Source: an uncultured Nitrososphaerota archaeon (GTDB lineage: Archaea; Thermoproteota; Nitrososphaeria; Nitrososphaerales; Nitrosopumilaceae). Taken from it: a stretch of 64,000 nt of DNA. The translations under genes and the position numbers were made by a program. How positions within the stretch are numbered: the stretch's first letter is position 1; each line of letters starts with the position of its first letter. Shown here in pieces: positions 1-64,000 of the stretch. The stretch is taken from NCBI GenBank assembly GCA_963701075.1, contig OY969559.1, positions 128,001-192,000 of the forward strand, read 5' to 3'. The notes below the pieces were generated by a model. It did not search any database. It was given only the letters and a program-made list of their open reading frames with translations, and was not told the DNA's origin.

Positions 1-2545
1 TGGCCAGTCAGAATATGCATCAGTGAATACATCTGCCGTTCCCACTTGTGCATTAGAAGGTATGAAAAATGAGAACGTCATATTAGAGTCTCCTGGAGTT
101 ACAGTGGACTTGATGGATGCCGTGCCGATACTACTCTGGTTGGTGTCAAAGAGATTCAGAGTAAAAAGTACAGGCATTGTTTCGCCAGAAGAGACTGAGA
201 CCTGTACAAAGTTATTCTGGTTTTCCTTTAGCATTGATACTGGATTGCCCTGTTGGTCAGTTAGCTGTACTGAATCTATTGATATTCCATGTGTTTTGAT
301 TACATTAAATGTTGTAGAGTTGGTATAGTTTTGTCCATCAACTAGTGCTGTTGCAATGTCTCGATAAACTCCTGTCTGAAAGTTGGATGGAATCTTGAAT
401 TGTATCTCGCCTGTACCGTTCTCGTCTGTAGTTATTGTTCTTGATACAATGTCATTTCCTGTAGGATCTGAAACTACAATTGCAATATTTTGAAGGCTTA
501 GGCCAGGCAATGCTACCTGTAGTGTTACAACATCACCATAGGCATAGTACTCTTGGTCGTTAGTTAGCAAGAGCGCTGGAGGCAAGATTGGGGCACCAGT
601 ATAGACTGTTGGAGAAGATACTATACTTGAGTTACTTGTAGTACTTGAATTTGTTATGCCTGAGATCGCAATACTTGGTGACTCTTCTGATTCATTGCTA
701 GCCGAGGTTTCTGTGCTAGTTGTTGTGGGAGCAACTATTGTTATCGAGTCAGAACCCAAATCACCGCCACCAGATGACTCTTCTATCGGTGCAGGAGTGG
801 ATGATTCTGAGATTACCTGTGAAGTGGATTGGTTACCAGCGACTGAAGTTACATTAGTAGAGTTTGATGAAGTAAGAGATGTGCTATTGTTTGTTTGAGT
901 TGTGCTTGTAGTTCCTGCACTAGATGAGGTTTGATTGCTTGGAGTTGATTGTGTTGTGCTTGTTGTGGAAGACTGGGTTGAATTTGAATTACTGGTAGAA
1001 TTAGTATTAGATAACGTTTTAGAGGAAGTAGAGTTTGTGCCAGATACCACAGTATTTGAGGTTCCAGTACTGTTGCTCGATGTTTGATGTGATGTACTGT
1101 TAGAAGTTGATTGGGTGGTTGGTGTACTGCTAGTTGATTGAGTAGTTGGTGTGTTTGATGTACTGTTAGAAGTTGATTGGGTGGTTGGTGTACTGCTAGT
1201 TGATTGAGTAGTTGGTGTGTTTGATGTACTGTTAGAAGTTGATTGGGTGGTTGGTGTACTGCTAGTTGATTGAGTAGTTGGTGTGTTTGATGTACTGTTA
1301 GAAGTTGATTGGGTGGTTGGTGTACTGCTAGTTGATTGAGTAGTTGGTGTGTTTGATGTACTGTTAGAAGTTGATTGGGTGGTTGGTGTACTGCTAGTTG
1401 ATTGAGTAGTTGGTGTGTTTGATGTACTGTTAGAAGTTGATTGGGTGGTTGGTGTACTGCTAGTTGATTGAGTAGTTGGTGTGTTTGATGTACTGTTAGA
1501 AGTTGATTGGGTGGTTGGTGTACTGCTAGTTGATTGAGTAGTTGGTGTGTTTGATGTACTGTTAGAAGTTGATTGGGTGGTTGGTGTACTGCTAGTTGAT
1601 TGAGTAGTTGGTGTGTTTGATGTACTGCTAGAAGTTGATTGGGTGGTTGGTGTACTGCTAGTTGATTGAGTAGTTGGTGTGTTTGATGTACTGTTAGAAG
1701 TTGGTGTAGTGGATGTACTGCTAGAAGTTGGTGTAGTGGATGTACTGCTAGAAGTTGGTGTAGTGGATGTACTGCTAGAAGTTGGTGTAGTGGATGTACT
1801 GCTAGAAGTTGGTGTAGTGGATGTACTGCTAGAAGTTGGTGTAGTGGATGTACTGCTAGAAGTTGGTGTAGTGGATGTACTGCTAGAAGTTGGTGTAGTG
1901 GATGTACTGCTAGAAGTTGGTGTAGTGGATGTACTGCTAGAAGTTGGTGTAGTGGATGTACTGCTAGAAGTTGATTGGGTGGTTGGTGTACTGCTAGTTG
2001 ATTGAGTAGTTGGTGTGTTTGATGTACTGTTAGAAGTTGATTGGGTGGTTGGTGTACTGCTAGTTGATTGAGTAGTTGGTGTGTTTGATGTACTGTTAGA
2101 AGTTGATTGGGTGGTTGGTGTACTGCTAGTTGATTGAGTAGTTGGTGTGTTTGATGTACTGTTAGAAGTTGATTGGGTGGTTGGTGTACTGCTAGTTGAT
2201 TGAGTAGTTGGTGTGTTTGATGTACTGTTAGAAGTTGATTGGGTGGTTGGTGTACTGCTAGTTGATTGAGTAGTTGGTGTGTTTGATGTACTGTTAGAAG
2301 TTGATTGGGTGGTTGGTGTACTGCTAGTTGATTGAGTAGTTGGTGTGTTTGATGTACTGTTAGAAGTTGGTGTAGTGGATGTACTGCTAGAAGTTGATTG
2401 GGTAGATGATGCGTTGTTAGAATAGTCAATAAATGTCAAAGTAGAAAATGCATGTTGCGGCATGAAAAAAACAGCAGAAATAGAAATCAGCTACAAATAC
2501 CATTAGCACAAATTTTCCTGCAGAGTGTGATCTTTTATGATTCAA
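1..2545 (-). CDS. Secreted Ser/Thr/Asn-rich mucin-like surface protein with C-terminal Ig/MG-like domains (3' end outside window; apparent frameshift at ~2490)
   Basis: The frame is absent from the ORF track. Manual translation gives a signal peptide (LNHKRSHSAGKFVLMVFV/LISISAVFFMPQHAFS), then S/T repeats, then ...TNDQEYYAYGDVVTLQV...DPTGNDIVSRTITTDENGTGEIQFKIP..., open to base 1. The frame break lies at AGCT 2489-2492. Confidence 0.8.
1091..2403 (-). repeat. Composite coding tandem repeat: 9 x 66 bp, 10 x 27 bp, 6 x 66 bp, 1 x 27 bp
   Basis: The 66-bp unit encodes SNTPTTQSTSSTPTTQSTSNST and the 27-bp unit encodes SSSTSTTPT. Copies are near-identical with no spacers. Confidence 0.95.
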
Positions 2546-2739
2546 AGTTGTCGAGTGTTCTCTACCAAGAATAAACCAATTAAAATGTCTAACGCTCAAA
2601 CGCCCTATGTACTCTTGTAGAGTAATGCCCATAATCTCCAAACTCCATGATGTTCTATCTCTAAATAATTTATAATGGATTGCGACACCTTGTTAAGGAA
2701 CAATGTTATCGATTGTATAAAGATTGGGTATCAATGATA

Positions 2740-2813
2740 TGGGTCCACAGGGATTTGAACCCTGGATCTTCGCCGTGTAAGGGCGACGTCATAACCAACT
2801 GGACTATGAACCC
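2740..2813 (-). tRNA. tRNA-Val(TAC)
   Basis: Reverse complement GGGTTCATAGTCCAGTTGGTTATGACGTCGCC-CTTACAC-GGCGAAGATCCAGGGTTCAAATCCCTGTGGACCCA forms a cloverleaf with anticodon TAC. Confidence 0.95.
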
Positions 2814-2899
2814 AAGCAAGCTCCAATTTAAAATGCATTTAAACTTTGAGAATTACATGAAGGAAAAATGGAAATTGTTCATTGGGTAAAATCTACAAT

Positions 2900-3916
2900 A
2901 TGACAGACTTGGTTTTCTTTACAAGCCCCATAGGATTGGGACACGCTACAAGAGATGTTGCGATTTTGCAGTACTTGGACAATATTCCAAAAAAATTCAT
3001 AAGCGGTGCAGGCGCATACAAGTTACTTTCTGGATACGGATTTGATGCAGACAATCTTTACAGACCTCCACCATTTAGAATTGAAAACGGCAAGCTTCAC
3101 AGCCCCCTTAGGTGGCTTTTTGATTACGTCGCATACTACAAAGAGTGCAAGAAAATCTCGATAAAAGTAATAGAAGATGAGATGCCTCGTCTGGTAGTAA
3201 GCGACGAGGATTTTGCATCACTTGCGATAGCACAGAAACAAAAGATCAAGACAGTCCTTGTCACTGATATTTTGGAGTCAAAATTTACAAAAGGGATTGG
3301 TTCCATCATAGAAAAAAAGATGAACAAAGCCATGAAAAGCATCATAGAAAAATGTGATCTTGTTATCATACCAGAGAATGGTCAAGACAACAATAACATG
3401 GTAAGAGTTGGACCAATAGTTAGGGATACTGCCGAGTCTCGTGAACAGCTGCGAAAAAAATATTCTTTTGACAGGAAAACAATCGTTGTAAGTATAGGTG
3501 GAACCAACCTTGGAGAATTTTTAATTGAAAGGACTGTAGAGGCGTTCAAAAAGATCAACCTTGATGCAGAACTTGTAATAGTATCTGGACCTGCTCTCCA
3601 GATGAAGCAATTGCCATATAGAAATTTGGGGTTTGTCAACAATCTGCATGAAATAATATTTGCATCAGACTTGGTAATATCTCTGGCAGGAAAATCCACC
3701 ATAGACGAATCAAAACATTACGGCACACCTGGAATATTTATCCCGATAAAGGGGCATTTTGAACAGGAAGAAAATGCAAGAGAGGTTGGATATTCTTATG
3801 AAGATATTTTCAGATTGGAAACTTTGATTCTAGAAAAGATAGATGGGAGAAGAAGCCCCCAGTATTTTCAGGGCAGTAAAAAAGCTGCAGAATTGATAAG
3901 AAAATTTTTGTACTAG
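2900..3916 (+). CDS. MurG-like / GT28 C-terminal domain glycosyltransferase
   Basis: GLGHATR N-terminal motif, VSIGG, DLVISLAGKSTIDE, PIKGHFEQEENA. Confidence 0.8.
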   Translation: MTDLVFFTSPIGLGHATRDVAILQYLDNIPKKFISGAGAYKLLSGYGFDADNLYRPPPFRIENGKLHSPLRWLFDYVAYYKECKKISIKVIEDEMPRLVVSDEDFASLAIAQKQKIKTVLVTDILESKFTKGIGSIIEKKMNKAMKSIIEKCDLVIIPENGQDNNNMVRVGPIVRDTAESREQLRKKYSFDRKTIVVSIGGTNLGEFLIERTVEAFKKINLDAELVIVSGPALQMKQLPYRNLGFVNNLHEIIFASDLVISLAGKSTIDESKHYGTPGIFIPIKGHFEQEENAREVGYSYEDIFRLETLILEKIDGRRSPQYFQGSKKAAELIRKFLY

Positions 3917-4196
3917 TTATTTTTTTAAAAGTTGATGCAGCCTGTTATTTCCTTGCAAAGCTCTTCATTGTGAACTAGCCCCATTTCATGCAGATAGAGT
4001 ATGATTTGTGTTCTTGTCTTCGAAGAGTTCTCCTTGTTCAAGTCTCATAACAAACACCCAAGTTATGGAAACAATTGTCCAGTTTTTCCTTTTAAGGCAT
4101 GTGCACAAATGATTCTTGATTTGTCACTAGATGATATCATGCGTTAGTGCCATTCACTCAAACTTTATAGAAGGTACAGACAGATGTAATCAAGTT

Positions 4197-5612
4197 TTGC
4201 AGAATCTCATCGTAGCAAAGTTTGGAGGAAGTGCAGTAGGAATTGACGGTATACTAATACCTACAATAATTAAAAGAATTAATGAATTAAAAAAAGATTC
4301 CAAAGTGATTGCAGTTTTTTCGGCTCCCCTTACAACATATGACGGCAAACAAAGATCATTGACAGACATTGCGCTTGAGCTTGGCAGAAGGGCAGAAAAT
4401 GGTCAAAGTGTAGATGTCGAAGGGCTGCGCAAGCCATATCTTAAGATCCTCTCCCTTATAGACAAGAAACTTCAAGAAGAATGCAAAAAGACAATTGAGT
4501 CGTTCTTGGAGAGAGCGCTGAGCTCCCTCAGAGAGGCACTACAAAAAAAGGAATTTGCAAATGAGATCCGGGCAAGAGTTCTTGCATATTCTGGTGAGAT
4601 ACTAATGTCTAATGTCATGAGCTATGTTCTAAAAAGTGCCGGCATAAAATCAGATGTTGTAAGTTTTGACATGTGGCCCATTGTAACTGATGAAAATATC
4701 GAGTCTGCCAATTTTCTTGCTACGCAGTCATCTGAGAATTTAGATGGAATTGAATCTCTGCTTGAGAAAAACGATGTAATATCAATGGGAGGATTCATTG
4801 GAAAGACCACTAAGGGGCTTGAGACTACCTACGAGCGGGGTGGCTCTGACAGGACTGCTGCCGATCTTGGAATTTTGTTTAGCAAAAAGTACAATACCAA
4901 GATTGATTTTGAAAAAGACAGCGCCGTATTATCTGCAGACCCCCGTGTTGTAAAGGAAGAACTGGAATACATAACCCATCTCTCATACAACGAGGCACGA
5001 ATTGCAGGCATGTTTGGGATGAAGATTCTAGACCCCATTGCAATAAAGGAGATAGTCGAAAATGGAGTAGACATGCCAATCATAATAACTGACATGGGCA
5101 ATCCTGGCAAAATTACAATAATAGAAAGAAATCCAGGTGACGAAAATGGTCATCCGCTAAAAATAGTCACAGGAAAGAAAAACTGTGCCATCCTTAGAAT
5201 GGAAAGCAAGTCATCCCAAGATCTTTTTGATTCACTTGAAAAAGACAAAAGATACAGCGAATTTGTGGTACTATCCCCATTTACAAAAGATGACATAGAG
5301 TTTACAAGAATTCTCTTCCTAGATGGGGACTATGTAAAACGCAATGAAAGATATGTTTTGGCCTTTGATCCGTTGGCCTCAATCACCTACAACAGGGGAG
5401 TCATCACATTGATTGGCGATGAGATGTGGCGCGTGCAACAAATTGCGTCAAAGGCAAGCTCAAGAATTGGTGAAGCTGGTCTTAACATTCTCAACATGGA
5501 CGCACAAGAAGAGACATCACGTATAATCATAGTTACAGAAGACAGTGGTGACAACATAGAGCGGGCAATTTGCGCCGTTCACGCGGAAAGATCGAAAATA
5601 AAATTTGTGTGA
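4197..5612 (+). CDS. lysC: Aspartate kinase
   Basis: VAKFGGS, RGGSDRTA, DPRVV, LSYNEA...GMKILDP and a C-terminal ACT-like region. TTG start at 4197 is inferred. Confidence 0.88.
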   Translation: MQNLIVAKFGGSAVGIDGILIPTIIKRINELKKDSKVIAVFSAPLTTYDGKQRSLTDIALELGRRAENGQSVDVEGLRKPYLKILSLIDKKLQEECKKTIESFLERALSSLREALQKKEFANEIRARVLAYSGEILMSNVMSYVLKSAGIKSDVVSFDMWPIVTDENIESANFLATQSSENLDGIESLLEKNDVISMGGFIGKTTKGLETTYERGGSDRTAADLGILFSKKYNTKIDFEKDSAVLSADPRVVKEELEYITHLSYNEARIAGMFGMKILDPIAIKEIVENGVDMPIIITDMGNPGKITIIERNPGDENGHPLKIVTGKKNCAILRMESKSSQDLFDSLEKDKRYSEFVVLSPFTKDDIEFTRILFLDGDYVKRNERYVLAFDPLASITYNRGVITLIGDEMWRVQQIASKASSRIGEAGLNILNMDAQEETSRIIIVTEDSGDNIERAICAVHAERSKIKFV

Positions 5613-5641
5613 TGGTACTGGAATTGATAATCAGAAAATTT

Positions 5642-5716
5642 CTACTTTTTTCTTTTTCTACGTGCAGCCCTTTGGTCTGCCTTTCGCATATGCTTGCCTT
5701 TTTTTCGTGCTACCAT
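5642..5716 (-). CDS. 24-aa Lys/Arg-rich microprotein MVARKKGKHMRKADQRAARRKRKK
   Basis: Manual translation. A TATA-like GATATATC lies ~25-32 bp upstream. Below the ORF-track cutoff. Confidence 0.6.
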   Translation of the reverse strand: MVARKKGKHMRKADQRAARRKRKK

Positions 5717-5784
5717 ATGATGCCTGTAATGTATGGTACCGATATATCTTGTGTCATTTTGAATAAAATCAAAAATTCAGAAAA

Positions 5785-5883
5785 CATTCGACCTCTACAA
5801 GGCCTTTACCTGTAGAAGTCAAAGTGGGTTTGTTCTTGGGCCTTTTATCTAGAATCAGCCCGGCGTTACCCAAAACACGCGCT
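5785..5883 (-). ncRNA. Candidate structured non-coding RNA
   Basis: Minus strand has nested stems TGGGT/ACCCA and GGGC/GCCC plus a long hairpin TTTGACTTCTACAGG-TAAAGG-CCTTGTAGAGGTCGAA whose mismatches are G-U pairs on this strand. A TATA-like TAAATATTT lies upstream and a T-rich tail follows. Confidence 0.45.
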
Positions 5884-5927
5884 AATGTTAGTACGTAGAA
5901 GAAATATTTAGAGTTGATCTATATAGA

Positions 5928-6176
5928 TCAAGTATAGGCATTGCCTATAGCCATCAATACAAGAGCCGCCCCGATGAATGCATACCACTTGAAGTTCCTC
6001 TTGTTCAGGAACATGTTCTTTGGGGCCATATCTTCGTCTCGTACGGTAGAAAGACGCGCCTTTCTCATCTCAAATCCGTTTCCAGCAAGGCCTATGATTA
6101 GCAAGGCGGCAGCGGCAAATGAGATGATATAGCTCACACGGTAAGAGATCATAGTACTACATTTAAACAAAGCCAA
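5928..6176 (-). CDS. Small membrane protein (2 TM)
   Basis: Two hydrophobic segments. The true start is probably an internal Met. Confidence 0.65.
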   Translation of the reverse strand: MALFKCSTMISYRVSYIISFAAAALLIIGLAGNGFEMRKARLSTVRDEDMAPKNMFLNKRNFKWYAFIGAALVLMAIGNAYT

Positions 6177-6244
6177 GCATCTTTGCAGACCTCACTTGTG
6201 AAATCTCGATGAATTCTTAAATTACCAAAACTTTACCCAATCAT

Positions 6245-7159
6245 ATGAAAGAGCAGGGCAAGATATGGATGAACGGCAAACTTGTTCCGTTCAGAAACGC
6301 AAAGGTCCACGTTCTTACCCATGCACTACATTATTCCACTGCAGTCTTTGAGGGAATTAGGTGTTACAAGACAACAAAGGGTCCTGCAATTTTCAGGTTA
6401 CAAGAACATGTTGACAGGCTCTTCAAGTCTGCAAAGATCTATTCCATGAAAGTTCCCTACTCAAAAAAAGTGATCTCAGATGGCATAATCAAGACTGTAC
6501 TGGCAAGCGGATTAAAAGAGTGCTACATCAGACCCATTGCATACTATAGCTATGGAGTTCTTGGCCTTACACCAACGCCCAACAAGATAGATGTGGCAAT
6601 AGCATGCTGGGAGTGGAATACTGGCGAGTCAAGTGCTGGAAAAACTCACGGTGCAAGATGTAAAGTTTCAAGCTGGCTTAGAATTGATTCTAGGTCACAG
6701 CCAATGCAGGCAAAGGCAGCATCAAACTATGCAAATGCTGCGCTTGCAAGAGTAGAGGCCCTAAAAGACGGATATGATGAGGCAATAATGCTAAATTATC
6801 AGGGTAAGGTTTCAGAAGGAAGTGCTGAAAATATTTTCACAGTAAACAAGGGCGAGATAGCTACCCCGCCATTAAATGCCGGAATATTGGATGGAATAAC
6901 AAGAGACAGCGTAATCAAGATAGCAAGATCCGAGGGAATCAATATCATTGAAAGAGAGATTTCCAGGGACGAGCTATATACGGCAGATGAAGTTTTCATG
7001 ACAGGCACTGCTGCAGAAGTCAAATCTGTTACAGAGATTGACAATGTTGCTGTAGGAGACGGCAAAGTAGGCGAGATTACGTGCAAGCTGCAGGATGCAT
7101 TCCATGAGGCATCAAGAGGTAAGGACGAGCGGTTCATAGACTGGCTCACTCCAATCTGA
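6245..7159 (+). CDS. ilvE: Branched-chain amino acid aminotransferase
   Basis: HALHYSTAVFEGIRCY, AKAASNY, EGSAENIF, ILDGITR, FMTGTAAEV. Confidence 0.95.
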   Translation: MKEQGKIWMNGKLVPFRNAKVHVLTHALHYSTAVFEGIRCYKTTKGPAIFRLQEHVDRLFKSAKIYSMKVPYSKKVISDGIIKTVLASGLKECYIRPIAYYSYGVLGLTPTPNKIDVAIACWEWNTGESSAGKTHGARCKVSSWLRIDSRSQPMQAKAASNYANAALARVEALKDGYDEAIMLNYQGKVSEGSAENIFTVNKGEIATPPLNAGILDGITRDSVIKIARSEGINIIEREISRDELYTADEVFMTGTAAEVKSVTEIDNVAVGDGKVGEITCKLQDAFHEASRGKDERFIDWLTPI

Positions 7160-7214
7160 TACCGTGAAAGGTTCAATTACACCTGTACAAGATTATTATT
7201 TTATGGTTCTCTCA

Positions 7215-7376
7215 ATGGTAGACCAACACAAGCCCAAATGCTATATTTGTAGCAATGTGTTTGAAAATTTAGAAGAGCTTCGAGTGCACCAAGAGGTTGA
7301 CCACAAGGAATTTGTAGAGTTTCACAAGGACGTAAATGACCATTCTCCTGCGCCAGGAGATGTCACAGTATTTTAG
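7215..7376 (+). CDS. Small C2H2-type zinc-finger protein
   Basis: CYICSNVFENLEELRVHQEVDH (C-x2-C-x12-H-x4-H). Confidence 0.75.
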   Translation: MVDQHKPKCYICSNVFENLEELRVHQEVDHKEFVEFHKDVNDHSPAPGDVTVF

Positions 7377-7385
7377 GAAAATTGT

Positions 7386-7538
7386 ATGGACCCTGATAAT
7401 TCTGTACACATTTGTTGGTTTTGCAAAAAAGGCCGCCATGACGAATGCATGGAAAAGATTCCGACAGACGCCAAATCAGAAGGGCCACATGACTGTACCT
7501 TTGATACAAAGCTCATAGATTGCCAGTGTTCACACTAG
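7386..7538 (+). CDS. 50-aa Cys/His-rich microprotein
   Basis: Manual translation MDPDNSVHICWFCKKGRHDECMEKIPTDAKSEGPHDCTFDTKLIDCQCSH, starting 9 bp after the zinc-finger gene. Confidence 0.65.
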   Translation: MDPDNSVHICWFCKKGRHDECMEKIPTDAKSEGPHDCTFDTKLIDCQCSH

Positions 7539-7608
7539 ATTGTACCAAGAAATTAGTGCTTGATTTTATTTCCTGACAAAAGTTTTTGGCAAGGCACAAA
7601 AAAATATC

Positions 7609-8181
7609 CTAGACGTTTTTGGGTTTTCTTTTTTGCATTATCACTATGCCTGCCCCAGCGCCTGCTGCAGCAATAGCTATACCAACATAGATGAGTGTGT
7701 TGTCGTTAGTTGGGATTGGGTTTTGTACAGGCACAAAAACCTTGAACTCGCCAATAGCAATTGGGCTGTTTGGCCCATAAATCGAGGAAGGATAATTTGC
7801 ACGCAAAAATACTGGAAAGAGCCCGTCATTTGGGAATGCGTAACTTACAGAGAAGTTTCCATTTGGTACATTTATACTGCTGAAATTATAGTAGCCGCTT
7901 CCACCGGTAAAATTTACAACATTACCAACTGTAACTGAGGCAATAAAATTTTGCAGGGGCTTGCCAGTGGTTGCGTTTATAACATTGAATGTTAGGTTCG
8001 TGTAGTCATTAATGACTGGACTTGACGGGTAATAACTGAACTGCATTATTATTCCGTTTTGTTGTATCTGCTGAACTGGACTGCTTCCAAGCTGTGCATT
8101 TGCAGGCAAGACATGTAAAGTGGTTATCAATATAACAAGCAAAATTGGAACCGCATACAAGCAAAAAAATGGTTTCATCAA
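7609..8181 (-). CDS. Secreted, C-terminally membrane-anchored Ig-like protein
   Basis: Signal peptide, several N-x-S/T sequons, C-terminal TM plus basic tail. Resembles the protein at 17773-18336. Confidence 0.7.
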   Translation of the reverse strand: MMKPFFCLYAVPILLVILITTLHVLPANAQLGSSPVQQIQQNGIIMQFSYYPSSPVINDYTNLTFNVINATTGKPLQNFIASVTVGNVVNFTGGSGYYNFSSINVPNGNFSVSYAFPNDGLFPVFLRANYPSSIYGPNSPIAIGEFKVFVPVQNPIPTNDNTLIYVGIAIAAAGAGAGIVIMQKRKPKNV

Positions 8182-8334
8182 ACTGGTTTGGTAACTCTGG
8201 TACGTAAACCTTTAGGCTATACTTCCATATTGTCCAATAGAATGCTTTAACCCATTACAAATTTTTTATTTTTACAAAAAATAATTCCATTGGCAATATA
8301 GTTTTTATAAGAGCAAACTGCCCACACGTCTATC

Positions 8335-8874
8335 TTGAAGATTCTAGTCTTGGTGTTAGTAGTAATGATGACAGCTGTCATACTACAATACCAAATCAAA
8401 GCGTTCGGTGAAATATCTACTCTTACACCACCTGCAGATACAATTATGGTAAATGGAACAAGTTTCACAATTCCATATACCATTACAGGAGGAACTGTTA
8501 CTTTGATTCAAGCTGATACGGATGCAAAAACGATAGATGTGAATGTACAATCATCAAAGGGCGGCAACTTGACAATAACCTTGCCAACAACACTCATAGA
8601 CGCATATCAAAATGCGTCTCTTGAGCCAACATATATCCAGAATGTAAAAGATATATCTCATTTTGTGGTCATGGACAAAAATCACGGAGTTCATTATACA
8701 GAAGTTGATACCTCTGAAAATAGAACCCTGACCATTCCATTTCGCCTTGGAAATAGTACAGTTGAAATTAAAGGTACACAGATGATTCCAGAATTTGGAT
8801 CCTTGACATCTGTCATACTAGTAATCTCAGTCATTTCCGTAATTATAGCATCCAAGAATCACTTTAGATCATGA
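8335..8874 (+). CDS. PEFG-CTERM sorting-domain surface protein
   Basis: Signal peptide and C-terminal IPEFG + TM + basic tail. Confidence 0.85.
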   Translation: MKILVLVLVVMMTAVILQYQIKAFGEISTLTPPADTIMVNGTSFTIPYTITGGTVTLIQADTDAKTIDVNVQSSKGGNLTITLPTTLIDAYQNASLEPTYIQNVKDISHFVVMDKNHGVHYTEVDTSENRTLTIPFRLGNSTVEIKGTQMIPEFGSLTSVILVISVISVIIASKNHFRS

Positions 8875-9308
8875 ATAAAAGAATCCTAATTGCTGTAGGT
8901 GTGGCAATTGTGGCTATAACACTGACAATCACATATCTTGAACAAGGAGAATCCAAGGTTACTACCGTCAGCAATTCCACATCTAATGTGATACAATCAA
9001 CCAACCAATCTCCAGCTACGACCATTGCCTTTGTCACAGACAAATCATCTTACAGCATGGGAGACGCAATTGTAATCTCAGGTGATGTCAAATCACCAGT
9101 CGCTGGAACTCCAGTAACAATATTGATTCTTGATCCAAATAATTTACTTTTACAAGCTGAGCGAATTTCTGTTTCTCCAGATGGTAGCTTTCAAACTACA
9201 ATCACGACTACCCCTGCTATTTGGAAACTTGGTGGAACATATGCCGTATCAATACAATATGGTTCGTCCAATGTCAAGGCCCAAAAAACATTCTACTTTG
9301 CAGGTTGA
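8871..9308 (+). CDS. Membrane-anchored Ig/MG2-like domain protein
   Basis: N-terminal TM and TDKSSYSMGDAIVISG...DPNN...GTYAVSIQYG. Overlaps the upstream gene by ATGA. Confidence 0.75.
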   Translation: MNKRILIAVGVAIVAITLTITYLEQGESKVTTVSNSTSNVIQSTNQSPATTIAFVTDKSSYSMGDAIVISGDVKSPVAGTPVTILILDPNNLLLQAERISVSPDGSFQTTITTTPAIWKLGGTYAVSIQYGSSNVKAQKTFYFAG

Positions 9309-9407
9309 GTGTTTGAGTCCTGTAAAACTTAGACTCTCGCAGGTCTGAACCCCAAAAATTCGATATTTGTGCAATATGCATTTTGAGATATACTTTCAGT
9401 TCTTCTC

Positions 9408-10172
9408 TTATTGTAACCTAGGATCATGACAGGTAGGAAGGTAAGAAAGATACGACTTTAGGGTTCCATTACAGTCTTGTTTGATAGTGTTTATTGCATG
9501 AATACAAGTGGTAGAATTAGAAATTGTAGTATTGACACATTCGTTTAGAATGTTTTCTGTTTCGTTGTTAAGGTTATTGAATACTGTTACATTAATTGCT
9601 GTCGAACTGGGGGCAGTGGATTGCTGTGATGGAGTTGTAGTTTGTCCCATGTTTACCATTTGTGGTATTCTTGGATCATCACAGGCTGTCATGTTTGGAT
9701 AAGTAAAACATGACTTTTTAATCTGTAACATCAACGACTGGCACTCTGAAATAGTATTTACATCACTTGCGTGAGAACACTGATCGAGTCCCTGTAATAT
9801 ATCAGCATTCATTTTTGATTCTGTGGATGAACCCTGTGTTTGTGTGCTAGCAATTATACCATCCACTGTAGATAAAAACTGATCAATTCTTGGATCGTTG
9901 CAAGCAGATACAGAAGAGAAAGTGGAGTTACCACATTCGTTTTTAACAAAAGTCATTGTTTCTTTACAATTTTTCAGATCCCCTATTGAAGAGGCATTAT
10001 CACATATAGCAATGGTATTAAGAATTTTTTCATTTATTTGTGATGTTGATTGTTCGGTTTGATTGGTGGTCTGTTGCACTTCATGAAGCTGAGATGGCAG
10101 AACAATTAGAATAATCACAATACCAAAAATAAGACTTGTAATACTAATAATGAATTTACCTACCGCTTTCAT
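9408..10172 (-). CDS. Membrane-anchored protein with three 4-Cys CxDPR repeats
   Basis: N-terminal TM. The repeats end ACNDPR, ACDDPR and TCHDPR. Confidence 0.75.
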   Translation of the reverse strand: MKAVGKFIISITSLIFGIVIILIVLPSQLHEVQQTTNQTEQSTSQINEKILNTIAICDNASSIGDLKNCKETMTFVKNECGNSTFSSVSACNDPRIDQFLSTVDGIIASTQTQGSSTESKMNADILQGLDQCSHASDVNTISECQSLMLQIKKSCFTYPNMTACDDPRIPQMVNMGQTTTPSQQSTAPSSTAINVTVFNNLNNETENILNECVNTTISNSTTCIHAINTIKQDCNGTLKSYLSYLPTCHDPRLQ

Positions 10173-10366
10173 ATAGTTTCTTATAATCTCTGTTGAGTAT
10201 TTATGATTCTCTAACGAAGTTGTAATGAATCCTAAATGCTTCTACGGTTTTTGTTCAAACTCTTACAGGTCTACGCTATACACGTATTACACGTCTTGCT
10301 TTCTGCCTTCGAAATTTTCAAATATTGTCTTTTCTCTGGACAAAGTTGCAAAAGTCTTGACCTGAT

Positions 10367-11467
10367 TTAACAAAGAACAAACGTCGAGCCTTCTAGTAGT
10401 TGTGTGTCTATGTTAGATTGAAATTCTTTTATCATGATACCGTTTGCAGTTGCCGTCATCAGTCCTATTGAAGGATTGTATTGGTTTGTTAGCAATGCAC
10501 TTCCACCAAGACCAGAAAATTCTGTTTTTGGGTACATTGCAATAGACCCTCCTGTATCAGAGGCAAGGCTTGAAAGAAATGCGGTTTCCTGGCTGCCAAA
10601 ACTACACATGGGTTGAGGAACAAACAATATCTCTGATGCTCCGGGCCACAACCCTATCTTGGTTACATTATTCTGCGGAGATACTGCAAAGATATTTCCT
10701 GTACCTGGGTCAGGTACTAGGATATCTCCCCCATAGGTACCAAAGCTTGACGGTGCCACTACCGCACTACCAATTCTATCATGACCACTTTCTCTTATTG
10801 GAATTTCAGCTACTTGCGACGATTTACCATTGGAATTTATTTTCCATACCTGATCTCCTCCTGTAACAATCATATCATATCCAAAGGAACCTGTCCTGTC
10901 AAATGTAATGTATACGTCTGGACCAAGCGGCGGCAGGTTGGTTTCAAACAAGCTTGTCTTGCCGTCAAAACCTATCTTCCAGATGTCAACTTGGCCCCAC
11001 GTACCCTGTGCCAGATAGATATATCCTGTTGGAAATCCGCCAAGACCAGACGAGATGGCAAGATGATCCGTCTGCTGACATCCAAACGGTGCAGGCAAAG
11101 AAGCAATTATTGTCTGCGTGCCGGAATTATCAATTGATAAAATTTCGCTTTGAAAATCATACGAGCTGCAATCATATGCAGTAAATCCTGGACATACTGA
11201 TGCACCTGTCATATCAAAACCGTACTCGTAATCTCCTTGAAGTGCACATGTTCTATGAATGACAAACACATGATTACTATCTGCTGCCACATCGATTGGC
11301 TGATAGACGGAAATTAATGAGATTGCGTTCAAGCCTGATGGCTCGGCTGATACTGATTGACTAAAAAACAAGAAAAACATCATAGACGTTACTGCATATG
11401 CTAGAAAATTTTTTCTGAAAGAAGAGTTGAGTTTATTTGTCAATCTAGTGATAATAACGTGTTTCAT
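10367..11467 (-). CDS. Secreted probable beta-propeller protein
   Basis: Signal peptide and repeated blade-like strands (IWKIGFDG, VWKINSNG, IFAVSPQN). Confidence 0.6.
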   Translation of the reverse strand: MKHVIITRLTNKLNSSFRKNFLAYAVTSMMFFLFFSQSVSAEPSGLNAISLISVYQPIDVAADSNHVFVIHRTCALQGDYEYGFDMTGASVCPGFTAYDCSSYDFQSEILSIDNSGTQTIIASLPAPFGCQQTDHLAISSGLGGFPTGYIYLAQGTWGQVDIWKIGFDGKTSLFETNLPPLGPDVYITFDRTGSFGYDMIVTGGDQVWKINSNGKSSQVAEIPIRESGHDRIGSAVVAPSSFGTYGGDILVPDPGTGNIFAVSPQNNVTKIGLWPGASEILFVPQPMCSFGSQETAFLSSLASDTGGSIAMYPKTEFSGLGGSALLTNQYNPSIGLMTATANGIMIKEFQSNIDTQLLEGSTFVLC

Positions 11468-11520
11468 TAGTAAAAGGGTTTCAGTAGTAAGTTCTTTTAT
11501 AAGTTAGAAAAAAGAATTGT

Positions 11521-12120
11521 ATGGCAATGCCCAAGATAGTGTTCCTTGCAGCTTTATGCATTACCACTACAGGATTATTTGCATTGTCTGAAAATTTTCT
11601 GATATCAAATATGGTACTTCCTGATGCATATGGGGTAGGATCTCACTCAAGGGGTTTTGCCTCACTTATAGGAGTTGATATTGGGCACTGCACCGATTCT
11701 CTTCCATGCAATGTTCATGTATGTGCAGATCACGTGTGCAGTACTGAGGAATGGGAGAAGATGAACCAGCAGATCACCAATCTCCAGTCAAAAAAAATAG
11801 GAAACCTAACCTCGTCTGCAGCGGGAATAATGAATACTGTTGACACCTTTAACATTGGCAGCAACACCTTCACGTCCTTTGTGCAAGTATCATACATTGG
11901 AAACCTTACGGCAAATTACATCGATATATCTCAACTAAACAATGACACCACAATACACAATGCATGGATATCAAGCAACTGGAATGCAGATATAACACAG
12001 ACAGGCGTTGCATTTCATTCTACCAACTCACATATTTCTAATGGCAAGACAATTGATATTACAATGGTGACACAGGGCAAGCCAATTTTCAGGCTTGACG
12101 ACATATCCTTACAAAACTAG
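11521..12120 (+). CDS. Secreted protein with Cys/His motif (CTDSLPCNVHVCADHVC)
   Basis: Signal peptide. The motif is shared with the protein at 33002-33589. Confidence 0.65.
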   Translation: MAMPKIVFLAALCITTTGLFALSENFLISNMVLPDAYGVGSHSRGFASLIGVDIGHCTDSLPCNVHVCADHVCSTEEWEKMNQQITNLQSKKIGNLTSSAAGIMNTVDTFNIGSNTFTSFVQVSYIGNLTANYIDISQLNNDTTIHNAWISSNWNADITQTGVAFHSTNSHISNGKTIDITMVTQGKPIFRLDDISLQN

Positions 12121-12158
12121 ATTCTGTATAATTTACTCTCAAATAATTTTAGAAAATT

Positions 12159-12938
12159 TTATGTTACGACTATCTGAAATGATTGTTCAGGTGACAGAGG
12201 AACTGCATCACGGATTGCATTCCAGACAAATACTTGGATTGTATATGTATCTGCCTTGTCTGGCTGCCATGATTGTGAGGCATTAACTGATTGCATGGCA
12301 GTTAAAATTCCTGTAATCCATGAGAGTGATACCACAATGTCGTCTTTGTCCTTTACCTGTACAAGATAGACAAATGGTTGTGTATCCTGTGTGTTTTGAA
12401 GTTTTGTTGTTATCTGAACCTGTTGTCCGGTCTTTACTGAAGAGATAAGATTGCCATCCGAGTCAGTAATTTGTGGACTGGATGTTTGTATAGACATGAT
12501 GTTAGTTGTAGGCAAGATTAATGCCTTGGCTGTAAAGATCAGTTGCTGCGTTGAAAGATATGGGGGCGGCAGTGTTCTATCAATGTATTCTGCTGTAACC
12601 GTATCTCCCACTGAAACATGAAGTCTATTTCCAGAAGATGAATAATTGGTTGAAAAATAGACATTTCCTGTAAATACGCCTGAGTTTGGCGCAGTTTCTA
12701 CCATTTGAAGTCTTATGCCGCTTTGGTCCGAATCAGACCAGACGCTTGTCTCAAAAGTAGATATCGTCATAGGGTTGAGGCTCAGGTCCCTGTCCACAAT
12801 CTCCACCACACCAGTAGAGTTTGGAGGATAGGTTGATTGCTGCCAATTTATTATCTGATTTTGAGCAGTTACTGTGGAAAATGCTGTCGGCATCAGAATC
12901 AGAAAGAGCAAGCCACTTAGCGATATGATTTTCTGCAA
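12159..12938 (-). CDS. Short S-layer protein paralogue (C-terminal ~230 aa of SlaA with its own signal peptide)
   Basis: Colinear with the C-terminus of 22622-28409: VWSDSD, SSGNRLHVS.GDTVT.EY.D.TLPPPY, VSLSWITG.L, F.VW. Confidence 0.9.
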   Translation of the reverse strand: MQKIISLSGLLFLILMPTAFSTVTAQNQIINWQQSTYPPNSTGVVEIVDRDLSLNPMTISTFETSVWSDSDQSGIRLQMVETAPNSGVFTGNVYFSTNYSSSGNRLHVSVGDTVTAEYIDRTLPPPYLSTQQLIFTAKALILPTTNIMSIQTSSPQITDSDGNLISSVKTGQQVQITTKLQNTQDTQPFVYLVQVKDKDDIVVSLSWITGILTAMQSVNASQSWQPDKADTYTIQVFVWNAIRDAVPLSPEQSFQIVVT

Positions 12939-12994
12939 GCGCTAATGAGTATGTGTAATTGTTTTAATTGGTTTCTTTTTGCCCATGACCAAGC

Positions 12995-13056
12995 TTAGGA
13001 ATTTTAAAATCAGCGGGTCTAGTGGGATTCGCAACCATAGTTCATTTCAGGTTCCG
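12995..13056. repeat. att-like junction repeat A (tRNA-Lys 3' fragment + conserved 21-bp arm)
   Basis: AGCGGGTCTAGTGGGATT (13012-13029) is identical to 15585-15602. CATAGTTCATTTCAGGTTCCG (13036-13056) is identical to 13649-13669. Confidence 0.9.
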
Positions 13057-13143
13057 CCCAGACATTGCCTGCAAGAGCCTTTGTACGAGTGCGCATAATG
13101 ATTCCAAGAATACCAATAATAAGAAGTTAGTAGTAGTTAATAC

Positions 13144-13296
13144 ATGCAGTCCTCTACAAAAAAGTCAAAAGAGATGCCAGAACTATCTCCTGAGACTGAA
13201 GAGAAGGTCAAAATGATCGAATCTGGCAAAGTTACTGGTAAGAAGTATACGCCAGATGAATACATAAAACATATTGAGAAAGTCTTAGAAGATTAA
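13144..13296 (+). CDS. Putative antitoxin (50 aa)
   Basis: Manual translation MQSSTKKSKEMPELSPETEEKVKMIESGKVTGKKYTPDEYIKHIEKVLED, ending 3 bp before a RelE-like gene. Confidence 0.65.
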   Translation: MQSSTKKSKEMPELSPETEEKVKMIESGKVTGKKYTPDEYIKHIEKVLED

Positions 13297-13299
13297 TCC

Positions 13300-13587
13300 T
13301 TGTGGTTTGTTCAACCTGTTGATGATACAATAGATAAGAAACTAAAGAAGTTCAAAAGTAATCAACAACTAGTCAAGAATTACAAAATGTTTATTGTAGA
13401 ATTAAAGACTGCTGACGACCCAAGATTGTTGGGAGAACTTAAGCATGGTAGACTTCAAAATTGTTTTGGCAAACACCTTACCAAATCTCATAGTTTGATA
13501 TATTATGTGGATGTCCAAAAAAGAACCGTCTTTCTAATTGACTTAGATGACCACAAGAATCTTTATGGTAGAGATAACAGAAGTTAG
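13300..13587 (+). CDS. RelE/ParE-superfamily toxin
   Basis: 95 aa, basic, with DPRLLGELKHGRL...SLIYYVD...LIDLDDHKNLY. Confidence 0.7.
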   Translation: MWFVQPVDDTIDKKLKKFKSNQQLVKNYKMFIVELKTADDPRLLGELKHGRLQNCFGKHLTKSHSLIYYVDVQKRTVFLIDLDDHKNLYGRDNRS

Positions 13588-13605
13588 TCTCAGTTACGGC
13601 TGGAA

Positions 13606-13669
13606 TTAAGAATTTTAGAGGCAGCAGGTCTAGTTGGATTTGCTACCACATAGTTCATTTCAGGTTCCG
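13606..13669. repeat. att-like junction repeat B
   Basis: AGCAGGTCTAGTTGGATTTG (2 mismatches to the tRNA-Lys 3' end) followed by the same 21-bp arm as repeat A. Confidence 0.85.
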
Positions 13670-13752
13670 TTTGGTGTCTCATTACTTCAAAAACCTAGAA
13701 GTGCGTGGAGGTTTATAGCATGAACAAGGAATTGTTAACGCATGCACTAGAA

Positions 13753-15465
13753 CTAATTTTTTTCTAGTCTTAATGCAGTGATAAATGATGAACCGTCAGC
13801 TAGAGAAAAATTAATTGTTTTAACTTGCATCTTGTATACGAGTGCAGTGTTTTCAATCGTATAGACTACGGAACAAACTGGATCTTTTTTGGTTTGTTCA
13901 ATTGAAAGTAGAGAACAATCAGGCGGTGTTGGATAGGCATAGATTAGGAAAAGATAGTCATTATCTCTCAAATCTAAAGAGCCTATTTTTTGCATAGGAT
14001 CGTGGAATTTTCCTAATTCTTCCATCTGCGGTAATGTCCATTGTAATGTAATTGGAATAACATTGCCGTTAGTATAGAAAGGAATAACCTTAGCGGTAAA
14101 AAAATCAACGGAGACGATTTTTAAATGATTTTGGTTTGCATAATCATAAATTTTTTCATATACCTTCGAGGTATCAGCAGTAGAAGAATGATCTAGAGTG
14201 TTAAATCCGCTAGCCAGAAGCGGTAGCTGTGTCAACCCAACTATTACAATAGATGAAATAAGTAAATAATTAATTTTTCTCGAAGACAATAGCAATCTTG
14301 CTTTCCCCATATTGTTAGAAATGATATCAAAGCCTTTACCAATAGATAGAAACATGAATGGTAAAATTACGCTCATTTGAATTGGTAAAAATTCAGATAC
14401 TGTAAATGAACTCGATATGAAAATTCCGCTGATTATTAAAAAAATAGATGCAATTCTTCTTGATTCTTTTTTTCTTTTTACCACATACCATATGGAAACA
14501 ATTGTGGTCAATAAGAAAATGGCTGGGAAAACATAACTTGTAACATTCCATGAATGGTTAGAGTTTGCAAATAAAAATGCAACTTGTGGATGAGCTAGAA
14601 AATCATATACATCGTGAATGCGCATACTCATATTAGATATAAAATCAGTGTTAGACGCATGGAGATATGCTGAATTATCTCCCGAAACTGTTTTTGTTAG
14701 AAATGGAATTAGTGAATGAACTGAGCTAATGAAATACCCTACCAGCACATGACTGAACCCAAGGACAAGAGCTGTGCTTGACACAGCAATAATCTTATAT
14801 TTACTTTGGCTGGAGGCTGTAAATCTGTTCTTGAATTTGTTTATCCATAATGGTATAGTAAACATAAACCCAATGATTATCCAGACAAACCAGAGATATT
14901 CGTAAACACCAATTCCGATAAGTAATAATGCAACAAACAGATAGCGATGTTTAAGTGTCCTGAGATATCGTATACCAAATATTAAAACAAGCAACGCTAT
15001 GCAAAGATCTGACCAATCATACAATGCTGACTGCCTAGAATAAAAAACAAATGACGGTAGAATAGAAAGTAGAGATGCAGAGATCATACCTACTTTCTTA
15101 CAAAATATTTCTTTACCTGTAAAATACGTTAAAAATAATACTGAAATGGCCATAACCATTTCGTATATTCTTATTGCAGTAACGCTTATACCAAAAAAAT
15201 ACAAAAAAGGAGTTGAAAGATAGCTTGCTATGCCATTTCCGTTATACTGTTGCCATGCTAAAGGATATGGTCCTATATGTGCTCCCCACTGACGTGAATA
15301 ATGATACAGATCTGAATTGTCAGAAGAAATTAATGATAAAGACATTATAGATGGCGAAGTTTCGTCTGCCCAAAGTGGCGGCAAACCAAAATCATAGAAA
15401 TGGAATCCAGATGTCACAAGTGCAATGGATAAAAGAAAGTACAATTCAGAGTTTTTGAGAAACAT
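13753..15465 (-). CDS. ArnT/PMT-like (GT-C) multi-pass membrane glycosyltransferase
   Basis: PPLWADE after TM1, FFGIS..AIR, P.FVFYSRQ, many TMs. Visibly AT-rich. Confidence 0.8.
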   Translation of the reverse strand: MFLKNSELYFLLSIALVTSGFHFYDFGLPPLWADETSPSIMSLSLISSDNSDLYHYSRQWGAHIGPYPLAWQQYNGNGIASYLSTPFLYFFGISVTAIRIYEMVMAISVLFLTYFTGKEIFCKKVGMISASLLSILPSFVFYSRQSALYDWSDLCIALLVLIFGIRYLRTLKHRYLFVALLLIGIGVYEYLWFVWIIIGFMFTIPLWINKFKNRFTASSQSKYKIIAVSSTALVLGFSHVLVGYFISSVHSLIPFLTKTVSGDNSAYLHASNTDFISNMSMRIHDVYDFLAHPQVAFLFANSNHSWNVTSYVFPAIFLLTTIVSIWYVVKRKKESRRIASIFLIISGIFISSSFTVSEFLPIQMSVILPFMFLSIGKGFDIISNNMGKARLLLSSRKINYLLISSIVIVGLTQLPLLASGFNTLDHSSTADTSKVYEKIYDYANQNHLKIVSVDFFTAKVIPFYTNGNVIPITLQWTLPQMEELGKFHDPMQKIGSLDLRDNDYLFLIYAYPTPPDCSLLSIEQTKKDPVCSVVYTIENTALVYKMQVKTINFSLADGSSFITALRLEKN

Positions 15466-15586
15466 ATCCTTAACTTATAAAAGATGCTTCTAAATAAACA
15501 CGCATTCCCAAGTGAGAATGGGTTTGTCAAAATTTAAAATCTTGATTACAATTTTTCATTTCATATTGAAATCTAATTCATAAAAG

Positions 15587-15676
15587 CGGGTCTAGTGGGA
15601 TTTGAACCCACGACATAGGGATGTCTCCGAAAAGATCATAAGAGTCCCTCGCTCTACCTGGCTGAGCCATAGACCC
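15587..15676 (-). tRNA. tRNA-Lys(CTT) with 16-nt intron at 37/38
   Basis: GGGTCTATGGCTCAGCCAGGTAGAGCGAGGGA-CTCTTA[TGATCTTTTCGGAGAC]A-TCCCT...GTGGGTTCAAATCCCACTAGACCCG. Confidence 0.92.
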
Positions 15677-15730
15677 GCAAAATAGCAAACGCTAAATTCG
15701 TTATTTAAACTTGCCAAAAATAAGATGAAT

Positions 15731-16328
15731 TTAGTTTTTGACTGTCTCGATTTGAGAATATTTTTCCAGTATTTTTGTCAATACTGTAGAAACTGGAACA
15801 TTGTTCATCTTCTCTTTTTCTTCCAAGAGTTTTCGGTATGCATCAAGTGTGATGTATACTGGAATTGAACCATTGCCTTCCAATAGTCCACGAACTCTGT
15901 ACAGCGCAGTCTCCATTCCCTTCTCGGCAACTTTTGCAAACTTGACCTTGTTGAGAATTCCACCCAGAGGACCAAATGGCATTTCATAGTTTACTGTCAT
16001 GGTAACGCGGGTTGATTTCTCACCCAGTTCCTTGAACTCTACTGAAATATTCCATGCTTTGAATGGTCCTTTGATCATTTTCAGCTGCAATCTTTTGTTC
16101 TGGTATAAACTCAGTTGTTTCACAGTCCCACTCTAGTCTCTTGCCATCAAAGTCACCTATCACTCTAAAGGTTGTACCTACACCCATTCCTGCCTTTACA
16201 TCCATAGGAACTACGGTCATTCCTACTCGCTCTTCGAACTGGTCAGAAATGTGCTCTGGTCTTGCAAAGTATGTAAAAACATTCAAGGTCTTCTCTTTGA
16301 TGTCAATTGATTTACTGACAGATGTCAT
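15731..16328 (-). CDS. SRPBCC/START-domain (polyketide cyclase-like) protein, split by +1 indel at ~16085
   Basis: MTSVSKSIDIK...EFIPEQKIA / KMIKGPFKAW...YEMPFGPLG. Removing one base at AGCT 16083-16086 gives 199 codons. Confidence 0.8.
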
Positions 16329-16459
16329 ATACAGTGGGCAATCTTTTTCAACTTGATTTAAAGCTTTTGCTAATTTCCAGCGATCGTAAGACTTGGAGGG
16401 AATAGTTGAAGCATTCTCAGCTGTTCTGATTTGCGTCTTATGGTGTTGATCTAACAATA

Positions 16460-17744
16460 GGTTCTGTCAAGTTTATTGCTCATGAACTATCAAATAGATC
16501 GCAGTTATTGCAAAATAACCTCCTGATTTATTATATCGTATCAGCAGAATCTCCACACACTTGTTAGCTACCAAATCCATCAAACAATCATACCAACAAA
16601 ACAATGATCTTGACAGCATGATGGAAACATTTCGACAGATGGTAAACTATTGTATAAGATTGGGTCTTGAAAGCAATATTTCCACTCTAAAGAAATTCTC
16701 ATCACTTCATTACAAAGATCTAGAAAAATACAACATTCAATCAAAATACAAGCTTACTGCCATGTCTCAAGCTTGTGGAAGACTTGCGCAAATGAAAAAA
16801 GACATTAAGAAAGGCAAAACTCCAAAGTACCCATACGTACAGAAATCGTTCCTAGTCTCATGTTATGGCTTCAAGATAAACGGTCAATTACTTTCAATCC
16901 CAGTAGGAGATAGAAGACACATCCACATTATACTGAACTATCATACACAAGCAATTCTCTCAGACAAATCACTCAAGGTCAAATCATTTGTAATCACACC
17001 AGATTCAATCAGCCTTTGTGTACAAAAGGAAGTTGAAGAGATTGAATGCAATAGCACCATTGGAATAGACAGGAATCTACGAAATGTCACAGTAGGAAAC
17101 CATGATAAAGTAACAATGTATGACATGTCAGATATACCAGAAATCACACATCGTGCAAAAAAGATTATCTCATCATTCAAAAGAAATGACCATAGAATAA
17201 GACAAAAAATCTACTCCAAGATTAGTAATAGAAGAGCAAGAAGAGTAAAACAATTCCTCAACAGAATCTCAAAAGACATTGTACAAAAAGCAAGAGAATC
17301 CAAATCCATAATAGTATTTGAAGATTTGAAAGGTATTCGTAAACTCTACAAAAAAGGAAATGGTCAAGGGAAAAAATATCGTGGAATTATGAATTCATGG
17401 TCATTCTACGAGTTACAGAGACAGATACAATACAAAGCAGACTGGAAAGGAATTCCAGTACGATTTGTATCACCAGTACGCACCAGCATACTGTGTCCAA
17501 TATGCGGGGATAGAACCCAAGAGGATAGAGCACAACATCGTCAAGTTTGGTGCAGCAGTTGTAAAAAATTAATGGATCGTGACATTGTCGCAGCCATGAA
17601 TATCTCTTACAAGGGGTTGCAAAAGTTCTGCAATCCTAGTGGGCTTTCAGAAAAAGCAATGAGGGGGAACTTGGATAACGCAATGCCAGTAATCCTCCGA
17701 GTCGATGGAAGCAAGTTATCTCAACAACCAGAGATGACAGAACT
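16460..17744 (+). mobile_element. Non-autonomous TnpB element 1 with imperfect terminal inverted repeats
   Basis: Left end AGGTTCTGTCAAGTTTATTGCTCATG is 23/26 identical to the left end of element 2. Right end TGACAGAAC at 17735-17743. Confidence 0.7.
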
Positions 17745-17766
17745 TATTAAAGAAAAAGACCAGTAA
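16561..17766 (+). CDS. tnpB: TnpB (Cas12f-like) RNA-guided nuclease
   Basis: RuvC-I GIDRN, RuvC-II VFEDL, zinc finger CPIC..CSSC, RuvC-III DRDIVAAMNI. Confidence 0.92.
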   Translation: MLATKSIKQSYQQNNDLDSMMETFRQMVNYCIRLGLESNISTLKKFSSLHYKDLEKYNIQSKYKLTAMSQACGRLAQMKKDIKKGKTPKYPYVQKSFLVSCYGFKINGQLLSIPVGDRRHIHIILNYHTQAILSDKSLKVKSFVITPDSISLCVQKEVEEIECNSTIGIDRNLRNVTVGNHDKVTMYDMSDIPEITHRAKKIISSFKRNDHRIRQKIYSKISNRRARRVKQFLNRISKDIVQKARESKSIIVFEDLKGIRKLYKKGNGQGKKYRGIMNSWSFYELQRQIQYKADWKGIPVRFVSPVRTSILCPICGDRTQEDRAQHRQVWCSSCKKLMDRDIVAAMNISYKGLQKFCNPSGLSEKAMRGNLDNAMPVILRVDGSKLSQQPEMTELIKEKDQ

Positions 17767-17772
17767 AAAGAG

Positions 17773-18336
17773 ATGGTTAACTTTCGATTTCTAGTTGCCA
17801 TGTTTGCTTTAGTGTTAGTTCTTTCTCCCATGATACAATATGCAAGTGCCCATGAGGATCTAAACTCTGGCGACGAGTCGATAGGAAATTATGAAGTGCA
17901 GGTAGCAACAGACCCTGAGATCCCATCTGCCAACCAGCCTTTCAAATTAAGTTTTAGAGTTCTAAATTACCAATCAGCCTCTAATCTGTTCAATTCATTT
18001 GACACTAGGCTAAGCGAGGTTGATCACTTTAGGATGGGAATTAGAATTTATTACAACAACGAGCTAGTATCAACAATTCCAGTACAAGACTTCAAGGGCG
18101 GGGAGTGGTCTACTAATTACGTGTTTCATGAATCTGGGAACCATGTCATGTTCGTTGATCTCTATGATGTTGGACCTGGCGGACAGCCCCTGACCTTTAT
18201 TTACAATATCAGTGTGCTTGACGTATTTGGCCCACTATTTGTGTATATCATCTCAGCAGGAGGCATGTCATGCTTTGTCTTACTTGGATGGGTAGTAGTT
18301 ACAAATAAAAGAAAAAAAGTAAAATCTAAGCACTAG
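17773..18336 (+). CDS. Secreted, membrane-anchored Ig-like protein adjacent to the cox operon
   Basis: Signal peptide ending ASA|H (N-terminal His), YVFHESGNH, C-terminal TM. Confidence 0.65.
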   Translation: MVNFRFLVAMFALVLVLSPMIQYASAHEDLNSGDESIGNYEVQVATDPEIPSANQPFKLSFRVLNYQSASNLFNSFDTRLSEVDHFRMGIRIYYNNELVSTIPVQDFKGGEWSTNYVFHESGNHVMFVDLYDVGPGGQPLTFIYNISVLDVFGPLFVYIISAGGMSCFVLLGWVVVTNKRKKVKSKH

Positions 18337-18772
18337 CCTTTATTGTGGCACCGCAAGGAAGTTTGAAGGCATAGATTGCAGTGAGCAGGGTCATTGCAAA
18401 AAGCAAGATGCCAATACCATTATGAATTGCAACTATTGTTGCCTTGAGTTGTGTGTTGATGACAATTGCACCAAGCACTATCTGCGATGCTGCAAAAACT
18501 GCTGCAAGCGTTCCAGTGATTCTAAGGTTCTTGTGAGAGCCTGCAACTTTCCAGCTTGCAACGGCAGTAACTATTATCATAACACCAGTCATTGCAGCAA
18601 TTAATCTATGAGTCCATTCTGTCAAGTATGCTGCAGAAGGTAAGAATCCGCTAGGGCATAGCGGCCATTGTGGACACGCAAGTCCCTGTCCACTTGACTC
18701 TAGATATCCACCAATGAACATTAGAGAATAAAGAATTACCAGCGAAGCAAGTGCGAGATATTTGAAGTACAT
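18326..18772 (-). CDS. ctaA: Heme A synthase, single-domain CtaA/COX15
   Basis: GLACPQWPLC, EWTHRL, AIHNG. Confidence 0.88.
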   Translation of the reverse strand: MYFKYLALASLVILYSLMFIGGYLESSGQGLACPQWPLCPSGFLPSAAYLTEWTHRLIAAMTGVMIIVTAVASWKVAGSHKNLRITGTLAAVFAASQIVLGAIVINTQLKATIVAIHNGIGILLFAMTLLTAIYAFKLPCGATIKASA

Positions 18773-19789
18773 TTATTTTTCTACGATAAAGTGTCCGTCC
18801 ATTCCAAGTGCTGCATGTCCTGGGACAGTACAGATGTAATGGTATAATCCTGGAGTGCCTGCAACAAATGTTACAGTACCGGTATCTCCTGGTTTCATTG
18901 GACTATCTGGAGTTTTGTACGCTGCATTCCAGACAACTCCGCTTGGATTGTTTGGATCTGTCACTATGCCAAATGCGTGAAACACCTTGCTTGGATTGCT
19001 CACGTTAATTGTAACTGTGTCACCAGAGTGTACTGTAATGTCTGGGTTTGTTCCTGTGCCTCCCGTTCCATTAAAGCCATATTTTGAAAAGTCAGAACTG
19101 ACCTCAAAAGCAAGTGAGAACGACTCTGTATTTCCATTTGCTGCTGCAGTGCCACCAGTTCCTGCAGGGATGCTACTGGCTCCGCTTCCTCCTCCCACAA
19201 TTATCTCTCCTTGCATGCCAAGTTCTCTGTGGCCTGGGACTGCGCAGATATAGTAGTAAGTTCCGGCAGATGCCGGAATAAATGTAACAGTGCCACTTTG
19301 TCCAGGCTTCATTGGGCTGTCAGCAGTTCCAATTGTAGTGCCGTCAATTGCAGGTCCTGGACCACTTGTTGATGCGGTAATTGCAAATGCATGAAATGAT
19401 TTACCACCGTTTGTTACAGAAAATACAATTTTATCTCCAATGCTTGCGTTAACAGTCGGATTAGCCCCTGGAGAACCTGTTGGCGCATCAAAGCCATACT
19501 TTGAGAAGTCAGGCGACTCTACAAATTTTAGTGAGACGTCAATCTCTTTTCCTGTAAATGTTCCTTGGGTAGATGATGGGCCGCTGCCGGAAGTTTGATT
19601 TGCAGCTTGTGCTTCCATTTGCTGTTCTTGAAGTTTACCTGCATTTGGCAAGTAAGAGTTCCAATAATCATAATGTGTGAAAAAGAGGGCGCCGCCTATT
19701 ACTTGGACACCGATAATAATTGCAAGCATCTTTCCAAGTCTTTTAGAGGAGGTCCTATTGATTGGAGTTTCGTGTTCGTTATGGCTCAT
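18773..19789 (-). CDS. Membrane-anchored blue-copper protein with two type-1 cupredoxin domains
   Basis: FHAF...YYYICAVPGHRELGM and FHAF...YHYICTVPGHAALGM. Confidence 0.9.
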   Translation of the reverse strand: MSHNEHETPINRTSSKRLGKMLAIIIGVQVIGGALFFTHYDYWNSYLPNAGKLQEQQMEAQAANQTSGSGPSSTQGTFTGKEIDVSLKFVESPDFSKYGFDAPTGSPGANPTVNASIGDKIVFSVTNGGKSFHAFAITASTSGPGPAIDGTTIGTADSPMKPGQSGTVTFIPASAGTYYYICAVPGHRELGMQGEIIVGGGSGASSIPAGTGGTAAANGNTESFSLAFEVSSDFSKYGFNGTGGTGTNPDITVHSGDTVTINVSNPSKVFHAFGIVTDPNNPSGVVWNAAYKTPDSPMKPGDTGTVTFVAGTPGLYHYICTVPGHAALGMDGHFIVEK

Positions 19790-19790
19790 A

Positions 19791-21338
19791 TCAGTATCCT
19801 GAGTGGCCGCCGTGTGGATTCTTTGCTTCTACAGGATAGTAATACTTGCCACCAAGTCCCCATGGATCGTCCATATTGGCTGGCTTGCCTTTTGCGGCAT
19901 AGTATATCAATGAGGCTAAGAATACTGCAAAGCTTGCTCCAATTATCCACGCTCCAATTGTTGCAATCTGGTTTAGCTGTGTCCATGACGTAAATTCTGG
20001 CGGATAGTCATAGACTCTTCTTGGCATTCCTTCAAGACCAAGCAAGTGTTGTGTGAAGAACGTCTGAACAGTTCCCCAGAACATTGCGACAAAGTGAACG
20101 CTTGCCCATTTTTCGCTGTACATTCTTCCTGTGATATATGGGAACATGTAGTATATCATGGCTACAAATCCAAATCCAATTGTTCCTACAAGGAACAAGT
20201 GCATGTGGCCTACTACCCAATAAGTTCCGTGCGAGATAAAGTCTAACGGCATTGCAGAGTTTAGCACACCGCCAGCACCTGCAGAGAAAAATAACGCAAT
20301 TCCACCAACTGCAAACTTCATTGGAGCTGCAAATCTAATTCTGCCTCCCCACATTGTTGCAAGGAAGTTAAAGACATGCATTCCTGATGCAGGAACTGCA
20401 GCTAGAGTACCAATCATAAAGACTACCTTTGTTGTAAAGTCCATTCCAGTAGAGTACATGTGATGTCCCCAAGAGGCAAAGCCTATGATACCAAGCATGA
20501 CAAATGCAAAGACACCGGAGGCCTGACTGTATAGCGGCTTTCTTGAGAACCGTGGTATAATCTCATACATCATTCCAATTGATGGTAACAGGAATATGTA
20601 CACCTCAGGATGGAACGTGAACCAGAACAAATGCAAGTATGCAATTGGATCTCCGCCTGCAAATGGATTAAAGAACGCGGAAATTCCAAGTCTGTCGGTT
20701 AGCATCATGATAAGTGCCGCGGCATATGTTGGCATTGCAACAATTGTCATCAAGGAAACTGTAAACATTGACCATGCAAATAATGGAACTCTTCTCAATG
20801 GAAGGTCTGGGTGTTTGCATTTGAGAATTGTTACAACAAAGTTAATTGATGATAAAATTGAGGATATGCCAAGAATTTTCATACCAAATATGAACATGTC
20901 TGCAGCAGGCCCAGGTGCTCTGATTATAGAGTATGGAGCATATGAGACCCAACTCGTATCTGCAAATCCAAGCCAGAGTAGTGCACCACCAACTGGATTC
21001 ATCCAGAATGCGATTGCGTTAAGTTTTGGATACGCCATGTCTTTGTATCTAACCATGATTGGAACTAGATAGTTACCAATACCGTTTGCAACCGGCAGAG
21101 CAAACAGGAAGAGCATTGTCAGACCGTGAACTGTAAATATTCTGTTAAATGTTGCCGAGTCTGAGATTAGGACTCCTTCTCCTGGGAAGAACAAGTGTGT
21201 CCTGATTATCATGGCCAAAACTCCACCCATAAACAAGAATGTGAGACCGGTTATGGTATAGAGATAACCCACATCAGTGTGGTGTGTTGAAAACATTATC
21301 TGCCAGACTGGTCGTGGCTTTTGAAGTTCTAGTACCAT
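19791..21338 (-). CDS. coxA: Heme-copper oxidase subunit I
   Basis: TVHG, HPEVY, WGHHM, GHMH, GMPRR. Confidence 0.96.
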   Translation of the reverse strand: MVLELQKPRPVWQIMFSTHHTDVGYLYTITGLTFLFMGGVLAMIIRTHLFFPGEGVLISDSATFNRIFTVHGLTMLFLFALPVANGIGNYLVPIMVRYKDMAYPKLNAIAFWMNPVGGALLWLGFADTSWVSYAPYSIIRAPGPAADMFIFGMKILGISSILSSINFVVTILKCKHPDLPLRRVPLFAWSMFTVSLMTIVAMPTYAAALIMMLTDRLGISAFFNPFAGGDPIAYLHLFWFTFHPEVYIFLLPSIGMMYEIIPRFSRKPLYSQASGVFAFVMLGIIGFASWGHHMYSTGMDFTTKVVFMIGTLAAVPASGMHVFNFLATMWGGRIRFAAPMKFAVGGIALFFSAGAGGVLNSAMPLDFISHGTYWVVGHMHLFLVGTIGFGFVAMIYYMFPYITGRMYSEKWASVHFVAMFWGTVQTFFTQHLLGLEGMPRRVYDYPPEFTSWTQLNQIATIGAWIIGASFAVFLASLIYYAAKGKPANMDDPWGLGGKYYYPVEAKNPHGGHSGY

Positions 21339-21396
21339 GTCATTACCTCTATCTTTTCAAATGTTTCTAATGTACATAAAATGTTTTTGGTTATTT

Positions 21397-21825
21397 TCAA
21401 GTGGCGTTATCATCCTCCACTACAAGCGATCCTCTCATGTTATAGTGCAAAAGACCACAATATTCTCTGCATTGTATAGGATATGTCCCTACCGTATCCG
21501 GTGCAAACCATGCATGATTTACATGACCTGGAACTGCATCTTCGAAGACTACCCAGTCTGGAATGTTAAATGAGTGCATTACATCTCTTGAATAGATCTC
21601 AAAGACATATGCATGGCCCTTCTTGACATGCAGAGTGCTAATCTCCTTTGTTCCATCTGCATGCTCAAAGCTCCAGTACCACTGCTGACCGGTTACTTTG
21701 ATAACTTCGGCATCGGCTGGAACGTCTTCAACTGCTTTTTGAACTATCCAAGAATCTACACCGACATAACATAAAACTGCAATAACGATAGCAACAAAGA
21801 CCCACTCGGCGGTATCGTGACCCAT
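21397..21825 (-). CDS. coxB: Heme-copper oxidase subunit II (CuA domain, one TM)
   Basis: GQQWYW, DVMHSF, CREYCGLLHYNM. Confidence 0.94.
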   Translation of the reverse strand: MGHDTAEWVFVAIVIAVLCYVGVDSWIVQKAVEDVPADAEVIKVTGQQWYWSFEHADGTKEISTLHVKKGHAYVFEIYSRDVMHSFNIPDWVVFEDAVPGHVNHAWFAPDTVGTYPIQCREYCGLLHYNMRGSLVVEDDNAT

Positions 21826-22137
21826 CTAATGACCGCCCTCGTCTTCATAGCTGCCAGCGGTTGGATCTTCAAGGTGTTCCCATTTGGTAGGAGTTTTGTT
21901 CTTTGGATTTGATTCTCTAAATCTCCAGCAAAGCCAGATTATTGTACCTGACACAATTGCGCCAACTGTAAATGCGGCAGTAGTCATTCTGAAGAACTCG
22001 TTCCACACCACTGCCCTTAGGTTGATGTATTGTTTTGGGGATGTTTGTTGTGCAAGCTGGGCATGTGCAAAGTAGATCTGGGGAACTAGGGCCAAAGCAA
22101 TTATCGTTATAATTGAAATAGCAATGAGGGTTTTCAT
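21826..22137 (-). CDS. Small cox-operon membrane protein (resembles subunit II N-terminal helix)
   Basis: Signal peptide plus TM ending WLCWRFRES. Abuts coxB. Confidence 0.7.
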   Translation of the reverse strand: MKTLIAISIITIIALALVPQIYFAHAQLAQQTSPKQYINLRAVVWNEFFRMTTAAFTVGAIVSGTIIWLCWRFRESNPKNKTPTKWEHLEDPTAGSYEDEGGH

Positions 22138-22575
22138 TTGCTGTTTTCACGTTCACTTCGCTTTCTATTTAAGCGTTTTGAAGATTGTCAGCGATCCATC
22201 AAGTTTTTTGAATATATTATAATGATCATATCTTTTTAAGAAAGTCATTCTTGCTCACACCATGAAAGTAACAAGTGTGCATGAGGACCCATACAAAAAA
22301 GGCGATCTAGACCGATCTTTAATTATTTAATGTACTATACATCAAAGAAAATTGCATCATAAAATTCTGGAATCATAATACGAAGTAATAGTATTCATTG
22401 ATGTAAAACGTCTTTCTCGATGTTTTACAGATACAAAAGATGGTAGAAATCCAGTTTAAGGCATTATCAGTTTTGTAAGACAAGCGAAGATTTCTCACAT
22501 AACTTCTCTGCAAAATAGATTTGAATCAAGTAACAGAATTCTTGTATTCCATAACTTTCGTTAGGAGTTTTCAGA

Positions 22576-22597
22576 TAAAAAGGAAAAGGGGGGAAAG
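22576..22597 (-). terminator. Pyrimidine/oligo-T terminator of the S-layer gene
   Basis: Pyrimidine-only T/C run ending TTTTCCTTTTT ~25 bp after the stop on the minus strand. Confidence 0.55.
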
Positions 22598-22621
22598 TTA
22601 GTTGTTTTTTGTATCTCTAGT

Positions 22622-25600
22622 CTACTGTACTGTGATAGTTGTACTCAATGGTGGCGACAGTGCGTTTGGATTGTCGATGCTCTGCCATACAAAGATTTGA
22701 GCAGTGTATGTGCCAGCTGTTGACGGAGTCCATGACTGGGCCGGGTTGAGTGACTGACCTGCAGACAGCGTACCTGTGATCCATGAGAGTGAGACAGTCA
22801 CACCGTTTGCATCCTGTATTTGTACAAGATATGCAAATGGCTGGTCTACGGTTTGTCCGTTAGCCAAATCAGCAGTCACTTGGATCTGCTGGCCTGTCTT
22901 GACGGTACCGTTGATTGCGTTGCCAAACGAGTCAACTATTCTTGGGTTGGTGGCCGGCGCTCTTTCGAGTGGAGGCACAACTGTACCAATGAATGTTGTC
23001 GCGGTCATGCGCAAGTCATCAGCCGTGGTGTATGGCGGAGGCAATGTTAGATCATCGTATTCGCCTGTTACTGTATCGCCTTGTGAGACGTGCAACCTGT
23101 TACCAGATGACTGGAAGTTGGTTGTAAAGTACACAGTACCTTGGAAGATACCGGTATCCTGGCCAGTCTCTGTCATGGTGAGTTTGATACCACCTGAATC
23201 AGAGTCAGACCACACGTTGGTGTCGAACTTGTCGATCGCCTTTGGATTGAGGTTCATGTCTGGGTCTACTATTTGCAATACTCCTTGACCGTTAACTGGG
23301 TAGCTTGCCTGTAACCATGAGACTTCACCGATGTTCCATCTGATCAATGCAGAGCCAGTAACTGTTTGATCTCTTGTGAATTCAAACGATACTGATACAC
23401 CGTCAGAGTCTTCTGCTGGGAGGAATCCGTTTGTTGGACCACAAGGCGTAGAGGCGGTACATGAGGAACCTGCGGTTCCACCTGTGCCGATTAGGCCTGT
23501 TGGTTCTGTTCCTTGTCCATCAACACCGCCGGTACCCTTGAGGGTTGGATCGCCGGTGAGGATGACATATCCAGTGAAGATACCTGTGTCGACTCCGGTT
23601 TCTGAGAGCTTGTAGTAGATCTGGTTGCCTCTAGTTGAGACGATAACCTGATCTTCGTCAGTCAGACCGATTGTGTCGATTAGGTTTGGATCAAAGTTGT
23701 GATCTGGTGCGACTACGGTAATGTAAACCATATCAGTCCAGGTGTATACCTTCTGGTCGAGTTCAACTGTTGCGCCAAAGTTAGACGTGTAGATTGTCAG
23801 CTCAATATCTTGGCTGTTTGAACCTACTGTCTTGGCACCTGCTGGACCCCAGTCAGTATATTCTAGGTTGATCTGTTCTCCTAATTCAAGCTGTGTAGTT
23901 CCCAGTTCTTCTGGAATCTTTATCACTGCTTGGAAGATACCTGTATCCTTACCAGTCTCTACAAATGTTGAGGGCTTGGCATCAAAGGACTCAAAGATAG
24001 ATTGGCTTGACGCTAGGTCAGCCAATGGACCCATGGTACCCTTGTATGCGTGTGAGTCCCACTCGATTAGATCAAGTGGTACTGTCTCAGCAGTTTGTGA
24101 GTCTAGGTTCAAGTCTGGTTCTACCAAGGTTAAGATCATGTCTGAACCAATGATATAGACGGACTTGTCGGATTGTAGTACACCGTTTCGTAAGTCAAAT
24201 GTTGCAGAGTCTGTGACAGTTCCAGGTTGACCTGATGCAGTTGCTGTATCATAGTATGTTACAGTTAGTACATCTCCCTGTCTTACACAGTAGCCGTTGT
24301 TGCCAGTTGCTAGTGTTGTATTCTCAAATCTTGAGCCAATGCTAGAACTAAAGCCAGCAGTACCGGTACTGATAGACGAGTCATAGTTGTCAACTACAGG
24401 ACAGTCGGTGCCTTGTGGACCGTCGGTTAGTTCTATTGGCAGGTTAGTCTGGAAGATTCCAGCGCCTGGTGAGATCTCAGCCATAGGGCCAAGATCTGGA
24501 ACTAATGCCCACAATGGTGAATTCAATGTGGGTAGCTGTGTATTGACCAAGTTCAGGATATGACCAGTAGTTTTTGCTGGACCACCTGCTGTTGCCAAGA
24601 GCACAGACTCACCTTGTCTTGTAATTTGGAACGCGACTGGACCGTTAGCTGAGCCAAAGACACCAGTATTGATGAAGTTGGTGCCTGAGCCAGATATGGT
24701 ATAGTCTGGGTCATTTACTCTTGCGTGCACAAGGACAATACCTGCTGGTAATGTCACTGCGTCCGTAACAGCAGAAGCTCCAGTTCCAAATGTTCTGACA
24801 AGTCCTGTTCCTGATAGATCTCTATGTAATGGGAATACACCGTTGAGGCTGCTAACAGTTGAGAGCAATGCATGGTTAGCATTAGATACATCATCAAAGT
24901 TTGCAGTTCCCAGTGTTGATGCTGTGTCTACTGTACCAAATGGTACTGGGTAGACAGATTTGTCCAACTTTACTGAGCCGGTGTTACCTCGGATACCAGC
25001 GTTGTCAGATACTTCAACCATTGTTCCAGATTGATCACGGAAGTCAACATAGTTGACCTTGACGTTCAATCCGTTGGTTGCAGTAGAGACGCCTGAAAGA
25101 CAGACGTGGTCTGGAATCTCAAATGTGCCTGTAAAGATGCCTGAACCTGCAGCAGTCTCAACTAGTGAGAATCCTGAGGCTGACAAGCTTGTTGCAAATC
25201 CACTAGGTGTTCCTGTGTTGTTGTCATCAGTTTGTGTGCTGGCAACAGCGCCGAAGCATTGGCTAGTATTTGGATTGGTTGGGACGTTTGAGTTAGACCA
25301 TCTCTGATCTGACTGACCCCATTGTACATCTAAGAGCCTGCCAATGGCTGAGCCATCAGAATATGTACCAAGACCTGATGCACCGATTGTATCGGTTGCT
25401 GGGTCTTGTGTACAATTGAAGCCTTTCTGGCCCGTGGCACATTGTGACGGGTTCGCGGCGACAGTCAAGCCAGCTTGTGGCGTAACTGCCGTATAGATTA
25501 CAACTAGGTCGTTGTTGGTATTCAAGTCTGGGTCGTTAACTGTAATTGTCACAGTGTCTCCTATCTTGTATGTCGTCTGGTCAAATGATACGGTTCCAGA

Positions 25601-28409
25601 GTGAGTTGGGATATCTTGCTGTGCAGATATCTGCGAGTTTACACCGTCAGCACCTAAATCTAGATAGGTTACTTGTGGTGCATTTGCGTCAGCCTGGATC
25701 ATATCTTGGATTGCTGCAAACAGAACATCGTGATTAATTGTCCTCAATTGGGTGTAGGTACTTGGGTTGAGAAGATTCAACTGGTTGAGCATCAGGAACT
25801 GTGTAGTTCCAGTAAAGACACCAGTGTTTGCACTGCTCTCTTGAAGCTCCCATCTGTAGATGGCGTTGTTTATTCTCTGGTTGTTATTTGTACCGTCTCC
25901 TACTATACCGATTGACATAAAGTCAGTAACCAGTGGCAAGTTCTTTGTAACAAAGCCATTGCCTGATGCACCAGCTACTGGCAGAACTGTTCCGCCAGTA
26001 GTAAATGAGTACATAAAGCCAAGGTCTGCTTTATTTGGAATGCCAAAGATTCTTTTTGCTATAACTGCTCCGTTGTCAACTACGCCAGGAGTGTATTGCA
26101 CATGATCAGTTGCAGTATTTGCATCTGGTTCATCTGCAGCAGTTCCTAGCTCGAGTGCCGTTCAAATTGACAAAGTCTTCCATATTGGTGTCATTTGCCA
26201 ATGAGATAAACACTGTATTTGCACATGTTGGTGCTGGACAGTTTCCGGCTATCTGTTCAACGGAGCCGTTGGTTGGGCTGATGAACGATGCTTTTCCAGT
26301 AGGTGAAGTGTCCACAGGAGCTGTGTTGTACGCCAAGAAGATTTGCACTGCTGTGGGGTCAACACCTGTCGCTCCGTTGAGGCTTGTTAGAGACCTCAAG
26401 TCAAAGTTGAGGAAGTTGAAACCATGGAATCTTGTTGTTGCAGTCGTTGTACCCGTTGCTGGGTTGTTGATTGTGTTCAACAAGGTCTGCATGGTTGCAC
26501 CCGTATCAAGAACGAGACCACCAGTGTTTTGTATTGTTGGGGTATTTGTTGATACTTGGAATGCTGGGACTACTCTGTTACTGAATTGTTCATCTACACC
26601 ATTGTCTGGATCGGTTGAAGAAGATGTGATGGAACTAGAACCGTTGAAGCCAAGTATGATTGTACCGTTAGCAAATTTACCTATTCCAAGGTTAATTTTA
26701 GATACAAAGATACCTGGATCAATGGCACCTGTTAGACAGGTGGGACAACCGCTGTTCAATGAGAATGGAGTTCCAATCTTCATTGTAGAGATTCTTCCTA
26801 CGTTACCATCATAATCATTGAGGTATTGATCAACTTTTGAGTTCGTGTTTGCGTTGTTATCCGTTAGTGTGACTGGAATTCTTGTACCTGATGACCAAGT
26901 GCCGTTTGCTGCAGTCATTGTAATTGTGCCAAATGAATAGCCGCCTACGATGCTTCCTCCAAGTTCATTATAGTTGAAGGTTGCAGACTGGCCTCTAATT
27001 GACTGTCCAAGTCCAGATTGCTCTGATGGAGTTAATGTTACAATGTCTGCTGTATGACTACCGTCCCAGTTGCCAAAGACACCTGTACTCACACCACCTT
27101 GTTCAAGGAATGTGATAGGCTCTGAACCAGCGTTGAAGCTAAGTCCAGTGTCTTGTACTGTGGTTGGATCACCACGTCCGCCACTTGCAATCACTTGTAG
27201 TCCGTTTTTCTGGAAGTCTACAACTCGGACGGCTTGTGCTTTCGGATTGAAAGTAAATGCGCCGTTGTGATTGAAGTTCATGGAGGTTAGGTTTCCAATC
27301 AGGTTCTGCATGGCTGGTGAACTTGCTGGTGCCTGAGGCATCAACGTGTTTCCTGCGCCACCAGATGCTGCTGAACCTAGTATACCGTCAGCCGCGACTC
27401 CACCGTTCTTGTTAAATGCTTCATAGAACAGTGTATTGTTCGTAGGGTTTGCACCCCATGTCCACGAGTCTGGGTCTGTCGGGTCTACGTTAAGCTGTGG
27501 GTCGTTCATAGTCAAGAACACTTGTGCGTTATCTGGATAGGATGTCCTATCTGGAGTTACGCTGATCAAGTTACTAGGAATTCTATCAAAAGTCAGGTTG
27601 ACGACTTGGTCGCCACCTGCAGCTGAATAGTCAACTGTTACTGGACTTGGAATAGCTGAGAAATCATATAGCTGGATTACTGGCCATATTTGTTCATATG
27701 CGCCGCTTGCGGCAAAGCCGTTACCGGCATTTGAACCAGTACCTGAACCGACAGTGCTCAGAGTCTTGTTCTCTCTGATCACATTTTCGGTGGTATTTTG
27801 ACTTACTGGGTTACCATTGATATCACCAGTTATTACAGCCGGAATAGTACACACATTGCTGAGTGCACCAATCGATGTTATCGAAAATGGTGATATTGGG
27901 TTTGTTGCAGCGCTTCCAGAAGTGGCATTACTGATTGCGTTTCTTGCAATAGTAAATCCTTTGGTGTTTGAATAATCAAGACCAGATCTCACTCCACCTA
28001 CGCTAGATGTTGGACCACAGAAGAAACCAAAGTTAAGACCTTTGCCAGCTACTGGAGCAGTCTTGCCTGCAATTTCAGCTTGATTTCTATCAGCAAAGTA
28101 TCCATACCAGTTACCGTCTGTACCCTGTGCCATTCTCAGTCTCTTACCGTTGACGTTCACGAGTGGTTCACCGTATGCTTGATTCAATTGTGATATGTTT
28201 GGATCAGATACGATTACTTGAACCACATCTGGACCGGCAAAGTAATTGTTGAACTGAGAGTTTTCAGCAGAGACAAACAAGTTAGGATGTGATGCTACCT
28301 GAGCGTGTGCTGCTGGCATTGCGTTTGGCAATGCAAATGCAGCGCTGCTCATAAGTAGTATAGTTAATAGTGATAGACTAGTTATTTTTCTTATTAGATT
28401 GTTGTACAT
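22622..28409 (-). CDS. slaA: Main S-layer protein (~1,928 aa), split by +1 indel at ~26150
   Basis: N-terminal NLFVSAENSQFNNYFAGP...KRLRMAQGTDGNWYGYFA, repeated ETG.DTGIF Ig-domain motifs, C-terminal P.ALSPP. Removing one base at AGCT 26148-26151 gives 1,929 codons. Confidence 0.9.
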
Positions 28410-28435
28410 AGTTATTGTAATTTTTGCACGATTTT

Positions 28436-28452
28436 AGATATATAAGTATAAT
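28436..28452 (-). promoter_or_regulatory. TATA box of the S-layer gene
   Basis: TTATATAT ~30 bp upstream of the ATG. Confidence 0.55.
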
Positions 28453-28584
28453 GGATGATTTGTTCACTTTTTGTGCAAAGATCATTTTATTTTGAATCTG
28501 GGAGCAACAATTATGAATAATCCACAAAGCTGCATCATAGATTTTACAATTTTGGTCATTTTTGTCAGATCGATGTAAGATTCC

Positions 28585-29460
28585 TTACTGCCGCTCACGC
28601 ATTAGTGTTGCCATTGAAAATAATATCACTGCCGTGACACATAAAATGGTCCCAACCAGAAATAAAATTATTGCAGCCATAAGCGAGCCCAAAAAGATTA
28701 CCTGCTTGTTAAGATATGCATTAAGGAACTGGTAGCCAATGATGGAACCTGCAATTACAAGAGCTATACCTGGAAGCCCGTAAAATGGAATTGGGTGTTT
28801 TACTGAAATAAATTTCAATGTATTCATCAGTACTGCGATACCATGCGGGACCGGGTTTTGCGTTGACGTGTCACCGTTATAGGATACAGTGATTGGAACT
28901 TCGGCCAAGCTTAATCCCTTGTTTGATATCTTTAGCAAAATTTCAGTTGATACTGACATGCCTGTTTCCGTTGGATGAATTGACTCTATTGCCTGCTTTG
29001 AGTATGCACGAAACCCGGACTGGGCATCACTTACCTTAAAGTCAGCTCCAAAGTTTGCAGCTGATGTTATAATTTTAATTCCCTGCCTTCGGTATCCTGG
29101 CGTACTGGAACTTTTGTCCAAGAATCTAGAACCGAGTACAACATCTACATTGTTTTCTTTTAACGTATCAAGCAAGAGTGGAATCTGATCAGGATTGTGT
29201 TGTCCGTCGCCGTCAATTGTTACCATGATATCGGCATTTTCCTGTCTTGCCCTGTCAAATAGTGTGATGATTGCTGCGCCATAGCCTTCATTTTTTTTGT
29301 GCGATATTACTGTCGCGCCGCTCTGCTTTGCAATTTTTGCCGTACTGTCAGTAGAGCCATCATCGCACACAATTACCTTATCTGCATGTTTTAGCGAGAG
29401 CCTTACCATATCTCCAATTACCTTTTCTTCGTTGTATGCCGGAATGCAGACAAGATTCAT
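28585..29460 (-). CDS. GT2 DPM1-like glycosyltransferase with C-terminal TMs
   Basis: IPAYNEE, DDGSTD, DGDGQH, DAQSGFRAY. Confidence 0.9.
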   Translation of the reverse strand: MNLVCIPAYNEEKVIGDMVRLSLKHADKVIVCDDGSTDSTAKIAKQSGATVISHKKNEGYGAAIITLFDRARQENADIMVTIDGDGQHNPDQIPLLLDTLKENNVDVVLGSRFLDKSSSTPGYRRQGIKIITSAANFGADFKVSDAQSGFRAYSKQAIESIHPTETGMSVSTEILLKISNKGLSLAEVPITVSYNGDTSTQNPVPHGIAVLMNTLKFISVKHPIPFYGLPGIALVIAGSIIGYQFLNAYLNKQVIFLGSLMAAIILFLVGTILCVTAVILFSMATLMRERQ

Positions 29461-30348
29461 ATCTTGAAAAGATTCTGCACCCACTCTTCTAATTTAGTTT
29501 CCGGTTCCCAACCAAGTAATCTTTTAGCTAAAGAGATATCAGCCTGACTTGCCCTCACGTTTCCCTCCGGTTCCTTTTGAAATATTGGCTCTAGGTTCTT
29601 TTTTGAGTATTTTATGAAAAGATTAGCTGAGATCAAGAATTGAGGTGGTAGTACCAGAACCGATATTGATGAAAGCAGAGCCTGTATCTTTTTCCATCGC
29701 AGATATCGTTGCACGTACTACATCTCCAACGAAGACAAAGTCTCGCAGCTGTTGACCGTCGCCATCTATTACCGGCGGCTTGTTTGCAATTATGTTTTGG
29801 TAAAATCTAGATATTACACCAGATGATGATATTGCCGGATTGTTTCCATATACGTTATAGTAACGCAGTCCCACTAGATCGCATTTGTATTTTTTTGCCA
29901 AGAGCTCGGCTTTGAGCTTTGTGACACCGTATGGGTTTACAGGTTTTAGTTCTGCAGATTCTAGAGTCGGTATTGTACTTGTGTTTCCATATACGCCTGC
30001 GCTGCTTGCAAACACTACCTTTGTGCCAGTCTTCTGCGCTATCTCAAATATGTTCTTGGTTCCATTCACGTTGACATCAAAGTACTCCTTTTCTTTTTGG
30101 TATGATTGTATAACAGATGTCAGTGCGGCATGGTGAAATATTCCGTCCTTTCCTGCAAGTATGTCAAGTTCTGAATCGTTGCGGATGTCAATATTGTGAA
30201 ATTTTATCTTGTCTTCAATACCAGACAAGTTAGAGCGGTTTCCCGTAGATAGATTGTCAATTACATCTACCTTGTGCCCTTGCTGCAATAATAGCTTGGT
30301 AAGGTTACTGCCTATGAACCCTGCACCGCCAGTTACGACATAATCCAA
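29457..30348 (-). CDS. NAD-dependent epimerase/dehydratase (GalE-like), split by +1 indel at ~29626
   Basis: TGGAGFIGS and YGVTK. Removing one base at AGCT 29625-29628 gives 297 codons. Confidence 0.85.
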
Positions 30349-30530
30349 TAGGACTAGTCAAAGAATGGCCCTAAATTAACTGCATACCCCTCAACGTCAA
30401 AGAATGCACAAATCTAGAGCAAGTTAATTTGCATTCAAAAATTCCAATACTTTATTGGAATCCCATGGCCCGCACAATGTGTTTGTTATCTAGAGTGCGA
30501 CATACCTGAATCTGTAGGGACAATACACTA

Positions 30531-30755
30531 CTATTGAACTAGTTCTATTTCTTTTACAGAATGACGCAAAACTTCTTCTATATCTTTAGATTTTTTCTTG
30601 GGAAGCATTATTTCTAGACCAAAGGCCTGTCCGTTTTCTGCAACATCTAGATAGGTGCCCTTGCCTAATGGTATGGTTTTAATAATTCGTTGTTTACCTT
30701 TTGCAAATTTCACGTATATTGCATTTGCTAATGGATCATATTGTGCTAAAACCAT
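30531..30755 (-). CDS. DUF2283-type putative antitoxin
   Basis: YDPLANAIYVKF...YLDVAENGQAFGLEI. Confidence 0.8.
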   Translation of the reverse strand: MVLAQYDPLANAIYVKFAKGKQRIIKTIPLGKGTYLDVAENGQAFGLEIMLPKKKSKDIEEVLRHSVKEIELVQ

Positions 30756-31029
30756 GTCTTTTCAATGCTCCTCTTGTTGTCCACATTACTGAAATAATCC
30801 AAACTGCTGTATTAAACTTGCTATGTACTATCAATAGATATGCTTGATTTTTGGTGTATGGGTGTATAGTTAAACCGTAGCTTTTGTAGTTATCTTCTCT
30901 TGGATCGTAAATTGTTTCTATAGGACTGTTAATTATAACTTCAATTTTTTTTTCAGATATATCACGTTGTTGACACCGTAATCTTGCATGTCTTGTTAGA
31001 CGTATAGAATATTTTTTTGTAGATGTCAA
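30736..31029 (-). CDS. DUF4258-type (RelE-like) putative toxin
   Basis: LTRHARLRCQQRDIS...IISVM. Overlaps the DUF2283-type gene. Confidence 0.8.
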   Translation of the reverse strand: MTSTKKYSIRLTRHARLRCQQRDISEKKIEVIINSPIETIYDPREDNYKSYGLTIHPYTKNQAYLLIVHSKFNTAVWIISVMWTTRGALKRHGFSTI

Positions 31030-31155
31030 TTTGTTTCTAGTGCGAGTAGTTTCAAGATAAGTTTTTCATTGTGCTGTTTCAACTCGATCATTTTACATCA
31101 AGTTTGAAAGTAAATCATTAGATAACATGTCAAATCAATGATATTATAGAACAAG

Positions 31156-32451
31156 TTAATTTGCATTCAAAAATTCCAATACTTTATTGTAATCCCATGG
31201 CCCGCACCTTGCGTTCTGTATGTTTACGATTCCCTTTTGCCGCAGCTGTTCAATGATATACACTGCAAACGGCAGTGCACCTGTAGCGCCAGGTGAGTTG
31301 TAGTTTAGAATGTGAATTGACTTTGTTCCCTCTTTTATTACCGCATCTGGGACAAACTTGCCTGCACTGTCAATCACTGATGCCCTCACCCCCGCAGTAC
31401 CTCTCACATGAAACTTGGATGGATCCACCTTGGGGAGAAACTCCCTTACTCTGTTAATCATGACTGTCTTGGATGCAGAAGAGAGAAACTCGCTTGTCGC
31501 AAGTGAGAGAAACTTGGAATCAAAAAGCATCTTTGCCGCGCCAGACGACAACATCTCTATAATCTTTGACGGAAACTCTTTGATGTTTTCTGTGAAACCA
31601 TACCCGTATGGGCTGAAGACCGGCACTGCATTTGGCCCAACCTCGCAGCGCCCATCATGGCGCACAATCCAGTGCGGGTCCAAGAATGGATACTCGGGGT
31701 GTTTTGGTACAGAATATACTGAGACCTTTGTCAGGTTGTTGTATATTTTGTCAGCCTGCCAGTACTCTCCACGAAAGTGAACGTCTGTGAGATCATGGGC
31801 CACATCCATCGCATGGGCAATATCAATTGACATACCCCCTGCCGCGTTTATGACATAGTCTGTCTGTATGACACCAGAACTTGTTTTTATCTCAAGGGAT
31901 TCTTTTTTATTTTCTATCTTTTCTGCTCTTGTGTCAAGCAAAAAACTGGCACCACTTTGTTTTGCGTCCTCCATCAATGATTCAGTAAACTTGCCATAGT
32001 CTACCGATGCGTCTTTGGTGCAAAATATTGCCTTTTGGCAGCGCACCTCTGGCTCTTGTCTTGATACTTCGGAGCTGTCCAAAAGTTTTATCTCTTCTTT
32101 TTTCAGCCCGTTCTGCTCGCCCCATGATAGATACTTTTCAAGTCTCTTTGTTCCCTGCTCGTCAAGTGATACCTCTAGTACTCCATCTTTTTTGAACGGC
32201 AAGCTCTTTTGTTTTGCGTACAGATCCCACATCTCAAAGCCAAGCGCTGCTGCCTTTGCAAAGAGCCTCTTTTTTTGCGGGTCATAAAGAAATGGCGCGT
32301 GGACCTTTCCTGTGTTTCTTCTGCTGGTATGGAATGCAACTTCTGGCGCTTGCTCTAATACCAGAATTTTTTTGTCTGTAACTTGTGAGAGGAAATATCC
32401 AAGTGAGGTTCCTAAAATTCCTGCTCCAATTATTGTAATGTCAGACTCCAT
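31156..32451 (-). CDS. FAD-dependent oxidoreductase, L-2-hydroxyglutarate oxidase (LhgO)-like
   Basis: IIGAGILG, HTSRRNTGKVH, FRGEY, PFLDPH, GPNAV, SPGATGA. Confidence 0.85.
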   Translation of the reverse strand: MESDITIIGAGILGTSLGYFLSQVTDKKILVLEQAPEVAFHTSRRNTGKVHAPFLYDPQKKRLFAKAAALGFEMWDLYAKQKSLPFKKDGVLEVSLDEQGTKRLEKYLSWGEQNGLKKEEIKLLDSSEVSRQEPEVRCQKAIFCTKDASVDYGKFTESLMEDAKQSGASFLLDTRAEKIENKKESLEIKTSSGVIQTDYVINAAGGMSIDIAHAMDVAHDLTDVHFRGEYWQADKIYNNLTKVSVYSVPKHPEYPFLDPHWIVRHDGRCEVGPNAVPVFSPYGYGFTENIKEFPSKIIEMLSSGAAKMLFDSKFLSLATSEFLSSASKTVMINRVREFLPKVDPSKFHVRGTAGVRASVIDSAGKFVPDAVIKEGTKSIHILNYNSPGATGALPFAVYIIEQLRQKGIVNIQNARCGPWDYNKVLEFLNAN

Positions 32452-32555
32452 AGATATTTTGTCAACAAGGGATCAAATAAGATGTTTTGATTGAGATGAT
32501 GTATAACAGGGCTGTGTGGAAAAATTTAATTTGTCTCATGCCATAGGGGGATACA

Positions 32556-33005
32556 ATGAAGCTTGCCATACTAGGATGTGTTGCACTGCTTGCAGTCTCT
32601 TCGAGTCCTGCATGGGCAGCGTTTGATGTTGACGGTAACTATTACTGCAATAGTTCCAATCTTCCACTAGAAGAGACAATCTACAAGTCATCTGTTGTCA
32701 AGATAGATAGTGATCTGAATTCATATCTCTCGCTTGACCCAAGTGCGACAGACCAGGAACTACATAGCTATCTAATATCAGACCCTGACGTGGCAGGGCC
32801 ATATTCCATCATGGAACAGTCAAAGGCATGTCTGCAGTCAAATGGAATAAATCCTGATTCGGTTACAGCGCCAAGCTCACTATTTCTTGAGGTCTTTGCA
32901 GCTCCAGAGTTTGGAATCTTATCAGGTCTTGTGTTTGGCATCACGCTGGCAAGCGTTATTGTGCTTCAAAATAAAATTAATAGGTCAGCTTTGATTCAAG
33001 TCTAG
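32556..33005 (+). CDS. PEFG-CTERM surface protein
   Basis: Signal peptide and APEFG + TM. Confidence 0.75.
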   Translation: MKLAILGCVALLAVSSSPAWAAFDVDGNYYCNSSNLPLEETIYKSSVVKIDSDLNSYLSLDPSATDQELHSYLISDPDVAGPYSIMEQSKACLQSNGINPDSVTAPSSLFLEVFAAPEFGILSGLVFGITLASVIVLQNKINRSALIQV

Positions 33006-33589
33006 GCTGCTGCATGCCCCCAGCCTCTTGCCTCAAGCAGTGACGCTGTACTTTGTGTTACACATGCAGGACGAGGGTTAGAGTTGCTTATAACCAAGGA
33101 AAACCCTGACATGCATTTTACATTTGCCGGTTGTGTCCCTGCATTGACTTGAGCATTAGGTGATGGCATACTGCTTGTCATTGGCATGGAATTCATGTTA
33201 CCAGCCATTGCACCATTTGCCATGTTACCTGTCATGGTACCATTTGCCATAGTACCGGTCATGTTGCCATTATGATGCATGTGCATGCCCGTCATATTTC
33301 CTTGCATGGTACCGTTTCCCATGTAACCTGTCATGTTTCCATGGTGGTGCAACATGGCTGTTGCGTTTGCCGATGCACTCAACTGGTTTGTAATGTTTGG
33401 CATTCCTGTCTGGTTTGCGTTGGGAACCATGCCTGGCGTATAGGTCTCGCCTGGCGCACATGGATGGTTTCCACAGATCGGGGCACATGGCTGTGACGCG
33501 GTGCACGGGTTCTGAGCTGATGCCTGCATGCCATATCCTAATGCAGAGCCTGCAAGTAGTATCGATAATATTATGGGGGTAAGATTCAT
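33002..33589 (-). CDS. Secreted Met/His-rich protein with Cys motifs
   Basis: CTASQPCAPICGNHPC, GNMTG repeats with HHH/HMHH, C-terminal C...PACV...LEARGW. Confidence 0.75.
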   Translation of the reverse strand: MNLTPIILSILLAGSALGYGMQASAQNPCTASQPCAPICGNHPCAPGETYTPGMVPNANQTGMPNITNQLSASANATAMLHHHGNMTGYMGNGTMQGNMTGMHMHHNGNMTGTMANGTMTGNMANGAMAGNMNSMPMTSSMPSPNAQVNAGTQPANVKCMSGFSLVISNSNPRPACVTQSTASLLEARGWGHAAA

Positions 33590-33759
33590 GATTTCTAATT
33601 ATAGAAATGGACAAATAAAGTTTGGCGTCATTTAGCTTTGGTTCCTTGAGCACGATCATTATTTTTTATACGGTTTTATCGCAATACAGTGCAGAACTTG
33701 GCAGTTTGTTCTAGCGTAATTTAGGCACTAGATGTGTTTTTCTGTAAAGATGTAAGATC

Positions 33760-34095
33760 TCAGAACTTGTTTATAGTTACATAGTACATCATTACATCTT
33801 TTTGTTCAAATCTTGCCTTTAGCTTTTTCTTTAATTTATGAAAAAACTCGATATTCTTTTTTGTTTTCTCGCAGACCACCCAGTACGTGCTGTTCTCATC
33901 GCTGATTCGATTTTTCGTATTGGGATCCGTCCACCCGCCTATCAAAGGCGAGTTATCTACGGTACAGCCGCCAAACCTATCAACAATCTCCTCAAAAGTT
34001 TTGGAATACTTTTCACCTTCTATTTTCTTTCGTTTACCAGTGGAACTATCATTATAATAATGGGGAAGTAAAATTTCTACCTTAAGATAAGGCAA
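33760..34095 (-). CDS. Hypothetical PII-like/DUF3574-like protein (putative toxin)
   Basis: EILLP.YYND...RFGGCT...GGW.D...DE...LKARFEQ. The fold assignment is inferred. Confidence 0.55.
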   Translation of the reverse strand: MPYLKVEILLPHYYNDSSTGKRKKIEGEKYSKTFEEIVDRFGGCTVDNSPLIGGWTDPNTKNRISDENSTYWVVCEKTKKNIEFFHKLKKKLKARFEQKDVMMYYVTINKF

Positions 34096-34099
34096 CTGT

Positions 34100-34303
34100 C
34101 TATTCGACTAGTTCGTACTTTATATTCTTATTTTTGAGCAGCTTGCAATCTTTTTTTTGCACGACAAGGGTGTTTTTTCCAATGCCACTGAATTGTGATT
34201 TGGAATGTATCAATTCATAGAATGCCTTTGCTTTTTCTTCTTCAGTGCGAAAACTTATTGTGCAGGTACCATTGCCTGATGTCATTTTTGACATGTCATA
34301 CAT
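34100..34303 (-). CDS. Small hypothetical protein (putative antitoxin partner)
   Basis: 67 aa, ending 4 bp upstream of 33760-34095. Confidence 0.55.
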   Translation of the reverse strand: MYDMSKMTSGNGTCTISFRTEEEKAKAFYELIHSKSQFSGIGKNTLVVQKKDCKLLKNKNIKYELVE

Positions 34304-34385
34304 AACAGCTAATTGTATTTAAAAGAAATGCCGTAAAGTTTGTCGCTCATGCGTTCTTGCCTAGAATTGTAAAGCGATTTTTCTT

Positions 34386-34836
34386 CTATTTCTTTCTGGT
34401 ACGCCTAAGTCTAGTGAGCAGTTCTTTTGGCGATATAGTCTCAAGATGCCGATTGGCTTTCTTTAACTCTTTGTCGTGTGTTACAAGATATTGTGCGCCT
34501 TTTGCAAGTCCGGTAGCAATTATCATAGCATCAGGCAATCTAAGGCCTGTATTAGCACGGACTCTTGCTGCCGCATCAGTCTATCTCCATGTCAAGCTCG
34601 GCAATTACAAAACCCTTGGCAGAAATTAAATGTGCAAGCAGCTCTTCCTTACCACTCTTGTCTCCTTGAGAATAGTATCCCGTACATAATTCTGCAATAG
34701 AGATTACAGATATGACTGCTTGTATGAAGCCATCTTCAACTGCATTCAATACCTGCAAAGAGTATACAGAATGCGGCTCGCTGGCATTCTTGGCATTGAG
34801 TAAGATGTTGGTATCAAGTATTACAGTAATTACCAT
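34386..34836 (-). CDS. vapC: VapC/PIN toxin, split by +1 indel at ~34580
   Basis: ILDTN...SIAEL / ...LRLPDAMIIATG...LVTHDKEL. AGACT at 34578-34582 restores to AGCT, giving 150 codons. Confidence 0.85.
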
Positions 34837-35063
34837 TCTTTACGCATTCTCTTTTGGAACTTGACACTGTGTTCTCTCCATGGTTTCTGTCTGCGTAAAA
34901 TCTCAGAGAGCTTCTCCCTTGAAGCTTTTTTCATTGTCGCCTGCCCGTCCTCAATAGCAAAAATTACTCTATCACCTTCCTTTAGATCAAGTGAAGTCCT
35001 AATCTCCTTTGGAATTGTTATCTGACCCTTGGTGGTAATTGAACCTACGCTCAGCTCTGACAT
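34830..35063 (-). CDS. AbrB/MazE-type antitoxin
   Basis: ITTKGQITIPKEIRTSLDLKEGD. Confidence 0.9.
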   Translation of the reverse strand: MSELSVGSITTKGQITIPKEIRTSLDLKEGDRVIFAIEDGQATMKKASREKLSEILRRQKPWREHSVKFQKRMRKEW

Positions 35064-35064
35064 T

Positions 35065-35084
35065 TCCTTACTCTATAGTAAGGA
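35065..35084. promoter_or_regulatory. Palindromic operator upstream of AbrB-VapC
   Basis: TCCTTACT-CTAT-AGTAAGGA immediately upstream of the start codon. Confidence 0.6.
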
Positions 35085-35106
35085 TTTCCTTGCTATTAAG
35101 TATATG

Positions 35107-36672
35107 TCAGACAGGCAGTAGTATGTGAATCGCAGTTCCCTTTCCTATTCCTTCTGATTCTGCCCAGATCTTTCCGCCGTGTCCCTCAACTATTCCCTTG
35201 CATATTGACAGGCCAAGCCCTGAGCCCTTGTGTTCTCTTGTACTTGACGTATCTACCTGATAGAACCTTACAAAGATCTTGTCCAGCTTGTCTTTTTGAA
35301 TTCCCGTTCCGTTGTCCTTTACAACTATAGAGCAGAATTTCTCTTTTTTGTCAAGCGTTATGGTTATGCTGCCTTTCTCCTTTGGACAAAAATTCATTGC
35401 ATTAAGTACCAAGTTTGTAACAACCTGAGATATCCTGGTATTGTCACATGTACATGCGGTATCTTGCCTAAGAGATGTTGTTATCTCTATCTTGTTTTTG
35501 TCAGTTAGTGGCTTTATGCCAGATATTGCATTTGAGATAATCTCTGCAAGGTTGTGCGTATTTTTTTCCAGCTTTAGCTGCCCAATCTCAATTTTTTGTG
35601 CGTCAAGCAGATCAGATATCAGTTTTTGCATCGAGTCCGTACTTGTCTTTACTATCTCAAGCCTTTCATGTTGCATTGGAGTAAGCGGGCCGAACCTTTC
35701 TGCAAGTGTCAGGTCAACATAGCCCTGTATTGGCACAAGGGGCGTCTTTAGTTCATGTGTGACCATTGCTAAAAATTCATCCTTTGCAAGCTCTGCATTT
35801 TTTAGCTCGGTATACTGCTGGCTTAGCTTTTCTTGGTCCTCTTCTATCTTTTTTCTCGAGTAATAAATTTCAGTGATATCCCTTAATGCAACTGTTCTTC
35901 CAGTCAGTCTTCCTTTCTCATCGTAAATGTTGGTACCGCTGAGCAGCGTTGGAAATTCAGAGCCGCCCTTTCTTTTCATCCATATTTCCCTGTTCACTAT
36001 CTTGCCAGACTTTTTCCATTCTGCAATGGATTTTGTAAGCTCGTCGAAACTTTTCTCTGCAGTATGGTCTACTGCCCTTGTTTTTCCTATAATCTCCTCT
36101 TTTGTGTATCCAAGATTTTTTGCATATGCGTCATTGCAGTCAATTATTTTTTCATCAGATGTTATGGTACGCAGCATGTCAGGTGAGCTGTCATACAGGT
36201 TACGGTATTTTTTTTCCGTAAGTACAAGGGACTCGTGCGTCTTTTTTAGTTCTGCATACTGGTCTTTTAGCCTGACCTCGCCCTCTTCTGCCTTTTTTAG
36301 CGTATCATGAAGTTTTGATATGTCCTGAATTGCAACGATATATTCTGGTGGTTCTATTTTTCCAAGCCTTGCGCCGCTGCACATGCCGTAAAACTTTGTC
36401 TTGTCTTTTTTTATCAGCAGTATCTCAATTAGCGGGCCTGCCCCTGTCTTTTGCATCTGTGCAAACCCGTCAAGTGCGACCTTTTTGTAATCTTGTTCAA
36501 TAAAGTCAAAGCATGATTTTCCAACCAGCTCCTCTTTTGTGTATCCGATATAGTCAAGTGCACGCCGGTTGATGTCAGTTATTATTCCGTTATTGTCAAG
36601 CGTACACACTAGATTGGGGGATACCTCAAAGAAGAGCCTGAACCTGCTTTCGTCCTGGTTCTGGGAATCCAT
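35107..36672 (-). CDS. Cytoplasmic PAS-PAS sensor histidine kinase
   Basis: Two PAS domains, THELKTPL H-box, NLVLNA, DNGTG, GSGLGL. Confidence 0.92.
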   Translation of the reverse strand: MDSQNQDESRFRLFFEVSPNLVCTLDNNGIITDINRRALDYIGYTKEELVGKSCFDFIEQDYKKVALDGFAQMQKTGAGPLIEILLIKKDKTKFYGMCSGARLGKIEPPEYIVAIQDISKLHDTLKKAEEGEVRLKDQYAELKKTHESLVLTEKKYRNLYDSSPDMLRTITSDEKIIDCNDAYAKNLGYTKEEIIGKTRAVDHTAEKSFDELTKSIAEWKKSGKIVNREIWMKRKGGSEFPTLLSGTNIYDEKGRLTGRTVALRDITEIYYSRKKIEEDQEKLSQQYTELKNAELAKDEFLAMVTHELKTPLVPIQGYVDLTLAERFGPLTPMQHERLEIVKTSTDSMQKLISDLLDAQKIEIGQLKLEKNTHNLAEIISNAISGIKPLTDKNKIEITTSLRQDTACTCDNTRISQVVTNLVLNAMNFCPKEKGSITITLDKKEKFCSIVVKDNGTGIQKDKLDKIFVRFYQVDTSSTREHKGSGLGLSICKGIVEGHGGKIWAESEGIGKGTAIHILLPV

Positions 36673-36741
36673 GTTCTTATAACAGGTACCGTCCCCTTTT
36701 ATAACCCCAGCCACTGGTTGCCAAATTTTAGAAATTGTAAC

Positions 36742-36843
36742 TTAGATTGTCTCTTTGAAGCACGAGCATTTTTTTGACTTGTGTGTAATACATCCCACAA
36801 GCCTGTGGTCCTTGCAGCCGCAAATTATGCATTTTTTATCCAT
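36742..36843 (-). CDS. 33-aa Cys/His-rich microprotein MDKKCIICGCKDHRLVGCITHKSKKCSCFKETI
   Basis: Manual translation. An AT-rich TATA-like box lies ~25-30 bp upstream. Confidence 0.55.
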   Translation of the reverse strand: MDKKCIICGCKDHRLVGCITHKSKKCSCFKETI

Positions 36844-37032
36844 TTGAGATGATCTTTGGCACCATGATATTAATTGGTTCTAGTCTTTGCAAAAAAAAGA
36901 GATTTTTTAAAAATCAAGGTAAAGAGCGGCGAAAGTTCTGGTATTTTTTTGCAGATGTAACAAAGTACAATCTAAATTGTATAGCAAGAATCTTCCATAG
37001 GTTTTAGTATATCACAAATATACCGCACCTCA

Positions 37033-37935
37033 ATGTCTGGTCAGGAATCTGTCGAGTGGCAAATAATAAACAAAGTTCAGGAGACTGTCAATACATACAC
37101 GTATACATTTTCAACTGGAAAAAAATATGAGCTTGGCATTGGCCAGTTTGTTACAATTGGTGCACATCTGAAAAGGCCCACTATATCTGGCGGAACAGAA
37201 GAGAGTTTTGTAGAGCGTGCATATTCTATTGCGTCATCACCTGACAGGGAGAAAGTCGAGCTGACAATAAAATGCGAAAAGCCCTACGGATACATCAATC
37301 CTGCACTAAAAAAGGCCGACGGTTTTGCCGCCTACTTTTTTGAGCAGGCAAAGATTGGCGACAAGGTAAAGGTAAAGTTTGGCTTGAAAAAAGACCATTT
37401 TCTCTCAAAAATAATCTCTGGAGCAGAAAAAGACATTGCATACTGGTCAGGCGAGAACGGGGCAGAATCTGCAAGAAGCCTGATACAGTACATGCAGGAC
37501 AGGCCGGACCTTGGAATCAAGCTTGTTCTCTTTTACAGTAACCCATACCTGTACCTTGATAAGAGTATCAACGTGATTTACTATAACTGGCTAATTGAGA
37601 TGGCAAAAAAGATGGAAAACTTTAGCGTTGTCTTTACATTTACAAGGGATTCTGAAATCCCTGTATCTGACCATCCGCGTGTGTTTTTCCGAAAGGGTAG
37701 GTTCTTTGTGGATTCTGCAGGAGAAGTGGAGAAGACTTTGTCAAAATATCATGGCACTCCAAAATCTGTGTTCAACCCAATTTGTGGAAGCAGTGGCTTT
37801 ATCATTGGCGTAAGCCAGGGACAAGACGGAAAACTTGTCAAGGGACGCGGCATCATGCACAACCTAATGGAAGTTGAAGGCATACCTGCAGAAAAGATTG
37901 ACAAGGAACAGTTCTATCTTGACCACGCACATTAA
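37033..37935 (+). CDS. FNR-family FAD-binding oxidoreductase
   Basis: GQFV, RAYSIAS, ICGS, terminal E.FY. Confidence 0.78.
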   Translation: MSGQESVEWQIINKVQETVNTYTYTFSTGKKYELGIGQFVTIGAHLKRPTISGGTEESFVERAYSIASSPDREKVELTIKCEKPYGYINPALKKADGFAAYFFEQAKIGDKVKVKFGLKKDHFLSKIISGAEKDIAYWSGENGAESARSLIQYMQDRPDLGIKLVLFYSNPYLYLDKSINVIYYNWLIEMAKKMENFSVVFTFTRDSEIPVSDHPRVFFRKGRFFVDSAGEVEKTLSKYHGTPKSVFNPICGSSGFIIGVSQGQDGKLVKGRGIMHNLMEVEGIPAEKIDKEQFYLDHAH

Positions 37936-38001
37936 AAGGAAAACCTGACGTGAGATACTGGTGCAAGGAACTTAAATAAATAAACAAGTGGTTGTTATTA
38001 C

Positions 38002-38193
38002 ATGTCAGTTAAGATAAAAGACATCAAGACTCTGGCGATCAAAGAAGACGATGGTTCCTATTCCATAACATGTTCTGCATTAGGAGTTTATAGTACTGGA
38101 AAAAACATGGCAGAGGCCAGAAAAAACTTTGTCAAAGCCCTTGAGCTTCATCTGTCTGTTTTAAGAGAAAAGGCTACTGAAATAGCGGTTTGA
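38002..38193 (+). CDS. Orphan HicB-like antitoxin
   Basis: YSITCSALGVYSTGKNMAEARKNFVKALELHL. No adjacent hicA. Confidence 0.7.
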   Translation: MSVKIKDIKTLAIKEDDGSYSITCSALGVYSTGKNMAEARKNFVKALELHLSVLREKATEIAV

Positions 38194-38216
38194 AAAGACT
38201 TGCATTTTGCATCAAA

Positions 38217-38471
38217 TCATTTGTAAACTTTTTTTCTGTGCTCAAATCTTAGCAGATATAGAACTGTTCCCTGATATGCATAGATGAGCCTGTAGGGTTT
38301 TACATAGACCGTCCTTTCACCTTTCAAGTCATATCTTAGCGGCTTTCCTAACTCAGGAGATTCTACTATGTTTTGTATCTGCTTTTGCAGTTTTTCTTTT
38401 AGTTTGCTATCTTTGATTTTTGTAACTTCTTTTTTGAACTTGTCAGACCATATTATTTGGGTAATTACCAT
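38217..38471 (-). CDS. RelE/ParE toxin
   Basis: WSDKFKK...PELGKPLRYDLKG...PYRLIY...FEHRKKVY. ATG at 38471. Confidence 0.88.
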   Translation of the reverse strand: MVITQIIWSDKFKKEVTKIKDSKLKEKLQKQIQNIVESPELGKPLRYDLKGERTVYVKPYRLIYAYQGTVLYLLRFEHRKKVYK

Positions 38472-38737
38472 TTGGCAAATTCCATAAAGAATTTGGATGT
38501 ATTGGCTTTTCCACCCTTGCCAGTTTCTATTTCCCGCCATGCCTCATGGATTGACTTGAGTGTTTTAATATCGTCCTGACTCAATTTTTGGTCTACCTTT
38601 TTTAGAACGATCAAACCTTTTTTTTCTGTTATGACAAATACGTTTCCATCCTTTATGTCAAGTTTTTTTCTTACCTTGTTTGGTATTACTATCTGTCCCC
38701 TGCTGCTAACTGTGGTGAACATGGTTTCATTTGACAT
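38465..38737 (-). CDS. AbrB/MazE-type antitoxin
   Basis: VSSRGQIVIPNKVRKKLDIKDG. Confidence 0.88.
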   Translation of the reverse strand: MSNETMFTTVSSRGQIVIPNKVRKKLDIKDGNVFVITEKKGLIVLKKVDQKLSQDDIKTLKSIHEAWREIETGKGGKANTSKFFMEFAKW

Positions 38738-38740
38738 GAT

Positions 38741-38755
38741 GTAAGATTATCTTAC
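38741..38755. promoter_or_regulatory. Palindromic operator upstream of AbrB-RelE
   Basis: GTAAGAT-T-ATCTTAC between the TATA box and the start codon. Confidence 0.6.
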
Positions 38756-38811
38756 TAAATATTAAATGTGTTTGCCGTAGACAGTAGATTTCTTGTACAA
38801 TCCCTTTAGGT

Positions 38812-39339
38812 CTAGTCCTTCAGATACCCCATATCTTCAAGCTTTTGGATCAAAGCATCAAGGGACTCTTGTGGCGTAGAGTTTTCAGTATCCAAAATTA
38901 TCTCCGGATTTGTTGGCTCTTCGTATGGCGATGATATTCCTGTCATGTTTTTTACCTCGCCTGCCTTGGCTTTCTGGTATAGTCCCTTTGGGTCTCTCTT
39001 GATGCATGTTTCCAGTGATGCCTTGATGTAGACCTCTACAAAGTTTGGGATCTCTTTTCTTGCAAGCTCTCGTGTCTCGCGGTATGGGGAGATTAATGGT
39101 ATGATTGTGGTAATATCGTTTTTTACCAACAGCTTGGCAATTTCTATTACCCGCCTGTTGTGCTCCTTTCTTCCCTGTTCGGTATAATCGCAGTCAGAAC
39201 TTAGCGTCTTTCTTAGCTCGTCTCCATCTAGTATCATTACCGGCATATTCTTTGATTTGAGATAGTTTTTGACTAGTCCTGCAATTGTGCTCTTGCCGGA
39301 GGCCGGAAGACCAGTAATCCACATAGCAGGAACTTCCAT
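38812..39339 (-). CDS. cysC: Adenylyl-sulfate (APS) kinase
   Basis: GLPASGKST, LDGDELR, ISPYR, RDPKGLY, GISSPYEEP. Confidence 0.95.
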   Translation of the reverse strand: MEVPAMWITGLPASGKSTIAGLVKNYLKSKNMPVMILDGDELRKTLSSDCDYTEQGRKEHNRRVIEIAKLLVKNDITTIIPLISPYRETRELARKEIPNFVEVYIKASLETCIKRDPKGLYQKAKAGEVKNMTGISSPYEEPTNPEIILDTENSTPQESLDALIQKLEDMGYLKD

Positions 39340-39434
39340 TCAACAATGGGTTCTATTTTTTGCATATATGAATTACGTAACTTTGTTGACGAACTTTGTT
39401 CCCTATGCTCTGCCACGATATTTTTTATGATAAA

Positions 39435-40499
39435 TTAAAGTCTGATTTGTGATCTTTCACCAAGTAAGAACTGGTGCTTTTTTGGATGCGTGTGGTCCTC
39501 AATTTCTGATTCACGGGCTATGATGCTGTCTACTAGGTGCACTCTAGCATCAATCTTTGCGCCTTCCATTATGATTGAATTTTCAATGTCACATTTTTTT
39601 AAAGATACATTGTTTCCAACGCTGGCATAAGGTCCAAGCCTTACTGCAGGCCCTATGGTACAATTATCGCCAATTATTACAGGCCCTGTAACAAACGAGT
39701 CTCTGGATATGGTTGTGTTCTTTCCAATTACTAAATTTCCTCTAACTTCTGAGCCGCTTGATATTACAAACTGGTTCGGCGTTCCAATTGAATCCAGCAC
39801 CAATTGGTTTGCATGCAAGATATCTTCTGGCGTGCCCGTATCCTTCCACCAGCCTGTTACCGTATCATATTCTATTGTACCACCACTGTTCATCAAAAGG
39901 TCCAGCGCATCTGTAATCTCTAGCTCGCCCCGCCATGACGGCTTTAGCTTGTCTATTATACCAAATATCTTGGGGGTGAGAAAATAGATTCCAATTACTG
40001 CCAGGTTTGACTGAGGGTTTTTTGGCTTTTCCATTATCTTTTTTATTTTCTTTCCGTCAAGCTCTGCTATGCCAAACCTTGAAGGGTCGTCGACTTCGCA
40101 GAGAAGTATCATTGCCTCTGCACTGGATACTTTGAATTTTTTTGTATAGTCGACCAGTCCCTTTCGTAAAATGTTGTCGCCAAGATATACGACAAACCTG
40201 TCATTTCCGATAAAGTCTTTGCATAATCTGATTGCATGAGAGATGCCAGCAGGCTTGTCCTGGTAAATGTATGTAATTTTTACGCCAAATTTAGAACCGT
40301 CGCCGTAGAACTCTTTTACCTTTTCCGGATAGACATCTCCTATTATGATTCCAATCTCGGTGATTCCCGCCTCTCTGAAATCTTCGAGTGCATACTGTGA
40401 CATGGGCTTGTTTGCAATTGGTAAAAGTTGCTTAGGTCCTGTATGTGTGAGCGGTCTCAGTCTTGTCCCATGGCCGCCGTGAAGTATGATTCCTTTCAT
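39435..40499 (-). CDS. rmlA: Glucose-1-phosphate thymidylyltransferase (long form)
   Basis: GGHGTRLRPLT..PKQL, EKP, RGELEITD, WWKDTG and a C-terminal beta-helix. Confidence 0.93.
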   Translation of the reverse strand: MKGIILHGGHGTRLRPLTHTGPKQLLPIANKPMSQYALEDFREAGITEIGIIIGDVYPEKVKEFYGDGSKFGVKITYIYQDKPAGISHAIRLCKDFIGNDRFVVYLGDNILRKGLVDYTKKFKVSSAEAMILLCEVDDPSRFGIAELDGKKIKKIMEKPKNPQSNLAVIGIYFLTPKIFGIIDKLKPSWRGELEITDALDLLMNSGGTIEYDTVTGWWKDTGTPEDILHANQLVLDSIGTPNQFVISSGSEVRGNLVIGKNTTISRDSFVTGPVIIGDNCTIGPAVRLGPYASVGNNVSLKKCDIENSIIMEGAKIDARVHLVDSIIARESEIEDHTHPKKHQFLLGERSQIRL

Positions 40500-40581
40500 T
40501 TTGATCCGTGTTATGATATACAGCATATTTCAAGGTGCTGTCAAATTAGATTCATAAAAATAACTATCTGGTGAGATCAAC

Positions 40582-40605
40582 AGGTTCTGTCAACTTGATG
40601 GCTCA
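40582..40605 (+). mobile_element. Solo terminal inverted repeat of the TnpB-element family
   Basis: AGGTTCTGTCAACTTGATGGCTCA is identical to 42123-42146. Confidence 0.8.
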
Positions 40606-40634
40606 ATGGTTTGTAGTGACTTGGAGTTAACTAG

Positions 40635-40868
40635 TCATCCAAGAAGCCTTGAAAAATCTTCCACGCTCATTCCAGCATCATCTATTATTCTGCTCAACGT
40701 GCCTTTCTTCAACTCTTTATGCAAGGGAACAGTAAGCTTGATTATTTTATCAGCATGAACTTTTTCTAATCTCACATGACTGCCTTTCTGTCTTATGACC
40801 CTAAAACCAGCCTTACTGAGTGCCTTTATGACATCCTTGCCAGAAGTTATAGGTAGTTTGGTGCTCAA
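40635..40868 (-). CDS. hicA: HicA toxin
   Basis: GFRVIRQKGSHVRL...VPLHKELKKGTL. Confidence 0.92.
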   Translation of the reverse strand: MSTKLPITSGKDVIKALSKAGFRVIRQKGSHVRLEKVHADKIIKLTVPLHKELKKGTLSRIIDDAGMSVEDFSRLLG

Positions 40869-41056
40869 ATAGCAACCTCAACAATCTCCTTTCCTTCTGC
40901 TTTCTCAGTATATTCTAGATAAAGCTCTATGGCTTCTCGTATGTTGTGAAGTGTTTCTTCTTTTGTTTCACCTTCACTTATACATCCCGGAAGTGATGGT
41001 ACGTATGCAGTATAACCTCCCTCTTCTTGTGACTCGAGAACTACCTTGATCTTCAA
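40865..41056 (-). CDS. hicB: HicB antitoxin (short)
   Basis: EGGYTAYVPSLPGCISEGET.EE...NIREAIELYLE. Confidence 0.92.
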   Translation of the reverse strand: MKIKVVLESQEEGGYTAYVPSLPGCISEGETKEETLHNIREAIELYLEYTEKAEGKEIVEVAI

Positions 41057-41145
41057 CTGTTATAATTTTGTCTAGGTGATAAATATTGGTTCTGTTTGAT
41101 ATGTCTTATTGCCCTCAACTGGCAAAGTTACTTGAAATCTGGTCT

Positions 41146-42021
41146 CTACTTTATCTCTTCTATAAACAGATCAAGGCCTTTTTCTATAGTCATTGGCTTT
41201 TCCTTGAGAAGCGATGCTGCTTTTGATATATCAAGTGACGAATCTTTTGGCCTCTTGGCAGTCCAGTTCATGTCTGCCATATTGGTTGGCCTCAATAGTT
41301 TTTTGTCAAGGCCTAGCTTGTCTGCAACCATCTCTGCCATGTCGTATCTTGAGATTCGTGTTGCCCCCGATACGTGAAGTATTCCCTGAATCTTTCTAGA
41401 AGATATCTCAATTAACATTCTTGACAGATTTGGCACATATGTTGGAGATGTGTACTGGTCAGTTATGATATCAAGTGGGGTTTTTGCCCTGAGATTTTCT
41501 GCAATAAATATTGGAAAACTCTTCTTCTTTGGATGTATTCCGTATGGCGTGCTAGTTCTTGCTATACACCACTTTGTTGCAATCTCTTTTACTGCACTCT
41601 CGCCTTCTAGCTTTGATCTTCCATAATGATCAATTGGCTCGGTATTGTCGGATTCTTTTTTCATCCCATTTTCTCCGTCAAAGACGTAATCTGTTGATAC
41701 GTATACAAGAAATGCCCCTAGCTTTGTTGCCTGCTCAGCTATGATTGCAGTTGACTTGGAATTAATCTTTGTAGCAAGATCTTTTTGTGTCTCGCACAGG
41801 TCAACATTTGTCATTGCAGCCAGATGAATTATCACATCGGGCTTGGTTGACTCTACAACCTTGATGATAGCGTCTTGGCTTGTCAGGTCAAGCTGCGTTG
41901 CAATTCCATCTTCTGGCTTTGAATTATTGTAACAGGAATAGACGTGTGTGTATGATTGTAGAAGGTCCTTTACGACCTGCCTTCCTACAAGACCTGCTGA
42001 ACCTGTTACTAGAAATTTCAT
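41146..42021 (-). CDS. rmlD: dTDP-4-dehydrorhamnose reductase
   Basis: TGSAGLVG, STDYVFDG, YGRSK, DQYTSPT, AKRP. Confidence 0.93.
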   Translation of the reverse strand: MKFLVTGSAGLVGRQVVKDLLQSYTHVYSCYNNSKPEDGIATQLDLTSQDAIIKVVESTKPDVIIHLAAMTNVDLCETQKDLATKINSKSTAIIAEQATKLGAFLVYVSTDYVFDGENGMKKESDNTEPIDHYGRSKLEGESAVKEIATKWCIARTSTPYGIHPKKKSFPIFIAENLRAKTPLDIITDQYTSPTYVPNLSRMLIEISSRKIQGILHVSGATRISRYDMAEMVADKLGLDKKLLRPTNMADMNWTAKRPKDSSLDISKAASLLKEKPMTIEKGLDLFIEEIK

Positions 42022-42123
42022 CTTCGATTCACTCCATACCATAATCAAAAAACATGTTTTATTTCTTGTCTACGAGTTGTTTTGATGTGTTATTTCTTGT
42101 GTTTTGTTTGAATGCTAATCTTA

Positions 42124-43403
42124 GGTTCTGTCAACTTGATGGCTCATGGCAGGCATTGTAAACTTCTTGAGATATATCACAATTACCTGCTCTTTTAAGA
42201 AGATCAAAGATATCAAAAGCCTACCGTGTTATCAGTCAAATGTGTAACACAGAACCATCGCTGTGCCGAGATTGTACCAGTGATGAAGGATTTCAGGTCT
42301 GTTGTAAACGATGCAATAAAGCTGGGTATCGAACATAACATTACTTCGAGATTTAAACTACGAAGCCTGGTCTATCCAAGGTTTAACAAGATGATGTATT
42401 CTGGATATGTCTATACCGCAATTTGGAAGGCTTGTGCCATGCTCAAAAACTATCGCAGAACAAAAAAGAAGAATGCTCATGCCAGGATACCTGTCATGAA
42501 AAGTCACATCCTTGTAATTGATAACCAGAGATACGAGATAATCCACAACCATCTCAAGTTTCCAGTCAGGCCTAGGCAGTTTGTATACATTCCTCTCAAT
42601 CACTACGTTTGTAAAATTTTACTGCAACCAGGTCTGAAACTTGGTGAGGTTACATTAACTGAAGAAAAACTCTTCATATCTTATACAAAAGTGATATCCA
42701 AAAAGGAGCCAAAGGGATACATTGGAATTGACATGAACCTTGAGAACGCAACTGGCACAGATGAAAGCGGCACCACTACAATAGTAGACACATCTGATAT
42801 TGTATCAATGAAAGCAAAATACAGAGATGTACTGTCGCACTTTACAAGAAATGATGCCAAGATACAAAAGAGACTCAAACAAAAATATGGCAAGAAACAA
42901 AAAAACAAAGAAGATACATTCCTGCACCAGAAATCAAAGGAGATTGTATCACAAGGCAGGCAGGTCATAATGGAGAATCTCACCGGAATAAGAAGATTGT
43001 ACAGAAAAGGAAATGGTCAGGGAAAAAGGTTTAGGTTCAGACTAAACTCGTGGTCAAGATTCAAGTTGCAAAAGATGATAGAGTACAAGTCAGTTGATTG
43101 TAACGGCCTTGAAGTGATTTACATAAAACCAAATGGGACTTCATCGAGGTGTGCGACATGTGGGTCAAAACTAGTACCCGAAGAGCACCGAATGATGAGA
43201 TGTCCCTCCTGTCGTGTTACCACAGACAGGGACAAAAATGCCAGCAAGAATATTCTGGCTAGAGGCTTGGCAATGCTGGAACAGAAAGAACCAGCACGGT
43301 TCGAGCCTGACGCAGTGCAAGGTGAAGCGATGAAGCAGTTCAAAGATGTGGAGCAGATTGCACCGAGTCTACTTGTTGGACGAGCCATCAAGTTGACAGA
43401 ACC
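42124..43403 (+). mobile_element. Non-autonomous TnpB element 2 with perfect 22-bp TIRs and target-site duplication
   Basis: GGTTCTGTCAACTTGATGGCTC at 42124-42145, inverted at 43382-43403. Flanks are TAATCTTA and TAATCTTG. Confidence 0.9.
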
Positions 43404-43416
43404 TAATCTTGTGTGA
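42226..43416 (+). CDS. tnpB: TnpB (Cas12f-like) RNA-guided nuclease
   Basis: GIDMN, IMENL, CATC..CPSC, DRDKNASKNI. Confidence 0.92.
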   Translation: MLSVKCVTQNHRCAEIVPVMKDFRSVVNDAIKLGIEHNITSRFKLRSLVYPRFNKMMYSGYVYTAIWKACAMLKNYRRTKKKNAHARIPVMKSHILVIDNQRYEIIHNHLKFPVRPRQFVYIPLNHYVCKILLQPGLKLGEVTLTEEKLFISYTKVISKKEPKGYIGIDMNLENATGTDESGTTTIVDTSDIVSMKAKYRDVLSHFTRNDAKIQKRLKQKYGKKQKNKEDTFLHQKSKEIVSQGRQVIMENLTGIRRLYRKGNGQGKRFRFRLNSWSRFKLQKMIEYKSVDCNGLEVIYIKPNGTSSRCATCGSKLVPEEHRMMRCPSCRVTTDRDKNASKNILARGLAMLEQKEPARFEPDAVQGEAMKQFKDVEQIAPSLLVGRAIKLTEPNLV

Positions 43417-43713
43417 CTCGTCAGCAATCTTTTGCGAGATGTAATCAACATTTTTTCGCATGCCCTGAACTACTGGACTGTCCATATTAATCGAGTAAAG
43501 CTTGGCGTTTGCGATCTTCCGGTTTACCCTAATCATTCCAAATTCAACGAGATTGTCAAAGTACTTGTAAAACGTAGTCTTGCTCATGCCTAGTGCCTCA
43601 ATTATCTCCTTTTGCATAAAGTCATTTTTTGGAAAGTCCATAAGATAAGACAGGATCTTCATCTGGGGCGAGCTGCCATAGGCCCTAAGAAGAAGGGGAG
43701 ATGATTCCGACAT
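43369..43713 (-). CDS. Winged-helix protein, 3' end interrupted by the TnpB element
   Basis: KILSYL...EIIEALGMSKTTFY...GMIRVNRKIANAKLYSIN. The original tail (KISIQTKHKK*) lies left of the element at ~42090-42122. Confidence 0.75.
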   Translation of the reverse strand: MSESSPLLLRAYGSSPQMKILSYLMDFPKNDFMQKEIIEALGMSKTTFYKYFDNLVEFGMIRVNRKIANAKLYSINMDSPVVQGMRKNVDYISQKIADESHKIRFCQLDGSSNK

Positions 43714-43777
43714 GGTTTTATCTTCCTCTAAAAAGTATTTAAATCATAACTTTAGAAGGTATCATAAGTGTACCTAG

Positions 43778-44059
43778 TTGAAGGCTACGTTTACTGATGA
43801 CCAGCTACGCGCCCAGATCCTATACTATCTATGGAACCAGGGAAGCTGGTCTGAAATCTATACAAATATTGACAAGATGGTAAGAAGATTGGGAAATGTT
43901 GTAAAGAACAACGGAAAGAATACAATGAAAAAGGTGGAAGACCTTGTCAAATGGAACTGGGTTTTACCGCGCAAAAATTGGGATACGGTTTCATTGAATC
44001 CAATATTCAAGTCTCAAATTAGCCAGTACATAGGGTTACACTTGATTGGACAATCATAA
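43778..44059 (+). CDS. Small hypothetical protein divergent from the winged-helix gene
   Basis: 93-aa ORF with an AT-rich promoter between the two genes. Confidence 0.6.
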   Translation: MKATFTDDQLRAQILYYLWNQGSWSEIYTNIDKMVRRLGNVVKNNGKNTMKKVEDLVKWNWVLPRKNWDTVSLNPIFKSQISQYIGLHLIGQS

Positions 44060-44073
44060 TGTCGTTTTTTGGT

Positions 44074-44119
44074 TGCCTTCCGACAAGTCCTGCAGAGCCT
44101 GTTACAAGAAATTTCATAT
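44074..44119 (-). pseudogene. rmlD 5' fragment, copy 1
   Basis: Encodes MKFLVTGSAGLVGRQ. 45/46 identical to 44925-44970. Confidence 0.85.
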
Positions 44120-44161
44120 TTGATTACCTGCCTTACCATTTAGAACCAGCGTATTGTATAC

Positions 44162-44494
44162 CTACAGTTTGATAGCCGCATCCCATCTCTTCTTTGCGGT
44201 CGGGCTTGCGTAAATCCATACTATCGAACCATCTTTGTCAAGCAATACCTTATTTGACTTTTCAAGATAACGCAAAATAACATTAAGAACTGGTGGCCTC
44301 ATGGTGACATCTAACTTCTTTACCAATTGTGCTTTAGAGTCAAACTCTTTGTACTCTGCAAGAAGCTGTTCGACTTTTAGAATATTTTTTAACGTAGGGT
44401 TATACTTTTGAATGCTTTTGTGCATGTCGTCTCTTGATTCCAAACCTGGATTGTGTTTTGCTACAAATACTGTCTTTGGTTTCATGGTATACAA
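44162..44494 (-). CDS. Putative winged-helix-like antitoxin
   Basis: PTLKNILKVE...LNVILRYLEKSNKV...IVWIY. Lies downstream of a RelE-like gene. Confidence 0.55.
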   Translation of the reverse strand: MYTMKPKTVFVAKHNPGLESRDDMHKSIQKYNPTLKNILKVEQLLAEYKEFDSKAQLVKKLDVTMRPPVLNVILRYLEKSNKVLLDKDGSIVWIYASPTAKKRWDAAIKL

Positions 44495-44536
44495 TGCATT
44501 GCATACTTCTTGTATATATGTACGTACATTTATGTA

Positions 44537-44857
44537 TCAATAGCCAAATCTCTTATTGTATTTTTCATGATCGAATAATTCCATTAAAAGGGCTTTTTTC
44601 TCATTGTGTATTGCAGTTATACCATAAATCAAACGCCAATGGCCGGGCAGGTCTACCTTGAAGACGGCATTAACATCGTGTCTTTTGAGATAGTGTTTTG
44701 GAATCTGTTCTCGTTTTAGGCGAACCCCGACTATTTTATCACTTTTCAAATTACTAATGATCTCTTTTACAACCTTGTACAACGCATCATCTTTGTCAAG
44801 TGCATCATAGACAGGCATAAAGTCATCAGGATCTCCTCCTACTTCCATTCCCATCAC
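44537..44857 (-). CDS. RelE-like putative toxin
   Basis: IPKHY...FKVDLPGHWRLIY...DHEKYNKRFGY. Confidence 0.65.
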   Translation of the reverse strand: MMGMEVGGDPDDFMPVYDALDKDDALYKVVKEIISNLKSDKIVGVRLKREQIPKHYLKRHDVNAVFKVDLPGHWRLIYGITAIHNEKKALLMELFDHEKYNKRFGY

Positions 44858-44908
44858 ATAACTTGACAGAGATTAAAACTTGATACTCAGCTGTTTAGAT
44901 CTTGTTTT

Positions 44909-44970
44909 GAGGTCTTGTATGACCTGCCTTCCGACAAGTCCCGCAGAGCCTGTTACAAGAAATTTCATAT
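44909..44970 (-). pseudogene. rmlD 5' fragment, copy 2
   Basis: Encodes MKFLVTGSAGLVGRQVIQDL and then diverges. Confidence 0.85.
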
Positions 44971-45026
44971 ATCATTTACACCAAAGGACTTGTTTTTAAA
45001 ATCAGATCATATACTTGCAACTTTTT

Positions 45027-45483
45027 TTACCTGAATATCTCATCTTTGTTCTTTATTATAGTATGTTCCTCTTTTTCTATGCTGTTAACAAGTTGCCTTG
45101 CCTCATTTCTTGTGACTACATCATCCTTGATTGCAAGCCTCAATATCCTTGGTAGCGAAAAATAATTCATGTTATCTCCCTTGCACAATCTATGCACTAT
45201 CTTTTCATTGCTTGCAAGTGGAATATTTCGGTTCTTTGCTATAACATAGCATTCTTTTTCTCCCTTGTCAAGCTTCACTGTATGCATACTTTAGATCCTT
45301 TAACTCACCGGTTGTTAATTGAACAAACTCAGGACCAAGCTTCTTGATCTCTATTTTTCCTTCCGCAAGTTCAACCTTTACTGATGGTGGTACAATAATA
45401 GCTTCAAAAAGTTTGTTTAATATATCAAGCCTCCCAATTCTTGCAAAAATGCTCAGCATGTCTGTATCGACAACAATCTTCAT
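45027..45483 (-). CDS. PIN-domain toxin (DUF3368-like), split by +1 indel at ~45275
   Basis: VVDTD..S.FARIGRLDIL...PPSV..EL / LDKGEKEC. Removing one base beside AGCT 45271-45274 gives 152 codons. Confidence 0.8.
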
Positions 45484-45486
45484 TCA

Positions 45487-45807
45487 TTACCTGCTCTTGA
45501 TCTTTTCAATCACACTGTCCATCTTTGACGCGCTTTCTGCTTCTATTACCCTCTTGATGCCGTACTCTTTTAGTTTCTCCTTGAATTCTATTATGCCAAC
45601 ATCTGCAATCTCGGCTGCCTTGCCAAGGGTGACCTCTCCCTTTTTGTATAGTCCCACTGCAGCTGCAAGTCTTAGGTTCTTTTTATTGCTGAACATGTAT
45701 CTGAGGGCGTCCTTGACAACATCGGACTTGCTTGAATAATACCCTGATTTGACCAGCTCGTCTATTTCCTTCTTGACTATTTCTGGCAGGTTGTAGCTTG
45801 AAGGCAT
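45487..45807 (-). CDS. RHH + UPF0175 antitoxin
   Basis: ELVKSGYYSSKSDVVKDALR and LYKKGEVTLGKAAEIA. Confidence 0.85.
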   Translation of the reverse strand: MPSSYNLPEIVKKEIDELVKSGYYSSKSDVVKDALRYMFSNKKNLRLAAAVGLYKKGEVTLGKAAEIADVGIIEFKEKLKEYGIKRVIEAESASKMDSVIEKIKSR

Positions 45808-45913
45808 ACAATGTATTGATAACTATTATCATAAATAACTATCGGTTCTTGTGATCCGGCTTGCGTCATCTGGATCTGCCTATATAACCCTCCCAGGAGT
45901 TAGCGTTCTCTTT

Positions 45914-46912
45914 TTACCAGTTTACAGTCCAGGGTTGGGGATGAAGTGTCTTTTCATCTGCAAGTGGCTCCCACCAAGACTTGTTGTTTTGATACCATGA
46001 TACGGTTTCCTGCAATGCTTGGTCAAACTGGTATCTAGGCTTCCATCCCGTTGCCTTCATTATTTTCGATGCATCAATGGAATACCTCTTGTCGTGTCCC
46101 GGCCTGTCGCCTACGTTTTCTATGATATCAAGTGGTTTTTTCATCTGGTTGAGTATTTTTTCAACTATGATTCTGTTTGTAATCTCGTTCCATGCTGTGA
46201 TGTTATAGACCTCGCCTGACTTGCCCTTTTCTATTAGCTCGTCAATTGCCTGTACATGGTCAAGAACATAGATCCAGCTTCTGATCTGGTTTCCTGAACC
46301 ATAGAGTGGAACTTTGAGGTTCTTGGAAGCTCGAATTATTGTCTTTGGGATTAGCTTCTCTGGAAATTGATTAGGTCCAAAGTTGTTGGTGCATCTTGTA
46401 GTGATGCATTTTATGCCGTATGTCCTATGGTAAGATTCCACTAGGAGATCAGCTGATGCCTTTGTGGCTGAATAGGGATTGCTTGGCTTGAGGATATCGT
46501 GCTCTGTAAATGATTCCTTGTTCTCTGCATCGCCGTAAATCTCGTCAGTTGATACATGTATGAACAGCTTGTCGTGTCTTCTTGCTGCCTCTAGGATGGA
46601 ATATGTTCCCAAGACATTTGTCTCTATGAATGGTTTTGGGTTTGATATGGAACGGTCAACGTGGGTCTCTGCTGCAAAGTTTACTATCACATCTGATTCC
46701 TTTGCAAGTTTGTTTATGTTATCTTGCGATCTGATGTCGTCTTTGATGAAAGAATAATTTGGATTCTTTTCTACCTCTTTTAGGTTTTCTAAATTGGAAC
46801 CAATTGTCAGGCTGTCAAGATTTACTATGGTATCTTTTGGATTATTTTTAAGGTGGTTTCTGATATGCGCACTTCCAATAAAGCCTGCCCCGCCACAAAC
46901 TAGAAGTTTCAC
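45914..46912 (-). CDS. rmlB: dTDP-glucose 4,6-dehydratase
   Basis: GGAGFIGS, AAETHVDRSI, STDEIYG, PYSATKA, DRPGHDKRY. Confidence 0.95.
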   Translation of the reverse strand: MKLLVCGGAGFIGSAHIRNHLKNNPKDTIVNLDSLTIGSNLENLKEVEKNPNYSFIKDDIRSQDNINKLAKESDVIVNFAAETHVDRSISNPKPFIETNVLGTYSILEAARRHDKLFIHVSTDEIYGDAENKESFTEHDILKPSNPYSATKASADLLVESYHRTYGIKCITTRCTNNFGPNQFPEKLIPKTIIRASKNLKVPLYGSGNQIRSWIYVLDHVQAIDELIEKGKSGEVYNITAWNEITNRIIVEKILNQMKKPLDIIENVGDRPGHDKRYSIDASKIMKATGWKPRYQFDQALQETVSWYQNNKSWWEPLADEKTLHPQPWTVNW

Positions 46913-47002
46913 ATCTTGGAGAATCCAATCTTATTATTTATTCTAATCTGGCGTTTTATCGGTATACGAAGTTGTTGCCTGTGTTTTTCAAGCTAGTTTG
47001 TA

Positions 47003-48411
47003 TTATTTTTCACTTGATTTTTTCATTTTATCAACGATATCATCATACTTCCTAAGTAATCTCCAAGTAAAACTTTGATGTATATCATCTAACGAGGATT
47101 GCAAGCTGGTGATTTGTAGATCTTTATCTGCAATAGCTTTGTTATAGTTCTCTAACGAGGATTGCAAGCTGGTGATTTGTAGATCTTTATCGGTAATAGC
47201 TTTGTTATAGTTCTCTAACGAGGATTGCAAGCTGGTGATTTGTAGATCTTTATCGGTAATAGACTTTGTTATAGTTCTCTAACGAGGATTGCAAGACTGG
47301 TGATTTGCAGATCTTTATCGGTAATAGCTTTGTTATAGTTCTCTAACGAGGATTGCAGACTGGTGATTTGCAGATCTTTATCGGTAATAGCTTTGTTATA
47401 GTTCTCTAACGAGGATTGCAAGCTGGTGATTTGCAGATAAAGATCTGCAATAGCTTTGTTATAATACATAAGTAGCCTCAGTAAACGTTCTAATGAGTCG
47501 TTTTGTGTGAATTGAATTACCTTTGTCGATAAAAACTCAGATTGCTCTGTGGAATTTGATAGATAGTATTTCTTAACATCATAACCTAATTTTATCATCA
47601 ATTCACCAGTTATCTTGATGATTTCTGAAATCTCCTCCTTTGAGAGGTATTCAGAATATTGATTTAGTGAAGATGTATGAATTGGTAATCTTGGATCAGT
47701 TTTTCCAATTGCGAGTCCCGTTTCATCTAATTCCGGATGAAGAAGTTTTTCATGTTTTAGAACCGCATCTTCCCAAGATACATCCAAGAAATTCAAAATG
47801 GTAGATATGGTAGGAATGGGTTTTGTAACGAGATTCTCGTAAAACACCAGAATTATCTGAGATGTCTTATTTGCATAATTGTAATATGATGATGTTTTTA
47901 TTTTCCAATATATTGCTCCTGCCACAGTTGCCTTAAATTTCGTGTTTTCAAGCAATCGAATCTCTTCGCGATAGATATTATCAAAGTCTGGAATAGTTTT
48001 TCTCCAAAAGTCGATAGTGCTTTCAGCCCATATTTCTAACCAAGATTTACTTCCCTGATCCAATTTTTTCATAGAAGCAATAGTATCCAGTGGATTTCTG
48101 ACCAAGAAGATCATAGGAATATTACTATAATGGTTCACCATTCCCAGAAAATCTGCTCCAGCATCTGCAATAAATGGTTCTAAGAATTGTTCTGTGATTC
48201 TGGGAGTTTTAAACCCCAACCACTTTTTTGCTTGATTAATCTTTAATTCTTTATTCAATAATTCAGTTTCTCTAAGAATAGAATAAGATCTTAATTCATC
48301 AACACATGAAATCATTGAGTGACTTTCCAAAACTAGTCGCATTAATGTAGTGCCACTTCTCTGACAGCCAATAATGAAAAATATTTTGGGAAGATTTTTT
48401 TCTATCAACAT
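47003..48411 (-). CDS. Sulfotransferase fused to tandem-repeat coiled coil (two +1 indels in the repeat)
   Basis: GCQRSGTT PAPS loop, RNPLD..AS, YENLV, six 21-aa repeats, tail QSFTWRLLRKY. Removing 2 bases gives 469 codons. Confidence 0.85.
47088..47463 (-). repeat. 6 x 63-bp coding tandem repeat (YNKAITDKDLQITSLQSSLEN)
   Basis: Units start at 47088, 47151, 47214, 47278, 47342 and 47405. Confidence 0.93.
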
Positions 48412-48568
48412 GCATAATTTTAATTTTATATAATATAAGTCAATTCTGTAAAGATAATGCTTGTATTTAAAATCGTGTTACTAAGAAATTTTGTGAAAAT
48501 TAATCGTAGAATTAATTGAATTTGGTTAGATGGGACATACCTGCGATTTATTTTAATCTAGAAATAAT

Positions 48569-49126
48569 TTATTCATAGACAAAATTGTTGTCTGCATTTT
48601 TTAAGGTAGGTAATTGCAGATCCTTTTTTATCATGATTGGCTTGTCTGTTGGCCACTTGATAGCTATGTCTTGATCGTTCCAGAGTATTCCTCTCTCATG
48701 CTCTGGAGAATATTCAGAGTTTACCTTGTAGAGTACGTCTGCTTTCTCACTTGTCACGCAAAATCCATGTGCAAAGCCCTCTGGGATATACAGTAGGTTA
48801 TGATTTTTGTCTGAAAGTATCTGGCTTACCCATCTTCCATATGTGGGCGAGCCTTTGCGGATATCAACTACAACATCAAATATTTCCCCTCTTGTTACCA
48901 TCACTAGCTTTGCCTGTGCTTTTGGATCCTTTTGATAATGCAGTCCTCGTATGACTCCTTTGACTGAATGGGAATAATTGTCTTGAACGAATTTTGTGTT
49001 TATTCCGTTTGCGCTGAAAATAGACTCTTTGAAGCTCTCCATGAAAAGGCCTCTCTCGTCTGAAAATGCTCTAGATTCCACAAGTATCACTTCAGGAATG
49101 CTTAGTTTTTTGAATCCAAATGGCAT
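48569..49126 (-). CDS. rmlC: dTDP-4-dehydrorhamnose 3,5-epimerase
   Basis: DERGLFME, QDNYS.S..GVIRGLHYQ, GFAHGF. Confidence 0.95.
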   Translation of the reverse strand: MPFGFKKLSIPEVILVESRAFSDERGLFMESFKESIFSANGINTKFVQDNYSHSVKGVIRGLHYQKDPKAQAKLVMVTRGEIFDVVVDIRKGSPTYGRWVSQILSDKNHNLLYIPEGFAHGFCVTSEKADVLYKVNSEYSPEHERGILWNDQDIAIKWPTDKPIMIKKDLQLPTLKNADNNFVYE

Positions 49127-49445
49127 AGCTAAAGCTAAAGAGATAAGATAATAGATTTTTCGCCAAAAATTGATCTGTTTAGGGCAATATCTTGGCTGTC
49201 TATCAATTTTTGGGTTGCCAGATTACAGGACATTGCACTGATTCCCTCTTTTACACTTTCAATTAGATTTTATGGTTTTGAAGATAATATGAGACTTTTC
49301 CCAGTAGACCTTCGTGTTCCAACTAGACCGGCAAAAACAAGGGAAGATCATTGTAACCATAAAAACATCCGCTAGACCATAGAGAACAAAGTTAGTCAAC
49401 AAAGTTACTGAATTCCTATATGTAAAAAAATCAATATGTATTATT

Positions 49446-50744
49446 GTGAAGATGCCAACTGTCTGGCTTACAAGACTGGCAGGTGAGGGAAAACCCACCA
49501 GGATGATTTCAAAACAGGAAGGTGTCATAATAAATTCCAAATTAATCAGAGTTACACATAATCAAAAATACATGTTAAAAGCAAACGTGATTTGTAGACA
49601 AGGTATTCCTAATGCTGCATATTTATGTGCAATAATATTAGATAAAGACAAAAAAGAAATTGATCGAAAAATAAGATGGATAAACGATTTTAGCGGTAAT
49701 CCAGTTGACTATACCATAATTTTCAAAACTTTTTTAGGAGCTGCATATGCAACACTAGGTTTTCGAATAAATACTGAAAACCAAGGGATTAAGAATCTGG
49801 AGCCAACAAGGGACACCTTTGAAATAGAATTACCATCAGTATCTCTTTTAGGATTAGACACTATTGACAAAGATGCCGAGGAACAGTATGATCATCTAAT
49901 TGCTCCTCCATCTAATCCATTGACAGAAGAAGAAGAAAATACTTTAGAAAGAAAAACTGTGTGGGTTTTTGGCTCTCCTCGATCTGGCTCAACATGGTTA
50001 GCTGCAGGTTTATTGAATCATGAACAAAATATTTTGTGGGATGAACCTTTGGTGGGATATCATATCATAAATTTATATGAATGGTATGAAGATAGAAGTG
50101 ATTTTTTCTATTCTACAATGCACAAGTACTCTTGGCAACAACTATTGAGAAAAATGATTCTTTCAAGGACATATTCACAAGCTCGTACTTTAACAAAAAA
50201 TGTAATCATCAAAGAACCAAACTCTAGTAGTGGCGCTGATTTTATTATGAACTGTCTTCCAAATTCGAAGTTACTTTTCTTGTTAAGGGATGGCAGAGAT
50301 GTTGTCGACTCTATGATTGATGCACACAATCCAAATTCATGGAATAGGGAATTATCACTAATGCCATTGACTGATGCTGCCCATAGATTAGAATATTTAA
50401 AAAAATATTCAGAGAATTGGAGATTTTTTACCGAGGTTGTCTTGAAAGCATATAACAAACATAATCCTGGTTTACGGCTCTTAGTCAAATATGAAGACTT
50501 GAGAAAAGATACCGTAAACCAATTACAAAGAATTTATGACTTTCTCGGTATTGAAATTAGTAAAGAAGCATTAGAATCAATAGTGGAAAAAAATAGGTTT
50601 GAGAATATAAAGCCAGAATTACGCGGATCTGGTAAGTTCCATAGGTCTGCAACACCAGGAAAATGGAAAGAAAACTTTTCAGATGAAGAAAAATATGCAA
50701 TGGAACAGATAATGGGTAATACTTTACGAAAACTAGGATACTAG
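49446..50744 (+). CDS. Sulfotransferase with N-terminal beta-rich (CBM-like) domain
   Basis: GSPRSGSTW, KEP, RDGRDVVDS, KYEDL, GKW. Confidence 0.85.
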   Translation: MKMPTVWLTRLAGEGKPTRMISKQEGVIINSKLIRVTHNQKYMLKANVICRQGIPNAAYLCAIILDKDKKEIDRKIRWINDFSGNPVDYTIIFKTFLGAAYATLGFRINTENQGIKNLEPTRDTFEIELPSVSLLGLDTIDKDAEEQYDHLIAPPSNPLTEEEENTLERKTVWVFGSPRSGSTWLAAGLLNHEQNILWDEPLVGYHIINLYEWYEDRSDFFYSTMHKYSWQQLLRKMILSRTYSQARTLTKNVIIKEPNSSSGADFIMNCLPNSKLLFLLRDGRDVVDSMIDAHNPNSWNRELSLMPLTDAAHRLEYLKKYSENWRFFTEVVLKAYNKHNPGLRLLVKYEDLRKDTVNQLQRIYDFLGIEISKEALESIVEKNRFENIKPELRGSGKFHRSATPGKWKENFSDEEKYAMEQIMGNTLRKLGY

Positions 50745-50843
50745 TTCAAGAGTTCCATCTTTCTCAGATGTTTCCTTGCTTCAACTAAAGATTGTTATGA
50801 CTGGCAAGTAATGTTTTGATATCATACCACTAAAATCAGTTCA

Positions 50844-51599
50844 TTATGTTCTTATTTGTGATGCAAACTGTCTGTACTTTTCAACTACAGTTTTTGGATC
50901 TCCATATTCCTGAATCCTACCATTGTGTATCCATAGTACATTGTCACAAAGTTTTTCCATCTGTTCTACTGCATGTGATACAAATACAATCGTTTTCCCT
51001 TTCTTTTTAAATTCCATAAATGCGTTAAAGCTCTTCTCCTGGAACGAGATATCACCTACTGATAACACCTCATCTACAAGTAAGATATCTGGGTCTACCT
51101 GAATTGCAGTAGAAAACGCCAATCTGGCGTTCATTCCTGATGAAAAGTTCTTCAATTTTGTATCAAGGAATTTTTCAAGCTCTGCAAATCTGGATATATC
51201 TTCTATCTTTTGTGTGATCTCTTTTTTTGTAAATCCCAGAATTACACCGTATATTATTATGTTGTCCCTTGCAGTAAGTTCTCCATTAAATCCTGTTCCA
51301 AGCTCCAAGAAAGGAATTACTTTACCATTTATGATTACATTTCCTTTGTCAGGACGGTATATTCTTCCTATTATCTTAAGTAGCGTGGTCTTGCCGCTTC
51401 CATTGAATCCTATTATCCCAAGCATCTGGCCTTTTCTTACTGAAAAAGAGATATCTTTTAGAACTGGAAGTTCCTCAAAGGTTCGCTTTTTATCAAAAAA
51501 TGATGTGATGTATTCAAATACAGAGGTTCTTTTTTCATGAAACAGCCTAAATGACTTGGATACGTTTTTCACTATGATGGAATAGCTGTCTTCTTCCAA
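50844..51599 (-). CDS. wzt: Polysaccharide ABC exporter ATPase without C-terminal CBM
   Basis: GFNGSGKTT, FSSGMNARLAF, DEVLSVGD..FQEK. TTG start at 51599 is inferred. Confidence 0.9.
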   Translation of the reverse strand: MEEDSYSIIVKNVSKSFRLFHEKRTSVFEYITSFFDKKRTFEELPVLKDISFSVRKGQMLGIIGFNGSGKTTLLKIIGRIYRPDKGNVIINGKVIPFLELGTGFNGELTARDNIIIYGVILGFTKKEITQKIEDISRFAELEKFLDTKLKNFSSGMNARLAFSTAIQVDPDILLVDEVLSVGDISFQEKSFNAFMEFKKKGKTIVFVSHAVEQMEKLCDNVLWIHNGRIQEYGDPKTVVEKYRQFASQIRT

Positions 51600-51600
51600 T

Positions 51601-52377
51601 CTAGATCTCCTCGACAAGTCTTTTATCTTTGAGCCTAAAAACAAGGTACCCAACTATGAAAATTACAGCTGTTGAAATTATCATATATGATGTTTCAAGA
51701 GCAGTTGGAAGTGTGCCGTAGAGTACAAGGCCACGAGATGTATCAAGTATTGGTACAAGTGGATTTATTTCAAGTATATTTCTTATATTTTCAGGATAGA
51801 TGCCAAGCGTGTAAAATATTGGAGTAAGAAAAAAGCCAGCTTGTAGTGCAATCTGCCAGATAAACTTGATATCCCTAAAGTATACTGTCAGGGGCGACAA
51901 GATAAGAGAGACCCCAAAGGAGAGTACGAAAAGATCTACAAGTAAGAGGGGCAGCAAAGCAATTGTTACAGGTGGGACGAAATGAAATATCACAACAAAA
52001 AAGGCAAATGCGATAAACTCAAAGCACATCATTATAAATGAGGTAAGAGATGAGCTAAGAACTATAATCTCTCTTCTAAAGTAGACTTTCTTTATTATGC
52101 CTGATTTATCAAGGAGACTTGTCTGTCCCATCGAGGTTGCCCTTGAGAACATGTACCAGATTACAAGTCCCAGAAGAAGATAGAGCGGAAAGTCCGGTAT
52201 TGTATTCTTAAATATATTGGTAAAGACAAAGTAAAGGACTCCAAGCATCAAAAGTGGCTCAAGAAAGGACCACAAAAAACCAAGTACTGAGTTCCTGTAC
52301 CTTATCCTAACATCATTGAAGGCAAGAAGTACGATAAGTGACCTGTGGCTCCATATCTCTTCTAAAAGGCTTGACAT
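51601..52377 (-). CDS. wzm: Polysaccharide ABC exporter permease
   Basis: RYRNSVLGFLWSFLEPL, FRDIKFIW, TPIFY, NPL. Confidence 0.92.
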   Translation of the reverse strand: MSSLLEEIWSHRSLIVLLAFNDVRIRYRNSVLGFLWSFLEPLLMLGVLYFVFTNIFKNTIPDFPLYLLLGLVIWYMFSRATSMGQTSLLDKSGIIKKVYFRREIIVLSSSLTSFIMMCFEFIAFAFFVVIFHFVPPVTIALLPLLLVDLFVLSFGVSLILSPLTVYFRDIKFIWQIALQAGFFLTPIFYTLGIYPENIRNILEINPLVPILDTSRGLVLYGTLPTALETSYMIISTAVIFIVGYLVFRLKDKRLVEEI

Positions 52378-52542
52378 TGAGCAGAATCTACTCTTGTTAG
52401 TATTATAATGTTAACCTCTAGTCTGAATTTGATTACCATATATTTACTGGATTATTCCCATGTCTCAGATAGTTTGATTTACAACCTTTATGGCCCAAAT
52501 TTATAATAGAACTCAAAAAATGTCTTGTTCTAAATTTATCTA

Positions 52543-53424
52543 CTATAATGATCGTCTTGAAGTCCTAACAATACTGAATAGGACAACCGACATTAACAAC
52601 AACATTAAGCCAATCAAAAGTGCTCCAAAAGCCACTAGGGTCAGCGGTATTGAGAAATATCTTGACTCGTTAAAATAAGATAATACCATAACAGAAGAGA
52701 CTGCACCGACTATAAGAAATCCCAATCCCGGCAACCCCAAGTACTTTAATGGATGTTTCAATGCAATAAGTTCTATCAGGGATGCCAGCACCTCAGTGGT
52801 ATGAGAAACAGGGTTTTTCGTGGATGTTTTTGATCCTGTGTTGTACAGTACCGTTATTTTTTTTTCAGTAATTTTTAATCCCTTTTTGAACGCATCTATC
52901 AAGATCTCTGAATCTGACCCAAAGCCATTAGAAACAAAGTTGATAGTCTCTATGGCCTTTTTTGAGTATGCTCGAAATCCACTCTGAGTATCCCTAAAGG
53001 GTAGGTCTGAAGCAATCTTTGTTACTCTATCGAGCATCTTGTTACCGACCATTCTATATTTTGGCATCTCTTTTGAATTATCAAAACGATAACCAATTAC
53101 TACATCATATTGGTCCTTTTCTATAGGAGCTATCAATTTGTCCATTTCTTCTGGTAAGAATTGTCCATCTCCATCTATTGTAACCATTATGTCTGCATTT
53201 ATCTCTCTTGCATACTTGAACAGAGATTGTAATGCAGCACCCTTGCCCAAGTTTTTTTGATGTTTGATAACAGTTGCGCCTTCCTCTTTAGAAATTTCTG
53301 CTGTTTGATCTGATGAACCATCATCGCACACCACAACAATATCTACATAATTTAATGCTCTTTTAATTACATCCGCTATTTTTTCTTCCACATTGAATGC
53401 AGGTATGGATGCTACTTTTAACAT
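52543..53424 (-). CDS. GT2 DPM1-like glycosyltransferase (paralogue of 28585-29460)
   Basis: IPAFN, DDGSSD, DGDGQ, DTQSGFRAY. Confidence 0.9.
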   Translation of the reverse strand: MLKVASIPAFNVEEKIADVIKRALNYVDIVVVCDDGSSDQTAEISKEEGATVIKHQKNLGKGAALQSLFKYAREINADIMVTIDGDGQFLPEEMDKLIAPIEKDQYDVVIGYRFDNSKEMPKYRMVGNKMLDRVTKIASDLPFRDTQSGFRAYSKKAIETINFVSNGFGSDSEILIDAFKKGLKITEKKITVLYNTGSKTSTKNPVSHTTEVLASLIELIALKHPLKYLGLPGLGFLIVGAVSSVMVLSYFNESRYFSIPLTLVAFGALLIGLMLLLMSVVLFSIVRTSRRSL

Positions 53425-53523
53425 TACAATAAACGGTTGGCTGACTTCAATATATCCTCTTCAATCAGATATTGTTTGCCTTGATTTATAAAAGTCTAAT
53501 ATGGGTACTTTTGTAGTCTGTCC

Positions 53524-54825
53524 ATGAGATTAGGGGTTGCCATAGATTATGGAAAATATGCAAATGCTTCCAGTCTACATCTAATTGCAAGAAAAATATT
53601 TTTAGAACTTGGAAAGTTGATGAACAAAAAAAAGACTTTCACTGTATCAGCTTTACTATATGAAAATATTGGCATTGGAGATGTCAATCAACACTATGAC
53701 TGTATCAGTGTACCAAATATGGGAGGATACAAATTTCCTCACAAGGGTATCCTTACTGCAAATAATGTGGTAATAGGTTTGTCTGGAATAGACGAGGTAG
53801 TTTTGGGTCCTGCCGTCTTCAAAAATAAACTAGATTGGGAGAGAGTAAAACCACTCATAAGCAAAGAAATTTCAAATTGGAAAAAAGATGTCAATAAAAT
53901 AAACTTCATACATGTTCCATCTAATTCAGACAAGAAGCAGATGATAGAATATCTAAAAATCCCAGAGGAGAAGCTGCATGTCATATATCATGGTGTAGAC
54001 GGGGAAAAATTCTTTCCACCCAAAAATAAGAATGAAGTAATGAAAAAAATGGCTAGTGCATTCTATTTCCATCGATATAATCCCTATATCATTCACATAA
54101 GTGAAAGTAATTGGGCAAGAAAAAATGTATTTAGACTGCTAGAGGCGTTCAAGATTGCAAAGGAGCAAGGGATCAGACACAATCTCTTCATAATAGGAAG
54201 AATGGATCCCATAGTATATGAAAAAGCCCAACAGATAACCGATGTTAAAATTCTGGGTTTTGTGTCAGAGGAACACTTGGCAATGTTGCTACAAGGAGCT
54301 GATGCATTGATCCTTCCTTCCCTCCATGAAGGTTTTGGTTTGCCACTAGCTGAAGCCATGGCCTGTGGTGTACCAGTGGTTACGTCAAATGTTTTCAGTC
54401 CTCCCGAGATAGCTGGCAGTGGAGGCCTATTTGTAGACCCGTACAATGTTTCTGACATCGCAGACAAGATAATAGAGATCTCAAAAAATGACTCACTTAG
54501 GGATTCTCTGTCAAGAAATGCCATAGAAGAATCTAGAAAATATTCATGGGAAAATGCAGCAATGACTTTGTTGAGCCTGATCGAAAAGAATACCAAGCCA
54601 AATTCTAAAGATTTTGATTTTTTAGAAAGCTATGACATGGCTGCATACCGAACACTTGTTTCAATTTGTCAGATGAAACATGATTTCTATAATACAGTAG
54701 TGAATGACCTTCTAAAGTGTGATTATAATAGAATAATAAATTGGGCGCTTGAGATTGGTTTGAAAGATCCCGATATAAGAGACTACCTTCTACCATTTGA
54801 GGAATGGTTAGTTTCTCATAGTTAA
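53524..54825 (+). CDS. GT4 glycosyltransferase
   Basis: PSLHEGFGLPLAEAMACGVPVV. Confidence 0.9.
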   Translation: MRLGVAIDYGKYANASSLHLIARKIFLELGKLMNKKKTFTVSALLYENIGIGDVNQHYDCISVPNMGGYKFPHKGILTANNVVIGLSGIDEVVLGPAVFKNKLDWERVKPLISKEISNWKKDVNKINFIHVPSNSDKKQMIEYLKIPEEKLHVIYHGVDGEKFFPPKNKNEVMKKMASAFYFHRYNPYIIHISESNWARKNVFRLLEAFKIAKEQGIRHNLFIIGRMDPIVYEKAQQITDVKILGFVSEEHLAMLLQGADALILPSLHEGFGLPLAEAMACGVPVVTSNVFSPPEIAGSGGLFVDPYNVSDIADKIIEISKNDSLRDSLSRNAIEESRKYSWENAAMTLLSLIEKNTKPNSKDFDFLESYDMAAYRTLVSICQMKHDFYNTVVNDLLKCDYNRIINWALEIGLKDPDIRDYLLPFEEWLVSHS

Positions 54826-54859
54826 AGTAGACCATTCTGGAAGGGAAGTTGAGGTTGTA

Positions 54860-56680
54860 ATGCAGCTAAAGTCAAGATATAGAAAGCTCACTAGACTTGC
54901 ACATTCTTCATCAGGTATGATTCGTGAATTTGGTTTCATTTTTTTCTTGAATACTGCATATTTCGAACTAAAGAAAAACAAGTTTTCAGTATTTTCACCA
55001 ATTCGAGAATTTAAAAAGCCGCCAAAGATCGCTTCACAATCTTCCTATAATCAATGGCTGAAAATTCATGAGATCACAGATAAAATGGAACAGGAAATGA
55101 AAGATAAATCGCAGAGATTTTCAAAGTTAAAGATGGCAGTGGTCATTTCACTTTACGATAGCAACAAGAAATTGTTTTCAGAAACCTTGAATTCCACACT
55201 CTCGCAAATCTATGAGAATTGGACAATTTACTTTGATTGTCAGGAATCTATTACAAAAGAAATTAGAGAATTGGCAAAAAAAACTGACCTTGAAGATAAG
55301 AGGATAAACTTTATGGAAAATAATTTCCAAAATTTTGATTTAGAAAATTTTGATTATTGCATTTTTGTAAACGGAGGAAGCGTTTTGACCAAAGATGCGC
55401 TCTATAGGATTGCCAGCCACTTAAATGAAGAACCAGAAGCTGACATAATTTATTCAGATGAGGATTTCATTGATTCTGGAAAGAGAACCACACCATTTTT
55501 TAAACCTGATTGGTCTCCAGAGACTTTTTTGAGCATGGATTATCTATCTAGCTTTTACGCAGTAAGAGCCGAACTTTTGAAGGAGACTTCATTTAGAGAC
55601 AATTACGGAGATGCTAAACATTACGATCTTCTGCTCAGACTTGGTGAAAAGACAAATAAAATAAGCCACATATCAACAGTGCTTGTAAGCATCAGAGAAC
55701 CAAGATGCAAAGAAACAGATGAGTCCATACAAAGCGCCATAAGATGCCTAACCGAAGCACTCAAACGGAGAAATATCAAGGGTGAGGTAGTAAGGGGTAA
55801 GAACAATGCAAAGGATTGGCCAATTTTTAGAATCAAATACGAGGTAGAAAAGGATCAGAAGGTAAGCATAATCATACCTACGAAGGATAACGTATCTCTT
55901 TTAAAGCGCTGCCTTTTAGCTTTAAAGAAAACAACATACAAAAATTATGAGATTGTCATAATAGATAACAACAGTACCAAGCAAGAAACGTTGTCATATC
56001 TCAAATCTTTGCCCTATACAATTGTACGATATCCAAATCAGTTCAACTTCTCAAAAATGAATAATCTTGCAGTAACCAAAACCTCAGGTGAATATTTGCT
56101 CTTCCTAAATGATGATACTGCCCCATTAGAACCAAATTGGCTTTCAGAGATGGTAGGTGCATGTAATCAAGATGGCGTGGGGGCAGTTGGTGCAAAACTT
56201 GTCCATTTAGATAATACCATACAACATGCAGGAATAGTTCTACTAAAGACCGGAGCAGGTTTTCACCCATGGCAGAATGTACCATCAAACGAGCCAGTGA
56301 ATTTTGGGTTCCTCAATTTGAGTAGAAATTGTACTGCGGTAACCGGAGCATGTTTACTGATAAAAAAAACAGTATTTGAAGAAATAGGTGGATATGATGA
56401 TGAATTTGATTTGTATTACGGTGATACTGATCTTTGCATGAAGGTGGTTGATATGGGGTACAGAGTTGTGTATAATCCATATGCAAAATTATTGCATCAA
56501 GGATCTAGCACTATCAAAGAACATTCCTCTGCCTTTTTTGCGGTGGAAAATCACTATCATTTTGTAAAAAAATGGCCGCACATAAAAAAGGGCGATCCCT
56601 TTTACAATCCCAACCTTGAATGGAATTACGAGATTAACTTGAACCCTATTGAAACAGTCACCACCGAATCTACATATTAA
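54860..56680 (+). CDS. Tandem GT2 glycosyltransferase (RfbC/WsaE-like, probable rhamnosyltransferase)
   Basis: IYSDED..PFFKPDWSP, then VSIIIPTKD, FLNDD, IQHAG, AVTGACL, DPFYNPNL. Confidence 0.88.
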   Translation: MQLKSRYRKLTRLAHSSSGMIREFGFIFFLNTAYFELKKNKFSVFSPIREFKKPPKIASQSSYNQWLKIHEITDKMEQEMKDKSQRFSKLKMAVVISLYDSNKKLFSETLNSTLSQIYENWTIYFDCQESITKEIRELAKKTDLEDKRINFMENNFQNFDLENFDYCIFVNGGSVLTKDALYRIASHLNEEPEADIIYSDEDFIDSGKRTTPFFKPDWSPETFLSMDYLSSFYAVRAELLKETSFRDNYGDAKHYDLLLRLGEKTNKISHISTVLVSIREPRCKETDESIQSAIRCLTEALKRRNIKGEVVRGKNNAKDWPIFRIKYEVEKDQKVSIIIPTKDNVSLLKRCLLALKKTTYKNYEIVIIDNNSTKQETLSYLKSLPYTIVRYPNQFNFSKMNNLAVTKTSGEYLLFLNDDTAPLEPNWLSEMVGACNQDGVGAVGAKLVHLDNTIQHAGIVLLKTGAGFHPWQNVPSNEPVNFGFLNLSRNCTAVTGACLLIKKTVFEEIGGYDDEFDLYYGDTDLCMKVVDMGYRVVYNPYAKLLHQGSSTIKEHSSAFFAVENHYHFVKKWPHIKKGDPFYNPNLEWNYEINLNPIETVTTESTY

Positions 56681-56708
56681 TTAAGGTTTATCAGGTAAAA
56701 TATTTGAT

Positions 56709-59363
56709 ATGAAATTTTTAGGTAATACAAAATCAGAGATGTTAAAAAAATATACAGAATTTTTGAACGATACATATAATGAGCTATTGCACAGGCCCCC
56801 AGACAAGGCTGGATTGGATCACTACATCTCAGAACTGGCAAACAAAAAAATTACGATGGAAGGTGTGAGAAAGGAGATTTTAGAATCGGAGGAAAGAAAA
56901 CTCGTTCTTGCTGAAGAAAAGCTCGCTCTTGCTGAAGAAAAATACAAAAAACCGTTGGAGGAGCTGTATGATGAGCTATTGCGCAGGCCTCCAGACAAGG
57001 CGGGATTGGATCATTATATCGGGTTACTGGCAAACGAAAAAATTACGATGGAAGGTGTGAGAAAGGAGATTTTAGAATCGGAGGAAGGAAGGAATGTACA
57101 GTCTTTTTCGCATTATTCAGCAAAATACTGGAACGATTTGAAAGAGGTGCAGAGATACAAGAATAGGTTAGCAACCGGAGATGAATCAACGGAGATATGC
57201 CAAACAAAGAAAAGTTATACATTGTTGTGCAACATTTGTGGCTCCAAGAAAGGATTTATCAACAGTCACCATGGTGCTTTGAGAGAAGGACTTTCTTGCA
57301 AAAATTGCGGTTCAACCAGTAGAGATAGAGGATACATTTGGACATTAGGATATGCCATGAAATTAGAAAACATGCCGCTTTGTGATTGGCCAATCAATAA
57401 ATCGATAAAAATACTTGAGACGTCAGGATATAGAAGTTATCCAAAATATTTGACTGAAAAATTCGACTACTATAATCCAAAATTTTCAGATGATCCAAAA
57501 TTACTAGATGAAAATCCCAAGGAATTTGCAGACGTTGAAAATTTACAGTATGAAAAAGATTTCTTCGATTATGTGATCTCTTCTGATGTTTTTGAACACG
57601 TACGAAGAGACAACGTGGCCTTTGAGAATATATATAATGTGTTGAAGCCTGGAGGCCTTTTTGTCCTAACTGCACCATTGGTTTTGGGTTTACCAGAAAA
57701 CCAAAACAGGATCAAAATAGGAGAAACACAAGAACAAGATGTTCCATTACTGAGCAAATTCTATCATTCAGATAACTCGTTGGTATACAGAGTTTATGGG
57801 CTGGAAATTTTACAACAATTAAACCAATTTGGCTTCTTCAGCGTGATAATCAATCTCCAACAGCCGGAATTTAATATAAGTACTCAAGAAGTGGTCTTGA
57901 GCAGAAAGAACAATCCCATACAACTGGACAGGTTGTATGGTGACACCAATGTTTCCATGATCAAAAATATTGCACAAGGTAATGCAATATCAGAGGAGCT
58001 CTTGAAAAAATATACGGAAATTTTGAATGATGCATATAATGAGCTATTGCACAGGCCCCCAGACAAGGCTGGATTGGATCACTACATCTCGGAACTGGCA
58101 AACGATACAATTACTATTGAAGATGTGATAAAGGAGATTTTAGAAACGGAGGAAGGAAAACTCGTTCTTGCTGAAGAAAAATACAAAAAACCGTTGGAGG
58201 AGCTGTATGATGAGCTATTGCGTAGGCCTCCAGACAAGGCTGGATTGGATCACTACATCTCGGAACTGGCAAACGATACAATTACTATTGAAGGTGTAAG
58301 AAAGGAGATTTTAGAATCAGAGGAAGGAAAACTTGCTCTTGCTGAAGAAAAGCTCGCTCTTGCTGAAGAAAAATACAAAAAACCGTTGGAGGAGCTGTAT
58401 AACCAGTTATTGCGCAGGCCTCCAGACAAGGCGGGATTGGATCACTATATCTCAGAACTGGCAAACGAAACAATTACTATTGAAGGTGTGAGAAAGGAGA
58501 TTTTAGAATCAGAGGAAGGAAGGAATGTACAGTCTTTTTCGCATTATTCAGCAAAATACTGGAACGATTTGAAAGAGGTGCAGGAATACAAGAATAGGTT
58601 AGCAACCGGAGATGAATCAAAGGATTGGATCGATGACATATCTTACCGTTTCAACACTTATTTGCCTTTTGAAGACGTTCTAATAGTTGGTTGCGGCAAT
58701 GGATGGCTTGAAAGAAGACTGTATGATCTTGGAATTGGCCTACATTTTGATGCATTTGATATTTCAGAGAAATACTTGAAAATTGCACGGCAAGAAAAGC
58801 ACAACAGGAAAATTAACTATTTTGTTTCTGACATCAATTCCATGGAAAATATAGAAGAAAAAAAATATGATGCCGTCTTCAACTATGCAATACTGCATCA
58901 TGCTGACAATTTAGAGGCTGCTGTGAAAAAACTTGCAAAAGTTCTAAAACCAAATGGTCTAATGTTCAATGAGGAATATGTTGGACCCTCAAGAAATCAA
59001 TATTCTGACCAGCACCTAACAATAATGAGAAATACGATGCTTCAATTGCCTCCTAGATTTAGATCCACATATCCTTTAAGACCCTCCCTAACCAATTTTC
59101 GAGTGGAACCTACTGAGGCAGTTCACTCGGATCTTATTCGTTCCACTTTTAAGAAATATTTTGACACAATCTATGAAAGAAATCTTAATGGAGGCGTGGC
59201 ATATCAAATTTTGTGGAATAACATAGACCCTTTCAAAGACAAGTCAGACATAGAAGCTCAAGATACATTAAAGCACCTCCTAGAAATTGACTATGAATTG
59301 TCTGCAAGTAATCAAGTGCCCATACTATTTTGGTATAGCGTAGGAAAACCAAGAAAAATATAG
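56709..59363 (+). CDS. Protein with five DUF4214-like helical repeats and two class I SAM methyltransferase domains
   Basis: Y.ELL.RPPDKAGLDHY x5; CNIC..CKNC + FDYVISSDVFEH..LKPGG; IVGCGNG...YDAVF...LHH...LKPNG. Confidence 0.85.
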   Translation: MKFLGNTKSEMLKKYTEFLNDTYNELLHRPPDKAGLDHYISELANKKITMEGVRKEILESEERKLVLAEEKLALAEEKYKKPLEELYDELLRRPPDKAGLDHYIGLLANEKITMEGVRKEILESEEGRNVQSFSHYSAKYWNDLKEVQRYKNRLATGDESTEICQTKKSYTLLCNICGSKKGFINSHHGALREGLSCKNCGSTSRDRGYIWTLGYAMKLENMPLCDWPINKSIKILETSGYRSYPKYLTEKFDYYNPKFSDDPKLLDENPKEFADVENLQYEKDFFDYVISSDVFEHVRRDNVAFENIYNVLKPGGLFVLTAPLVLGLPENQNRIKIGETQEQDVPLLSKFYHSDNSLVYRVYGLEILQQLNQFGFFSVIINLQQPEFNISTQEVVLSRKNNPIQLDRLYGDTNVSMIKNIAQGNAISEELLKKYTEILNDAYNELLHRPPDKAGLDHYISELANDTITIEDVIKEILETEEGKLVLAEEKYKKPLEELYDELLRRPPDKAGLDHYISELANDTITIEGVRKEILESEEGKLALAEEKLALAEEKYKKPLEELYNQLLRRPPDKAGLDHYISELANETITIEGVRKEILESEEGRNVQSFSHYSAKYWNDLKEVQEYKNRLATGDESKDWIDDISYRFNTYLPFEDVLIVGCGNGWLERRLYDLGIGLHFDAFDISEKYLKIARQEKHNRKINYFVSDINSMENIEEKKYDAVFNYAILHHADNLEAAVKKLAKVLKPNGLMFNEEYVGPSRNQYSDQHLTIMRNTMLQLPPRFRSTYPLRPSLTNFRVEPTEAVHSDLIRSTFKKYFDTIYERNLNGGVAYQILWNNIDPFKDKSDIEAQDTLKHLLEIDYELSASNQVPILFWYSVGKPRKI

Positions 59364-59380
59364 AATGATGTAGATATAGA

Positions 59381-59424
59381 GACAGATTATTATGAATAAG
59401 ACAGATTATTATGAATAAGACAGA
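59381..59424 (+). repeat. 19-bp tandem duplication over a start codon
   Basis: GACAGATTATTATGAATAA x2 followed by GACAGA. Confidence 0.85.
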
Positions 59425-60094
59425 AAAGGGAATTCTCATTTTTTATTCAATTCTTGCAATTTCGTATCTAGTGATAAACGTGCAGATGAATCAAACCTAT
59501 GCAAACGTCAGATTCCCTAATGAGACTCCATCTCTTGTGAGTGGATTGACCGACAAGTATGAAAATACTGTAGACCATTTGTACAGAGAAATACTTCACA
59601 GGCCTGCAGATAAAACTGGTTTGATGTACTACAGTGATGCGCTTAGGAGCGGCAAGATGACAGTTGATGACATAAGAAATGCACTTGCCAACTCGTCAGA
59701 GGCAAAGGCAGAAGAATCCTCGGCTATGTTAAATGAAACAACAGAGAAAACCATAACGCAATTATACAGCCAGATACTTCACAGGGGACCAGATATTCAT
59801 GGAATGTCATTTTATGGATCCTCGCTTGAAAACGGTAAGATGACAGTTGGTGACATAAGAAATGCACTTGCCAACTCAGATGAAGCTAAGATGTATATGG
59901 CTCCAAACGAGTTTATGCCCGTTTATGAATTAAGCAATAGTACCAAAGATACCATTACCAACATCTACGTCAAGGTGTTTGATAGAACTCCATTAGCAAA
60001 TGAGATGGCATACTATGGTTCCTATCTTCAGAACGGCAGGATGACCCCAGATCAGATACAAAGTATTCTAATGTCTGAGAAGAGTGGACAGTAG
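59411..60094 (+). CDS. Membrane-anchored protein with three DUF4214-like repeats
   Basis: N-terminal TM, LYREILHRPADKTGL.YY...G.MT..DIR..L.NS.EA. Confidence 0.8.
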   Translation: MNKTEKGILIFYSILAISYLVINVQMNQTYANVRFPNETPSLVSGLTDKYENTVDHLYREILHRPADKTGLMYYSDALRSGKMTVDDIRNALANSSEAKAEESSAMLNETTEKTITQLYSQILHRGPDIHGMSFYGSSLENGKMTVGDIRNALANSDEAKMYMAPNEFMPVYELSNSTKDTITNIYVKVFDRTPLANEMAYYGSYLQNGRMTPDQIQSILMSEKSGQ

Positions 60095-60134
60095 TTTCCA
60101 TCAAGTACAATGATATTACTGAGAAACTAGCTCG

Positions 60135-60305
60135 TCATGATATGATGTTCTTATTTGCTAGAATCTCTGTCAAATCTTCAGGTTTAATTTTACCCTCCTT
60201 TAATTGAGTCAGATAGTAACTCATTCCAAGTTCGTCTGGTTCTCGTTTCAAAATTTCGGAATAACTTTTACGAATTATATTCCTAATATCGTCATCATTA
60301 GTCAT
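60135..60305 (-). CDS. Stand-alone DUF4214-like domain (56 aa)
   Basis: Manual translation MTNDDDIRNIIRKSYSEILKREPDELGMSYYLTQLKEGKIKPEDLTEILANKNIIS. Confidence 0.65.
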   Translation of the reverse strand: MTNDDDIRNIIRKSYSEILKREPDELGMSYYLTQLKEGKIKPEDLTEILANKNIIS

Positions 60306-60385
60306 TGTTATGAATGCGAAGATTATGGTTTTATCCTTTGTTTTTTACGTAAATTGAGTGTTGTTGCATTGTAGGGTTTCAAAAA

Positions 60386-61951
60386 TCAGGCTATAACTTG
60401 ATAATCTCGATTACTAAAGATCTTGTAAAAAAGATAGATTTGGGGAGCAATTATGACTGCAAACGATGCTACAAAAGCCTTCATCCCTAACAATTTGAGC
60501 AAAAAGATATCAGGCTGCAGATGTGTAAAGGCAACCAAGATTGCTTGCGTTAAGGGACTGAACTTGAAGGTCCAAAGAATGGCCGGATTTATCCACAGGT
60601 CATTGTGAACAGTTCCAAGACTAAACAAGCCATGATTACAACTGGGAAGACACCAGACAAAGTAGATGGCATCTTGTATCATATACACGAAATTAAAGAA
60701 AAACCCAAGAGCTGCTAGCCCTAATAACGCAATCTTTAGAGCAGTTTTCTTTCCGATCTCTAGAGTTGCGCCTAAAGGAAGAAGTAGGAACGGGATCACC
60801 TCAAGCAGGTATCTTGGTCCCCATGCAACCAGTCCATGCCATGCATTCAAGTTTCCATAATAAACTAGGAAAATAATTACAAAGGCAAGAAAGAGTAGAG
60901 ACTCTTTTCTGTTTTTCTTGTAAAAAGCAAAAAATGAGAAAAAGGCGGTTACCATAATAGGGCAAAATACAAAGAGCCCCACACCAGGGCTCAGTAACAG
61001 TCCGTAGATCGCTATTGGTAACGGCGTATTATGCGTATGTTGCCATGTTGCGCCAAGTCCCTGCTCAGAGCCTGCAAATGAGGATAATAGTGTAGTTCCA
61101 TCACGAATAAAGTTTGTCAATATGTAAATTCCATAAAAGCCAATAAGCGGAACTATAAAAGAGGTCAATTTCTTCAGTTTGCTAGTCTTTTGTCTCAGGT
61201 CAATCAGGAGGAACAAAAGTAGCGGAATTATAAAGAGAATAGCGTCAGGTCTTACAAGAAATGAGAATCCAAAGGATGATCCAGAATAAACAAGGTTTGG
61301 ACCCCCAAGCTTTTGGTATCTTCTAAAAAACAAAAACCCTAACAAATCAAAAAATGTTCCAGGTACTACATTGAGAGATGTTTTTGAATATGCCCATACA
61401 ATGGTTGTAAAGGCAAAGAGAATCGCAAGAATCGTCGAGTTTTTCTGATTGAAGTCAAACGAACGAGACACTAGAAAGAAAACTCCTACAGAGAGGGCTG
61501 AAAACATAGGACCATAAAAGAATTGTAGGAAATTGAGATCAGGATCCAAACTGTTTCTCCAATATACATAATTTGGATCATCGAAATCATCATTTGTCAA
61601 TACCAAAGTATTATTTGTCATAATGTGAAGATAATGGTTGACAAAAACAAATGGTACCTCAGTAGCACTGTGGCCAACATATGCTACACTACAGATTATT
61701 GCATTTCTGCAAGCAGGACCGGTGCTATCAGGATAAATTAGTGGATATTCAAAGTTGATTTTTGATACACCTGGTATGTATCCAGGAGTCGGTTGACCTG
61801 TCACCATTCTGATTGTCTGCTGCTCTGCAACATCCTCATCAAAGGTAAACCGATGCCCATCTTCAGTAAAAAGGAAAACTGAAAATGAAAAAATACAGAT
61901 CAAGACTACAATCCATCTGTCCATGCTTAATTTGTTTTTTGTAACAATCAT
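60386..61951 (-). CDS. Multi-pass GT-C-like membrane glycosyltransferase
   Basis: FDED after TM1, T.VWAYS, LLLSPG.GLF.F.P, WGPRYL. Confidence 0.7.
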   Translation of the reverse strand: MIVTKNKLSMDRWIVVLICIFSFSVFLFTEDGHRFTFDEDVAEQQTIRMVTGQPTPGYIPGVSKINFEYPLIYPDSTGPACRNAIICSVAYVGHSATEVPFVFVNHYLHIMTNNTLVLTNDDFDDPNYVYWRNSLDPDLNFLQFFYGPMFSALSVGVFFLVSRSFDFNQKNSTILAILFAFTTIVWAYSKTSLNVVPGTFFDLLGFLFFRRYQKLGGPNLVYSGSSFGFSFLVRPDAILFIIPLLLFLLIDLRQKTSKLKKLTSFIVPLIGFYGIYILTNFIRDGTTLLSSFAGSEQGLGATWQHTHNTPLPIAIYGLLLSPGVGLFVFCPIMVTAFFSFFAFYKKNRKESLLFLAFVIIFLVYYGNLNAWHGLVAWGPRYLLEVIPFLLLPLGATLEIGKKTALKIALLGLAALGFFFNFVYMIQDAIYFVWCLPSCNHGLFSLGTVHNDLWINPAILWTFKFSPLTQAILVAFTHLQPDIFLLKLLGMKAFVASFAVIIAPQIYLFYKIFSNRDYQVIA

Positions 61952-62117
61952 TGTAACAGATTTTTGGAGAACGTCAATTTAAACTAGTTCGCTGCTCTCT
62001 AAAAAGGTATTTAGTATCTCCTACTTAGATTGAAAAAGTGAACAAATTATTTTTAAGAATATGCTCATCAGGTAAAGAACAAGCAGTTACACATTTTATA
62101 CTTCCATATTTAGATAA

Positions 62118-63338
62118 ATGATCAAAATGCCATCTAAAATGAGACGTGTTTTAATTATCTCGCAGTATTTGCCTCCAGATATCTCAGGTGGAGGTACAAG
62201 AGCATTCAATTATGCTCAGTGCCTTTCACAGCAAAACTTTGATGTGACGGTAATAACAGCACATCCTCACCTACACGCCTCAGTACCAAAAGAGTATAGT
62301 CGTAAATTAATCCATAGAGAACAGGCGAGTGGTTTCAAGGTGATACGGGTATGGATTCCATCGTTGTTACATTCATCTGCCTTGAACAGAATAATATTGC
62401 ATTTTTCGTTCATTGTCTTCTCTTTGCTGCCATTATTTAGTATCAAACCAGACATAATATTTGCATCAGAGCCAAATCTATTTTCCATAATTCCAGCATA
62501 CATCTATGCCAAGCTTAGGGGAGGAAAGGTAATTCGTGTCGTTGACGACTTGTGGCCGGAGGTAATTTATGAAAGAGGATATACAAAATCAAAAGTCTTA
62601 AAAAAGATACTTGATAATCTTGCAAAGTTTTCCTACACATATCCAAAATATATTCTACCATTGACTGAAGAAGCAAAGCAATACATCCATGAACATTATG
62701 GGATAGGAGAAGATAAGATAATAGTAATGGAACATGGTGTTAATACTGAGATCTATACTTATCAAGAAAATAAACGCGAGGACATCTTTTGCCTGATGTA
62801 TTCAGGTGCGTTAGTGGAATCGTATGACTTTGACTTGATTATCGAGGCAGCAAGAAAACTCAGAGATAAGAACATAAAATTTGTGATAAGGGGAAAAGGA
62901 CACCTTTTTTCTTATTTGAGTCAACAAAAAGAAAAATTTCATCTAGACAATCTTTTTACAGATATGAACATAGTTCCTTTGGAAAAATTAGCCAGTATAC
63001 TTGGAACAGCCGATGTTTTTTTGATACCTATGAAGAATGAACATACCTTGAATTTATCCCTGCCAACCAAAATTCTAGAATATCAGGCAATAGGAAGACC
63101 CATTATTTGTTGCTCAAGTGGAGCTCCAGGCAACTATGTGGAAAGAACAAAATCTGGAATAAGAGTGAACTATGGTGACCTGGGGGGTTTTATGGATGCC
63201 ATACTGAAATTAAAATCAGATCCACAATTATGCAAAATGCTAGGTAGTAACAGTAGAAAAAATGTCGAAGCGAATCTTACTTTTGATAAAATTGGCAAGC
63301 GCTTGTCTGAAATAATTGAACAAACTCTTGTTTTATAA
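62118..63338 (+). CDS. GT4 glycosyltransferase (WbuB-like)
   Basis: SQYLPPD..GG, DLWPE, PTKILEY.A.GRPII. Confidence 0.88.
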   Translation: MIKMPSKMRRVLIISQYLPPDISGGGTRAFNYAQCLSQQNFDVTVITAHPHLHASVPKEYSRKLIHREQASGFKVIRVWIPSLLHSSALNRIILHFSFIVFSLLPLFSIKPDIIFASEPNLFSIIPAYIYAKLRGGKVIRVVDDLWPEVIYERGYTKSKVLKKILDNLAKFSYTYPKYILPLTEEAKQYIHEHYGIGEDKIIVMEHGVNTEIYTYQENKREDIFCLMYSGALVESYDFDLIIEAARKLRDKNIKFVIRGKGHLFSYLSQQKEKFHLDNLFTDMNIVPLEKLASILGTADVFLIPMKNEHTLNLSLPTKILEYQAIGRPIICCSSGAPGNYVERTKSGIRVNYGDLGGFMDAILKLKSDPQLCKMLGSNSRKNVEANLTFDKIGKRLSEIIEQTLVL

Positions 63339-63398
63339 AATATGGAACATTTTAAGAACCGAAGAACTAATGTACTGACTAATTTTAGGTAGAAATAC

Positions 63399-64000
63399 AT
63401 GGTTAAAGGAAAAACTGCTCTTATAACAGGTATTACTGGTCAGGATGGGGGATATCTAGCCGAGTTCTTGTTAAAAAAAGGATATCATGTTTATGGCACA
63501 TTCAGGCGAATTTCATCACCTAATTTTTGGCGCCTTCTTTCACTTGATCTTGTAGACAAAATAAATCTCATCCCAGCAGATCTAATTGATGATTCATCAT
63601 TAAAGGAGGCAATCAAAATTTCAAAACCTGACGAAGTTTATCACCTAGCTGCACAAAGCTATGTTGGTACCTCATTTGCTCAACCAATAACTAGCGGGGA
63701 ATTTTCTGGGCTTGCAGTTGCAAGAATCCTTGAAAGCATACGACAATATGATCCGTCCATCAAATTCTATCAAGCTTCATCAAGTGAAATGTTTGGGAAT
63801 GTAAAAACATATCCACAAAATGAAAAGACCGAATTTGTTCCTCAAAGCCCATATGCAGCAGCCAAAGTATATGGTTATCACATTACCAAAATTTACAGAG
63901 AAGGATATGATATGTTTGCATGTAATGGAATATTGTTCAACCATGAATCGCCTCTTCGTGGTCTTGAATTTGTTTCAAGGAAAATAACCAATGGTGTAGC
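63399..64000 (+). CDS. gmd: GDP-mannose 4,6-dehydratase (5' part, runs off the window)
   Basis: Manual translation MVKGKTALITGITGQDGGYLAE...YHLAAQSYV...QASSSE.FG...SPYAAAK...FNHESP.RG.EFV.RK. Confidence 0.93.
   Translation, partial: MVKGKTALITGITGQDGGYLAEFLLKKGYHVYGTFRRISSPNFWRLLSLDLVDKINLIPADLIDDSSLKEAIKISKPDEVYHLAAQSYVGTSFAQPITSGEFSGLAVARILESIRQYDPSIKFYQASSSEMFGNVKTYPQNEKTEFVPQSPYAAAKVYGYHITKIYREGYDMFACNGILFNHESPLRGLEFVSRKITNGV

Follow-up and report, generated by a model that had tools for sequence, protein, structure and literature searches.

Integrons, mobile or chromosomal, hold arrays of small, single-function cassettes that carry one recombination site each, enter at one end, include toxin–antitoxin (TA) cassettes and vary in content between strains. 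The modules of IMEX elements are moved by the host recombinases XerC/XerD at dif. The pdif modules of Acinetobacter plasmids are described as small, often with TA or single adaptive genes, and have short dyad-symmetric sites and a recombinase encoded elsewhere. Closer to the present case are the CIMEs of streptococcal ICEs and IMEs, which are att-flanked, lack integrase and transfer genes of their own and follow one another at the 3' terminus of their target gene; they accrete by repeated site-specific integration, in one example at a tRNA-Lys gene, and the portion of the source drawn on here describes them as decayed bacterial ICEs or IMEs of several kb or larger (PMC5704250). Prochlorococcus tycheposon islands are anchored at tRNA genes and comprise successive integrations with partial tRNA copies between the elements and degenerate remnants further in; in the part of that account drawn on here, tycheposons carry their own integrase, and integrase-less material is degraded and has no clear boundaries (10.1101/2020.12.28.424599). 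In a survey of thaumarchaeal integrated elements, which in the sections used here are defined by their integrase, the smallest measures 2.6 kb with its integrase and att cores have a median of 17 bp; NitAQ6f-E4 and NitAQ6f-E5, which lie in tandem, and NitClo-E1 are integrated at tRNA-Lys(CTT) and use the same core region as the locus described here (Krupovic et al. 2019, PMC6563490, Table S2).

This locus lies in a 64-kb window (the whole stretch of 64,000 nucleotides that was analysed) and consists of two tandem cassettes behind a tRNA-Lys(CTT) gene. Like tRNA-targeting integrative elements in general, it has direct repeats of the tRNA 3' end, and empty sites occur in relatives; an integrase of its own is absent. 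It resembles CIMEs in being att-bounded, integrase-less and arranged in tandem at a target 3' end, and autonomous elements have their att sites at the same target, the core being common to the published elements and to the two integrase families int1 and int2 discussed below. Unlike CIMEs as described in the material consulted, the cassettes here are about 0.6–1.9 kb, single-function and archaeal, bear no trace of a parent and have an arm that is strongly conserved across species. The target gene, core region, tandem integration and short att cores are shared with NitAQ6f-E4/E5 and NitClo-E1, which, as tabulated, are 16–34 kb long and carry an integrase, whereas the cassettes are integrase-less, shorter than 2 kb and have a common arm. 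With tycheposons they share the tRNA anchor, the serial integrations and the partial tRNA copies as separators, but tycheposons are reported with their own integrase and these cassettes are bounded by a conserved site and have none. Small cargo modules bounded by short dyad-symmetric sites, with the recombinase encoded elsewhere, also describe pdif modules and IMEX; the accounts used place XerC/XerD at dif-like sites there, in contrast to a tRNA 3' end plus arm and candidate mobile-element integrases here. No earlier description of such cassettes was found in the literature searched, subscription papers being beyond its reach.

The tRNA-Lys(CTT) gene and its two cassettes

The target of the array, and its attB side, is an intron-containing tRNA-Lys(CTT) gene on the minus strand (15586..15676; ARAGORN, and Rfam RF00005 at 60.4 bits). 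An 18-mer in its functional 3' end, AGCGGGTCTAGTGGGATT, spans half of the T loop, the 3' strands of the T stem and the acceptor stem, the discriminator and two trailer bases. Three copies occur in the window, namely the att core at the proximal junction (15585..15602, minus strand, 0 mismatches) and those starting at 13623 (2 mismatches) and 13012 (0 mismatches), and a search allowing up to 3 mismatches gave no others in the window. Three matches were reached in 0 of 100 shuffles. The search bears out the initial annotation, in which the tRNA-Lys 3' end had been seen to recur at 13623 and 13012. The identical 21-mer that it reported beside both distal copies, CATAGTTCATTTCAGGTTCCG, has exact matches at 13036 and 13649 and nowhere else in the window (two matches in 0 of 100 shuffles), and the similar flank on their other side is found, on reading the sequence, as GAATTTTA, 6 nt ahead of each distal core (12999-13006 and 13610-13617). 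The start-to-start distances, 1962 and 611 bp, together with the ORFs, agree with its division into a GT-C unit of ~1.96 kb and a TA unit of ~0.61 kb. A candidate origin of the 21-mer, as a diverged piece of the tRNA anticodon arm or intron, was rejected, identity upstream of the T arm being about that of chance in an ungapped by-eye comparison. Searches with a 23-mer and the 18-mer, and with a unit profile over the whole window, detected no fourth att copy farther out. The genes at 7609-9308 are considered chromosomal because their homologs lie beyond the outermost att copy in relatives L009 and L010.

Cassette 1 (13623..15584, minus strand, 1962 bp), delimited by the repeat spacing, the 18-mer boundaries and its ORF, comprises a GT-C gene and a terminal arm and core unit, unit B. 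The 570-aa ORF (13753..15465, minus strand) is predicted to encode a GT-C / PMT_2-family membrane glycosyltransferase, as it scores 33.1 bits against the PF13231 PMT_2 profile (cut-off 26.1). Fourteen homologs were found, the best non-self one at 57% identity. The GT-C cassettes of two relatives (L002 and L004), whose proteins show 49% amino acid identity to that of the window and likewise match the PMT_2 profile above cut-off, are oriented opposite to their unit. In the public record the same protein is given a later start and 483 aa.

Cassette 2 (13012..13622, minus strand, 611 bp), delimited by the repeat spacing, comprises a TA pair and terminal unit A. Its 95-aa ORF (13300..13587, plus strand) is a predicted RelE/ParE-superfamily toxin with weak matches to PF15781 ParE-like toxin (E=5e-5, below cut-off), TIGR00053 YafQ (E=1.2e-4) and, in a PDB profile search, HP0892 and RelE (E 0.19–0.72); all seven toxin homologs match PF15781 at E<=0.01, each below cut-off. 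Directly upstream, in an operon-type layout, a 50-aa ORF with no family match (13144..13296, plus strand) ends just ahead of the toxin start and is a putative antitoxin. The pair is kept in six array loci.

A conserved unit and its arrays in related genomes

The comparison set consisted of loci from 57 related genomes, of which 49 were informative, and the SRPBCC–tRNA-Lys adjacency is kept in the relatives fetched. In these loci the 21-mer belongs to a conserved unit of about 46–58 bp, in which an arm of ~28 nt with imperfect dyad symmetry, the 21-mer within it, precedes the tRNA-derived core of 18 nt. Unit B (13607..13670, minus strand; nhmmer 61.1 bits, E=3.5e-17) joins its arm (21-mer 13649-13669) and core (13623-13640, 2 mismatches) to the start of the next cassette. 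Unit A (12996..13060, minus strand; nhmmer 69.0 bits, E=1.2e-19) marks the array's outermost junction and has its arm (21-mer 13036-13056), its core (13012-13029, 0 mismatches) and a native-type trailer with the GAATTTTA motif, which resembles the trailers of the empty sites in L024 and L031. Strong matches to the unit profile (>30 bits) number four in L004, two each in the window, L009 and L032, and one each in L001, L002, L014 and L017. All lie behind tRNA-Lys. The loci searched, 675,456 bases in all, and the remainder of the 64-kb window gave no further one.

Over 13 units (78 pairs) the arm and core block has a mean identity of 83.4%, and units of cassettes with different cargo are 84.2% identical; identity falls to 28.2% across the 47 upstream columns and to 33.4% farther downstream. 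In the alignment, homology between unit and native trailer runs ~12–16 nt beyond the 18-mer. Such homology, giving 50–60 bp at ~83% identity, could serve homologous recombination, by which arrays would be reshuffled between strains over the short stretches of homology that the tRNA, units and flanks offer, with no site-specific recombinase active today; module exchange by this route between tandemly integrated elements is described in the portion of PMC8371274 drawn on here. However, the homologies are short and imperfect, every unit has the orientation of the tRNA, and the sharp edges of conservation at the arm, together with the arm dyad, are more readily explained by a protein-binding site than by neutral homology; this explanation is regarded as improbable.

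In seven Nitrosotalea-like relatives (L001, L002, L004, L009, L014, L017 and L032) the unit terminates integrase-less cassettes of 0.6–1.9 kb behind the same tRNA-Lys, and two further relatives have decayed copies. The cargo of these arrays and that of the window includes TA pairs, Fic/Doc, GT-C and sugar-modifying genes. The relatives thus uphold the view that discrete tandem cassettes at the tRNA 3' end share one recombination-type site; the motif is not confined to this locus, nor do the relatives present a simple local duplication. The occurrence of the same kind of array with other cassettes across the Nitrosotalea-like lineage indicates that the site is a cassette hotspot throughout the lineage, not a peculiarity of one genome. 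The greater likeness of copies A and B to each other than to the tRNA would also fit a local duplication, in tandem, of the region around the tRNA 3' end that never involved a mobile element. That account is already contradicted by the unrelated DNA between the repeats (GT-C versus TA), by the termination of other cargo by the same unit in seven other genomes and by the low identity of TA cassettes inside one array (54–64%); its probability is taken to be very small.

The site is empty in 11 of the 49 informative loci, with 378–750 bp between the tRNA and the aminotransferase gene. Empty and filled states can be compared directly in the pairs L003/L004 and L031/L032, and they show the insertions to be precise. 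The outer flank of L004 opens with the trailer found at the empty L003 site, and L032 differs from its empty relatives (91.6–92.4% backbone identity) by the addition of two cassettes, 668 and 612 bp long; beyond these, the outer flank of L032 aligns with the tRNA trailers of those relatives at 70.6–71.4% identity.

Between strains the number, order and cargo of the cassettes differ, as the comparison proposed in the initial annotation brought out, and empty sites occur in close relatives. Within the window's own clade (92–96% backbone identity), the window has GT-C and TA cassettes, L004 has Fic, TA, GT-C and TA, L008 has one other cassette, and L005 and L010 have integrase elements at the site; cassette turnover there is fast. 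To judge by sequence identity, cassette history appears incongruent with backbone similarity. The TA cassette of the window is 87.7% identical over its full length to cassette 2 of L032, on backbones that are 84–85% identical near the tRNA and 74–75% in cox and aminotransferase DNA, and 78.7% identical to cassette 4 of L004, on backbones at 95.4–95.6%. The Fic cassettes of L002 and L004, which occupy different array positions, are 99.1% identical over 437 bp on backbones at 89.5–90.2%. Most relatives are metagenome-assembled contigs in which misjoining at a 50–60-bp repeat is possible, so that cassette order and incongruence carry less weight as evidence; for the window contig and for L009 (Nitrosotalea sp. 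TS) this risk is smaller. Some cassettes are fossils, as indicated by decayed units in L008, L020 and the third unit of L009, by the two mismatches in the core of unit B and by a stop codon inside the toxin of the second L032 cassette.

The initial annotation called the array integron-like, which holds for its behaviour: single-function cassettes with one site each, entry at an end, TA cargo and strain variation. It does not hold for the machinery, since there is no adjacent intI and no intI/attI/Pc platform of the integron kind, insertion is at a tRNA 3' end, the TA cassette has its own upstream region, and folding units A and B as DNA, each strand in turn, revealed no attC-type hairpin (z −1.04 to +0.26, 200 shuffles each). 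A true integron, in which a dedicated IntI-type integrase and an attI beside the array capture attC-bearing cassettes, would explain why single-function cassettes, TA cargo and a common terminal site recall chromosomal integron arrays. It is nevertheless contradicted already, and next to impossible, given that no integrase lies in the 64 kb or beside the relatives' arrays, that the entry site is the tRNA 3' end and that the unit folds no better than shuffled sequence.

Integrases at the same tRNA gene

The absence of an integrase near the cassettes, as first reported, was confirmed: PF00589 had no match among 53 ORFs scanned across the window, and tblastn with the integrases of four relatives and with P0374 (see below) gave no credible match there. 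No integrase fragment was found in the window or in the seven array loci. Directly behind the same tRNA-Lys, however, two divergent tyrosine-integrase families are found in 11 of the 49 informative relatives, intact int1 in L005, L006, L010, L015 and L027 and intact int2 in L007, L040, L041, L044, L045 and L047, and the elements of all 11 use the same tRNA-Lys core as the cassettes. Searches against Pfam, NCBIfam and PDB sequence profiles did not recognise int1 or int2, and TAL-effector matches in the profile search were dismissed as repeat-driven noise. An ESM Atlas structure model of the L007 int2 has TM 0.72/0.86 to a cluster in which 89% of members have PF00589, and 20 of 52 full-length int2 relatives match PF00589 at E<=1e-3, six of them above cut-off; an AlphaFold2 model of int2 from a five-sequence alignment was poor (mean pLDDT 57.1). 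For int1, the nearest cluster by language-model features is annotated 'putative site-specific integrase'.

In L041, L046 and L047 the int2 elements have, next to the core, a palindrome related to the arm (17–18 of 26 positions, a score reached by 0–3 of 2000 shuffles); it is absent from the P' arms of L007, L040, L044, L045 and L042. The P' ends of the TA cassettes were also considered as copies of the L041-type int2 palindrome, but the alignment was unconvincing and shows likeness to native tRNA trailers. P0374 is an int2 family member that seems to lie elsewhere on the source contig: the longest contig listed for it measures 1,475,060 bp, exactly as long as the contig in the record of the window's own GT-C protein. 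It falls in the int2 subfamily whose P' arms are without the arm-like palindrome. The window's closest relatives carry int1, not int2.

The main rival explanation is that the cassettes are inert remnants, a form of 'gene capture': integrase-bearing elements at tRNA-Lys would have lost the integrase and other genes, the units would be alike through related parents, and nothing would be mobile now. The presence of integrase-bearing elements at the same site in 11 relatives is consistent with this, as are the integrase fragments in L042 and L049, the decayed units and the imperfect core of unit B. In L046, which belongs to another genus, a 1.93-kb unit is headed by int2 amino acids 5–79 and has arm-like sequence at its end, and this N-terminal integrase stub shows that that 'cassette' originated by deletion. 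The part of PMC8371274 considered here also explains archaeal integrated elements that have no integrase as having lost it once integrated. In the window and the seven array loci, by contrast, no integrase fragment is found, and none of the integrase-bearing loci captured contains the cassette cargo. Cassettes of 611–753 bp with the same tight layout would need to have arisen repeatedly from independent deletions; the unit is ~83% identical although the neighbouring DNA is unalignable; empty sites in close relatives demand recent gain or precise loss; and the Fic cassettes are nearly identical on backbones at ~90%. The rival is considered unlikely, though by far less so than the other alternatives. 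Reduced related elements, which the initial annotation had offered as its alternative, do describe the L046 stub and the decayed units of L008, L020 and L009; for the Nitrosotalea-type cassettes, no integrase remnant or shared cargo ties them to an autonomous parent. Its proposal of a recombinase acting in trans is presumptive, with the two integrase families at this tRNA as candidates.

Proposed cassette accretion and its implications

The preferred reading, which is considered rather probable, is that the cassettes are non-autonomous, att-bounded mini-elements, added serially by site-specific recombination with a recombinase supplied in trans. Two such mini-elements would have inserted successively at the 3' end of tRNA-Lys(CTT) through a tyrosine recombinase, each contributing one function, a GT-C glycosyltransferase or a RelE/ParE-type TA pair. 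The cassette end far from the tRNA would be the conserved attP-derived unit, arm and then core. New cassettes would enter at the tRNA and displace earlier ones outward, in which case the TA cassette, beside the native trailer, would be the older one. The cassettes encode no recombinase; the enzyme would come from integrase-bearing elements of the two divergent families, whose tRNA-Lys core in related genomes is the same. A member of one of these, int2, probably lies elsewhere on the source chromosome, and some cassettes may be mobile at present.

The genomes of ammonia-oxidising archaea are small and streamlined, and only a few ways in which these organisms exchange genes are known. It is conceivable, and put forward tentatively, that Nitrosotalea-like ammonia-oxidising archaea run a cassette-capture system at tRNA-Lys(CTT), in which the ~58-bp unit serves as a portable recombination site and an integrase encoded elsewhere inserts, excises and reshuffles single-function cassettes (TA, Fic/Doc, glycosyltransferases and sugar-modifying enzymes). 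If so, a tRNA-integrase platform in archaea would have given rise to the principle behind integrons and dif modules, in which a portable site is served by an enzyme in trans, and the system would match integrons and pdif modules in function while being anchored at a tRNA. As a concrete handle, the conserved unit lends itself to searches of genomes and metagenomes and to tests with purified integrases, and surveys that require an integrase to call integrated elements will overlook such cassettes. For the organisms themselves, cassettes of 0.6–2 kb with no recombinase of their own would offer cheap variation of surface glycosylation and of TA and defence content between close strains.

Cassettes and boundaries at tRNA-Lys

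An intron-bearing tRNA-Lys(CTT) gene, assigned by ARAGORN and Rfam, occupies 15586..15676 on the minus strand. The 18-mer AGCGGGTCTAGTGGGATT (plus-strand reading) corresponds to the 3' strands of both the acceptor and T stems together with half of the T loop, the discriminator and two bases of the trailer. Besides the match at 15585 within the tRNA, there are two copies outside it, A at 13012 and B at 13623; only B deviates, with 2 mismatches, the others having none. The 64-kb window contains no further copy at ≤3 mismatches, and 0 of 100 shuffles reached three matches. Exact copies of the 21-mer are confined, within the window, to 13036 and 13649, and the sequence GAATTTTA lies 6 nt ahead of each distal core. 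Copies A and B are similar across ~100 bp and have common changes in the T-loop part that are absent from the tRNA.

The att copies are spaced 611 bp and 1962 bp apart. The 1962-bp unit carries a sole ORF of 570 aa (13753..15465, minus strand) belonging to the PMT_2/GT-C family (PF13231, 33.1 bits against a cut-off of 26.1). The 611-bp toxin-antitoxin (TA) unit carries ORFs of 50 aa (13144..13296) and 95 aa (13300..13587), the latter with matches to ParE-like and YafQ toxin profiles that fall below the cut-offs. Among 53 ORFs scanned across the window, none matched the phage-integrase family. The repeats, the 21-mer, the spacings, the cassette contents and the missing integrase were thereby confirmed in every detail reported by the initial annotation.

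Loci of relatives were fetched with 10-kb flanks using the SRPBCC gene adjoining the tRNA as the anchor, whose ~198-aa product has 1273 homologs, the named ones from Nitrosopumilaceae or Thaumarchaeota. The contig scan yielded 57 loci from genomes other than the source genome, the closest being Nitrosotalea-like with 94-95% amino acid identity; one, L057, is a spurious bacterial match. Of the 57 loci, 54 have the tRNA core after the SRPBCC gene (≤3 mismatches), the intron-bearing tRNA-Lys gene being frequently mislabelled by ARAGORN in relatives. The window's own SRPBCC gene (15734-16328, minus) is split by a frameshift near 16080-16096, with residues 1-83 in one frame and 78-198 in another, and represents either a pseudogene or a sequencing error; the relatives' gene is intact at 198 aa.

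Along the backbone, the cox genes and then SRPBCC precede tRNA-Lys, and past this tRNA a variable stretch leads to the genes for aminotransferase (window 6245-7159), aspartokinase and GT28 and finally to tRNA-Val. In 11 of the 49 informative loci, which extend at least 600 bp beyond the tRNA, the site is empty or nearly so, with the aminotransferase gene only 378-750 bp past the tRNA; the corresponding gap in the window is 8426 bp. Because the window genes at 7609-9308 have homologs past the outermost att copy in L009 and L010, and the trailer past copy A resembles native trailers at empty sites, copy A is taken as the end of an att-bounded array of two cassettes. Between copy A and a 190-aa gene, which in L009 directly follows the outermost unit, six ORFs (8215-12995) encode secreted or membrane-anchored proteins without Pfam families; 18-mer and unit-profile searches of the window detected no att copy bounding this 4.8-kb stretch.

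TnpB/Cas12f-like ORFs (PF07282) are present at 16561-17766 (+) and 42226-43416 (+). A copy with 78% DNA identity lies between SRPBCC and tRNA-Lys in L009 (10439-11646), and therefore an IS-type element moves around the same locus. A large surface-glycan island (28585-63998) comprises GT2, GT4, sulfotransferase and dTDP-rhamnose genes, an ABC-2 exporter, DUF4214/methyltransferase proteins and a second PMT_2 protein (60386-61951).

A conserved unit with varied cargo

A profile built from the arm and core units was run against all loci together with the window (675,456 bases). Strong matches (>30 bits) number two in the window, four in L004, two each in L009 and L032, and one each in L001, L002, L014 and L017; all lie behind tRNA-Lys in the orientation of the tRNA. 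Decayed units occur in L008, L020 and as the third unit of L009, and a weaker relative (20 bits) in L046, from a Nitrosotenuis genome. Thus the 21-mer, which might have been unique to this locus, belongs to a unit that recurs behind the tRNA-Lys of other genomes. Across 13 units, a 46-column block of arm and core has a mean pairwise identity of 83.4% with sharp edges, the 47 columns upstream averaging 28.2% and those further downstream 33.4%; between units that terminate unrelated cargo, identity is 84.2%. The dyad symmetry of the arm is imperfect, and as single-stranded DNA the unit folds into a hairpin no better than shuffled sequence.

The cargo between successive cores includes RelE/ParE-like TA pairs of three subtypes, 54-64% identical even inside one array; a Fic/Doc protein with a small partner (L001, L002, L004); 551-aa GT-C proteins (L002, L004) that are 49% identical to the window GT-C and oppositely oriented relative to the unit; a hexapeptide acetyltransferase and a deacetylase-like protein (L009); and a metallo-beta-lactamase-fold protein (L008). 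A small ORF beside Fic/Doc (L001 7273-7506, L004 1440-1607) is chimeric, its N-terminal part resembling the antitoxins of TA cassettes and its tail differing, and ~150 bp of DNA adjoining the unit is shared; together these features suggest that cassette types have recombined with one another.

In L004 the tRNA is followed by Fic (753 bp), TA (663 bp), GT-C (1899 bp) and TA (712 bp) cassettes and then the kind of native trailer present at the empty site of L003, and in L002 by GT-C (1886 bp) and Fic. Across 437 bp, the L002 Fic stretch and cassette 1 of L004 share 99.1% identity, compared with 89.5-90.2% for the backbones and 87.0% for the GT-C cassettes. L032 corresponds to its empty relatives L031, L024 and L029 (backbone identity 91.6-92.4%) plus two cassettes. 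The window TA cassette is 87.7% identical to the second of these, with backbone identity at 84-85% close to the tRNA and 74-75% for the genes nearby, and only 78.7% identical to the fourth cassette of L004, where the backbone is ~95.5% identical. The toxin gene of the second L032 cassette (6453-6737) has an in-frame stop codon, its product being 91.6% identical in amino acids to the window toxin. Within the window's own clade (backbone identity 92-96%), site content differs in every genome. Comparison among relatives, along the lines proposed in the initial annotation, revealed variation in number, order and cargo, with empty sites in close relatives. Most relatives are metagenome-assembled contigs, in which strains can be joined wrongly at a 50-60-bp repeat; that arrays as such exist is shown by the window contig and by L009.

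Such patterns require gain or loss that is both precise and repeated, and are at odds with vertical descent of a fossil. The main rival holds that the cassettes are inert remnants, integrated elements left integrase-less through gene loss. Gene loss is true for L046 and the decayed units, and a review of archaeal tyrosine recombinases attributes integrase-less integrated elements to it (PMC8371274). We regard this explanation of the array as rather unlikely, and give little weight to any other rival; site-specific, cassette-wise assembly with a recombinase acting in trans is the account we moderately favor.

Integrases at the same tRNA and a possible route of assembly

Eleven of the 49 informative loci have, directly behind the tRNA, an intact 414-464-aa ORF belonging to either of two divergent tyrosine-integrase families: int1 in L005, L006, L015, L027 and, in reverse direction, L010, and int2 in L007, L040, L041, L044, L045 and L047. 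Fragments are left in L042, L046 and L049. Sequence profiles from Pfam, NCBIfam and PDB recognized neither family. The alignment displays a conserved G-x-R box, a later R, a G-H box and a Y, read as the tyrosine-recombinase catalytic pattern. A structure model of the L007 int2 (ESM Atlas) matched a cluster with PF00589 in 89% of members (TM 0.72/0.86); 20 of 52 full-length int2 relatives match PF00589 at E≤1e-3, six above the cut-off, and several public sources label int2 relatives 'integrase'. By language-model features, the cluster nearest to int1 is 'putative site-specific integrase', with PF00589 in 24% of members. Krupovic et al. 2019 (Table S2, PMC6563490) place NitAQ6f-E4 and E5 (in tandem) and NitClo-E1 in tRNA-Lys(CTT), and the att strings tabulated there come from this core region as well.

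The array loci and the window contain no integrase fragments, and every integrase-bearing locus retrieved lacks the cassette cargo. In the int2 elements of L041, L046 and L047, an arm-related palindrome (17-18 of 26 positions, a score reached by 0-3 of 2000 shuffles) abuts the other side of the core; it is absent from the other int2 subfamily. For P0374, an int2 member 62% identical to the L007 enzyme, the longest contig on record measures 1,475,060 bp, exactly as recorded for the window GT-C protein, so a member of this family is probably located elsewhere on the source chromosome.

Neighboring tRNA-Val is also used by both families, since an int1 homolog lies beside it in L012 (10779-11960) and an int2 N-terminal fragment follows it in L031 (11782-11922). 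L010 holds a 6.6-kb element (2383-9014) between the tRNA core and a distal core with 2 mismatches, carrying the reverse-oriented int1, two NHL-repeat proteins, a plastocyanin-like protein and an exosortase/archaeosortase-type protein. In L046 two integrase-less units follow tRNA-Lys (6644-9543), the first of 1.93 kb with an int2 stub at its start and with DprA/SLOG-like and PRTase-like proteins, the second of 0.95 kb with a PIN-domain protein.

For cassette-wise assembly, the repeats, the unit, the boundaries, the empty sites and the integrases on this core are observed; we infer the crossover position, the supply in trans, the helper's identity and present activity. A cassette circle would carry an attP comprising the arm, the 18-nt core and a short trailer-like stretch. 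Internal cores are altered in the acceptor-stem part, with changes hardly tolerable in a working tRNA, while the tRNA itself is intact, which suggests strand exchange near the core 3' edge. The whole arm and core block would therefore be that of the incoming cassette, placed distally. Each new entry at the tRNA would shift earlier cassettes outward, and cassettes would be released singly or several at a time by excision between any two units or from a unit to the tRNA core.

Relation to known elements

The initial interpretation is supported in part: discrete cassettes, with one shared site, in tandem at a tRNA, are upheld, and membership of the integrons is not supported, the tests for intI, attC and attI all being negative. 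As described, integrons and pdif modules are analogues of the array in logic rather than in parts. The nearest described concept is the streptococcal CIME, with tandem accretion at att sites (PMC5704250), and by target the array comes closest to the integrase-bearing elements described at tRNA-Lys(CTT) in thaumarchaea (PMC6563490). Tycheposon islands are likewise built up at tRNAs, but their integrase-less material is, by description, unbounded debris, unlike the bounded cassettes here (10.1101/2020.12.28.424599). In literature drawn mostly from outside subscription journals, no earlier description was found of bounded integrase-less cassettes <2 kb with a common arm in archaea. The array consists of non-autonomous att-bounded elements in tandem at a tRNA, a kind already known; what is notable is the miniature, single-function nature of its cassettes, their strongly conserved portable site, and their spread within one ammonia-oxidizer lineage.

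Follow-up and report, generated by a model that had tools for sequence, protein, structure and literature searches.

TnpB-only insertion sequences with IS6-like ends and an omega-RNA-like scaffold in Nitrososphaerota archaea

Introduction

TnpB is the ancestor of Cas12 and is known mainly in company with the IS605 and IS607 transposases. These excise scarlessly, and TnpB then restores the copy that was lost. The closest described relatives of the elements presented here include the TnpB-only IS200/IS605 elements of the IS1341 group (ISDra2-type OMEGA). In both, a short motif lies 5′ of the insertion, the TnpB measures about 400 amino acids and combines a zinc finger with the RuvC D/E/D residues, and the 3′ portion of the gene is covered by a structured RNA reaching the right end of the transposon. 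However, IS1341-group elements lack terminal inverted repeats (TIRs) and target-site duplications (TSDs), have subterminal hairpins at their ends and move as single strands through the Y1 transposase TnpA (PMC13565253), whereas the elements presented here have TIRs and an 8-bp TSD. Haloarchaeal IS1341-type elements are also described as free of TIRs and TSDs in the portion of PMC3119063 used here.

TnpB between inverted terminal repeats, the arrangement of our elements, is known from DDE-associated branches. In the portion of the survey by Altae-Tran et al. (2023, PMC10691335) used here, prokaryotic TnpBs of these branches lie within inverted-terminal-repeat transposons, the 3′ end of tnpB is at most 250 bp from the transposon end, and mobilization in trans is presumed for solo TnpBs that share those ends. 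The DDE families named in the corresponding portions of the literature are IS630 (PMC10691335) and ISL2, IS630 and IS1031 (PMC13565253), not IS6. As whole words, "IS6" and "IS26" are absent from the available main text of PMC10691335, although the clade may still figure in its supplements. Fanzors in eukaryotic TIR/TSD transposons are similar in that a TnpB homologue sits in a DDE-type element with a scaffold reaching the transposon end. In Fanzors, the 5′ TSD lies within the target-adjacent motif (TAM) and the 3′ TSD within the scaffold (PMC13565253), whereas in our elements the conserved motif lies 5′ of a TSD that is not fixed in sequence.

The ends of our elements resemble those of a different family. 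According to the portions of PMC6807381 and PMC7986276 used here, the hallmarks of IS6/IS26 elements are the consensus GGTTCTGTTGCAAA, an invariant GG and G7, and an 8-bp TSD, and archaeal IS6-like TIRs measure at least 18 bp; the former paper doubts whether the archaeal "IS6" elements should be grouped with their bacterial namesakes. TnpB has no mention in the available text of the IS6 review PMC7986276. Judged by titles and abstracts, and outside the supplements of the 2023 survey, we found no published link between TnpB and the IS6 family, and no relevant paper on TnpB in Thaumarchaeota or on the IS6 family in ammonia-oxidizing archaea.

Results

Two divergent TnpB proteins with the same end architecture

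The window analyzed here, a 64,000-nt stretch of a Nitrosopumilaceae contig (OY969559.1), contains two tnpB genes, tnpB-A and tnpB-B (Table 1). As a sequence-only reading of this DNA had maintained, their products are divergent (34% identity over 356 aa). TnpB-B is at most 38% identical to each locus of the A clade. Both proteins score above the cut-off of PF07282; against NF040570 (guided_TnpB, cut-off 100), TnpB-A reaches 133.5 bits and TnpB-B, just under, 95.9 bits. With the IS607 model NF038280, whose cut-off is 350, they score just 38.5 and 29.1 bits, and the PDB matches are TnpB and Cas12f. Across 18 homologues including A and B, D170, E254, D341, C312, C315, C331 and C334 are invariant; we take the three acidic residues to be the RuvC catalytic residues and the four cysteines to be a CxxC...CxxC zinc finger. 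The protein carries a DRD motif and is typical of TnpB. TnpB-A is named an IS200/IS605 accessory protein in the database, where it is a 382-aa form starting at an internal ATG.

The same reading had seen a shared end architecture, and this observation is confirmed as real and was understated. The left motifs, each 26 nt long and placed at 16459 (A) and 42123 (B), agree at 23/26 positions, and the distance from the GG of the motif to the start codon is 101 nt in A (TTG) and 102 nt in B (GTG). The ORFs end in ...MTEL over TGACAGAAC (A, 17735-17743) and ...LTEP over TTGACAGAACC (B). The repeat of B had been put at 12 nt and is actually a perfect 22-nt repeat, which a repeat search extends to 25 nt at 100%. 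Screening for (L/M)TEP tails, as had been proposed, would miss most members, with TEP present in 1/54 B-clade proteins and 7/41 ORFs extending past the element end; the tail is the TIR read in frame, not a protein signature.

Table 1. Coordinates of the two elements and associated features in the window
Feature	Position	Strand	Remarks
Element A, TnpB-only insertion sequence with IS6-like ends	16460..17744	+	decayed and mosaic, without TSD
Degenerate TIR-like remnant outside the left end of A	16423..16452	+	judged by eye
Left TIR of A (GGTTCTGTCAAGTTTATTGCTCATG)	16460..16484	+	19/22 identities with the B TIR
tnpB-A ORF, 401 aa, TTG start	16561..17766 (coding 16561-17763)	+	
Omega-RNA-like scaffold of A	17624..17744	+	MFE fold, pair counts
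Right end of A, decayed TIR, tip ACAGAACT	17719..17744	+	other subtype, resembles the right end of L003
Predicted guide segment of the A omega-RNA	17745..17764	+	predicted from its place directly 3′ of the conserved scaffold end
Solo TIR, third copy	40583..40604	+	22/22 identical to the B TIRs; adjoins hicA/hicB
Left TSD of B (TAATCTTA)	42116..42123	.	7/8 with 43404-43411
Element B, intact 1280-bp TnpB-only insertion sequence	42124..43403	+	
Left TIR of B	42124..42145	+	22/22 with the right TIR
tnpB-B ORF, 396 aa, GTG start	42226..43416 (coding 42226-43413)	+	
Omega-RNA-like scaffold of B	43298..43403	+	covariance model R1, 56.3 bits at 43306-43403; B in seed
Right TIR of B	43382..43403	-	encodes ...AIKLTEP in the tnpB frame
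Right TSD of B (TAATCTTG)	43404..43411	.	predicted first 8 nt of the putative guide

A family bounded by TIRs and 8-bp duplications

Out of 309 relatives of A, 80 loci from Nitrososphaerota genomes were fetched (L068, L070-L072, L076, L077 and L079 all from OZ240211.1), and a crude end-finder script was run on these and the two window copies. It set 62 candidate end pairs; 20 loci, mostly on truncated contigs, gave none. Many copies occur in the complete genomes OZ240211.1, OZ245003.1 and NZ_CP130341.1 and in the genome of the window. Good pairs around the ORF are TIRs of 20-37 nt beginning with GGTTCTGT. Their inner parts vary between lineages and agree within one element. Perfect 8-bp TSDs accompany 23 of the 62 pairs and 7/8 TSDs four more, while 34/62 have a TSD of at most 4/8; some of these were mis-set by the script, as in L003, and others may be decayed or rearranged. 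The elements are 1249-1450 nt long, with tnpB as the sole gene between the TIRs in all of them. The view that the link between TIR and TnpB is a family trait is supported. A and B are members of a large family of insertion sequences of about 1.25-1.45 kb in the ammonia oxidizers Nitrosotalea, Nitrosotenuis and Nitrosopumilus.

Two comparisons with empty sites agree with the 8-bp TSD. In L012, the element lies between two copies of TTAAAGAA, and L038 is an empty site with one copy. ATTCTT(T)A occurs once in the window, L010 and L074 and twice in L038. Between copies from the same genome, 92-97% identity spans precisely the stretch bounded by the TIRs (L076/L077, 96.9% over 1306/1306 nt; L071/L072, 96.2%; L033/L054, 92.3%), and the flanks of such paralogues have no BLAST match to one another. 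The homology of paralogues and of empty sites ends exactly at GG and CC. Four 191-aa ORFs that adjoin right ends turned out to be mutually unrelated.

An intact copy, a solo TIR and an older mosaic

The TSD of element B abuts GG...CC on the outside, and the stop codon of tnpB-B lies 13 nt past the element end, in flanking DNA. The exact 22-mer of its TIR occurs in the window only at its two ends and at the solo site, where the likeness to B ends after 23 nt. Allowing up to three mismatches, the window holds four copies against 0.00 expected; GGTTCTGT occurs seven times against 1.73 expected, a number that 0/100 shuffles reach. A loose 11-mer with up to two mismatches was not significant in the window (29 against 22.25, a number equalled or exceeded in 8/100 shuffles). 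Element B has the look of a young copy that may still be mobile.

No TSD had been seen for A at the outset, and this is correct (4/8). B has a 7/8 TSD, and the family does make TSDs. At A, only 17/36 positions of the end pair agree, the repeat search finds arms of just 14 nt at 93%, and past about 10 nt the two ends are different subtypes, the left one being that of L007, L008 and L038. The body is a mosaic as well: its left portion is nearest L007/L008 and its final ~150 nt are nearest L003 (89%). Homology to the empty site L038 restarts at the right junction of A, and about 62-73 nt around the outer remnant are absent from that site (L038 7010-7028); the remnant contains TGTTCTG...GTTGATC, similar to the TIR subtype of L016/L019. 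The stop codon of tnpB-A lies 22 nt past the element end, in flanking DNA. The suggestion that A is the older copy is reasonable, given the missing TSD, the mismatched and decayed right TIR, the mosaic and the second degenerate TIR-like stretch outside the left end. A looks like an older mosaic with mismatched ends, yet its tnpB and RNA appear intact.

A covarying RNA ends in the right TIR

The last ~120 nt of the elements, which overlap tnpB at its 3′ end, form a four-helix RNA with covariation. Its terminal hairpin uses the inner half of the right TIR as 3′ strand, while the tip of the TIR (R-AACC) forms pairs with a GGUUY inside the element. In RNAalifold with 38 sequences, helix 1 alone was recovered; the other helices were taken from single-sequence folds and then tested by pair counts. 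In helices 1-3, 78.7% of 921 cells are paired against 32-46% in slid controls, both sides change in 19/26 pairs and 0/500 shuffles match the observed values, and in helix 0, 85.7% are paired against 27-55% in slid controls, with compensations in L027, L065, L080, L042 and A; these controls overstate significance, because the structure derives partly from the MFE fold of A and the sequences are related.

In A, helix 0 joins 17624-17630 with 17738-17744, where AGTTCTG makes up for a C-to-T change in the right tip, and the terminal hairpin joins 17715-17722 with 17731-17738. In the MFE fold of B, GGTTC at 43298-43302 pairs with the 3′-terminal GAACC. Building a covariance model had been suggested by the sequence-only reading; model R1 scores 102.7 bits on A (17635-17744), A itself being in the seed. 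On the window it found A and B only, both in the seed, and no orphan copies; its minus-strand matches on the TIRs are weak (E 0.06-0.5). At gathering thresholds, the only Rfam matches in the window were two tRNAs, with no known omega-RNA family among them, and a MAFFT alignment limited to the two right ends gave no useful information. The structure is shown by covariation, and the RNA is a putative guide-RNA scaffold, of which the right TIR appears to form part.

An internal complement of the left TIR occurs in both copies (A, 16464-16478 with 16602-16616; B, 42249-42256). As a family trait this left-end mirror feature was rejected, the mean longest match being 4.76 nt against 4.21 nt in shuffled sequences.

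A one-sided motif precedes the left duplication

TSDs matching at 7/8 or 8/8 positions occur in 27 elements, and in 26 of these W-T-R immediately precedes the left TSD on its 5′ side, with T at -2 in 26/27, a purine at -1 in 26/27 and T or A at -3 in 24/27 (background T, 0.31). No mirror motif follows the right TSD, where A at +2 is found in 12/27. B, the best-preserved window copy, is the lone exception (TGC). This one-sided W-T-R is placed as a TAM would be and is a suggestive candidate TAM.

IS6-like ends without an internal transposase

Positions 1-8 of the right end each match GGTTCTGT in 36-40 of 40 elements, and G7 is present at the left end in 39/40. The right tip is the better conserved (G1 in 38/40 right against 29/40 left tips), a point in favour of the RNA. 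The right TIR of L009 matches GGTTCTGTTGCAAA at 14/14 positions, the sole full match, and six further ends have two mismatches; the IS6 consensus is general here over its first 8-9 nt only, with "caaa" in a minority. Our elements thus share with IS6/IS26 elements, including the archaeal ISH14 and ISH29, the GG start, G7, GGTTCTGT and the 8-bp TSD, and with the archaeal members TIRs longer than 14 bp. Unlike them, they have no internal DDE transposase (H-HTH) and carry tnpB as cargo, they measure 1.25-1.45 kb instead of ~0.7-0.9 kb, and their TIRs are 20-37 bp long with "caaa" mostly missing. The TIR of B is close to that of the A-clade element L063 despite distant proteins, which fits ends dictated by a shared trans-acting enzyme.

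No transposase was found by Pfam in 57 of the 59 window ORFs, the other two being the tnpB genes, nor in the 150 scanned of 180 representative ORFs flanking the 80 loci; TnpA was likewise absent from the scanned flank ORFs. A search for TIR pairs about 800 bp apart in the flanks of the fetched loci found none, turning up a second TnpB element at L072 and one doubtful pair at L029. With tnpB as their sole ORF, the elements are at most non-autonomous IS6 derivatives.

Discussion

Overall, we propose that these are non-autonomous TnpB/omega-RNA elements with IS6/IS26-type TIRs and that an IS6-like DDE transposase mobilizes them in trans, and we give this reading a probability of roughly 0.6. Insertion with an 8-bp TSD indicates staggered-cut, DDE-type transposition, for which an IS6-like enzyme encoded elsewhere in the genome would act in trans. 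Since the 3′ strands of the scaffold are the right TIR, the scaffold would stop at the transposon end and the guide would begin at the duplication. The guide would thus consist of the right TSD and the neighbouring flank; in A, it is placed where homology among element copies ends, at the TIR. The predicted RNA comprises ~120 nt plus 15-20 nt, from near the internal GGUUY past ACAGAACC into the TSD. Unlike in the IS1341 group, in these TIR/8-bp-TSD elements the target would open with the 8 nt of the TSD. The TnpB-RNA complex would cut an unoccupied allele consisting of W-T-R, the 8 nt and the flank and would thereby induce copying of the element into it; the predicted TAM is (W)TR, and the predicted target opens with the 8 nt of the TSD. 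IS6 elements form replicative cointegrates and do not excise. The usual "restorative" role of TnpB would therefore not apply, leaving only homing into empty alleles. Such homing would account for surviving insertions that nearly always have W-T-R 5′ of the left TSD, in one orientation.

Another DDE enzyme, from a different 8-bp-TSD family or an undescribed one, might act in trans on tips whose likeness to IS6 is convergent. No transposase of any sort turned up among the window and scanned flank ORFs, the general consensus match covers just 8-9 nt, and the kinship of archaeal "IS6" elements with the bacterial family is itself questioned, as cited above. However, GG tips, G7, the full GGTTCTGT and the 8-bp TSD coincide, and some copies match 12-14 of the 14 consensus positions, so we regard a convergent origin as possible but doubtful. 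The same lack of a nearby transposase, with tnpB as the only gene between the TIRs and several near-identical copies per genome, could instead mean that the elements are autonomous and that TnpB, with its RNase-H fold, performs TIR-dependent transposition alone or with host factors. This is improbable: in the portions of PMC10691335 and PMC13565253 used here, TnpB is an RNA-guided nuclease that is dispensable for transposition, the fixed 8-bp TSD and the IS6-type tips point to a known DDE class, and the RNA and TAM-like motif suit an ordinary TnpB role. A bolder version, in which these small archaeal genomes have no separate transposase for the elements and TnpB with an RNA containing the right TIR recognizes the ends and carries out DDE-like transposition, so that the "accessory" nuclease is the transposase, seems to us just as hard to credit.

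The typical TnpB protein and the database name of TnpB-A would suit ordinary IS200/IS605 (IS1341-type) or IS607 elements, in which the inverted motif would be a subterminal hairpin or a chance match. This is very unlikely, since TIRs and 8-bp TSDs exclude both the single-strand route of IS200/IS605 and the serine-recombinase (TnpA) route of IS607, a family that inserts at GG: the relevant portions of PMC13565253 and PMC6188088 describe these families as having neither feature, whereas we found 23 perfect 8-bp TSDs, empty sites and TIRs of 20-37 bp, and no TnpA among the scanned flank ORFs. Least credible of all is a reading in which neither motif is a transposon end, the upstream one serving as promoter or operator and its downstream copy as an RNA or terminator element. 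The right repeat does lie within a structured RNA, and the solo copy at 40583 precedes unrelated genes. However, a general promoter or operator with no inverted partner, named beforehand as the finding that would overturn the family view, is contradicted by the empty-site comparisons: the homology of paralogues and empty sites stops exactly at GG/CC, TSDs abut the repeats, and the exact 22-mer is confined to the ends of B and one solo site.

Here, a large archaeal TnpB clade sits between ends of the type found in a replicative, 8-bp-duplicating family. The right TIR appears to do double duty, as a site for the transposase and as part of the scaffold of the guide RNA. The one-sided W-T-R suggests that nuclease-driven homing, and not the transposase, determines which insertions persist; if so, this would bear on how OMEGA modules are maintained in transposons that are never excised. 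For the compact nucleases of ammonia oxidizers, the proposal offers concrete predictions of the scaffold limits, the guide start and the TAM.

Two divergent tnpB elements share their ends

The window derives from a Nitrosotalea-like ammonia-oxidising archaeon, and the top protein matches of TnpB-A and TnpB-B, carried by elements A and B, bear the names Nitrosotalea or Nitrososphaerota. The genes around them encode cytochrome oxidase, cupredoxins and a sugar and cell-envelope cluster (Pfam, window ORFs). As the sequence-only reading had proposed, the two proteins are divergent (34% identity over 356 aa) and their ends are alike: the 26-nt upstream motifs agree at 23 positions and lie 101 nt (A) and 102 nt (B) from the start codon, and in both ORFs the final codons carry the motif's opening bases in reverse complement. 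GGTTCTGT is found at seven places in the window where 1.73 would be expected, a count reached in 0 of 100 shuffles. The 22-mer of B, with at most three mismatches, occurs four times (0.00 expected), and loose 11-mer matches stayed at chance level (29 versus 22.25).

The terminal inverted repeats (TIRs) of B had been under-called: the arms are real, but they are 22 nt long and perfect, and a repeat search lengthens them to 25 nt at 100%. The reported lack of a target-site duplication (TSD) applies to A (4/8) and not to B, whose arms are flanked by TAATCTTA and TAATCTTG (7/8). With these ends and an intact ORF, element B looks young. Element A has an intact ORF, all catalytic residues in the alignment and a well-formed RNA. 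Its arms match over 14 nt at 93% only; its left TIR belongs to the L007/L008/L038 subtype and its right end to that of L003 (L numbers denote loci of TnpB-A relatives). In sequence, its left part most resembles L007/L008 and the final ~150 nt L003 (89%). Compared with the empty site, about 62-73 additional nt, which include a degenerate stretch resembling a TIR, sit beyond the left end. Because of these mixed ends, the mosaic sequence, the missing TSD and the extra nucleotides, element A probably arose through at least two events at a repeatedly hit site.

Features of the window discussed in the text
Feature	Position	Strand	Remark
Element A	16460-17744	+	
TnpB-A ORF	16561-17766	+	PF07282
TATA-like box, tnpB-A	16527-16535		TTTATTATA
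tnpB-A stop to ATG of 187-aa gene	17764-17775		
SRPBCC/polyketide-cyclase-like gene	15731-16457	-	overlapping ORFs, 130 + 145 aa
tRNA match	15587-15676	-	90 nt
Element B	42124-43403	+	
TnpB-B ORF	42226-43416	+	PF07282
TATA-like box, tnpB-B	42192-42199		CTTTTAAG
Solo TIR	40583-40604		22/22 with B TIRs
Degenerate TIR-like copy	40534		GGTGCTGTCAA...
Extra GGTTCTGT	41088-41095		
hicA/hicB-like pair	40635-41056		
ParE and MazE/AbrB-type partner	38217-38737		
DUF4258 gene	30739-31029		
Empty site of L038 element	about 6213		
Empty site of L019 element	near 37002-37004		
Region matched by L013 and L031 flanks	21637-23035		
103-aa ORF	21829-22137		
1159-aa ORF	22625-26101		

The MTEL (A) and LTEP (B) tails, which the sequence-only reading had suggested for collecting further TnpBs, are an in-frame reading of the TIR and no protein signature. 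Both ORFs continue past the TIR and end in flanking DNA, a feature of only 7 of 41 ORFs. The tnpB-A stop codon lies in flanking DNA, 6 nt upstream of the ATG of a 187-aa gene; since the end of element A is 29 nt from this ATG, the insertion has probably separated the gene from its native promoter. By eye, TATA-like AT-rich boxes precede both tnpB starts by about 27-34 nt and would give leaderless transcripts from element-internal promoters.

Several observations concern the neighbourhoods. The SRPBCC/polyketide-cyclase-like gene beside A is split into two ORFs, its counterpart in L057 being one 241-aa ORF, and either a frameshift or a sequencing error may account for the split. The tRNA match 0.8 kb from A probably contains an intron, given its length. 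About 1.5 kb left of B, three TIR-like copies in one orientation, the degenerate one 49 nt upstream of the solo TIR, bracket the hicA/hicB-like pair and may have been left behind by earlier insertions or rearrangements. This pair and the ParE pair of the table are toxin-antitoxin-like; together with the DUF4258 gene they are scattered across the sugar-biosynthesis island holding B.

The ends across the family resemble those of IS6/IS26

To fetch loci we used an alignment of A and B with 16 homologues, and of the 309 relatives found we kept the best 80. When the regions flanking each ORF were searched without bias for their best inverted match, repeats of 20-37 nt appeared in many loci, always starting with GGTTCTGT on the left and ending with ACAGAACC on the right. 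Their inner parts vary across lineages and match inside one element (31/31 in L035, 26/26 in L061, 24/24 in L070). A second, cruder script with fixed tips gave 62 candidate end pairs out of 82 entries, with a perfect 8-bp direct repeat abutting GG and CC in 23, a 7/8 repeat in four and a 6/8 repeat in one; the remaining 34 reached at most 4/8, some of them through mis-set ends (clearly so in L003), while others may be decayed. Elements are 1249-1450 nt long (median 1288). In two loci a second TnpB element lies less than 7 kb from the first (L072, 5685-7016, TIR 24/24; L001, 5853-7061).

Among 40 well-defined elements, positions 1-8 of the right end each match GGTTCTGT in 36-40; conservation at the left end is slightly lower (G1 29/40, G7 39/40). 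Excerpts of Harmer and Hall (PMC6807381) give GGTTCTGTTGCAAA as the IS6/IS26 TIR consensus, with GG and G7 almost invariant; for archaeal members they list 8-bp TSDs and TIRs no shorter than 18 bp. Excerpts of two further papers describe 8-bp repeats, GG tips and cTGTt and caaa motifs for IS6 (Varani et al., PMC7986276) and TGGTTCTGTTGCAAAGT as the repeat of an IS431mec-like element (PMC10581047). L009 has a right TIR identical to the 14-nt consensus (14/14), and six further ends carry two mismatches.

Database names notwithstanding, we rejected IS200/IS605 or IS607 mobility, because those families are defined by the lack of both TIRs and TSDs (PMC13565253) and both are present here. Excerpts of Altae-Tran et al. 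(PMC10691335) report TnpB branches linked to DDE transposases, all with inverted terminal repeats, and also solo TnpBs with the same ends, naming IS630; PMC13565253 names ISL2, IS630 and IS1031. We found no mention of TnpB in Thaumarchaeota in the literature searched, and none of IS6-type ends on TnpB elements there or in the main text of the 2023 survey.

The only gene between the ends is tnpB, and Pfam detected no transposase in 57 of 59 window ORFs, the other two being the tnpB genes, or in 150 of 180 representative flank ORFs; flank genes are ordinary housekeeping genes except for the second TnpB element in L072. TnpB-B is at most 38% identical to every A-clade locus, yet its TIR is almost that of the A-clade locus L063, which suggests that the ends follow a common trans-acting enzyme and not the cargo. 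We infer an IS6-like transposase acting in trans.

Empty sites and recurrent insertion

Flank comparisons recovered empty sites. The intergenic region between the SRPBCC-type gene and the 187-aa gene holds A in the window, a 99%-identical TnpB in L057, a different element between two TTAAAGAA copies in L012 and another, oppositely oriented, in L067; in L038 it is empty, with a single TTAAAGAA after ATA. This region looks like an insertion hot spot. Identity to A at the shared site (window 15960-16460 and 17745-18244) is 62% for L012 and 51% for L067, and the insertion points of A and L012 lie within 2-3 nt. The L038 element itself sits between two ATTCTTTA, with a single copy at the same site in L010, L074 and the window, there between the genes for an amino-acid kinase and a class IV aminotransferase; the unoccupied site of the L019 element is present in the window too. 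Same-genome copies are alike tip to tip (L076/L077 96.9%, 1306/1306 nt; L071/L072 96.2%; L033/L054 92.3%), and comparing the flanks within each pair gave no match. The L013 and L031 flanks, in opposite orientations, both map to one 487-nt gap between the 103-aa and 1159-aa ORFs, which may be a second recurrent insertion site.

The right end lies within a putative omega-RNA scaffold

Homologues are conserved through ...RVDGSKL and diverge thereafter. When the last 110 nt were folded singly, most of 41 elements ended in a hairpin and then six unpaired bases (AGAACC); the 5′ arm of the hairpin begins within the K-L codons, and the inner part of the right TIR makes up the 3′ arm. Unaided, RNAalifold recovered a long-range helix, in which CG/GC and UA/AU swaps change amino acids. 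In a three-helix model of 38 sequences, 78.7% of 921 cells are paired against 32-46% for slid partners, both sides change in 19 of 26 pairs, and 0 of 500 shuffles reach these values; the model derives partly from A's own fold, and the sequences are related and partly coding. In a fourth helix, the TIR tip pairs with an internal GGUUY that lies about 120 nt upstream (85.7% paired versus 27-55% slid), with compensations in L027, L065 and L080 (GGC with GCC), L042 (GA with UC) and A (AG... with ...CU). Its fifth position is a U-G pair in 32 of 40, which is more in keeping with RNA pairing than with a DNA repeat. Since the hairpin and fourth helix cover it, the whole right TIR is predicted to be base-paired within an omega-RNA-like scaffold ending at the transposon end, which would also account for the stronger conservation of the right tip relative to the left.

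A one-sided motif and its possible role

A TSD matching at 7/8 or better is present in 27 elements, and in these the trinucleotide immediately 5′ of the left TSD reads W-T-R (T at -2 in 26/27, background 0.31; A/G at -1 in 26/27; T/A at -3 in 24/27), the sole exception being B (TGC). The mirror positions 3′ of the right TSD show no motif (A at +2 in 12/27). On a rival reading, W-T-R might reflect a preference for AT-rich DNA resembling promoters together with an orientation bias. A transposase seeing two identical TIRs would have no obvious means of orienting on an asymmetric target, and only tnpB and its RNA are asymmetric within the element; for these reasons we read the one-sided motif as a putative target-adjacent motif (TAM). 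Unlike in Fanzors, where the TAM includes the 5′ TSD and the scaffold the 3′ TSD (PMC13565253), the motif here lies 5′ of the left TSD.

With W-T-R read as a TAM, an unoccupied allele would present the TAM, 8 nt and the right flank in this order, and a guide that begins with the right TSD would fit this sequence, whereas in an occupied allele no TSD copy would combine the TAM with a full match. As IS6/IS26 elements are not excised, the benefit of TnpB would lie in homing into empty alleles and not in the restoration of excised copies.

Follow-up and report, generated by a model that had tools for sequence, protein, structure and literature searches.

A tnpB gene is the sole cargo of a 1.28-kb archaeal mobile element with IS6-like inverted ends and an 8-bp duplication

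In the DNA of an ammonia-oxidising archaeon we found a mobile element of 1.28 kb whose sole cargo is tnpB, a gene for an RNA-guided nuclease; its inverted ends are IS6-like, and it is bordered by an 8-bp duplication. The element (element A; 42124-43403, 1280 bp) lies in the 64,000-nt stretch of DNA that we analysed, called the window here, where it interrupts the 3' end of a gene for a winged-helix regulator. On balance we think it probable that element A is a non-autonomous DNA transposon that carries an OMEGA cargo, inserts by a DDE-type reaction, depends on a transposase supplied in trans (most likely by an archaeal IS6-family element), and has a right repeat with a dual role. The transposase that moves it is probably encoded elsewhere. 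The features to which we refer, in coordinates of the window, are listed below.

42116-42123, no strand: left copy of the target-site duplication, TAATCTTA, which matches 43404-43411 at 7/8 positions and is confirmed by the protein-level empty site
42124-42145, plus strand: left terminal inverted repeat, a 22-nt core with complementarity out to 42121 and a tip, GG(T/C)TCTGT, common to related elements
43382-43403, minus strand: right terminal inverted repeat, whose tip ...ACAGAACC ends at 43403 and is the same on 16 related elements
43404-43411, no strand: right copy of the target-site duplication, TAATCTTG, assessed by control-offset comparison
42226-43416, plus strand: tnpB ORF, 396 aa with a GTG start, which continues across the right repeat and ends in the flank, 13 nt beyond the right tip
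43369-43713, minus strand: winged-helix regulator gene, last 8 codons displaced by the insertion (weak HTH matches in Pfam)
42090-42116, minus strand: terminal part of the winged-helix gene, separated from the rest by the insertion (SIQTKHKK followed by a stop codon), compared with the homologue P0121
43306-43367, plus strand: conserved core of the presumed omega-RNA scaffold, which overlaps the last tnpB codons, with 62 nt 100% identical to related locus L001
43367-43397, plus strand: predicted terminal hairpin of the omega-RNA, formed on its 3' side by the inner part of the right repeat (in both MFE and centroid folds)
43404-43423, plus strand: putative guide segment (duplication plus flank)
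16460-17744, plus strand: second TnpB element, B type, with left end GGTTCTGTCAAGTTTATTGCTC (19/22 to the element A 22-mer) and right tip TGACAGAACT
40583-40604, plus strand: solo perfect copy of the 22-nt repeat, oriented like a left end and located between rmlA and hicA

The sequence-only reading of this DNA had described tnpB as the only gene between perfect 22-bp inverted repeats, with flanks matching at 7/8 positions and a winged-helix gene whose 3' end is restored when the element is removed, and each of these observations was borne out. The repeats are slightly longer than described, in that the arms at 42121-42145 and 43382-43406 are complementary throughout their 25 nt (100%, inverted-repeat comparison), and the 22-mer GGTTCTGTCAACTTGATGGCTC has four copies in the window when up to three mismatches are allowed (4 vs. 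0.00 expected, 100 shuffles). A single ORF, that of 396 aa, lies between them. The flanks TAATCTTA and TAATCTTG agree at 7/8 positions, a match reached by none of the control offsets around the element (0/992); the TTA/TAA at the boundary can be assigned either to the repeat or to the duplication, an ambiguity that had been missed, as had the solo repeat at 40583-40604 and the second TnpB element. When folded as DNA, the left end yields no hairpin (z = 0.28 and -0.04).

On the minus strand, the winged-helix gene reads ...DYISQKIADESHKI up to 43405 and then SIQTKHKK* from 42116. Its homologues number 168, with lengths of 104-116 aa for most of the best 120 of the 168, and one uninterrupted homologue, P0121 (111 aa, 97% identity), has the C-terminus ...ADESHKISIQTKHKK, in agreement with the joined reading. 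The end of P0121, ...DESHKISIQTKHKK, joins 43405 to 42116, which amounts to 1288 = 1280 + 8 added nucleotides. Because this uninterrupted protein ends exactly as the empty site predicts, element A is an insertion of 1280 + 8 bp.

The protein encoded by element A (TnpB A) matches the Pfam family Cas12f1-like_TNB (PF07282) at 9e-16, and a sequence search of PDB with phmmer matched TnpB and Cas12f structures over residues 202-360. As had been claimed, the RuvC-like D, E, D residues and the CxxC...CxxC zinc finger between RuvC-II and RuvC-III are present and intact; all seven residues (D169, E250, D336, C309, C312, C326, and C329) are invariant in a 16-sequence homologue alignment, and the motif context (IGID, MEN, DRD) suggests a catalytic role for the D/E/D set. 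The N-terminus MLSVKC is common to homologues, and in the same alignment TnpB A carries a DRDxN motif, which a passage of Altae-Tran et al., 2023 ascribes to typical TnpBs (PMC10691335). Comparison of TnpB by tblastn with annotated plasmids and phages gave nothing better than roughly 25-37% identity, and the protein thus has no annotated close relative there.

We collected relatives by a degenerate peptide-pattern scan of genome contigs, which returned at least 600 stretches; 19/80 loci were close enough (L001-L018 and L031), and the other 61 were set aside; the source genome was absent from the loci returned. A right tip of the form (A/G)CAGA(A/G)C(C/T) is carried by 16/23 TnpB copies (window plus 19 related archaeal loci), with 2 more degenerate. 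Both ends are recognisable in 10 elements of the window and related Nitrososphaerota loci, every one of which starts GG(T/C)TCTGT, contains tnpB only, and measures 1099-1334 bp, a length that leaves room for tnpB only. A search of other Nitrososphaerota for similarly bounded elements, as had been suggested, finds the anatomy recurring, and in two cases, both at locus L011, with perfect 8-bp duplications (TATGAAAT and GTAAATGG). Together with element A (7/8), L011a and L011b (both 8/8) make up the 3/10 bounded elements with a target duplication, vs. only 10/9,920 control offset pairs that reach 7/8 across the bounded elements. It had been argued that copies without inverted ends or duplications would speak against the proposed capture of tnpB; all 10 bounded elements have the ends, whereas 7/10 show no duplication (2-4 of 8 positions). 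Upstream of the three duplications (AATGC, TTTTG, TATTG) there is no consistent motif able to serve as a TAM. The L011b and L014 elements share 90.4% DNA identity and occupy different sites in two Nitrosopumilus genomes.

The second TnpB element of the window (16460-17744) has tips complementary at 13/14 positions and no target duplication (flanks 4/8), and its B-type tnpB ORF (16561-17766) encodes a protein 34% identical to TnpB A. We also considered the solo repeat at 40583, together with hicAB, as a MITE-like unit and rejected this, there being no inverted partner nearby. Among the related loci, L008 holds a possible 4.5-kb unit with similar ends (15681-20152), which contains a 677-aa protein, membrane-bound in appearance by eye, and a 399-aa ORF; this ORF has no Pfam match at 1e-6, and the unit shows no sign of a transposase.

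From conservation and covariation we predict a structured omega-RNA that overlaps the tnpB 3' end and runs up to the right end of the transposon. Element A and L001 are 66% identical overall, and the 62-nt block at 43306-43367 is the most conserved stretch in their identity profile; L002 retains a stem of the A-type RNA, GUGCAA/UUGCAC, with three compensatory pairs (four-sequence alignment). Across 12 B-type 3' ends, two helices pair in 92.3% of cells (vs. 64.1% in shuffles, 0/500 of which reach the observed value; and vs. 28-40% when the partner is slid), and helix 2, the equivalent of the terminal hairpin, is 87.5% paired with both-sided changes in 5/6 pairs. An Rfam search of the window returned two tRNAs only. 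Where TnpB systems have been studied, the guide corresponds to the DNA immediately beyond the right end. The right repeat had been placed at the 3' end of the omega-RNA scaffold, and this placement holds; since the repeat supplies the last hairpin of this RNA, we infer that the guide would begin in the duplication.

Part of a review characterises IS6-family elements by GG tips, a cTGTt motif, and repeats of 8 bp (PMC7986276). The TnpB-element ends that we compared contain both GG and CTGT, but the caaa motif described for IS6 is shifted or absent in them. Set against ends read from plasmid records (IS1216, GGTTCTGTTGCAAAG...; IS26, GGCACTGTTGCAAA), the L011a end has its first 12 tip bases the same as IS1216; beyond the first 8 bases, however, the TnpB-element ends differ from bacterial IS6 ends, and the inner 17 nt of element A show only 2 matches to IS1216 and only 1 to IS26. 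An Asgard IS6 element at locus L017 has an intact 384-aa transposase (PF13610 at 3.9e-17); its right end matches 14 TnpB-element ends at 14-18/25 positions, and its inner 17 nt reach at least 9 matches in 9/14 of them (vs. 255/20,000 random 17-mers; random expectation 4.4 of 17), although the left tip of this unit does not read GGTTC and its true tip is therefore uncertain. One 5'-truncated TnpB abuts the same IS6 unit. On a Nitrosopumilus chromosome (L014), an IS6-family transposase pseudogene (16504-17249) lies 5 kb from a TnpB element, and its putative tip matches the repeat of that neighbour at 17/25 positions. As a lead only, the atlas cluster nearest to a relative of this pseudogene is 98% PF13610, with Nitrososphaerota as its commonest phylum. 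With the L014 fragment as query against representatives we obtained 510 matches, mostly short fragments; with the Asgard transposase as query, the best 120 of 5,735 matches name only Asgard and Bathyarchaeia sources and are uninformative on Nitrososphaerota.

Our search for a partner transposase covered the window and the related loci. None of the 50 ORFs of the window encodes a Y1, serine, or DDE transposase, tblastn of the window with four IS6 transposases gave no match, and neither an intact IS6 transposase nor any other transposase with matching ends came to light there. At the 19 related loci, 0/108 scanned ORFs are of the Y1 or serine type (ORFs of at least 95 aa, most within ~3 kb of TnpB; 108 of 204 candidates), and none of the bounded TnpB copies examined has a DDE gene inside its ends. 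A DDE_Tnp_1 insertion sequence adjoins the L014 element; we rejected it as a partner because its ends, CGGGGTTGTTGCCAAATTCAC, are unrelated. The expectation of an IS6-type DDE transposase with the same ends was accordingly disappointed in the window, but found partial support in the pseudogene near the L014 element and in the similar L017 end. The broader proposal, namely that an RNA-guided nuclease has been captured by an IS6-like non-autonomous transposon, likewise stands as to anatomy and IS6-like ends but is without a matching intact transposase in the window.

We reasoned that the events could run as follows. Element A, whose OMEGA module consists of tnpB and an omega-RNA that overlaps the end of this gene, would have inserted near the stop codon of the winged-helix gene by a DDE-type reaction with staggered cuts, which would duplicate 8 bp. 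The transposase would have to act in trans, and its likeliest source would be an archaeal IS6-family (DDE_Tnp_IS240) element because the ends of that family look like those of the TnpB elements. The right repeat may be used twice: as DNA, it would be the transposase site, and as RNA, its inner part would form the last hairpin of the omega-RNA, followed by ~6-8 unpaired bases (ACAGAACC) and then by a guide composed of the 8-bp duplication and flank. With such a guide, TnpB would target copies of the insertion site that are still uninterrupted, and when these are repaired from an occupied copy, element A would spread or be retained. A point against the IS6 reading is that IS6 transposition proceeds through cointegrates that have to be resolved, a step that a tnpB-only unit would also have to complete.

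The same anatomy and the same mobilisation in trans could also be owed to a transposase of another DDE family (ISL3, IS1595/ISPna2, or ISH6) or of an undescribed one. ISL3, IS1595, and ISH6 also have GG tips and 8-bp duplications. This account, which we consider unlikely though not negligible, gains from the fact that bacterial IS6 ends share only their first 8 bases with the TnpB-element ends and that the window has no matching intact transposase; it is set back by the controlled match to an archaeal IS6 end at 14-18/25 positions, by the IS6 pseudogene with a similar tip near one such element, and by the 12 tip bases that L011a shares with IS1216.

A conventional classification would make element A an ordinary IS1341-type member of IS200/IS605 (or of IS607), moved by a Y1 TnpA or serine recombinase encoded elsewhere, and would treat its repeats as by-products of hairpins and of target/cleavage-site similarity. 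Elements with tnpB only are usually so classed, according to portions of two sources (PMC3627910, PMC13565253), and TnpB A has the DRDxN motif of typical TnpBs (PMC10691335, in part); in addition, a subterminal hairpin lies ~6 nt from the right tip. Thaumarchaea carry IS200/IS605 and IS607 transposases, as described in part of a further source (PMC6563490), so that on presence alone a TnpA could act in trans. Against this, the symmetry of the ends extends over 25 nt with no hairpin on the left, the 8-bp direct duplications of three independent elements differ in sequence, so that no fixed target motif can account for them, and no Y1 or serine transposase occurs among the 50 ORFs of the window or the 108 scanned ORFs of related loci. 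Both IS200/IS605 and IS607 are defined by the absence of inverted ends and duplication. The sequence-only reading had rightly set the anatomy (inverted ends and 8-bp duplication) apart from both families, and we regard the conventional classification as already disfavoured and very unlikely to hold.

A last alternative is an autonomous unit moved by TnpB itself, perhaps with its own RNA, which would suit tnpB as the sole gene between the ends in 10/10 bounded elements, an association of this TnpB lineage with the ends that is old (the tips are common to A and B types in spite of an identity of only 34%), and a RuvC fold that belongs to one superfamily with DDE transposases. We find it barely credible, given that in experiments with IS608, ISDra2, and IS607 TnpB is dispensable for transposition and is not the transposase (cited in part of PMC3627910) and that similar ends occur in a family that has a transposase of its own.

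More tentatively, and with somewhat less than even confidence, we suggest that the TnpB elements with IS6-type ends form a long-lived lineage of compact archaeal TnpBs, comprising the A and B types, that is parasitic on IS6 transposases, in which ~22 bases may be read twice, by a DDE transposase as DNA and as the last hairpin of the guide RNA, and in which every insertion may, through a guide that starts in the duplication, aim the nuclease at the empty allele of the site it occupies. In current models, TnpB is the partner of transposons with scarless excision by a Y1 or serine TnpA: it cuts the emptied donor site, whereupon the element is copied back. An OMEGA module within IS6-like ends does not fit this logic of excision and copying back, because IS6 copies in without excision, duplicates its target, and has no fixed motif that could serve as a TAM. 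If this suggestion of a long-lived lineage is true, a copy-in transposon that never excises would gain a homing drive, and the partnership of an RNA-guided nuclease with inverted-ended DDE elements, known mainly from eukaryotic Fanzors, would have an old and widespread archaeal counterpart. The family of element A offers a small, testable system, with an element of 1.28 kb, sites known in both the empty and the occupied state, and natural variants. With it one could ask of what use an RNA-guided nuclease is to a prokaryotic DDE transposon, how targets that vary can still satisfy a TAM requirement, and how a transposase and a guide RNA can share a single sequence. Compact TnpBs of mesophilic archaea with defined right ends (ORFs of ~400 aa, conserved part of ~350 aa) also add candidates for genome editing, and archaeal genes of the tnpB-only kind should not be placed automatically under IS200/IS605.

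With respect to known systems, the novelty implied by the sequence-only reading was overstated. Prokaryotic TnpBs in DDE transposons with inverted terminal repeats (branches DDE-1 to DDE-6) are described in passages of Altae-Tran et al., 2023 in PNAS, as are solo TnpBs whose flanking ends resemble the ends of relatives that do carry a transposase (PMC10691335). Like those branches, element A has a TnpB inside inverted terminal repeats, with the 3' end of the gene near the transposon end. The families that the relevant passages of that paper and of a later review name are IS630, ISL2, and IS1031, not IS6 (PMC10691335, PMC13565253), and element A and its kin, unlike the published branches as there described, have no transposase in bounded copies, an 8-bp duplication, a Nitrososphaerota host, and the DRDxN motif. 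Our literature search on TnpB and IS6 returned no title on such an association, and a search on TnpB with thaumarchaeal names had no TnpB paper among the matches listed.

The elements share with IS6 (IS26, IS257, IS1216, and archaeal clades; Varani et al., 2021, PMC7986276, in part) the GG tips, cTGT at positions 5-8, and the 8-bp duplication. They differ in having no PF13610 transposase inside and an RNA-guided nuclease as cargo, and from the bacterial members also in the inner part of the repeat, such that they could at most be non-autonomous derivatives; the review counts no more than two MITEs and a single passenger-gene member in IS6, and the term 'TnpB' is absent from it (PMC7986276). 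The IS1341 group of IS200/IS605 resembles element A in its sole gene, tnpB, and in an omega-RNA that overlaps both the ORF 3' end and the right end, but it has no inverted ends and no duplication, carries hairpins at both ends, and inserts beside a fixed motif of 4-5 nt. A further parallel in arrangement is with Fanzor1, in which, according to part of Bao and Jurka, 2013, a TnpB homologue is a passenger in inverted-ended, DDE-type, and often non-autonomous transposons, one example being an IS4-type element with 8-bp duplications (PMC3627910). The hosts of Fanzor1 are, in the same account, eukaryotes or their viruses and its proteins are larger, whereas element A resides in an archaeon and has an ORF of 396 aa with a conserved part of ~350 aa.

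The source of the window is an ammonia-oxidising archaeon of low GC content, and element A lies in a cell-surface sugar island whose dTDP-rhamnose genes (rmlA, rmlD, rmlB, rmlC) are split by small accessory genes. The sequence-only reading had described a tnpB with intact RuvC triad and zinc finger as the sole gene between perfect inverted repeats, and we confirmed this with a repeat of 25 nt. One database protein is 100% identical to the element's protein, TnpB A, and the best named relatives of TnpB A are from Nitrosotalea sp.; the GTG start is backed by homologues beginning MLSVKC, a 16-sequence alignment shows no variation at D169, E250, D336 or four cysteines, and the solved structures matched by sequence are TnpB and Cas12f. 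With up to three mismatches allowed, the window contains four copies of the 22-nt core of the repeat (22-mer), where none would be expected.

Features of element A and of related repeats in the window
42121 to 43406: terminal inverted repeat of element A, perfect, with 25-nt arms
42226-43416: tnpB A ORF, 396 aa, GTG start, the sole ORF inside the repeat
16460-17744: WB, a second TnpB element; left end matches the 22-mer at 19/22 positions, right tip TGACAGAACT
40583-40604: solo perfect 22-mer, between rmlA and hicAB
40635-40868, minus strand: hicA
40865-41056, minus strand: hicB

No inverted partner was found for the solo 22-mer at 40583-40604, which could have been left behind by a lost element or by an adjacent rearrangement of IS6 type; weaker look-alikes at 40534 and 41088 share its orientation, and beside it the HicA/HicB toxin-antitoxin pair splits the rhamnose operon. 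Between rmlD and rmlB, a 52-nt direct repeat (44074-44125 and 44925-44976; 94% identity, 851 bp apart) adjoins two small minus-strand ORFs, one with a weak ParE-like match (E = 0.004), and this region looks like duplicated small accessory cassettes.

Insertion of element A is proven at the level of the encoded protein. The interrupted winged-helix gene, on the minus strand, reads ...DYISQKIADESHKI as far as base 43405, and its remainder, SIQTKHKK followed by a stop, begins at 42116. The C-terminus of an uninterrupted homologue (P0121, 111 aa, 97% identity), ...ADESHKISIQTKHKK, joins both parts, so that occupied and empty alleles differ by 1288 nt, that is, a 1280-bp element plus 8 bp; the earlier proposal that removing the element restores the 3' end of this gene is thus borne out. 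The proposed target duplication also holds: between the flanks TAATCTTA and TAATCTTG, 7/8 positions agree, a score that none of 992 control offsets reached, and on inspection the lone mismatch falls at a synonymous position (CAC vs. CAT). TTA/TAA, by which the repeat reaches 25 nt, is equally readable as duplication sequence.

A genome scan returned at least 80 loci; 19 of them, archaeal relatives, could be used (numbered L below) and gave, with the window, 23 TnpB copies. A right end of the form ...(A/G)CAGA(A/G)C(C/T) was present in 16 copies, degenerate versions in two more (L001, L010) and nothing comparable in three (L003, L005, L031), which makes 21 assessed copies, all but L016 and L017, the tnpB 3' end of the latter being off the contig. 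Both ends were recognisable in 10 elements of 1099-1334 bp, lengths that leave room for tnpB only.

Ungapped complementarity between left and right ends (WA is element A; a and b mark separate elements in one locus)
WA: 25/25 positions
L014: 24/25, part of a longer 29-of-36 arm
L011b: 24/25, counted from the end sequences
L004: 22/25
L012: 21/22
L011a: 21/24
L010: 20/21
L015a: 16/18
L001: 15/17
WB: 13/14

A duplication (at least 7/8) is present in 3/10 of these elements (vs. 10/9,920 control offset pairs), and in the remaining seven the flanks agree at 2-4 of 8 positions. One Nitrosopumilus chromosome (L011) carries two elements with perfect 8-bp duplications, TATGAAAT and GTAAATGG. The L011b and L014 elements are 90.4% identical yet occupy different sites in different genomes, which argues that the family moved recently. 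WA and WB proteins share 34% identity, and tips of the same kind bound both A-type TnpBs (WA, L001, L009, L002, L005, L003) and B-type TnpBs (WB, L006, L012 and others).

Several loci have further features of note. In L001, a second, outer inverted repeat (2155-2168 and 3427-3440; 13/14) surrounds the degenerate ends, and the target of the element may have been a palindromic site or another small element; Cas6 is encoded 2 kb downstream. An IS110-family transposase ORF in L010 (2641-3680; PF01548, PF02371) begins exactly at the right repeat, which suggests that its insertion was targeted there. In L008, a tnpB truncated at its 5' end has a right repeat that is matched over 19 nt by an end 5 kb away in left-end orientation (coordinates 10672, 15681, 20152), in a setting resembling a conjugative element (TraG-like ATPase, large putatively membrane-bound protein), and this points to a rearrangement or a larger unit with similar ends. 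L003 has two different tnpB genes in tandem (5480-6646 and 6719-7852), the second with ~28% identity to the window TnpBs and also an OrfB_IS605 domain.

IS6-family elements are described as having 8-bp repeats, GG tips and cTGTt and caaa motifs (PMC7986276). The claim of IS6-like ends agrees with this in the tips, where GG(T/C)TCTGT opens all TnpB-element ends (one mismatch allowed), and in the 8-bp duplications of 3/10 elements; the caaa motif is shifted or absent, and the window holds no IS6 gene. Plasmid records gave the ends of IS1216 (GGTTCTGTTGCAAAGTTT...) and IS26 (GGCACTGTTGCAAA); the first 12 bases of the L011a end equal IS1216, whereas the inner 17 nt of bacterial IS6 ends agree with TnpB-element ends at only 1-8 positions. 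Unlike these, an archaeal IS6 end stays similar beyond the tip. An Asgard contig (L017) encodes a 384-aa transposase (PF13610 at 3.9e-17), whose plasmid matches are annotated as IS6 family, within the following unit.

704-3465 of L017: IS6 unit, 2.76 kb, bounded by an inverted repeat (47 nt, 81% complementary)

Comparison of its right tip, GGTTCTGTTAACTCTTAGGGTGATA, with 14 ends of TnpB elements gave 14-18 identical positions out of 25, and over the inner 17 nt at least nine positions agree in 9/14 ends (vs. 255/20,000 random 17-mers), these ends being mutually related and hence not independent trials; its left tip gave no GGTTC reading. Besides this transposase, which is of the SWIM-finger type, the unit carries small passenger ORFs, three or four in number (DUF5678; weak matches to zinc-ribbon and aspartyl-protease-like domains), and it abuts a tnpB missing its first ~134 codons, the expected product of IS6 adjacent deletion. 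The TnpB element of L014, a Nitrosopumilus chromosome, has 5 kb from it an IS6-family transposase gene that is frameshifted and truncated at the 5' end (40-49% identity to the Asgard transposase), and a putative tip 79 nt past it, GATTCTGTTGGGTTATGGGGAT, equals the local TnpB-element repeat at 17/25 positions and at 10/17 of its inner part, a level reached by 22/5,000 random 17-mers. As a lead, the nearest atlas cluster to a relative of this fragment is a PF13610 family in which Nitrososphaerota is the most frequent known phylum. Immediately before the pseudogene, a GC-rich, structured-looking stretch (L014 16165-16470) could represent a non-coding RNA gene that either received the IS insertion or adjoined the IS deletion.

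The right end also appears to belong to the guide RNA. Across 12 B-type elements, the final 160 nt before the tip form two helices with strong covariation (92.3% of cells pair vs. 64.1% when shuffled, 0/500 reaching the observed value, and 28-40% with a slid partner), with changes on both sides in 11/13 pairs; in helix 2 an upstream sequence pairs with the inner right repeat and leaves ~7 nt at the tip unpaired. Element A has the same terminal hairpin in its predicted fold.

43367-43397: predicted terminal hairpin of element A, followed by AGAACC

The 3' strand of this hairpin is the inner right repeat, in keeping with the earlier placement of that repeat at the omega-RNA scaffold end. A 62-nt block (43306-43367) is 100% identical between WA and L001, whose whole elements are 66% identical, and in an alignment of only four sequences, compensatory changes in L002 keep three pairs of a stem in this region. 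In both WA and WB the tnpB ORF runs past the tip into the flank, so that the last ~40 residues would be translated RNA-gene sequence differing at each insertion.

Membership of IS200/IS605 or IS607 would be the conventional explanation for a TnpB element, and we regard it as disfavoured. Those groups are by definition without inverted ends and duplication (PMC3627910, PMC13565253), whereas the ends here are symmetric and the duplications, where present, vary in sequence between elements; the left end of element A forms no hairpin (DNA folds, z = 0.28 and -0.04), and no Y1 or serine transposase was found among 50 window ORFs or among 108 ORFs flanking related TnpBs (108 of 204 candidate ORFs scanned). 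We grade it no lower because Thaumarchaea carry such transposases elsewhere (PMC6563490).

We favour instead mobilisation in trans, in which both repeats would be bound by a DDE transposase whose gene lies elsewhere, an archaeal IS6-type element being its likeliest source, and the unit would be inserted with a stagger of 8 bp. The element would provide TnpB and an omega-RNA whose guide comprises the duplication and right flank. In the occupied allele this guide would match only 8 nt, beside the left end, and the element would therefore spare itself; the uninterrupted allele would match in full and, with a suitable TAM before the site, would be cleaved and then converted by repair from the occupied copy. 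These steps of guide matching, cleavage and conversion are ones that we infer; the sequences upstream of the three duplications (AATGC, TTTTG, TATTG) have no common motif to act as a TAM.

TnpB within DDE-type inverted ends is already known: six DDE-associated branches have been described, every one of which has inverted terminal repeats, as have solo TnpBs bounded in this way (Altae-Tran et al., 2023, PMC10691335), and ISL2, IS630 and IS1031 are mentioned in a 2026 review (PMC13565253). IS6 is not named in the text of either source, supplements aside, and a literature search pairing TnpB with IS6 returned no paper on such an association, judged by title. What appears to differ here, as judged from the sequences, is that the ends are IS6-like.

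Follow-up and report, generated by a model that had tools for sequence, protein, structure and literature searches.

Does an archaeon build an enzyme that caps a surface glycan with sulfate and sets its length with a coiled-coil ruler, as WbdD does with another chemistry in bacteria? The question was raised by a gene at 47003-48411, minus strand, flanked by rmlC and rmlB, in a stretch of 64,000 nucleotides from an uncultured Nitrososphaerota archaeon, here called the window. In a sequence-only reading it had been described as a sulfotransferase with a repeat-encoded stalk and an amphipathic tail, and interpreted as a WbdD-like terminator that uses sulfate. To our knowledge, a coiled-coil ruler has been established as the length control of ABC-exported glycans in no more than a few systems, all of them for bacterial O-antigens, and the caps that we know of in those systems are methyl, phosphomethyl or Kdo. 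The features of the gene and its neighbourhood are detailed in Table 1.

Table 1. Features of the stalked sulfotransferase gene and of the surrounding locus, with positions in the window.
Feature	Position	Strand	Basis or remark
cysC (APS kinase; PAPS supply)	38812..39339	-	Pfam APS_kinase 1.3e-52
rmlA	39435-40526	-	Pfam NTP_transferase 5.5e-58
rmlD	41146-42048	-	Pfam RmlD_sub_bind 2.7e-73
rmlB, directly downstream of the sulfotransferase gene	45914..46912	-	Pfam GDP_Man_Dehyd 1.9e-75
Conserved tail HQSFTWRLLRKYDDIVDKMKKSSEK	47006..47080	-	Short terminal helix, aromatic/leucine face and basic face
Tandem array, six 63-bp units (21 codons, three heptads)	47088..47463	-	Tandem Repeats Finder
Second frame break	47263	-	Unit 4 = AAAGTCTATT, against AAAGCTATT in all other units
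TAA stop closing the 380-aa ORF	47269..47271	-	Product of the first frame break
First frame break	47293..47294	-	Unit 3 = CAGTCTTGCAA, against CAGTCTGCAA or CAGCTTGCAA elsewhere
Low-confidence linker, residues 281-302	47506..47571	-	pLDDT 60-76, no secondary structure assigned
Sulfotransferase catalytic domain, residues 1-280 of the 380-aa ORF	47572..48411	-	Pfam, AlphaFold2, Foldseek
rmlC, directly upstream of the sulfotransferase gene	48569..49126	-	Pfam dTDP_sugar_isom 3.8e-71
Second sulfotransferase, 432 aa	49446..50744	+	Pfam Sulfotransfer_1 2e-19, residues 171-430
wzt, 269 aa, nucleotide-binding domain only	50844-51653	-	Pfam ABC_tran; NCBIfam TagH positions 3-241/264
wzm	51601-52377	-	Pfam ABC2_membrane
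GT2, AglJ / dolichyl-phosphate-hexose type	52543-53424	-	Pfam, NCBIfam
GT4	53524-54825	+	Pfam, NCBIfam
606-aa protein, one clear and one weak GT2 module	54860-56680	+	Pfam, NCBIfam

The sulfotransferase domain named in the sequence-only reading was recovered with Pfam: the 380-aa ORF matched Sulfotransfer_3 (PF13469) at E 8e-17 (62.7 bits, cutoff 27) and Sulfotransfer_1 (PF00685) at 1.8e-9 (37.8 bits, cutoff 22). Across 24 relatives 31 columns were invariant, and the window copy retained 31/31. Its invariant loop, FFIxGCQRSGTTL, starts at residue 11, and R18, G20, T22, R105 and S113, also E39, are invariant in the 24 relatives including the window. We take the loop and the R and S residues to be the phosphosulfate-binding loop and the 3'-phosphate-binding Arg and Ser. 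The AlphaFold2 model of the head had a mean pLDDT of 90.1 and gave 106 Foldseek matches at E <= 0.001, with TPST2 (3ap3, E 1e-10) and the CurM sulfotransferase (4gbm) at the top and heparan sulfate 3-OST among the others. A profile search of the PDB, restricted to the enzyme-domain columns, retrieved TPST1 at 9.7e-19; the head loop was aligned with the TPST1 loop, and the alignment was confined to three short stretches, presumably the PAPS-binding segments. On family score, invariant residues and modelled fold, the head is assigned as a PAPS-type sulfotransferase.

Protein-tyrosine sulfotransferases being the nearest relatives of solved structure, the fold does not establish the acceptor. A candidate S-layer protein gene is located at 22622-26101, and an enzyme of the TPST/RaxST type acting on such a surface protein, not on a glycan, would agree with that gene and with the ranking of TPST1 and TPST2. 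Nevertheless, identity to TPST is low (17-22% by fold match, 22-27% by BLASTP), the gene is placed between rmlC and rmlB, and among relatives there are fusions with GT2 or methyltransferase domains (P0113, P0138, P0181, P0217 and P0088) and genes that adjoin wzm/wzt, all of which makes protein-tyrosine sulfation very improbable.

The gene does not run in a single frame. Single additional T's, one at 47293/4 and one at 47263, divide it into two ORFs, 47269..48411 (380 aa) and 47003..47230 (75 aa). Comparison of unit 3 with the variants of the other units indicated one surplus T (TT at 47294/47293), and comparison of unit 4 with the form present in every other unit indicated another, at 47263. 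Beyond the first break the frame is +1, in which the 10 following codons still read LQSSLENYNK, and beyond the second it is +2, the frame of ORF 47003..47230; the frame path is therefore 0, +1, +2. Without the two T's the gene would be intact, with about 458 codons. The two +1 insertions are spaced 31 nt apart. Programmed frameshifting was also considered and was rejected, as two successive +1 events at this spacing would be required. The protein on the public record (P0001) is the 380-aa fragment, without the tail.

A dead gene in this genome, with real insertions, an array perhaps expanded without constraint, and either the tail-less fragment or nothing being made, is given just short of an even chance. 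It agrees with the two separate insertions and the in-frame stop, with the fragment on public record, with the TnpB and toxin-antitoxin genes that separate rmlD from rmlB, and with a second frameshifted gene in the window, an epimerase (29457-30348) with one extra base; none of the three extra bases (two in the sulfotransferase gene, one in the epimerase) lies inside a long homopolymer. On the other hand, the enzyme domain has kept every invariant residue, the repeat consensus is encoded in each of the three frames used, all of them open, the corrected rod is longer than those of the relatives by complete heptads, and the large neighbouring genes (884, 1159 and 759 aa) are intact. Both breaks, moreover, are located at the junction of the unit subtypes CTGCAA (units 1-3) and CTACAA (units 4-6), where an error of the sequence consensus within a repeat would fall, and the first, GTCTTG, is an exact merge of the unit variants GTCTG and GCTTG. 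Loss of function would concern the window copy only, and both functional readings of the intact relatives can be reconciled with it.

Tandem Repeats Finder described the array (period 63, 5.9 copies, 94% matches, score 643), with units starting on the minus strand at 47460, 47397, 47334, 47270, 47206 and 47143 and measuring, in this order, 63, 63, 64, 64, 63 and 63 nt. A 36-nt unit core occurred 4 times, all within the array, against 0 expected from 100 shuffles; the array is far beyond chance. Of the six 21-aa repeats reported from the sequence, the six units and the period hold, the 63 bp being exactly three heptads, but units 3 and 4 have 64 nt and the frame is broken twice, and the repeats are readable solely after discounting both extra T's.

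AlphaFold2 predicted a single continuous helix over residues 303-379 of the window ORF and over residues 311-394 of the intact relative P0002, in which a matching low-confidence linker occupies residues 281-310. The hydrophobic periodicity of the window protein, P0002 and P0003 peaked at 3.5 residues, not 3.6, and in a crude heptad scan the stalk ORF ranked first among 23 window ORFs. The core positions of the unit are I, I and L at a and K, L and Y at d; a Lys at one core position per three heptads, and Leu facing outward, speak against the ruler. The stalk would be expected to self-associate; a two-copy complex prediction with window residues 298-371 scored 0.15, against a mark of 0.32, and is evidence neither way.

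Measured from S-[LF]-x-R-W to the W of the tail, the rod spans 87 residues in both P0002 and P0003, gapless, with identities of 37/88 (42%) in the rod and 184/274 in the enzyme domain. Over the same span, with the extra T's discounted, the window rod has 143 codons, that is 56 more or 8 heptads, a heptad-multiple difference with a chance expectation of 1-in-7 and three sequences underlying it. Fully helical, a stalk of ~143 residues would extend over roughly 21 nm. The stalk may owe its present form to tandem duplication of the three heptads (21 residues) that immediately precede the tail, a process by which gain or loss of a unit would alter the length while frame and heptad register are kept. 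A search with residues 285-419 of P0002 returned P0002 itself as the sole match among 197 candidates, and an ESM Atlas query made up of its stalk and tail scored 0.81 at best, with no usable lead.

The tail QSFTWRLLRKY, noted previously, is indeed encoded, in ORF 47003..47230, and aligns with the tails of P0002, P0003, P0088 and P0113. In P0002 it forms a separate predicted helix (397-418), past a kink, and its hydrophobic moment in the window protein was 0.53 when taken over 18 residues, the best 11-mer reaching 0.86. The common motif, S-x-[STA]-W-[RKQ]-[LI], closes a heptad run; among 224 proteins scanned it was found behind residue 250 only in these four relatives, with one further match at residue 3 of P0136, not at a rod end. 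Two of the four have additional modules: P0088 consists of sulfotransferase, methyltransferase, coil and tail, and P0113 of sulfotransferase, coil, methyltransferase, coil, motif and GT2. The motif is also present in P0225 (methyltransferase, coil, motif, GT4 and GT2). Loci L023 and L017 each encode a large protein with the motif as well (SASWRLTRPLR and SLSWRLTMPLR, respectively), followed by GT4 and GT2. A profile of five tails, run against the longer proteins, recovered four members of the alignment and one new protein, P0225 (E 6.9e-3), the latter because it is near-identical to P0113 and not because of the archaeal tails. Pfam gave chance-level matches only for the tail.

The wzm/wzt, rmlABCD and cysC genes reported for the locus were confirmed by Pfam; the window wzt and wzm also match the NCBIfam galactan Wzt/Wzm models, and both genes, together with the GT2, GT4 and 606-aa proteins, are contained within 9 kb. 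For the tandem GT2 reported at 54860, the C-terminal module was clear (3.8e-23) and the N-terminal one weak (NCBIfam EpsE over residues 91-176, 2.9e-7; Pfam GT2, E 0.025). Full-length relatives of this 606-aa protein were located <= 10 kb from sulfotransferase relatives in 11/80 loci. The second sulfotransferase and an 884-aa double methyltransferase of the same locus are alternative candidates for a capping enzyme. The 170-residue N-terminal domain of the former had no Pfam match even at E 5, and the only lead from ESM Atlas, a weak one, was CBM_4_9, present in 18% of one cluster (score 0.86).

An archaeal host had been proposed, and RmlB, RmlC and Wzt were 72.5%, 74.5% and 58% identical, respectively, to those of a Nitrosarchaeum MAG locus (L001), in which rmlC and rmlB are adjacent with nothing in between; among the genomic relatives of the enzyme, the nearest two belong to Nitrosopumilaceae. 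By these similarities, a host pathway in a Nitrosopumilaceae-type archaeon is supported.

The intact relatives P0002 and P0003 consist of enzyme, linker, a heptad helix of about 87 residues and a window-like tail. They are the only 2 of the 77 other sequence matches with a stalk. The remaining 75 are stalk-less and include members from two archaeal loci with a similar neighbourhood (L001 and L002), in which the sulfotransferase relatives lie beside wzm/wzt, glycosyltransferases, methyltransferases and rml genes. Of 80 genome loci fetched, 39 were examined; a C-terminal extension > 39 residues was found in 0/39, and the scan of genome contigs thus examined yielded no locus with a stalked enzyme. 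The window Wzt has nothing past its ATPase domain by translation, Pfam or NCBIfam, the cap-binding module being absent, and the Wzt proteins of L001 and L002 are also bare (246 and 249 aa). In contrast, a cap-binding module is found on Wzt in every characterised terminated system, according to the available passages of PMC11231755. In L023 and L017, both proteobacterial, a stand-alone sulfotransferase of the window enzyme's family (273 aa) is encoded between a Wzt with the Wzt_C cap-binding domain (PF14524; 4.7e-15 and 7.1e-15, respectively) and the large coil and GT protein.

A rival function is that of a tethered decorating enzyme, which would place sulfate along the glycan or on a precursor, with a stalk and tail that merely oligomerise or dock it and with neither termination nor ruler. 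The stalk-less relatives of 273-277 aa in similar loci of two archaea and of bacteria indicate that the chemistry needs no stalk, and the archaeal Wzt without a cap-binding domain, the two sulfotransferases in one locus and the variation of rod length (143 in the window, 87 in the relatives) point in the same direction. Decoration is nonetheless considered rather unlikely, as an extended coiled coil marks terminators in the Wzm/Wzt pathway (PMC11231755, in the text available), the tail motif is common to bacterial proteins that combine a modifying domain, a coil and GT modules, and the rods of P0002 and P0003 are equal in length despite 42% rod identity.

The reading preferred here, tentatively and at somewhat less than an even chance, is that the interrupted gene specifies a cytoplasmic PAPS-dependent sulfotransferase with a helical heptad stalk and a conserved C-terminal helix, which would act in a Wzm/Wzt pathway for a sulfated, rhamnose-containing surface glycan as a WbdD-like capping enzyme and ruler. 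The C-terminal helix would tether the protein to the membrane or to the polymerising glycosyltransferase, and the stalk would space the sulfotransferase head from the polymerisation site, so that the head would be reached only by chains grown long enough; sulfate on the non-reducing end would then halt extension. WbdD and related bacterial coiled-coil terminators act by such a mechanism, with other caps. From the proposal of a sulfate terminator, the order of parts, the wzm/wzt locus, the PAPS supply, the heptad-multiple rod and the tail motif stand. Against it are the interruption of the gene here, with a 380-aa product that lacks the tail, the bare Wzt of the window and of L001 and L002, and the 75/77 stalk-less relatives. 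In the available text of PMC5082667, modal chain length rises or falls with insertions or truncations of the coil. A stronger version, in which sulfate is the chain-ending cap, the tandem repeat is the ruler, 63-bp slippage (~3 nm) shifts modal length and single-base slips switch it off, as a contingency locus without a cap-reading module, is improbable.

If the preferred reading is correct, a sulfotransferase head would be a new capping chemistry, and an archaeal example would mean that the coiled-coil ruler strategy crosses domains. The exact three-heptad DNA repeats would offer a natural series relating unit number to chain length, and a Wzt without a cap-reading module would bear on the uncoupling of capping from export checking. 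The census of terminators by Mann, Kimber and Whitfield (2019) reportedly 'predicted new chemistries' and may already include sulfotransferase heads, which would lower the novelty; no paper joining sulfotransferase, Wzt and coiled-coil was found in the literature library searched. Hardly any characterisation exists of the glycans that ammonia-oxidising archaea make, and, as stated in the available part of PMC12153357, no Nitrososphaerota glycan structure has been characterised so far.

Compared with known systems, TPST1/2 and the CurM sulfotransferase domain have the sulfotransferase fold and the loop GxxRSGTTL in common with the window protein, at 17-22% identity, but no coiled-coil stalk, and the genomic context and fusions of the window enzyme family point to glycans. 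The stalk-less relatives (about 275 aa; L001 and L002) are closer, with an enzyme domain 42-44% identical and the same neighbourhood of wzm/wzt, GT, methyltransferase and rml genes, and differ by the absence of linker, stalk and tail.

The type of K. pneumoniae O12 WbbB and O7 ORF6 is represented by P0225, P0113, L023:10810-13878 and L017:10795-14328, which by their architecture would be terminators. As in the window protein, a modifying domain is N-terminal to a heptad rod that ends in S-x-[ST]-W-R-L; in P0113 this domain is a sulfotransferase of the window enzyme's family, and the rod of L023 is also repeat-built, from AERDSAM heptads. The archaeal protein ends after the motif helix, and its GT modules would thus be separate proteins, as in WbdD/WbdA.

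The likeness to WbdD (E. coli O9a / K. pneumoniae O3) is one of architecture. WbdD has the order catalytic head, coiled coil and C-terminal membrane-interacting and polymerase-recruiting region, according to the available text of PMC5082667, PMC11231755 and PMC3482155, and the window protein has its head, predicted helical stalk and C-terminal helix in the same order; in both cases the pathway is of the Wzm/Wzt type and the multi-module polymerase, in the window a putative one, is a separate protein. WbdD is a bacterial trimer with a methyltransferase-kinase head and, unlike the window protein, is paired with a Wzt that bears the cap-binding module, whereas the window protein is archaeal and has a sulfotransferase head and a stalk of six near-identical 21-residue repeats, possibly the first archaeal case of a WbdD-like capping and ruler enzyme.

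The sulfotransferase gene lies on the minus strand in two pieces, an ORF at 47269..48411 (380 aa) and an ORF at 47003..47230 (75 aa), and its public protein record (P0001) is the 380-aa fragment. Residues 1-280 of this ORF constitute a sulfotransferase domain (Pfam Sulfotransfer_3, E 8e-17, 62.7 bits, cutoff 27; second match Sulfotransfer_1, 1.8e-9). Among solved folds, those of TPST2, TPST1, the CurM sulfotransferase and heparan sulfate 3-O-sulfotransferases came closest. TPST1 was also retrieved from PDB sequences, at 9.7e-19, by a profile built on 24 relatives, and 31 of the 31 columns invariant in these relatives are kept, confirming the domain named in the sequence-only reading. In the AlphaFold2 model (mean pLDDT 90.1) residues 281-302 form a low-confidence linker, followed from residue 303 to the ORF end by a single unbroken helix.

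The stalk is encoded by a tandem array at 47088..47463 (Tandem Repeats Finder: period 63, 5.9 copies, 94% matches, score 643). The window contains four copies of a 36-nt unit core, always within the array, and none was seen in 100 shuffles. On the coding strand the successive units measure 63, 63, 64, 64, 63 and 63 nt. Unit 3 reads CAGTCTTGCAA against CAGTCTGCAA or CAGCTTGCAA in other units, with an extra T at 47293/4, and unit 4 reads AAAGTCTATT against AAAGCTATT in every other unit, with an extra T at 47263; the frame therefore shifts from 0 to +1 to +2. Frame 0 ends after the first break at a TAA (47269-71), and the ten codons between both breaks (LQSSLENYNK) are still encoded in the +1 frame. 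Regarding the six 21-residue repeats claimed earlier, the array of six units is real, but the extra bases break the frame, and the full set (NKAITDKDLQITSLQSSLENY, then DDIHQSFTWRLLRKY...) is present only with both discounted. Unit 1 reads CAGATCTTTATCTG (47430-47445, minus strand) against CAGATAAAGATCT[G/A] in other units; here the segment flanked by inverted 5-nt arms has been replaced by its exact reverse complement, a change of the quasi-palindrome template-switch type that converts DKD to DLY and gives unit 1 a Leu at a heptad core position where the other units have Lys.

Whether this copy still works should be judged apart from the role of the protein, and the chances are about equal. 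The frame breaks may be consensus errors: GTCTTG is an exact merge of both unit variants, both breaks fall at the junction of the unit subtypes GATCTGCAA (units 1-3) and GATCTACAA (units 4-6), each frame used is open and on the repeat consensus, and the corrected rod exceeds those of the relatives by a whole number of heptads. They may just as well be real mutations, as no extra base sits in a long homopolymer, a single added base at about 29627 likewise disrupts a GalE-like epimerase gene in the window (C-terminus in ORF 29457..29717), and TnpB and toxin-antitoxin genes are present in the rmlD-rmlB interval of the locus. This NAD-dependent epimerase (29457-30348, minus strand), the second frameshifted sugar gene of the window, reads GATCTC[A]GCTAAT near the break; its 241-aa ORF ends early and its usual C-terminus (…LGWEPETKLEEW…) lies in another frame. 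At 15731-16457, 33002-33659 and 43119-43713 (all minus strand), two ORFs overlap on the same strand in different frames and match no family; these three pairs may be additional split genes or have arisen by chance.

In the repeat unit one core position is occupied by I, I and L and the other by K, L and Y (5/6 hydrophobic), and one Leu points outward. Hydrophobicity has its spectral peak at 3.5 rather than 3.6 residues in the window protein (303-371) and in two intact stalked relatives, P0002 (311-394) and P0003 (300-382); for the short second ORF the peak is at 4.2. By a crude heptad score of our own the protein ranked top among 23 window ORFs. In the model of P0002 a linker joins the enzyme to an 84-residue helix (311-394), after which a kink leads to a terminal helix of 22 residues.

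The search with the 380-aa ORF returned 78 proteins, one being the window's own and most others stalk-less enzymes of about 275 aa. Among the other 77, only two have a C-terminal stalk with the same tail as the window gene: P0002 (419 aa; identity 55%; tail HNSFAWKLLWKY) and P0003 (401 aa; 54%; KNSTSWKILQII); both stalks are non-repetitive. The window unit aligns with their last pre-tail segment (KEDQIANLQSSL vs DKDLQITSLQSSL), and thus the array arose by duplication of that segment. Between the conserved rod start, S-[LF]-x-R-W, and the tail Trp, exactly 87 residues are found, gap-free, in both P0002 and P0003, with identities of 37/88 in the rod and 184/274 in the enzyme domain; the same span in the window has 143 codons, 56 more or eight heptads, the constancy resting on two sequences and a heptad-multiple difference being expected by chance 1 in 7. 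According to PMC5082667, a coiled coil that acts as a spacer characteristically keeps its length while its sequence diverges.

When 1.84 billion representatives were scanned with P0002, 1574 matches were obtained at E <= 0.001, the best 150 of the 1574 being nearly all stalk-less. Among the matches listed, P0088 combines sulfotransferase, methyltransferase, coil and tail LESTLNAIYHTRAWQLARRYW; P0113 sulfotransferase, coil, methyltransferase, coil, MTSTLGWRLLSLY and GT2; P0138 and P0181 GT2 and sulfotransferase; and P0217 sulfotransferase and methyltransferase. In 224 proteins scanned, S-x-[STA]-W-[RKQ]-[LI] occurs past residue 250 only in P0002, P0003, P0088 and P0113; one more match (P0136, residue 3) is at no rod end. 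P0225 consists of a methyltransferase, a coil of about 270 residues, the tail motif TSTLGWRLLSLYGPIKYR, GT4 and GT2, and large proteins of two proteobacterial loci carry this motif, too, at the rod end, followed by GT4 and GT2: L023:10810-13878 (SASWRLTRPLRFVARLFR, after a coil of AERDSAM heptad repeats) and L017:10795-14328 (SLSWRLTMPLRLIARIFR). Their architecture is that of the terminator-ruler-polymerase proteins described in PMC11231755. The tandem AERDSAM heptads of L023:10810-13878 directly precede SASWRLTRPLR, a second, independent repeat-encoded stalk in such proteins. The short alignment of archaeal tails with the bacterial motif, with two invariant columns, is suggestive of a link and not proof of homology.

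Gene families were assigned with Pfam and NCBIfam, and the earlier placement of the gene in a wzm/wzt, rml, cysC and GT2 locus was upheld.

Genes surrounding the stalked sulfotransferase gene
Gene or product	Position	Strand
cysC	38812-39339	-
rmlA	39435-40526	-
rmlD	41146-42048	-
TnpB and toxin-antitoxin genes	between rmlD and rmlB	
rmlB	45914-46912	-
Stalked sulfotransferase	47003-48411	-
rmlC	48569-49126	-
Second sulfotransferase, 170-residue N-terminal domain of no known family	49446-50744	+
wzt	50844-51653	-
wzm	51601-52377	-
AglJ-like GT2	52543-53424	-
GT4	53524-54825	+
606-aa GT2 protein	54860-56680	+
884-aa double methyltransferase, five DUF4214	56709-59363	+
PMT_2 family protein	60386-61951	-

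Locus L001 of Nitrosarchaeum has rmlC directly next to rmlB; the stalked gene has thus been inserted at this junction in the window. Stalk-less relatives in L001 and in a Nitrosopumilaceae locus (L002) likewise lie beside wzm/wzt, GTs and methyltransferases. L023 and L017 share the order wzm, wzt with Wzt_C, a 273-aa sulfotransferase of the same family and the large coil, GT4 and GT2 protein, with rml genes ahead of wzm in L023 only; the cap-binding domain Wzt_C (PF14524) matched at 4.7e-15 and 7.1e-15, respectively. This order places the family inside bacterial systems showing both hallmarks of capped glycans.

Two TnpB/Cas12f-like genes (42226-43416 and 16561-17766, plus strand) and, on the minus strand, genes of toxin-antitoxin type (ParE toxin, 38217-38540; weak ParE-like, 44537-44857; UPF0175/ribbon-helix-helix, 45487-45807) were detected; one TnpB and two toxin-antitoxin-type genes lie between rmlD and rmlB, and the rhamnose operon has therefore been invaded. 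A 1159-aa protein (22622-26101, minus strand; partial Kustd1514-family S-layer glycoprotein match, NCBIfam 2e-24, well below cutoff) and the adjoining 759-aa protein without family (26130-28409, minus strand) are possibly S-layer protein(s) served by the glycan locus. A larger tandem array (1090-2369; 66-bp period, 20.3 copies, 96% matches) lies in the open-ended ORF 1-2463 (minus strand, at least 821 aa, with a weak match to an MG2 domain), which probably encodes a surface protein of repetitive sequence. The length of a tRNA-Lys(CTT) gene (15586-15676, minus strand; 91 nt) suggests an intron; tRNA introns are common in archaea.

The anatomy of the protein is real. Taken with the shared tail motif and the neighbourhoods and fusions of the family, it makes a coiled-coil-mounted, glycan-capping sulfotransferase, like the bacterial O-antigen chain terminator WbdD, the single most likely reading, held tentatively and at somewhat less than an even chance. 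Against it, the archaeal Wzt proteins carry no cap-binding module, that of the window being a bare ATPase of 269 aa and those of L001 and L002 having 246 and 249 aa; according to PMC11231755, Wzt bears a carbohydrate-binding module in every terminated example. Moreover, the sulfation chemistry evidently works stalk-free in most relatives, tyrosine sulfotransferases are the closest relatives of solved structure, and the locus holds other candidate capping enzymes. Such an alternative candidate is the 884-aa double methyltransferase; its two methyltransferase domains are accompanied by internal 171-192-bp duplications (58035-58521), and a 227-aa DUF4214 protein follows (59411-60094, plus strand). 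The N-terminal 170 residues of the second sulfotransferase (49446-49955, plus strand) had no Pfam match, the only hint being a language-model lead to clusters with CBM_4_9 in 18% of their members (score 0.86); if a carbohydrate-binding module, this domain might replace the one missing on Wzt. The main alternative to capping, a tethered decorating enzyme, is somewhat less likely.

Sulfotransferase heads may be listed already in a 2019 census of bacterial terminators. One defining feature of the characterised capped-glycan systems, a cap-binding module on Wzt, was sought and is absent here, and the protein should therefore not be counted among them. In the capping reading it would work like WbdD, with putative coiled-coil self-association and tail binding; new with respect to the WbdD type are the sulfotransferase head, the archaeal host and the repeat-encoded stalk.
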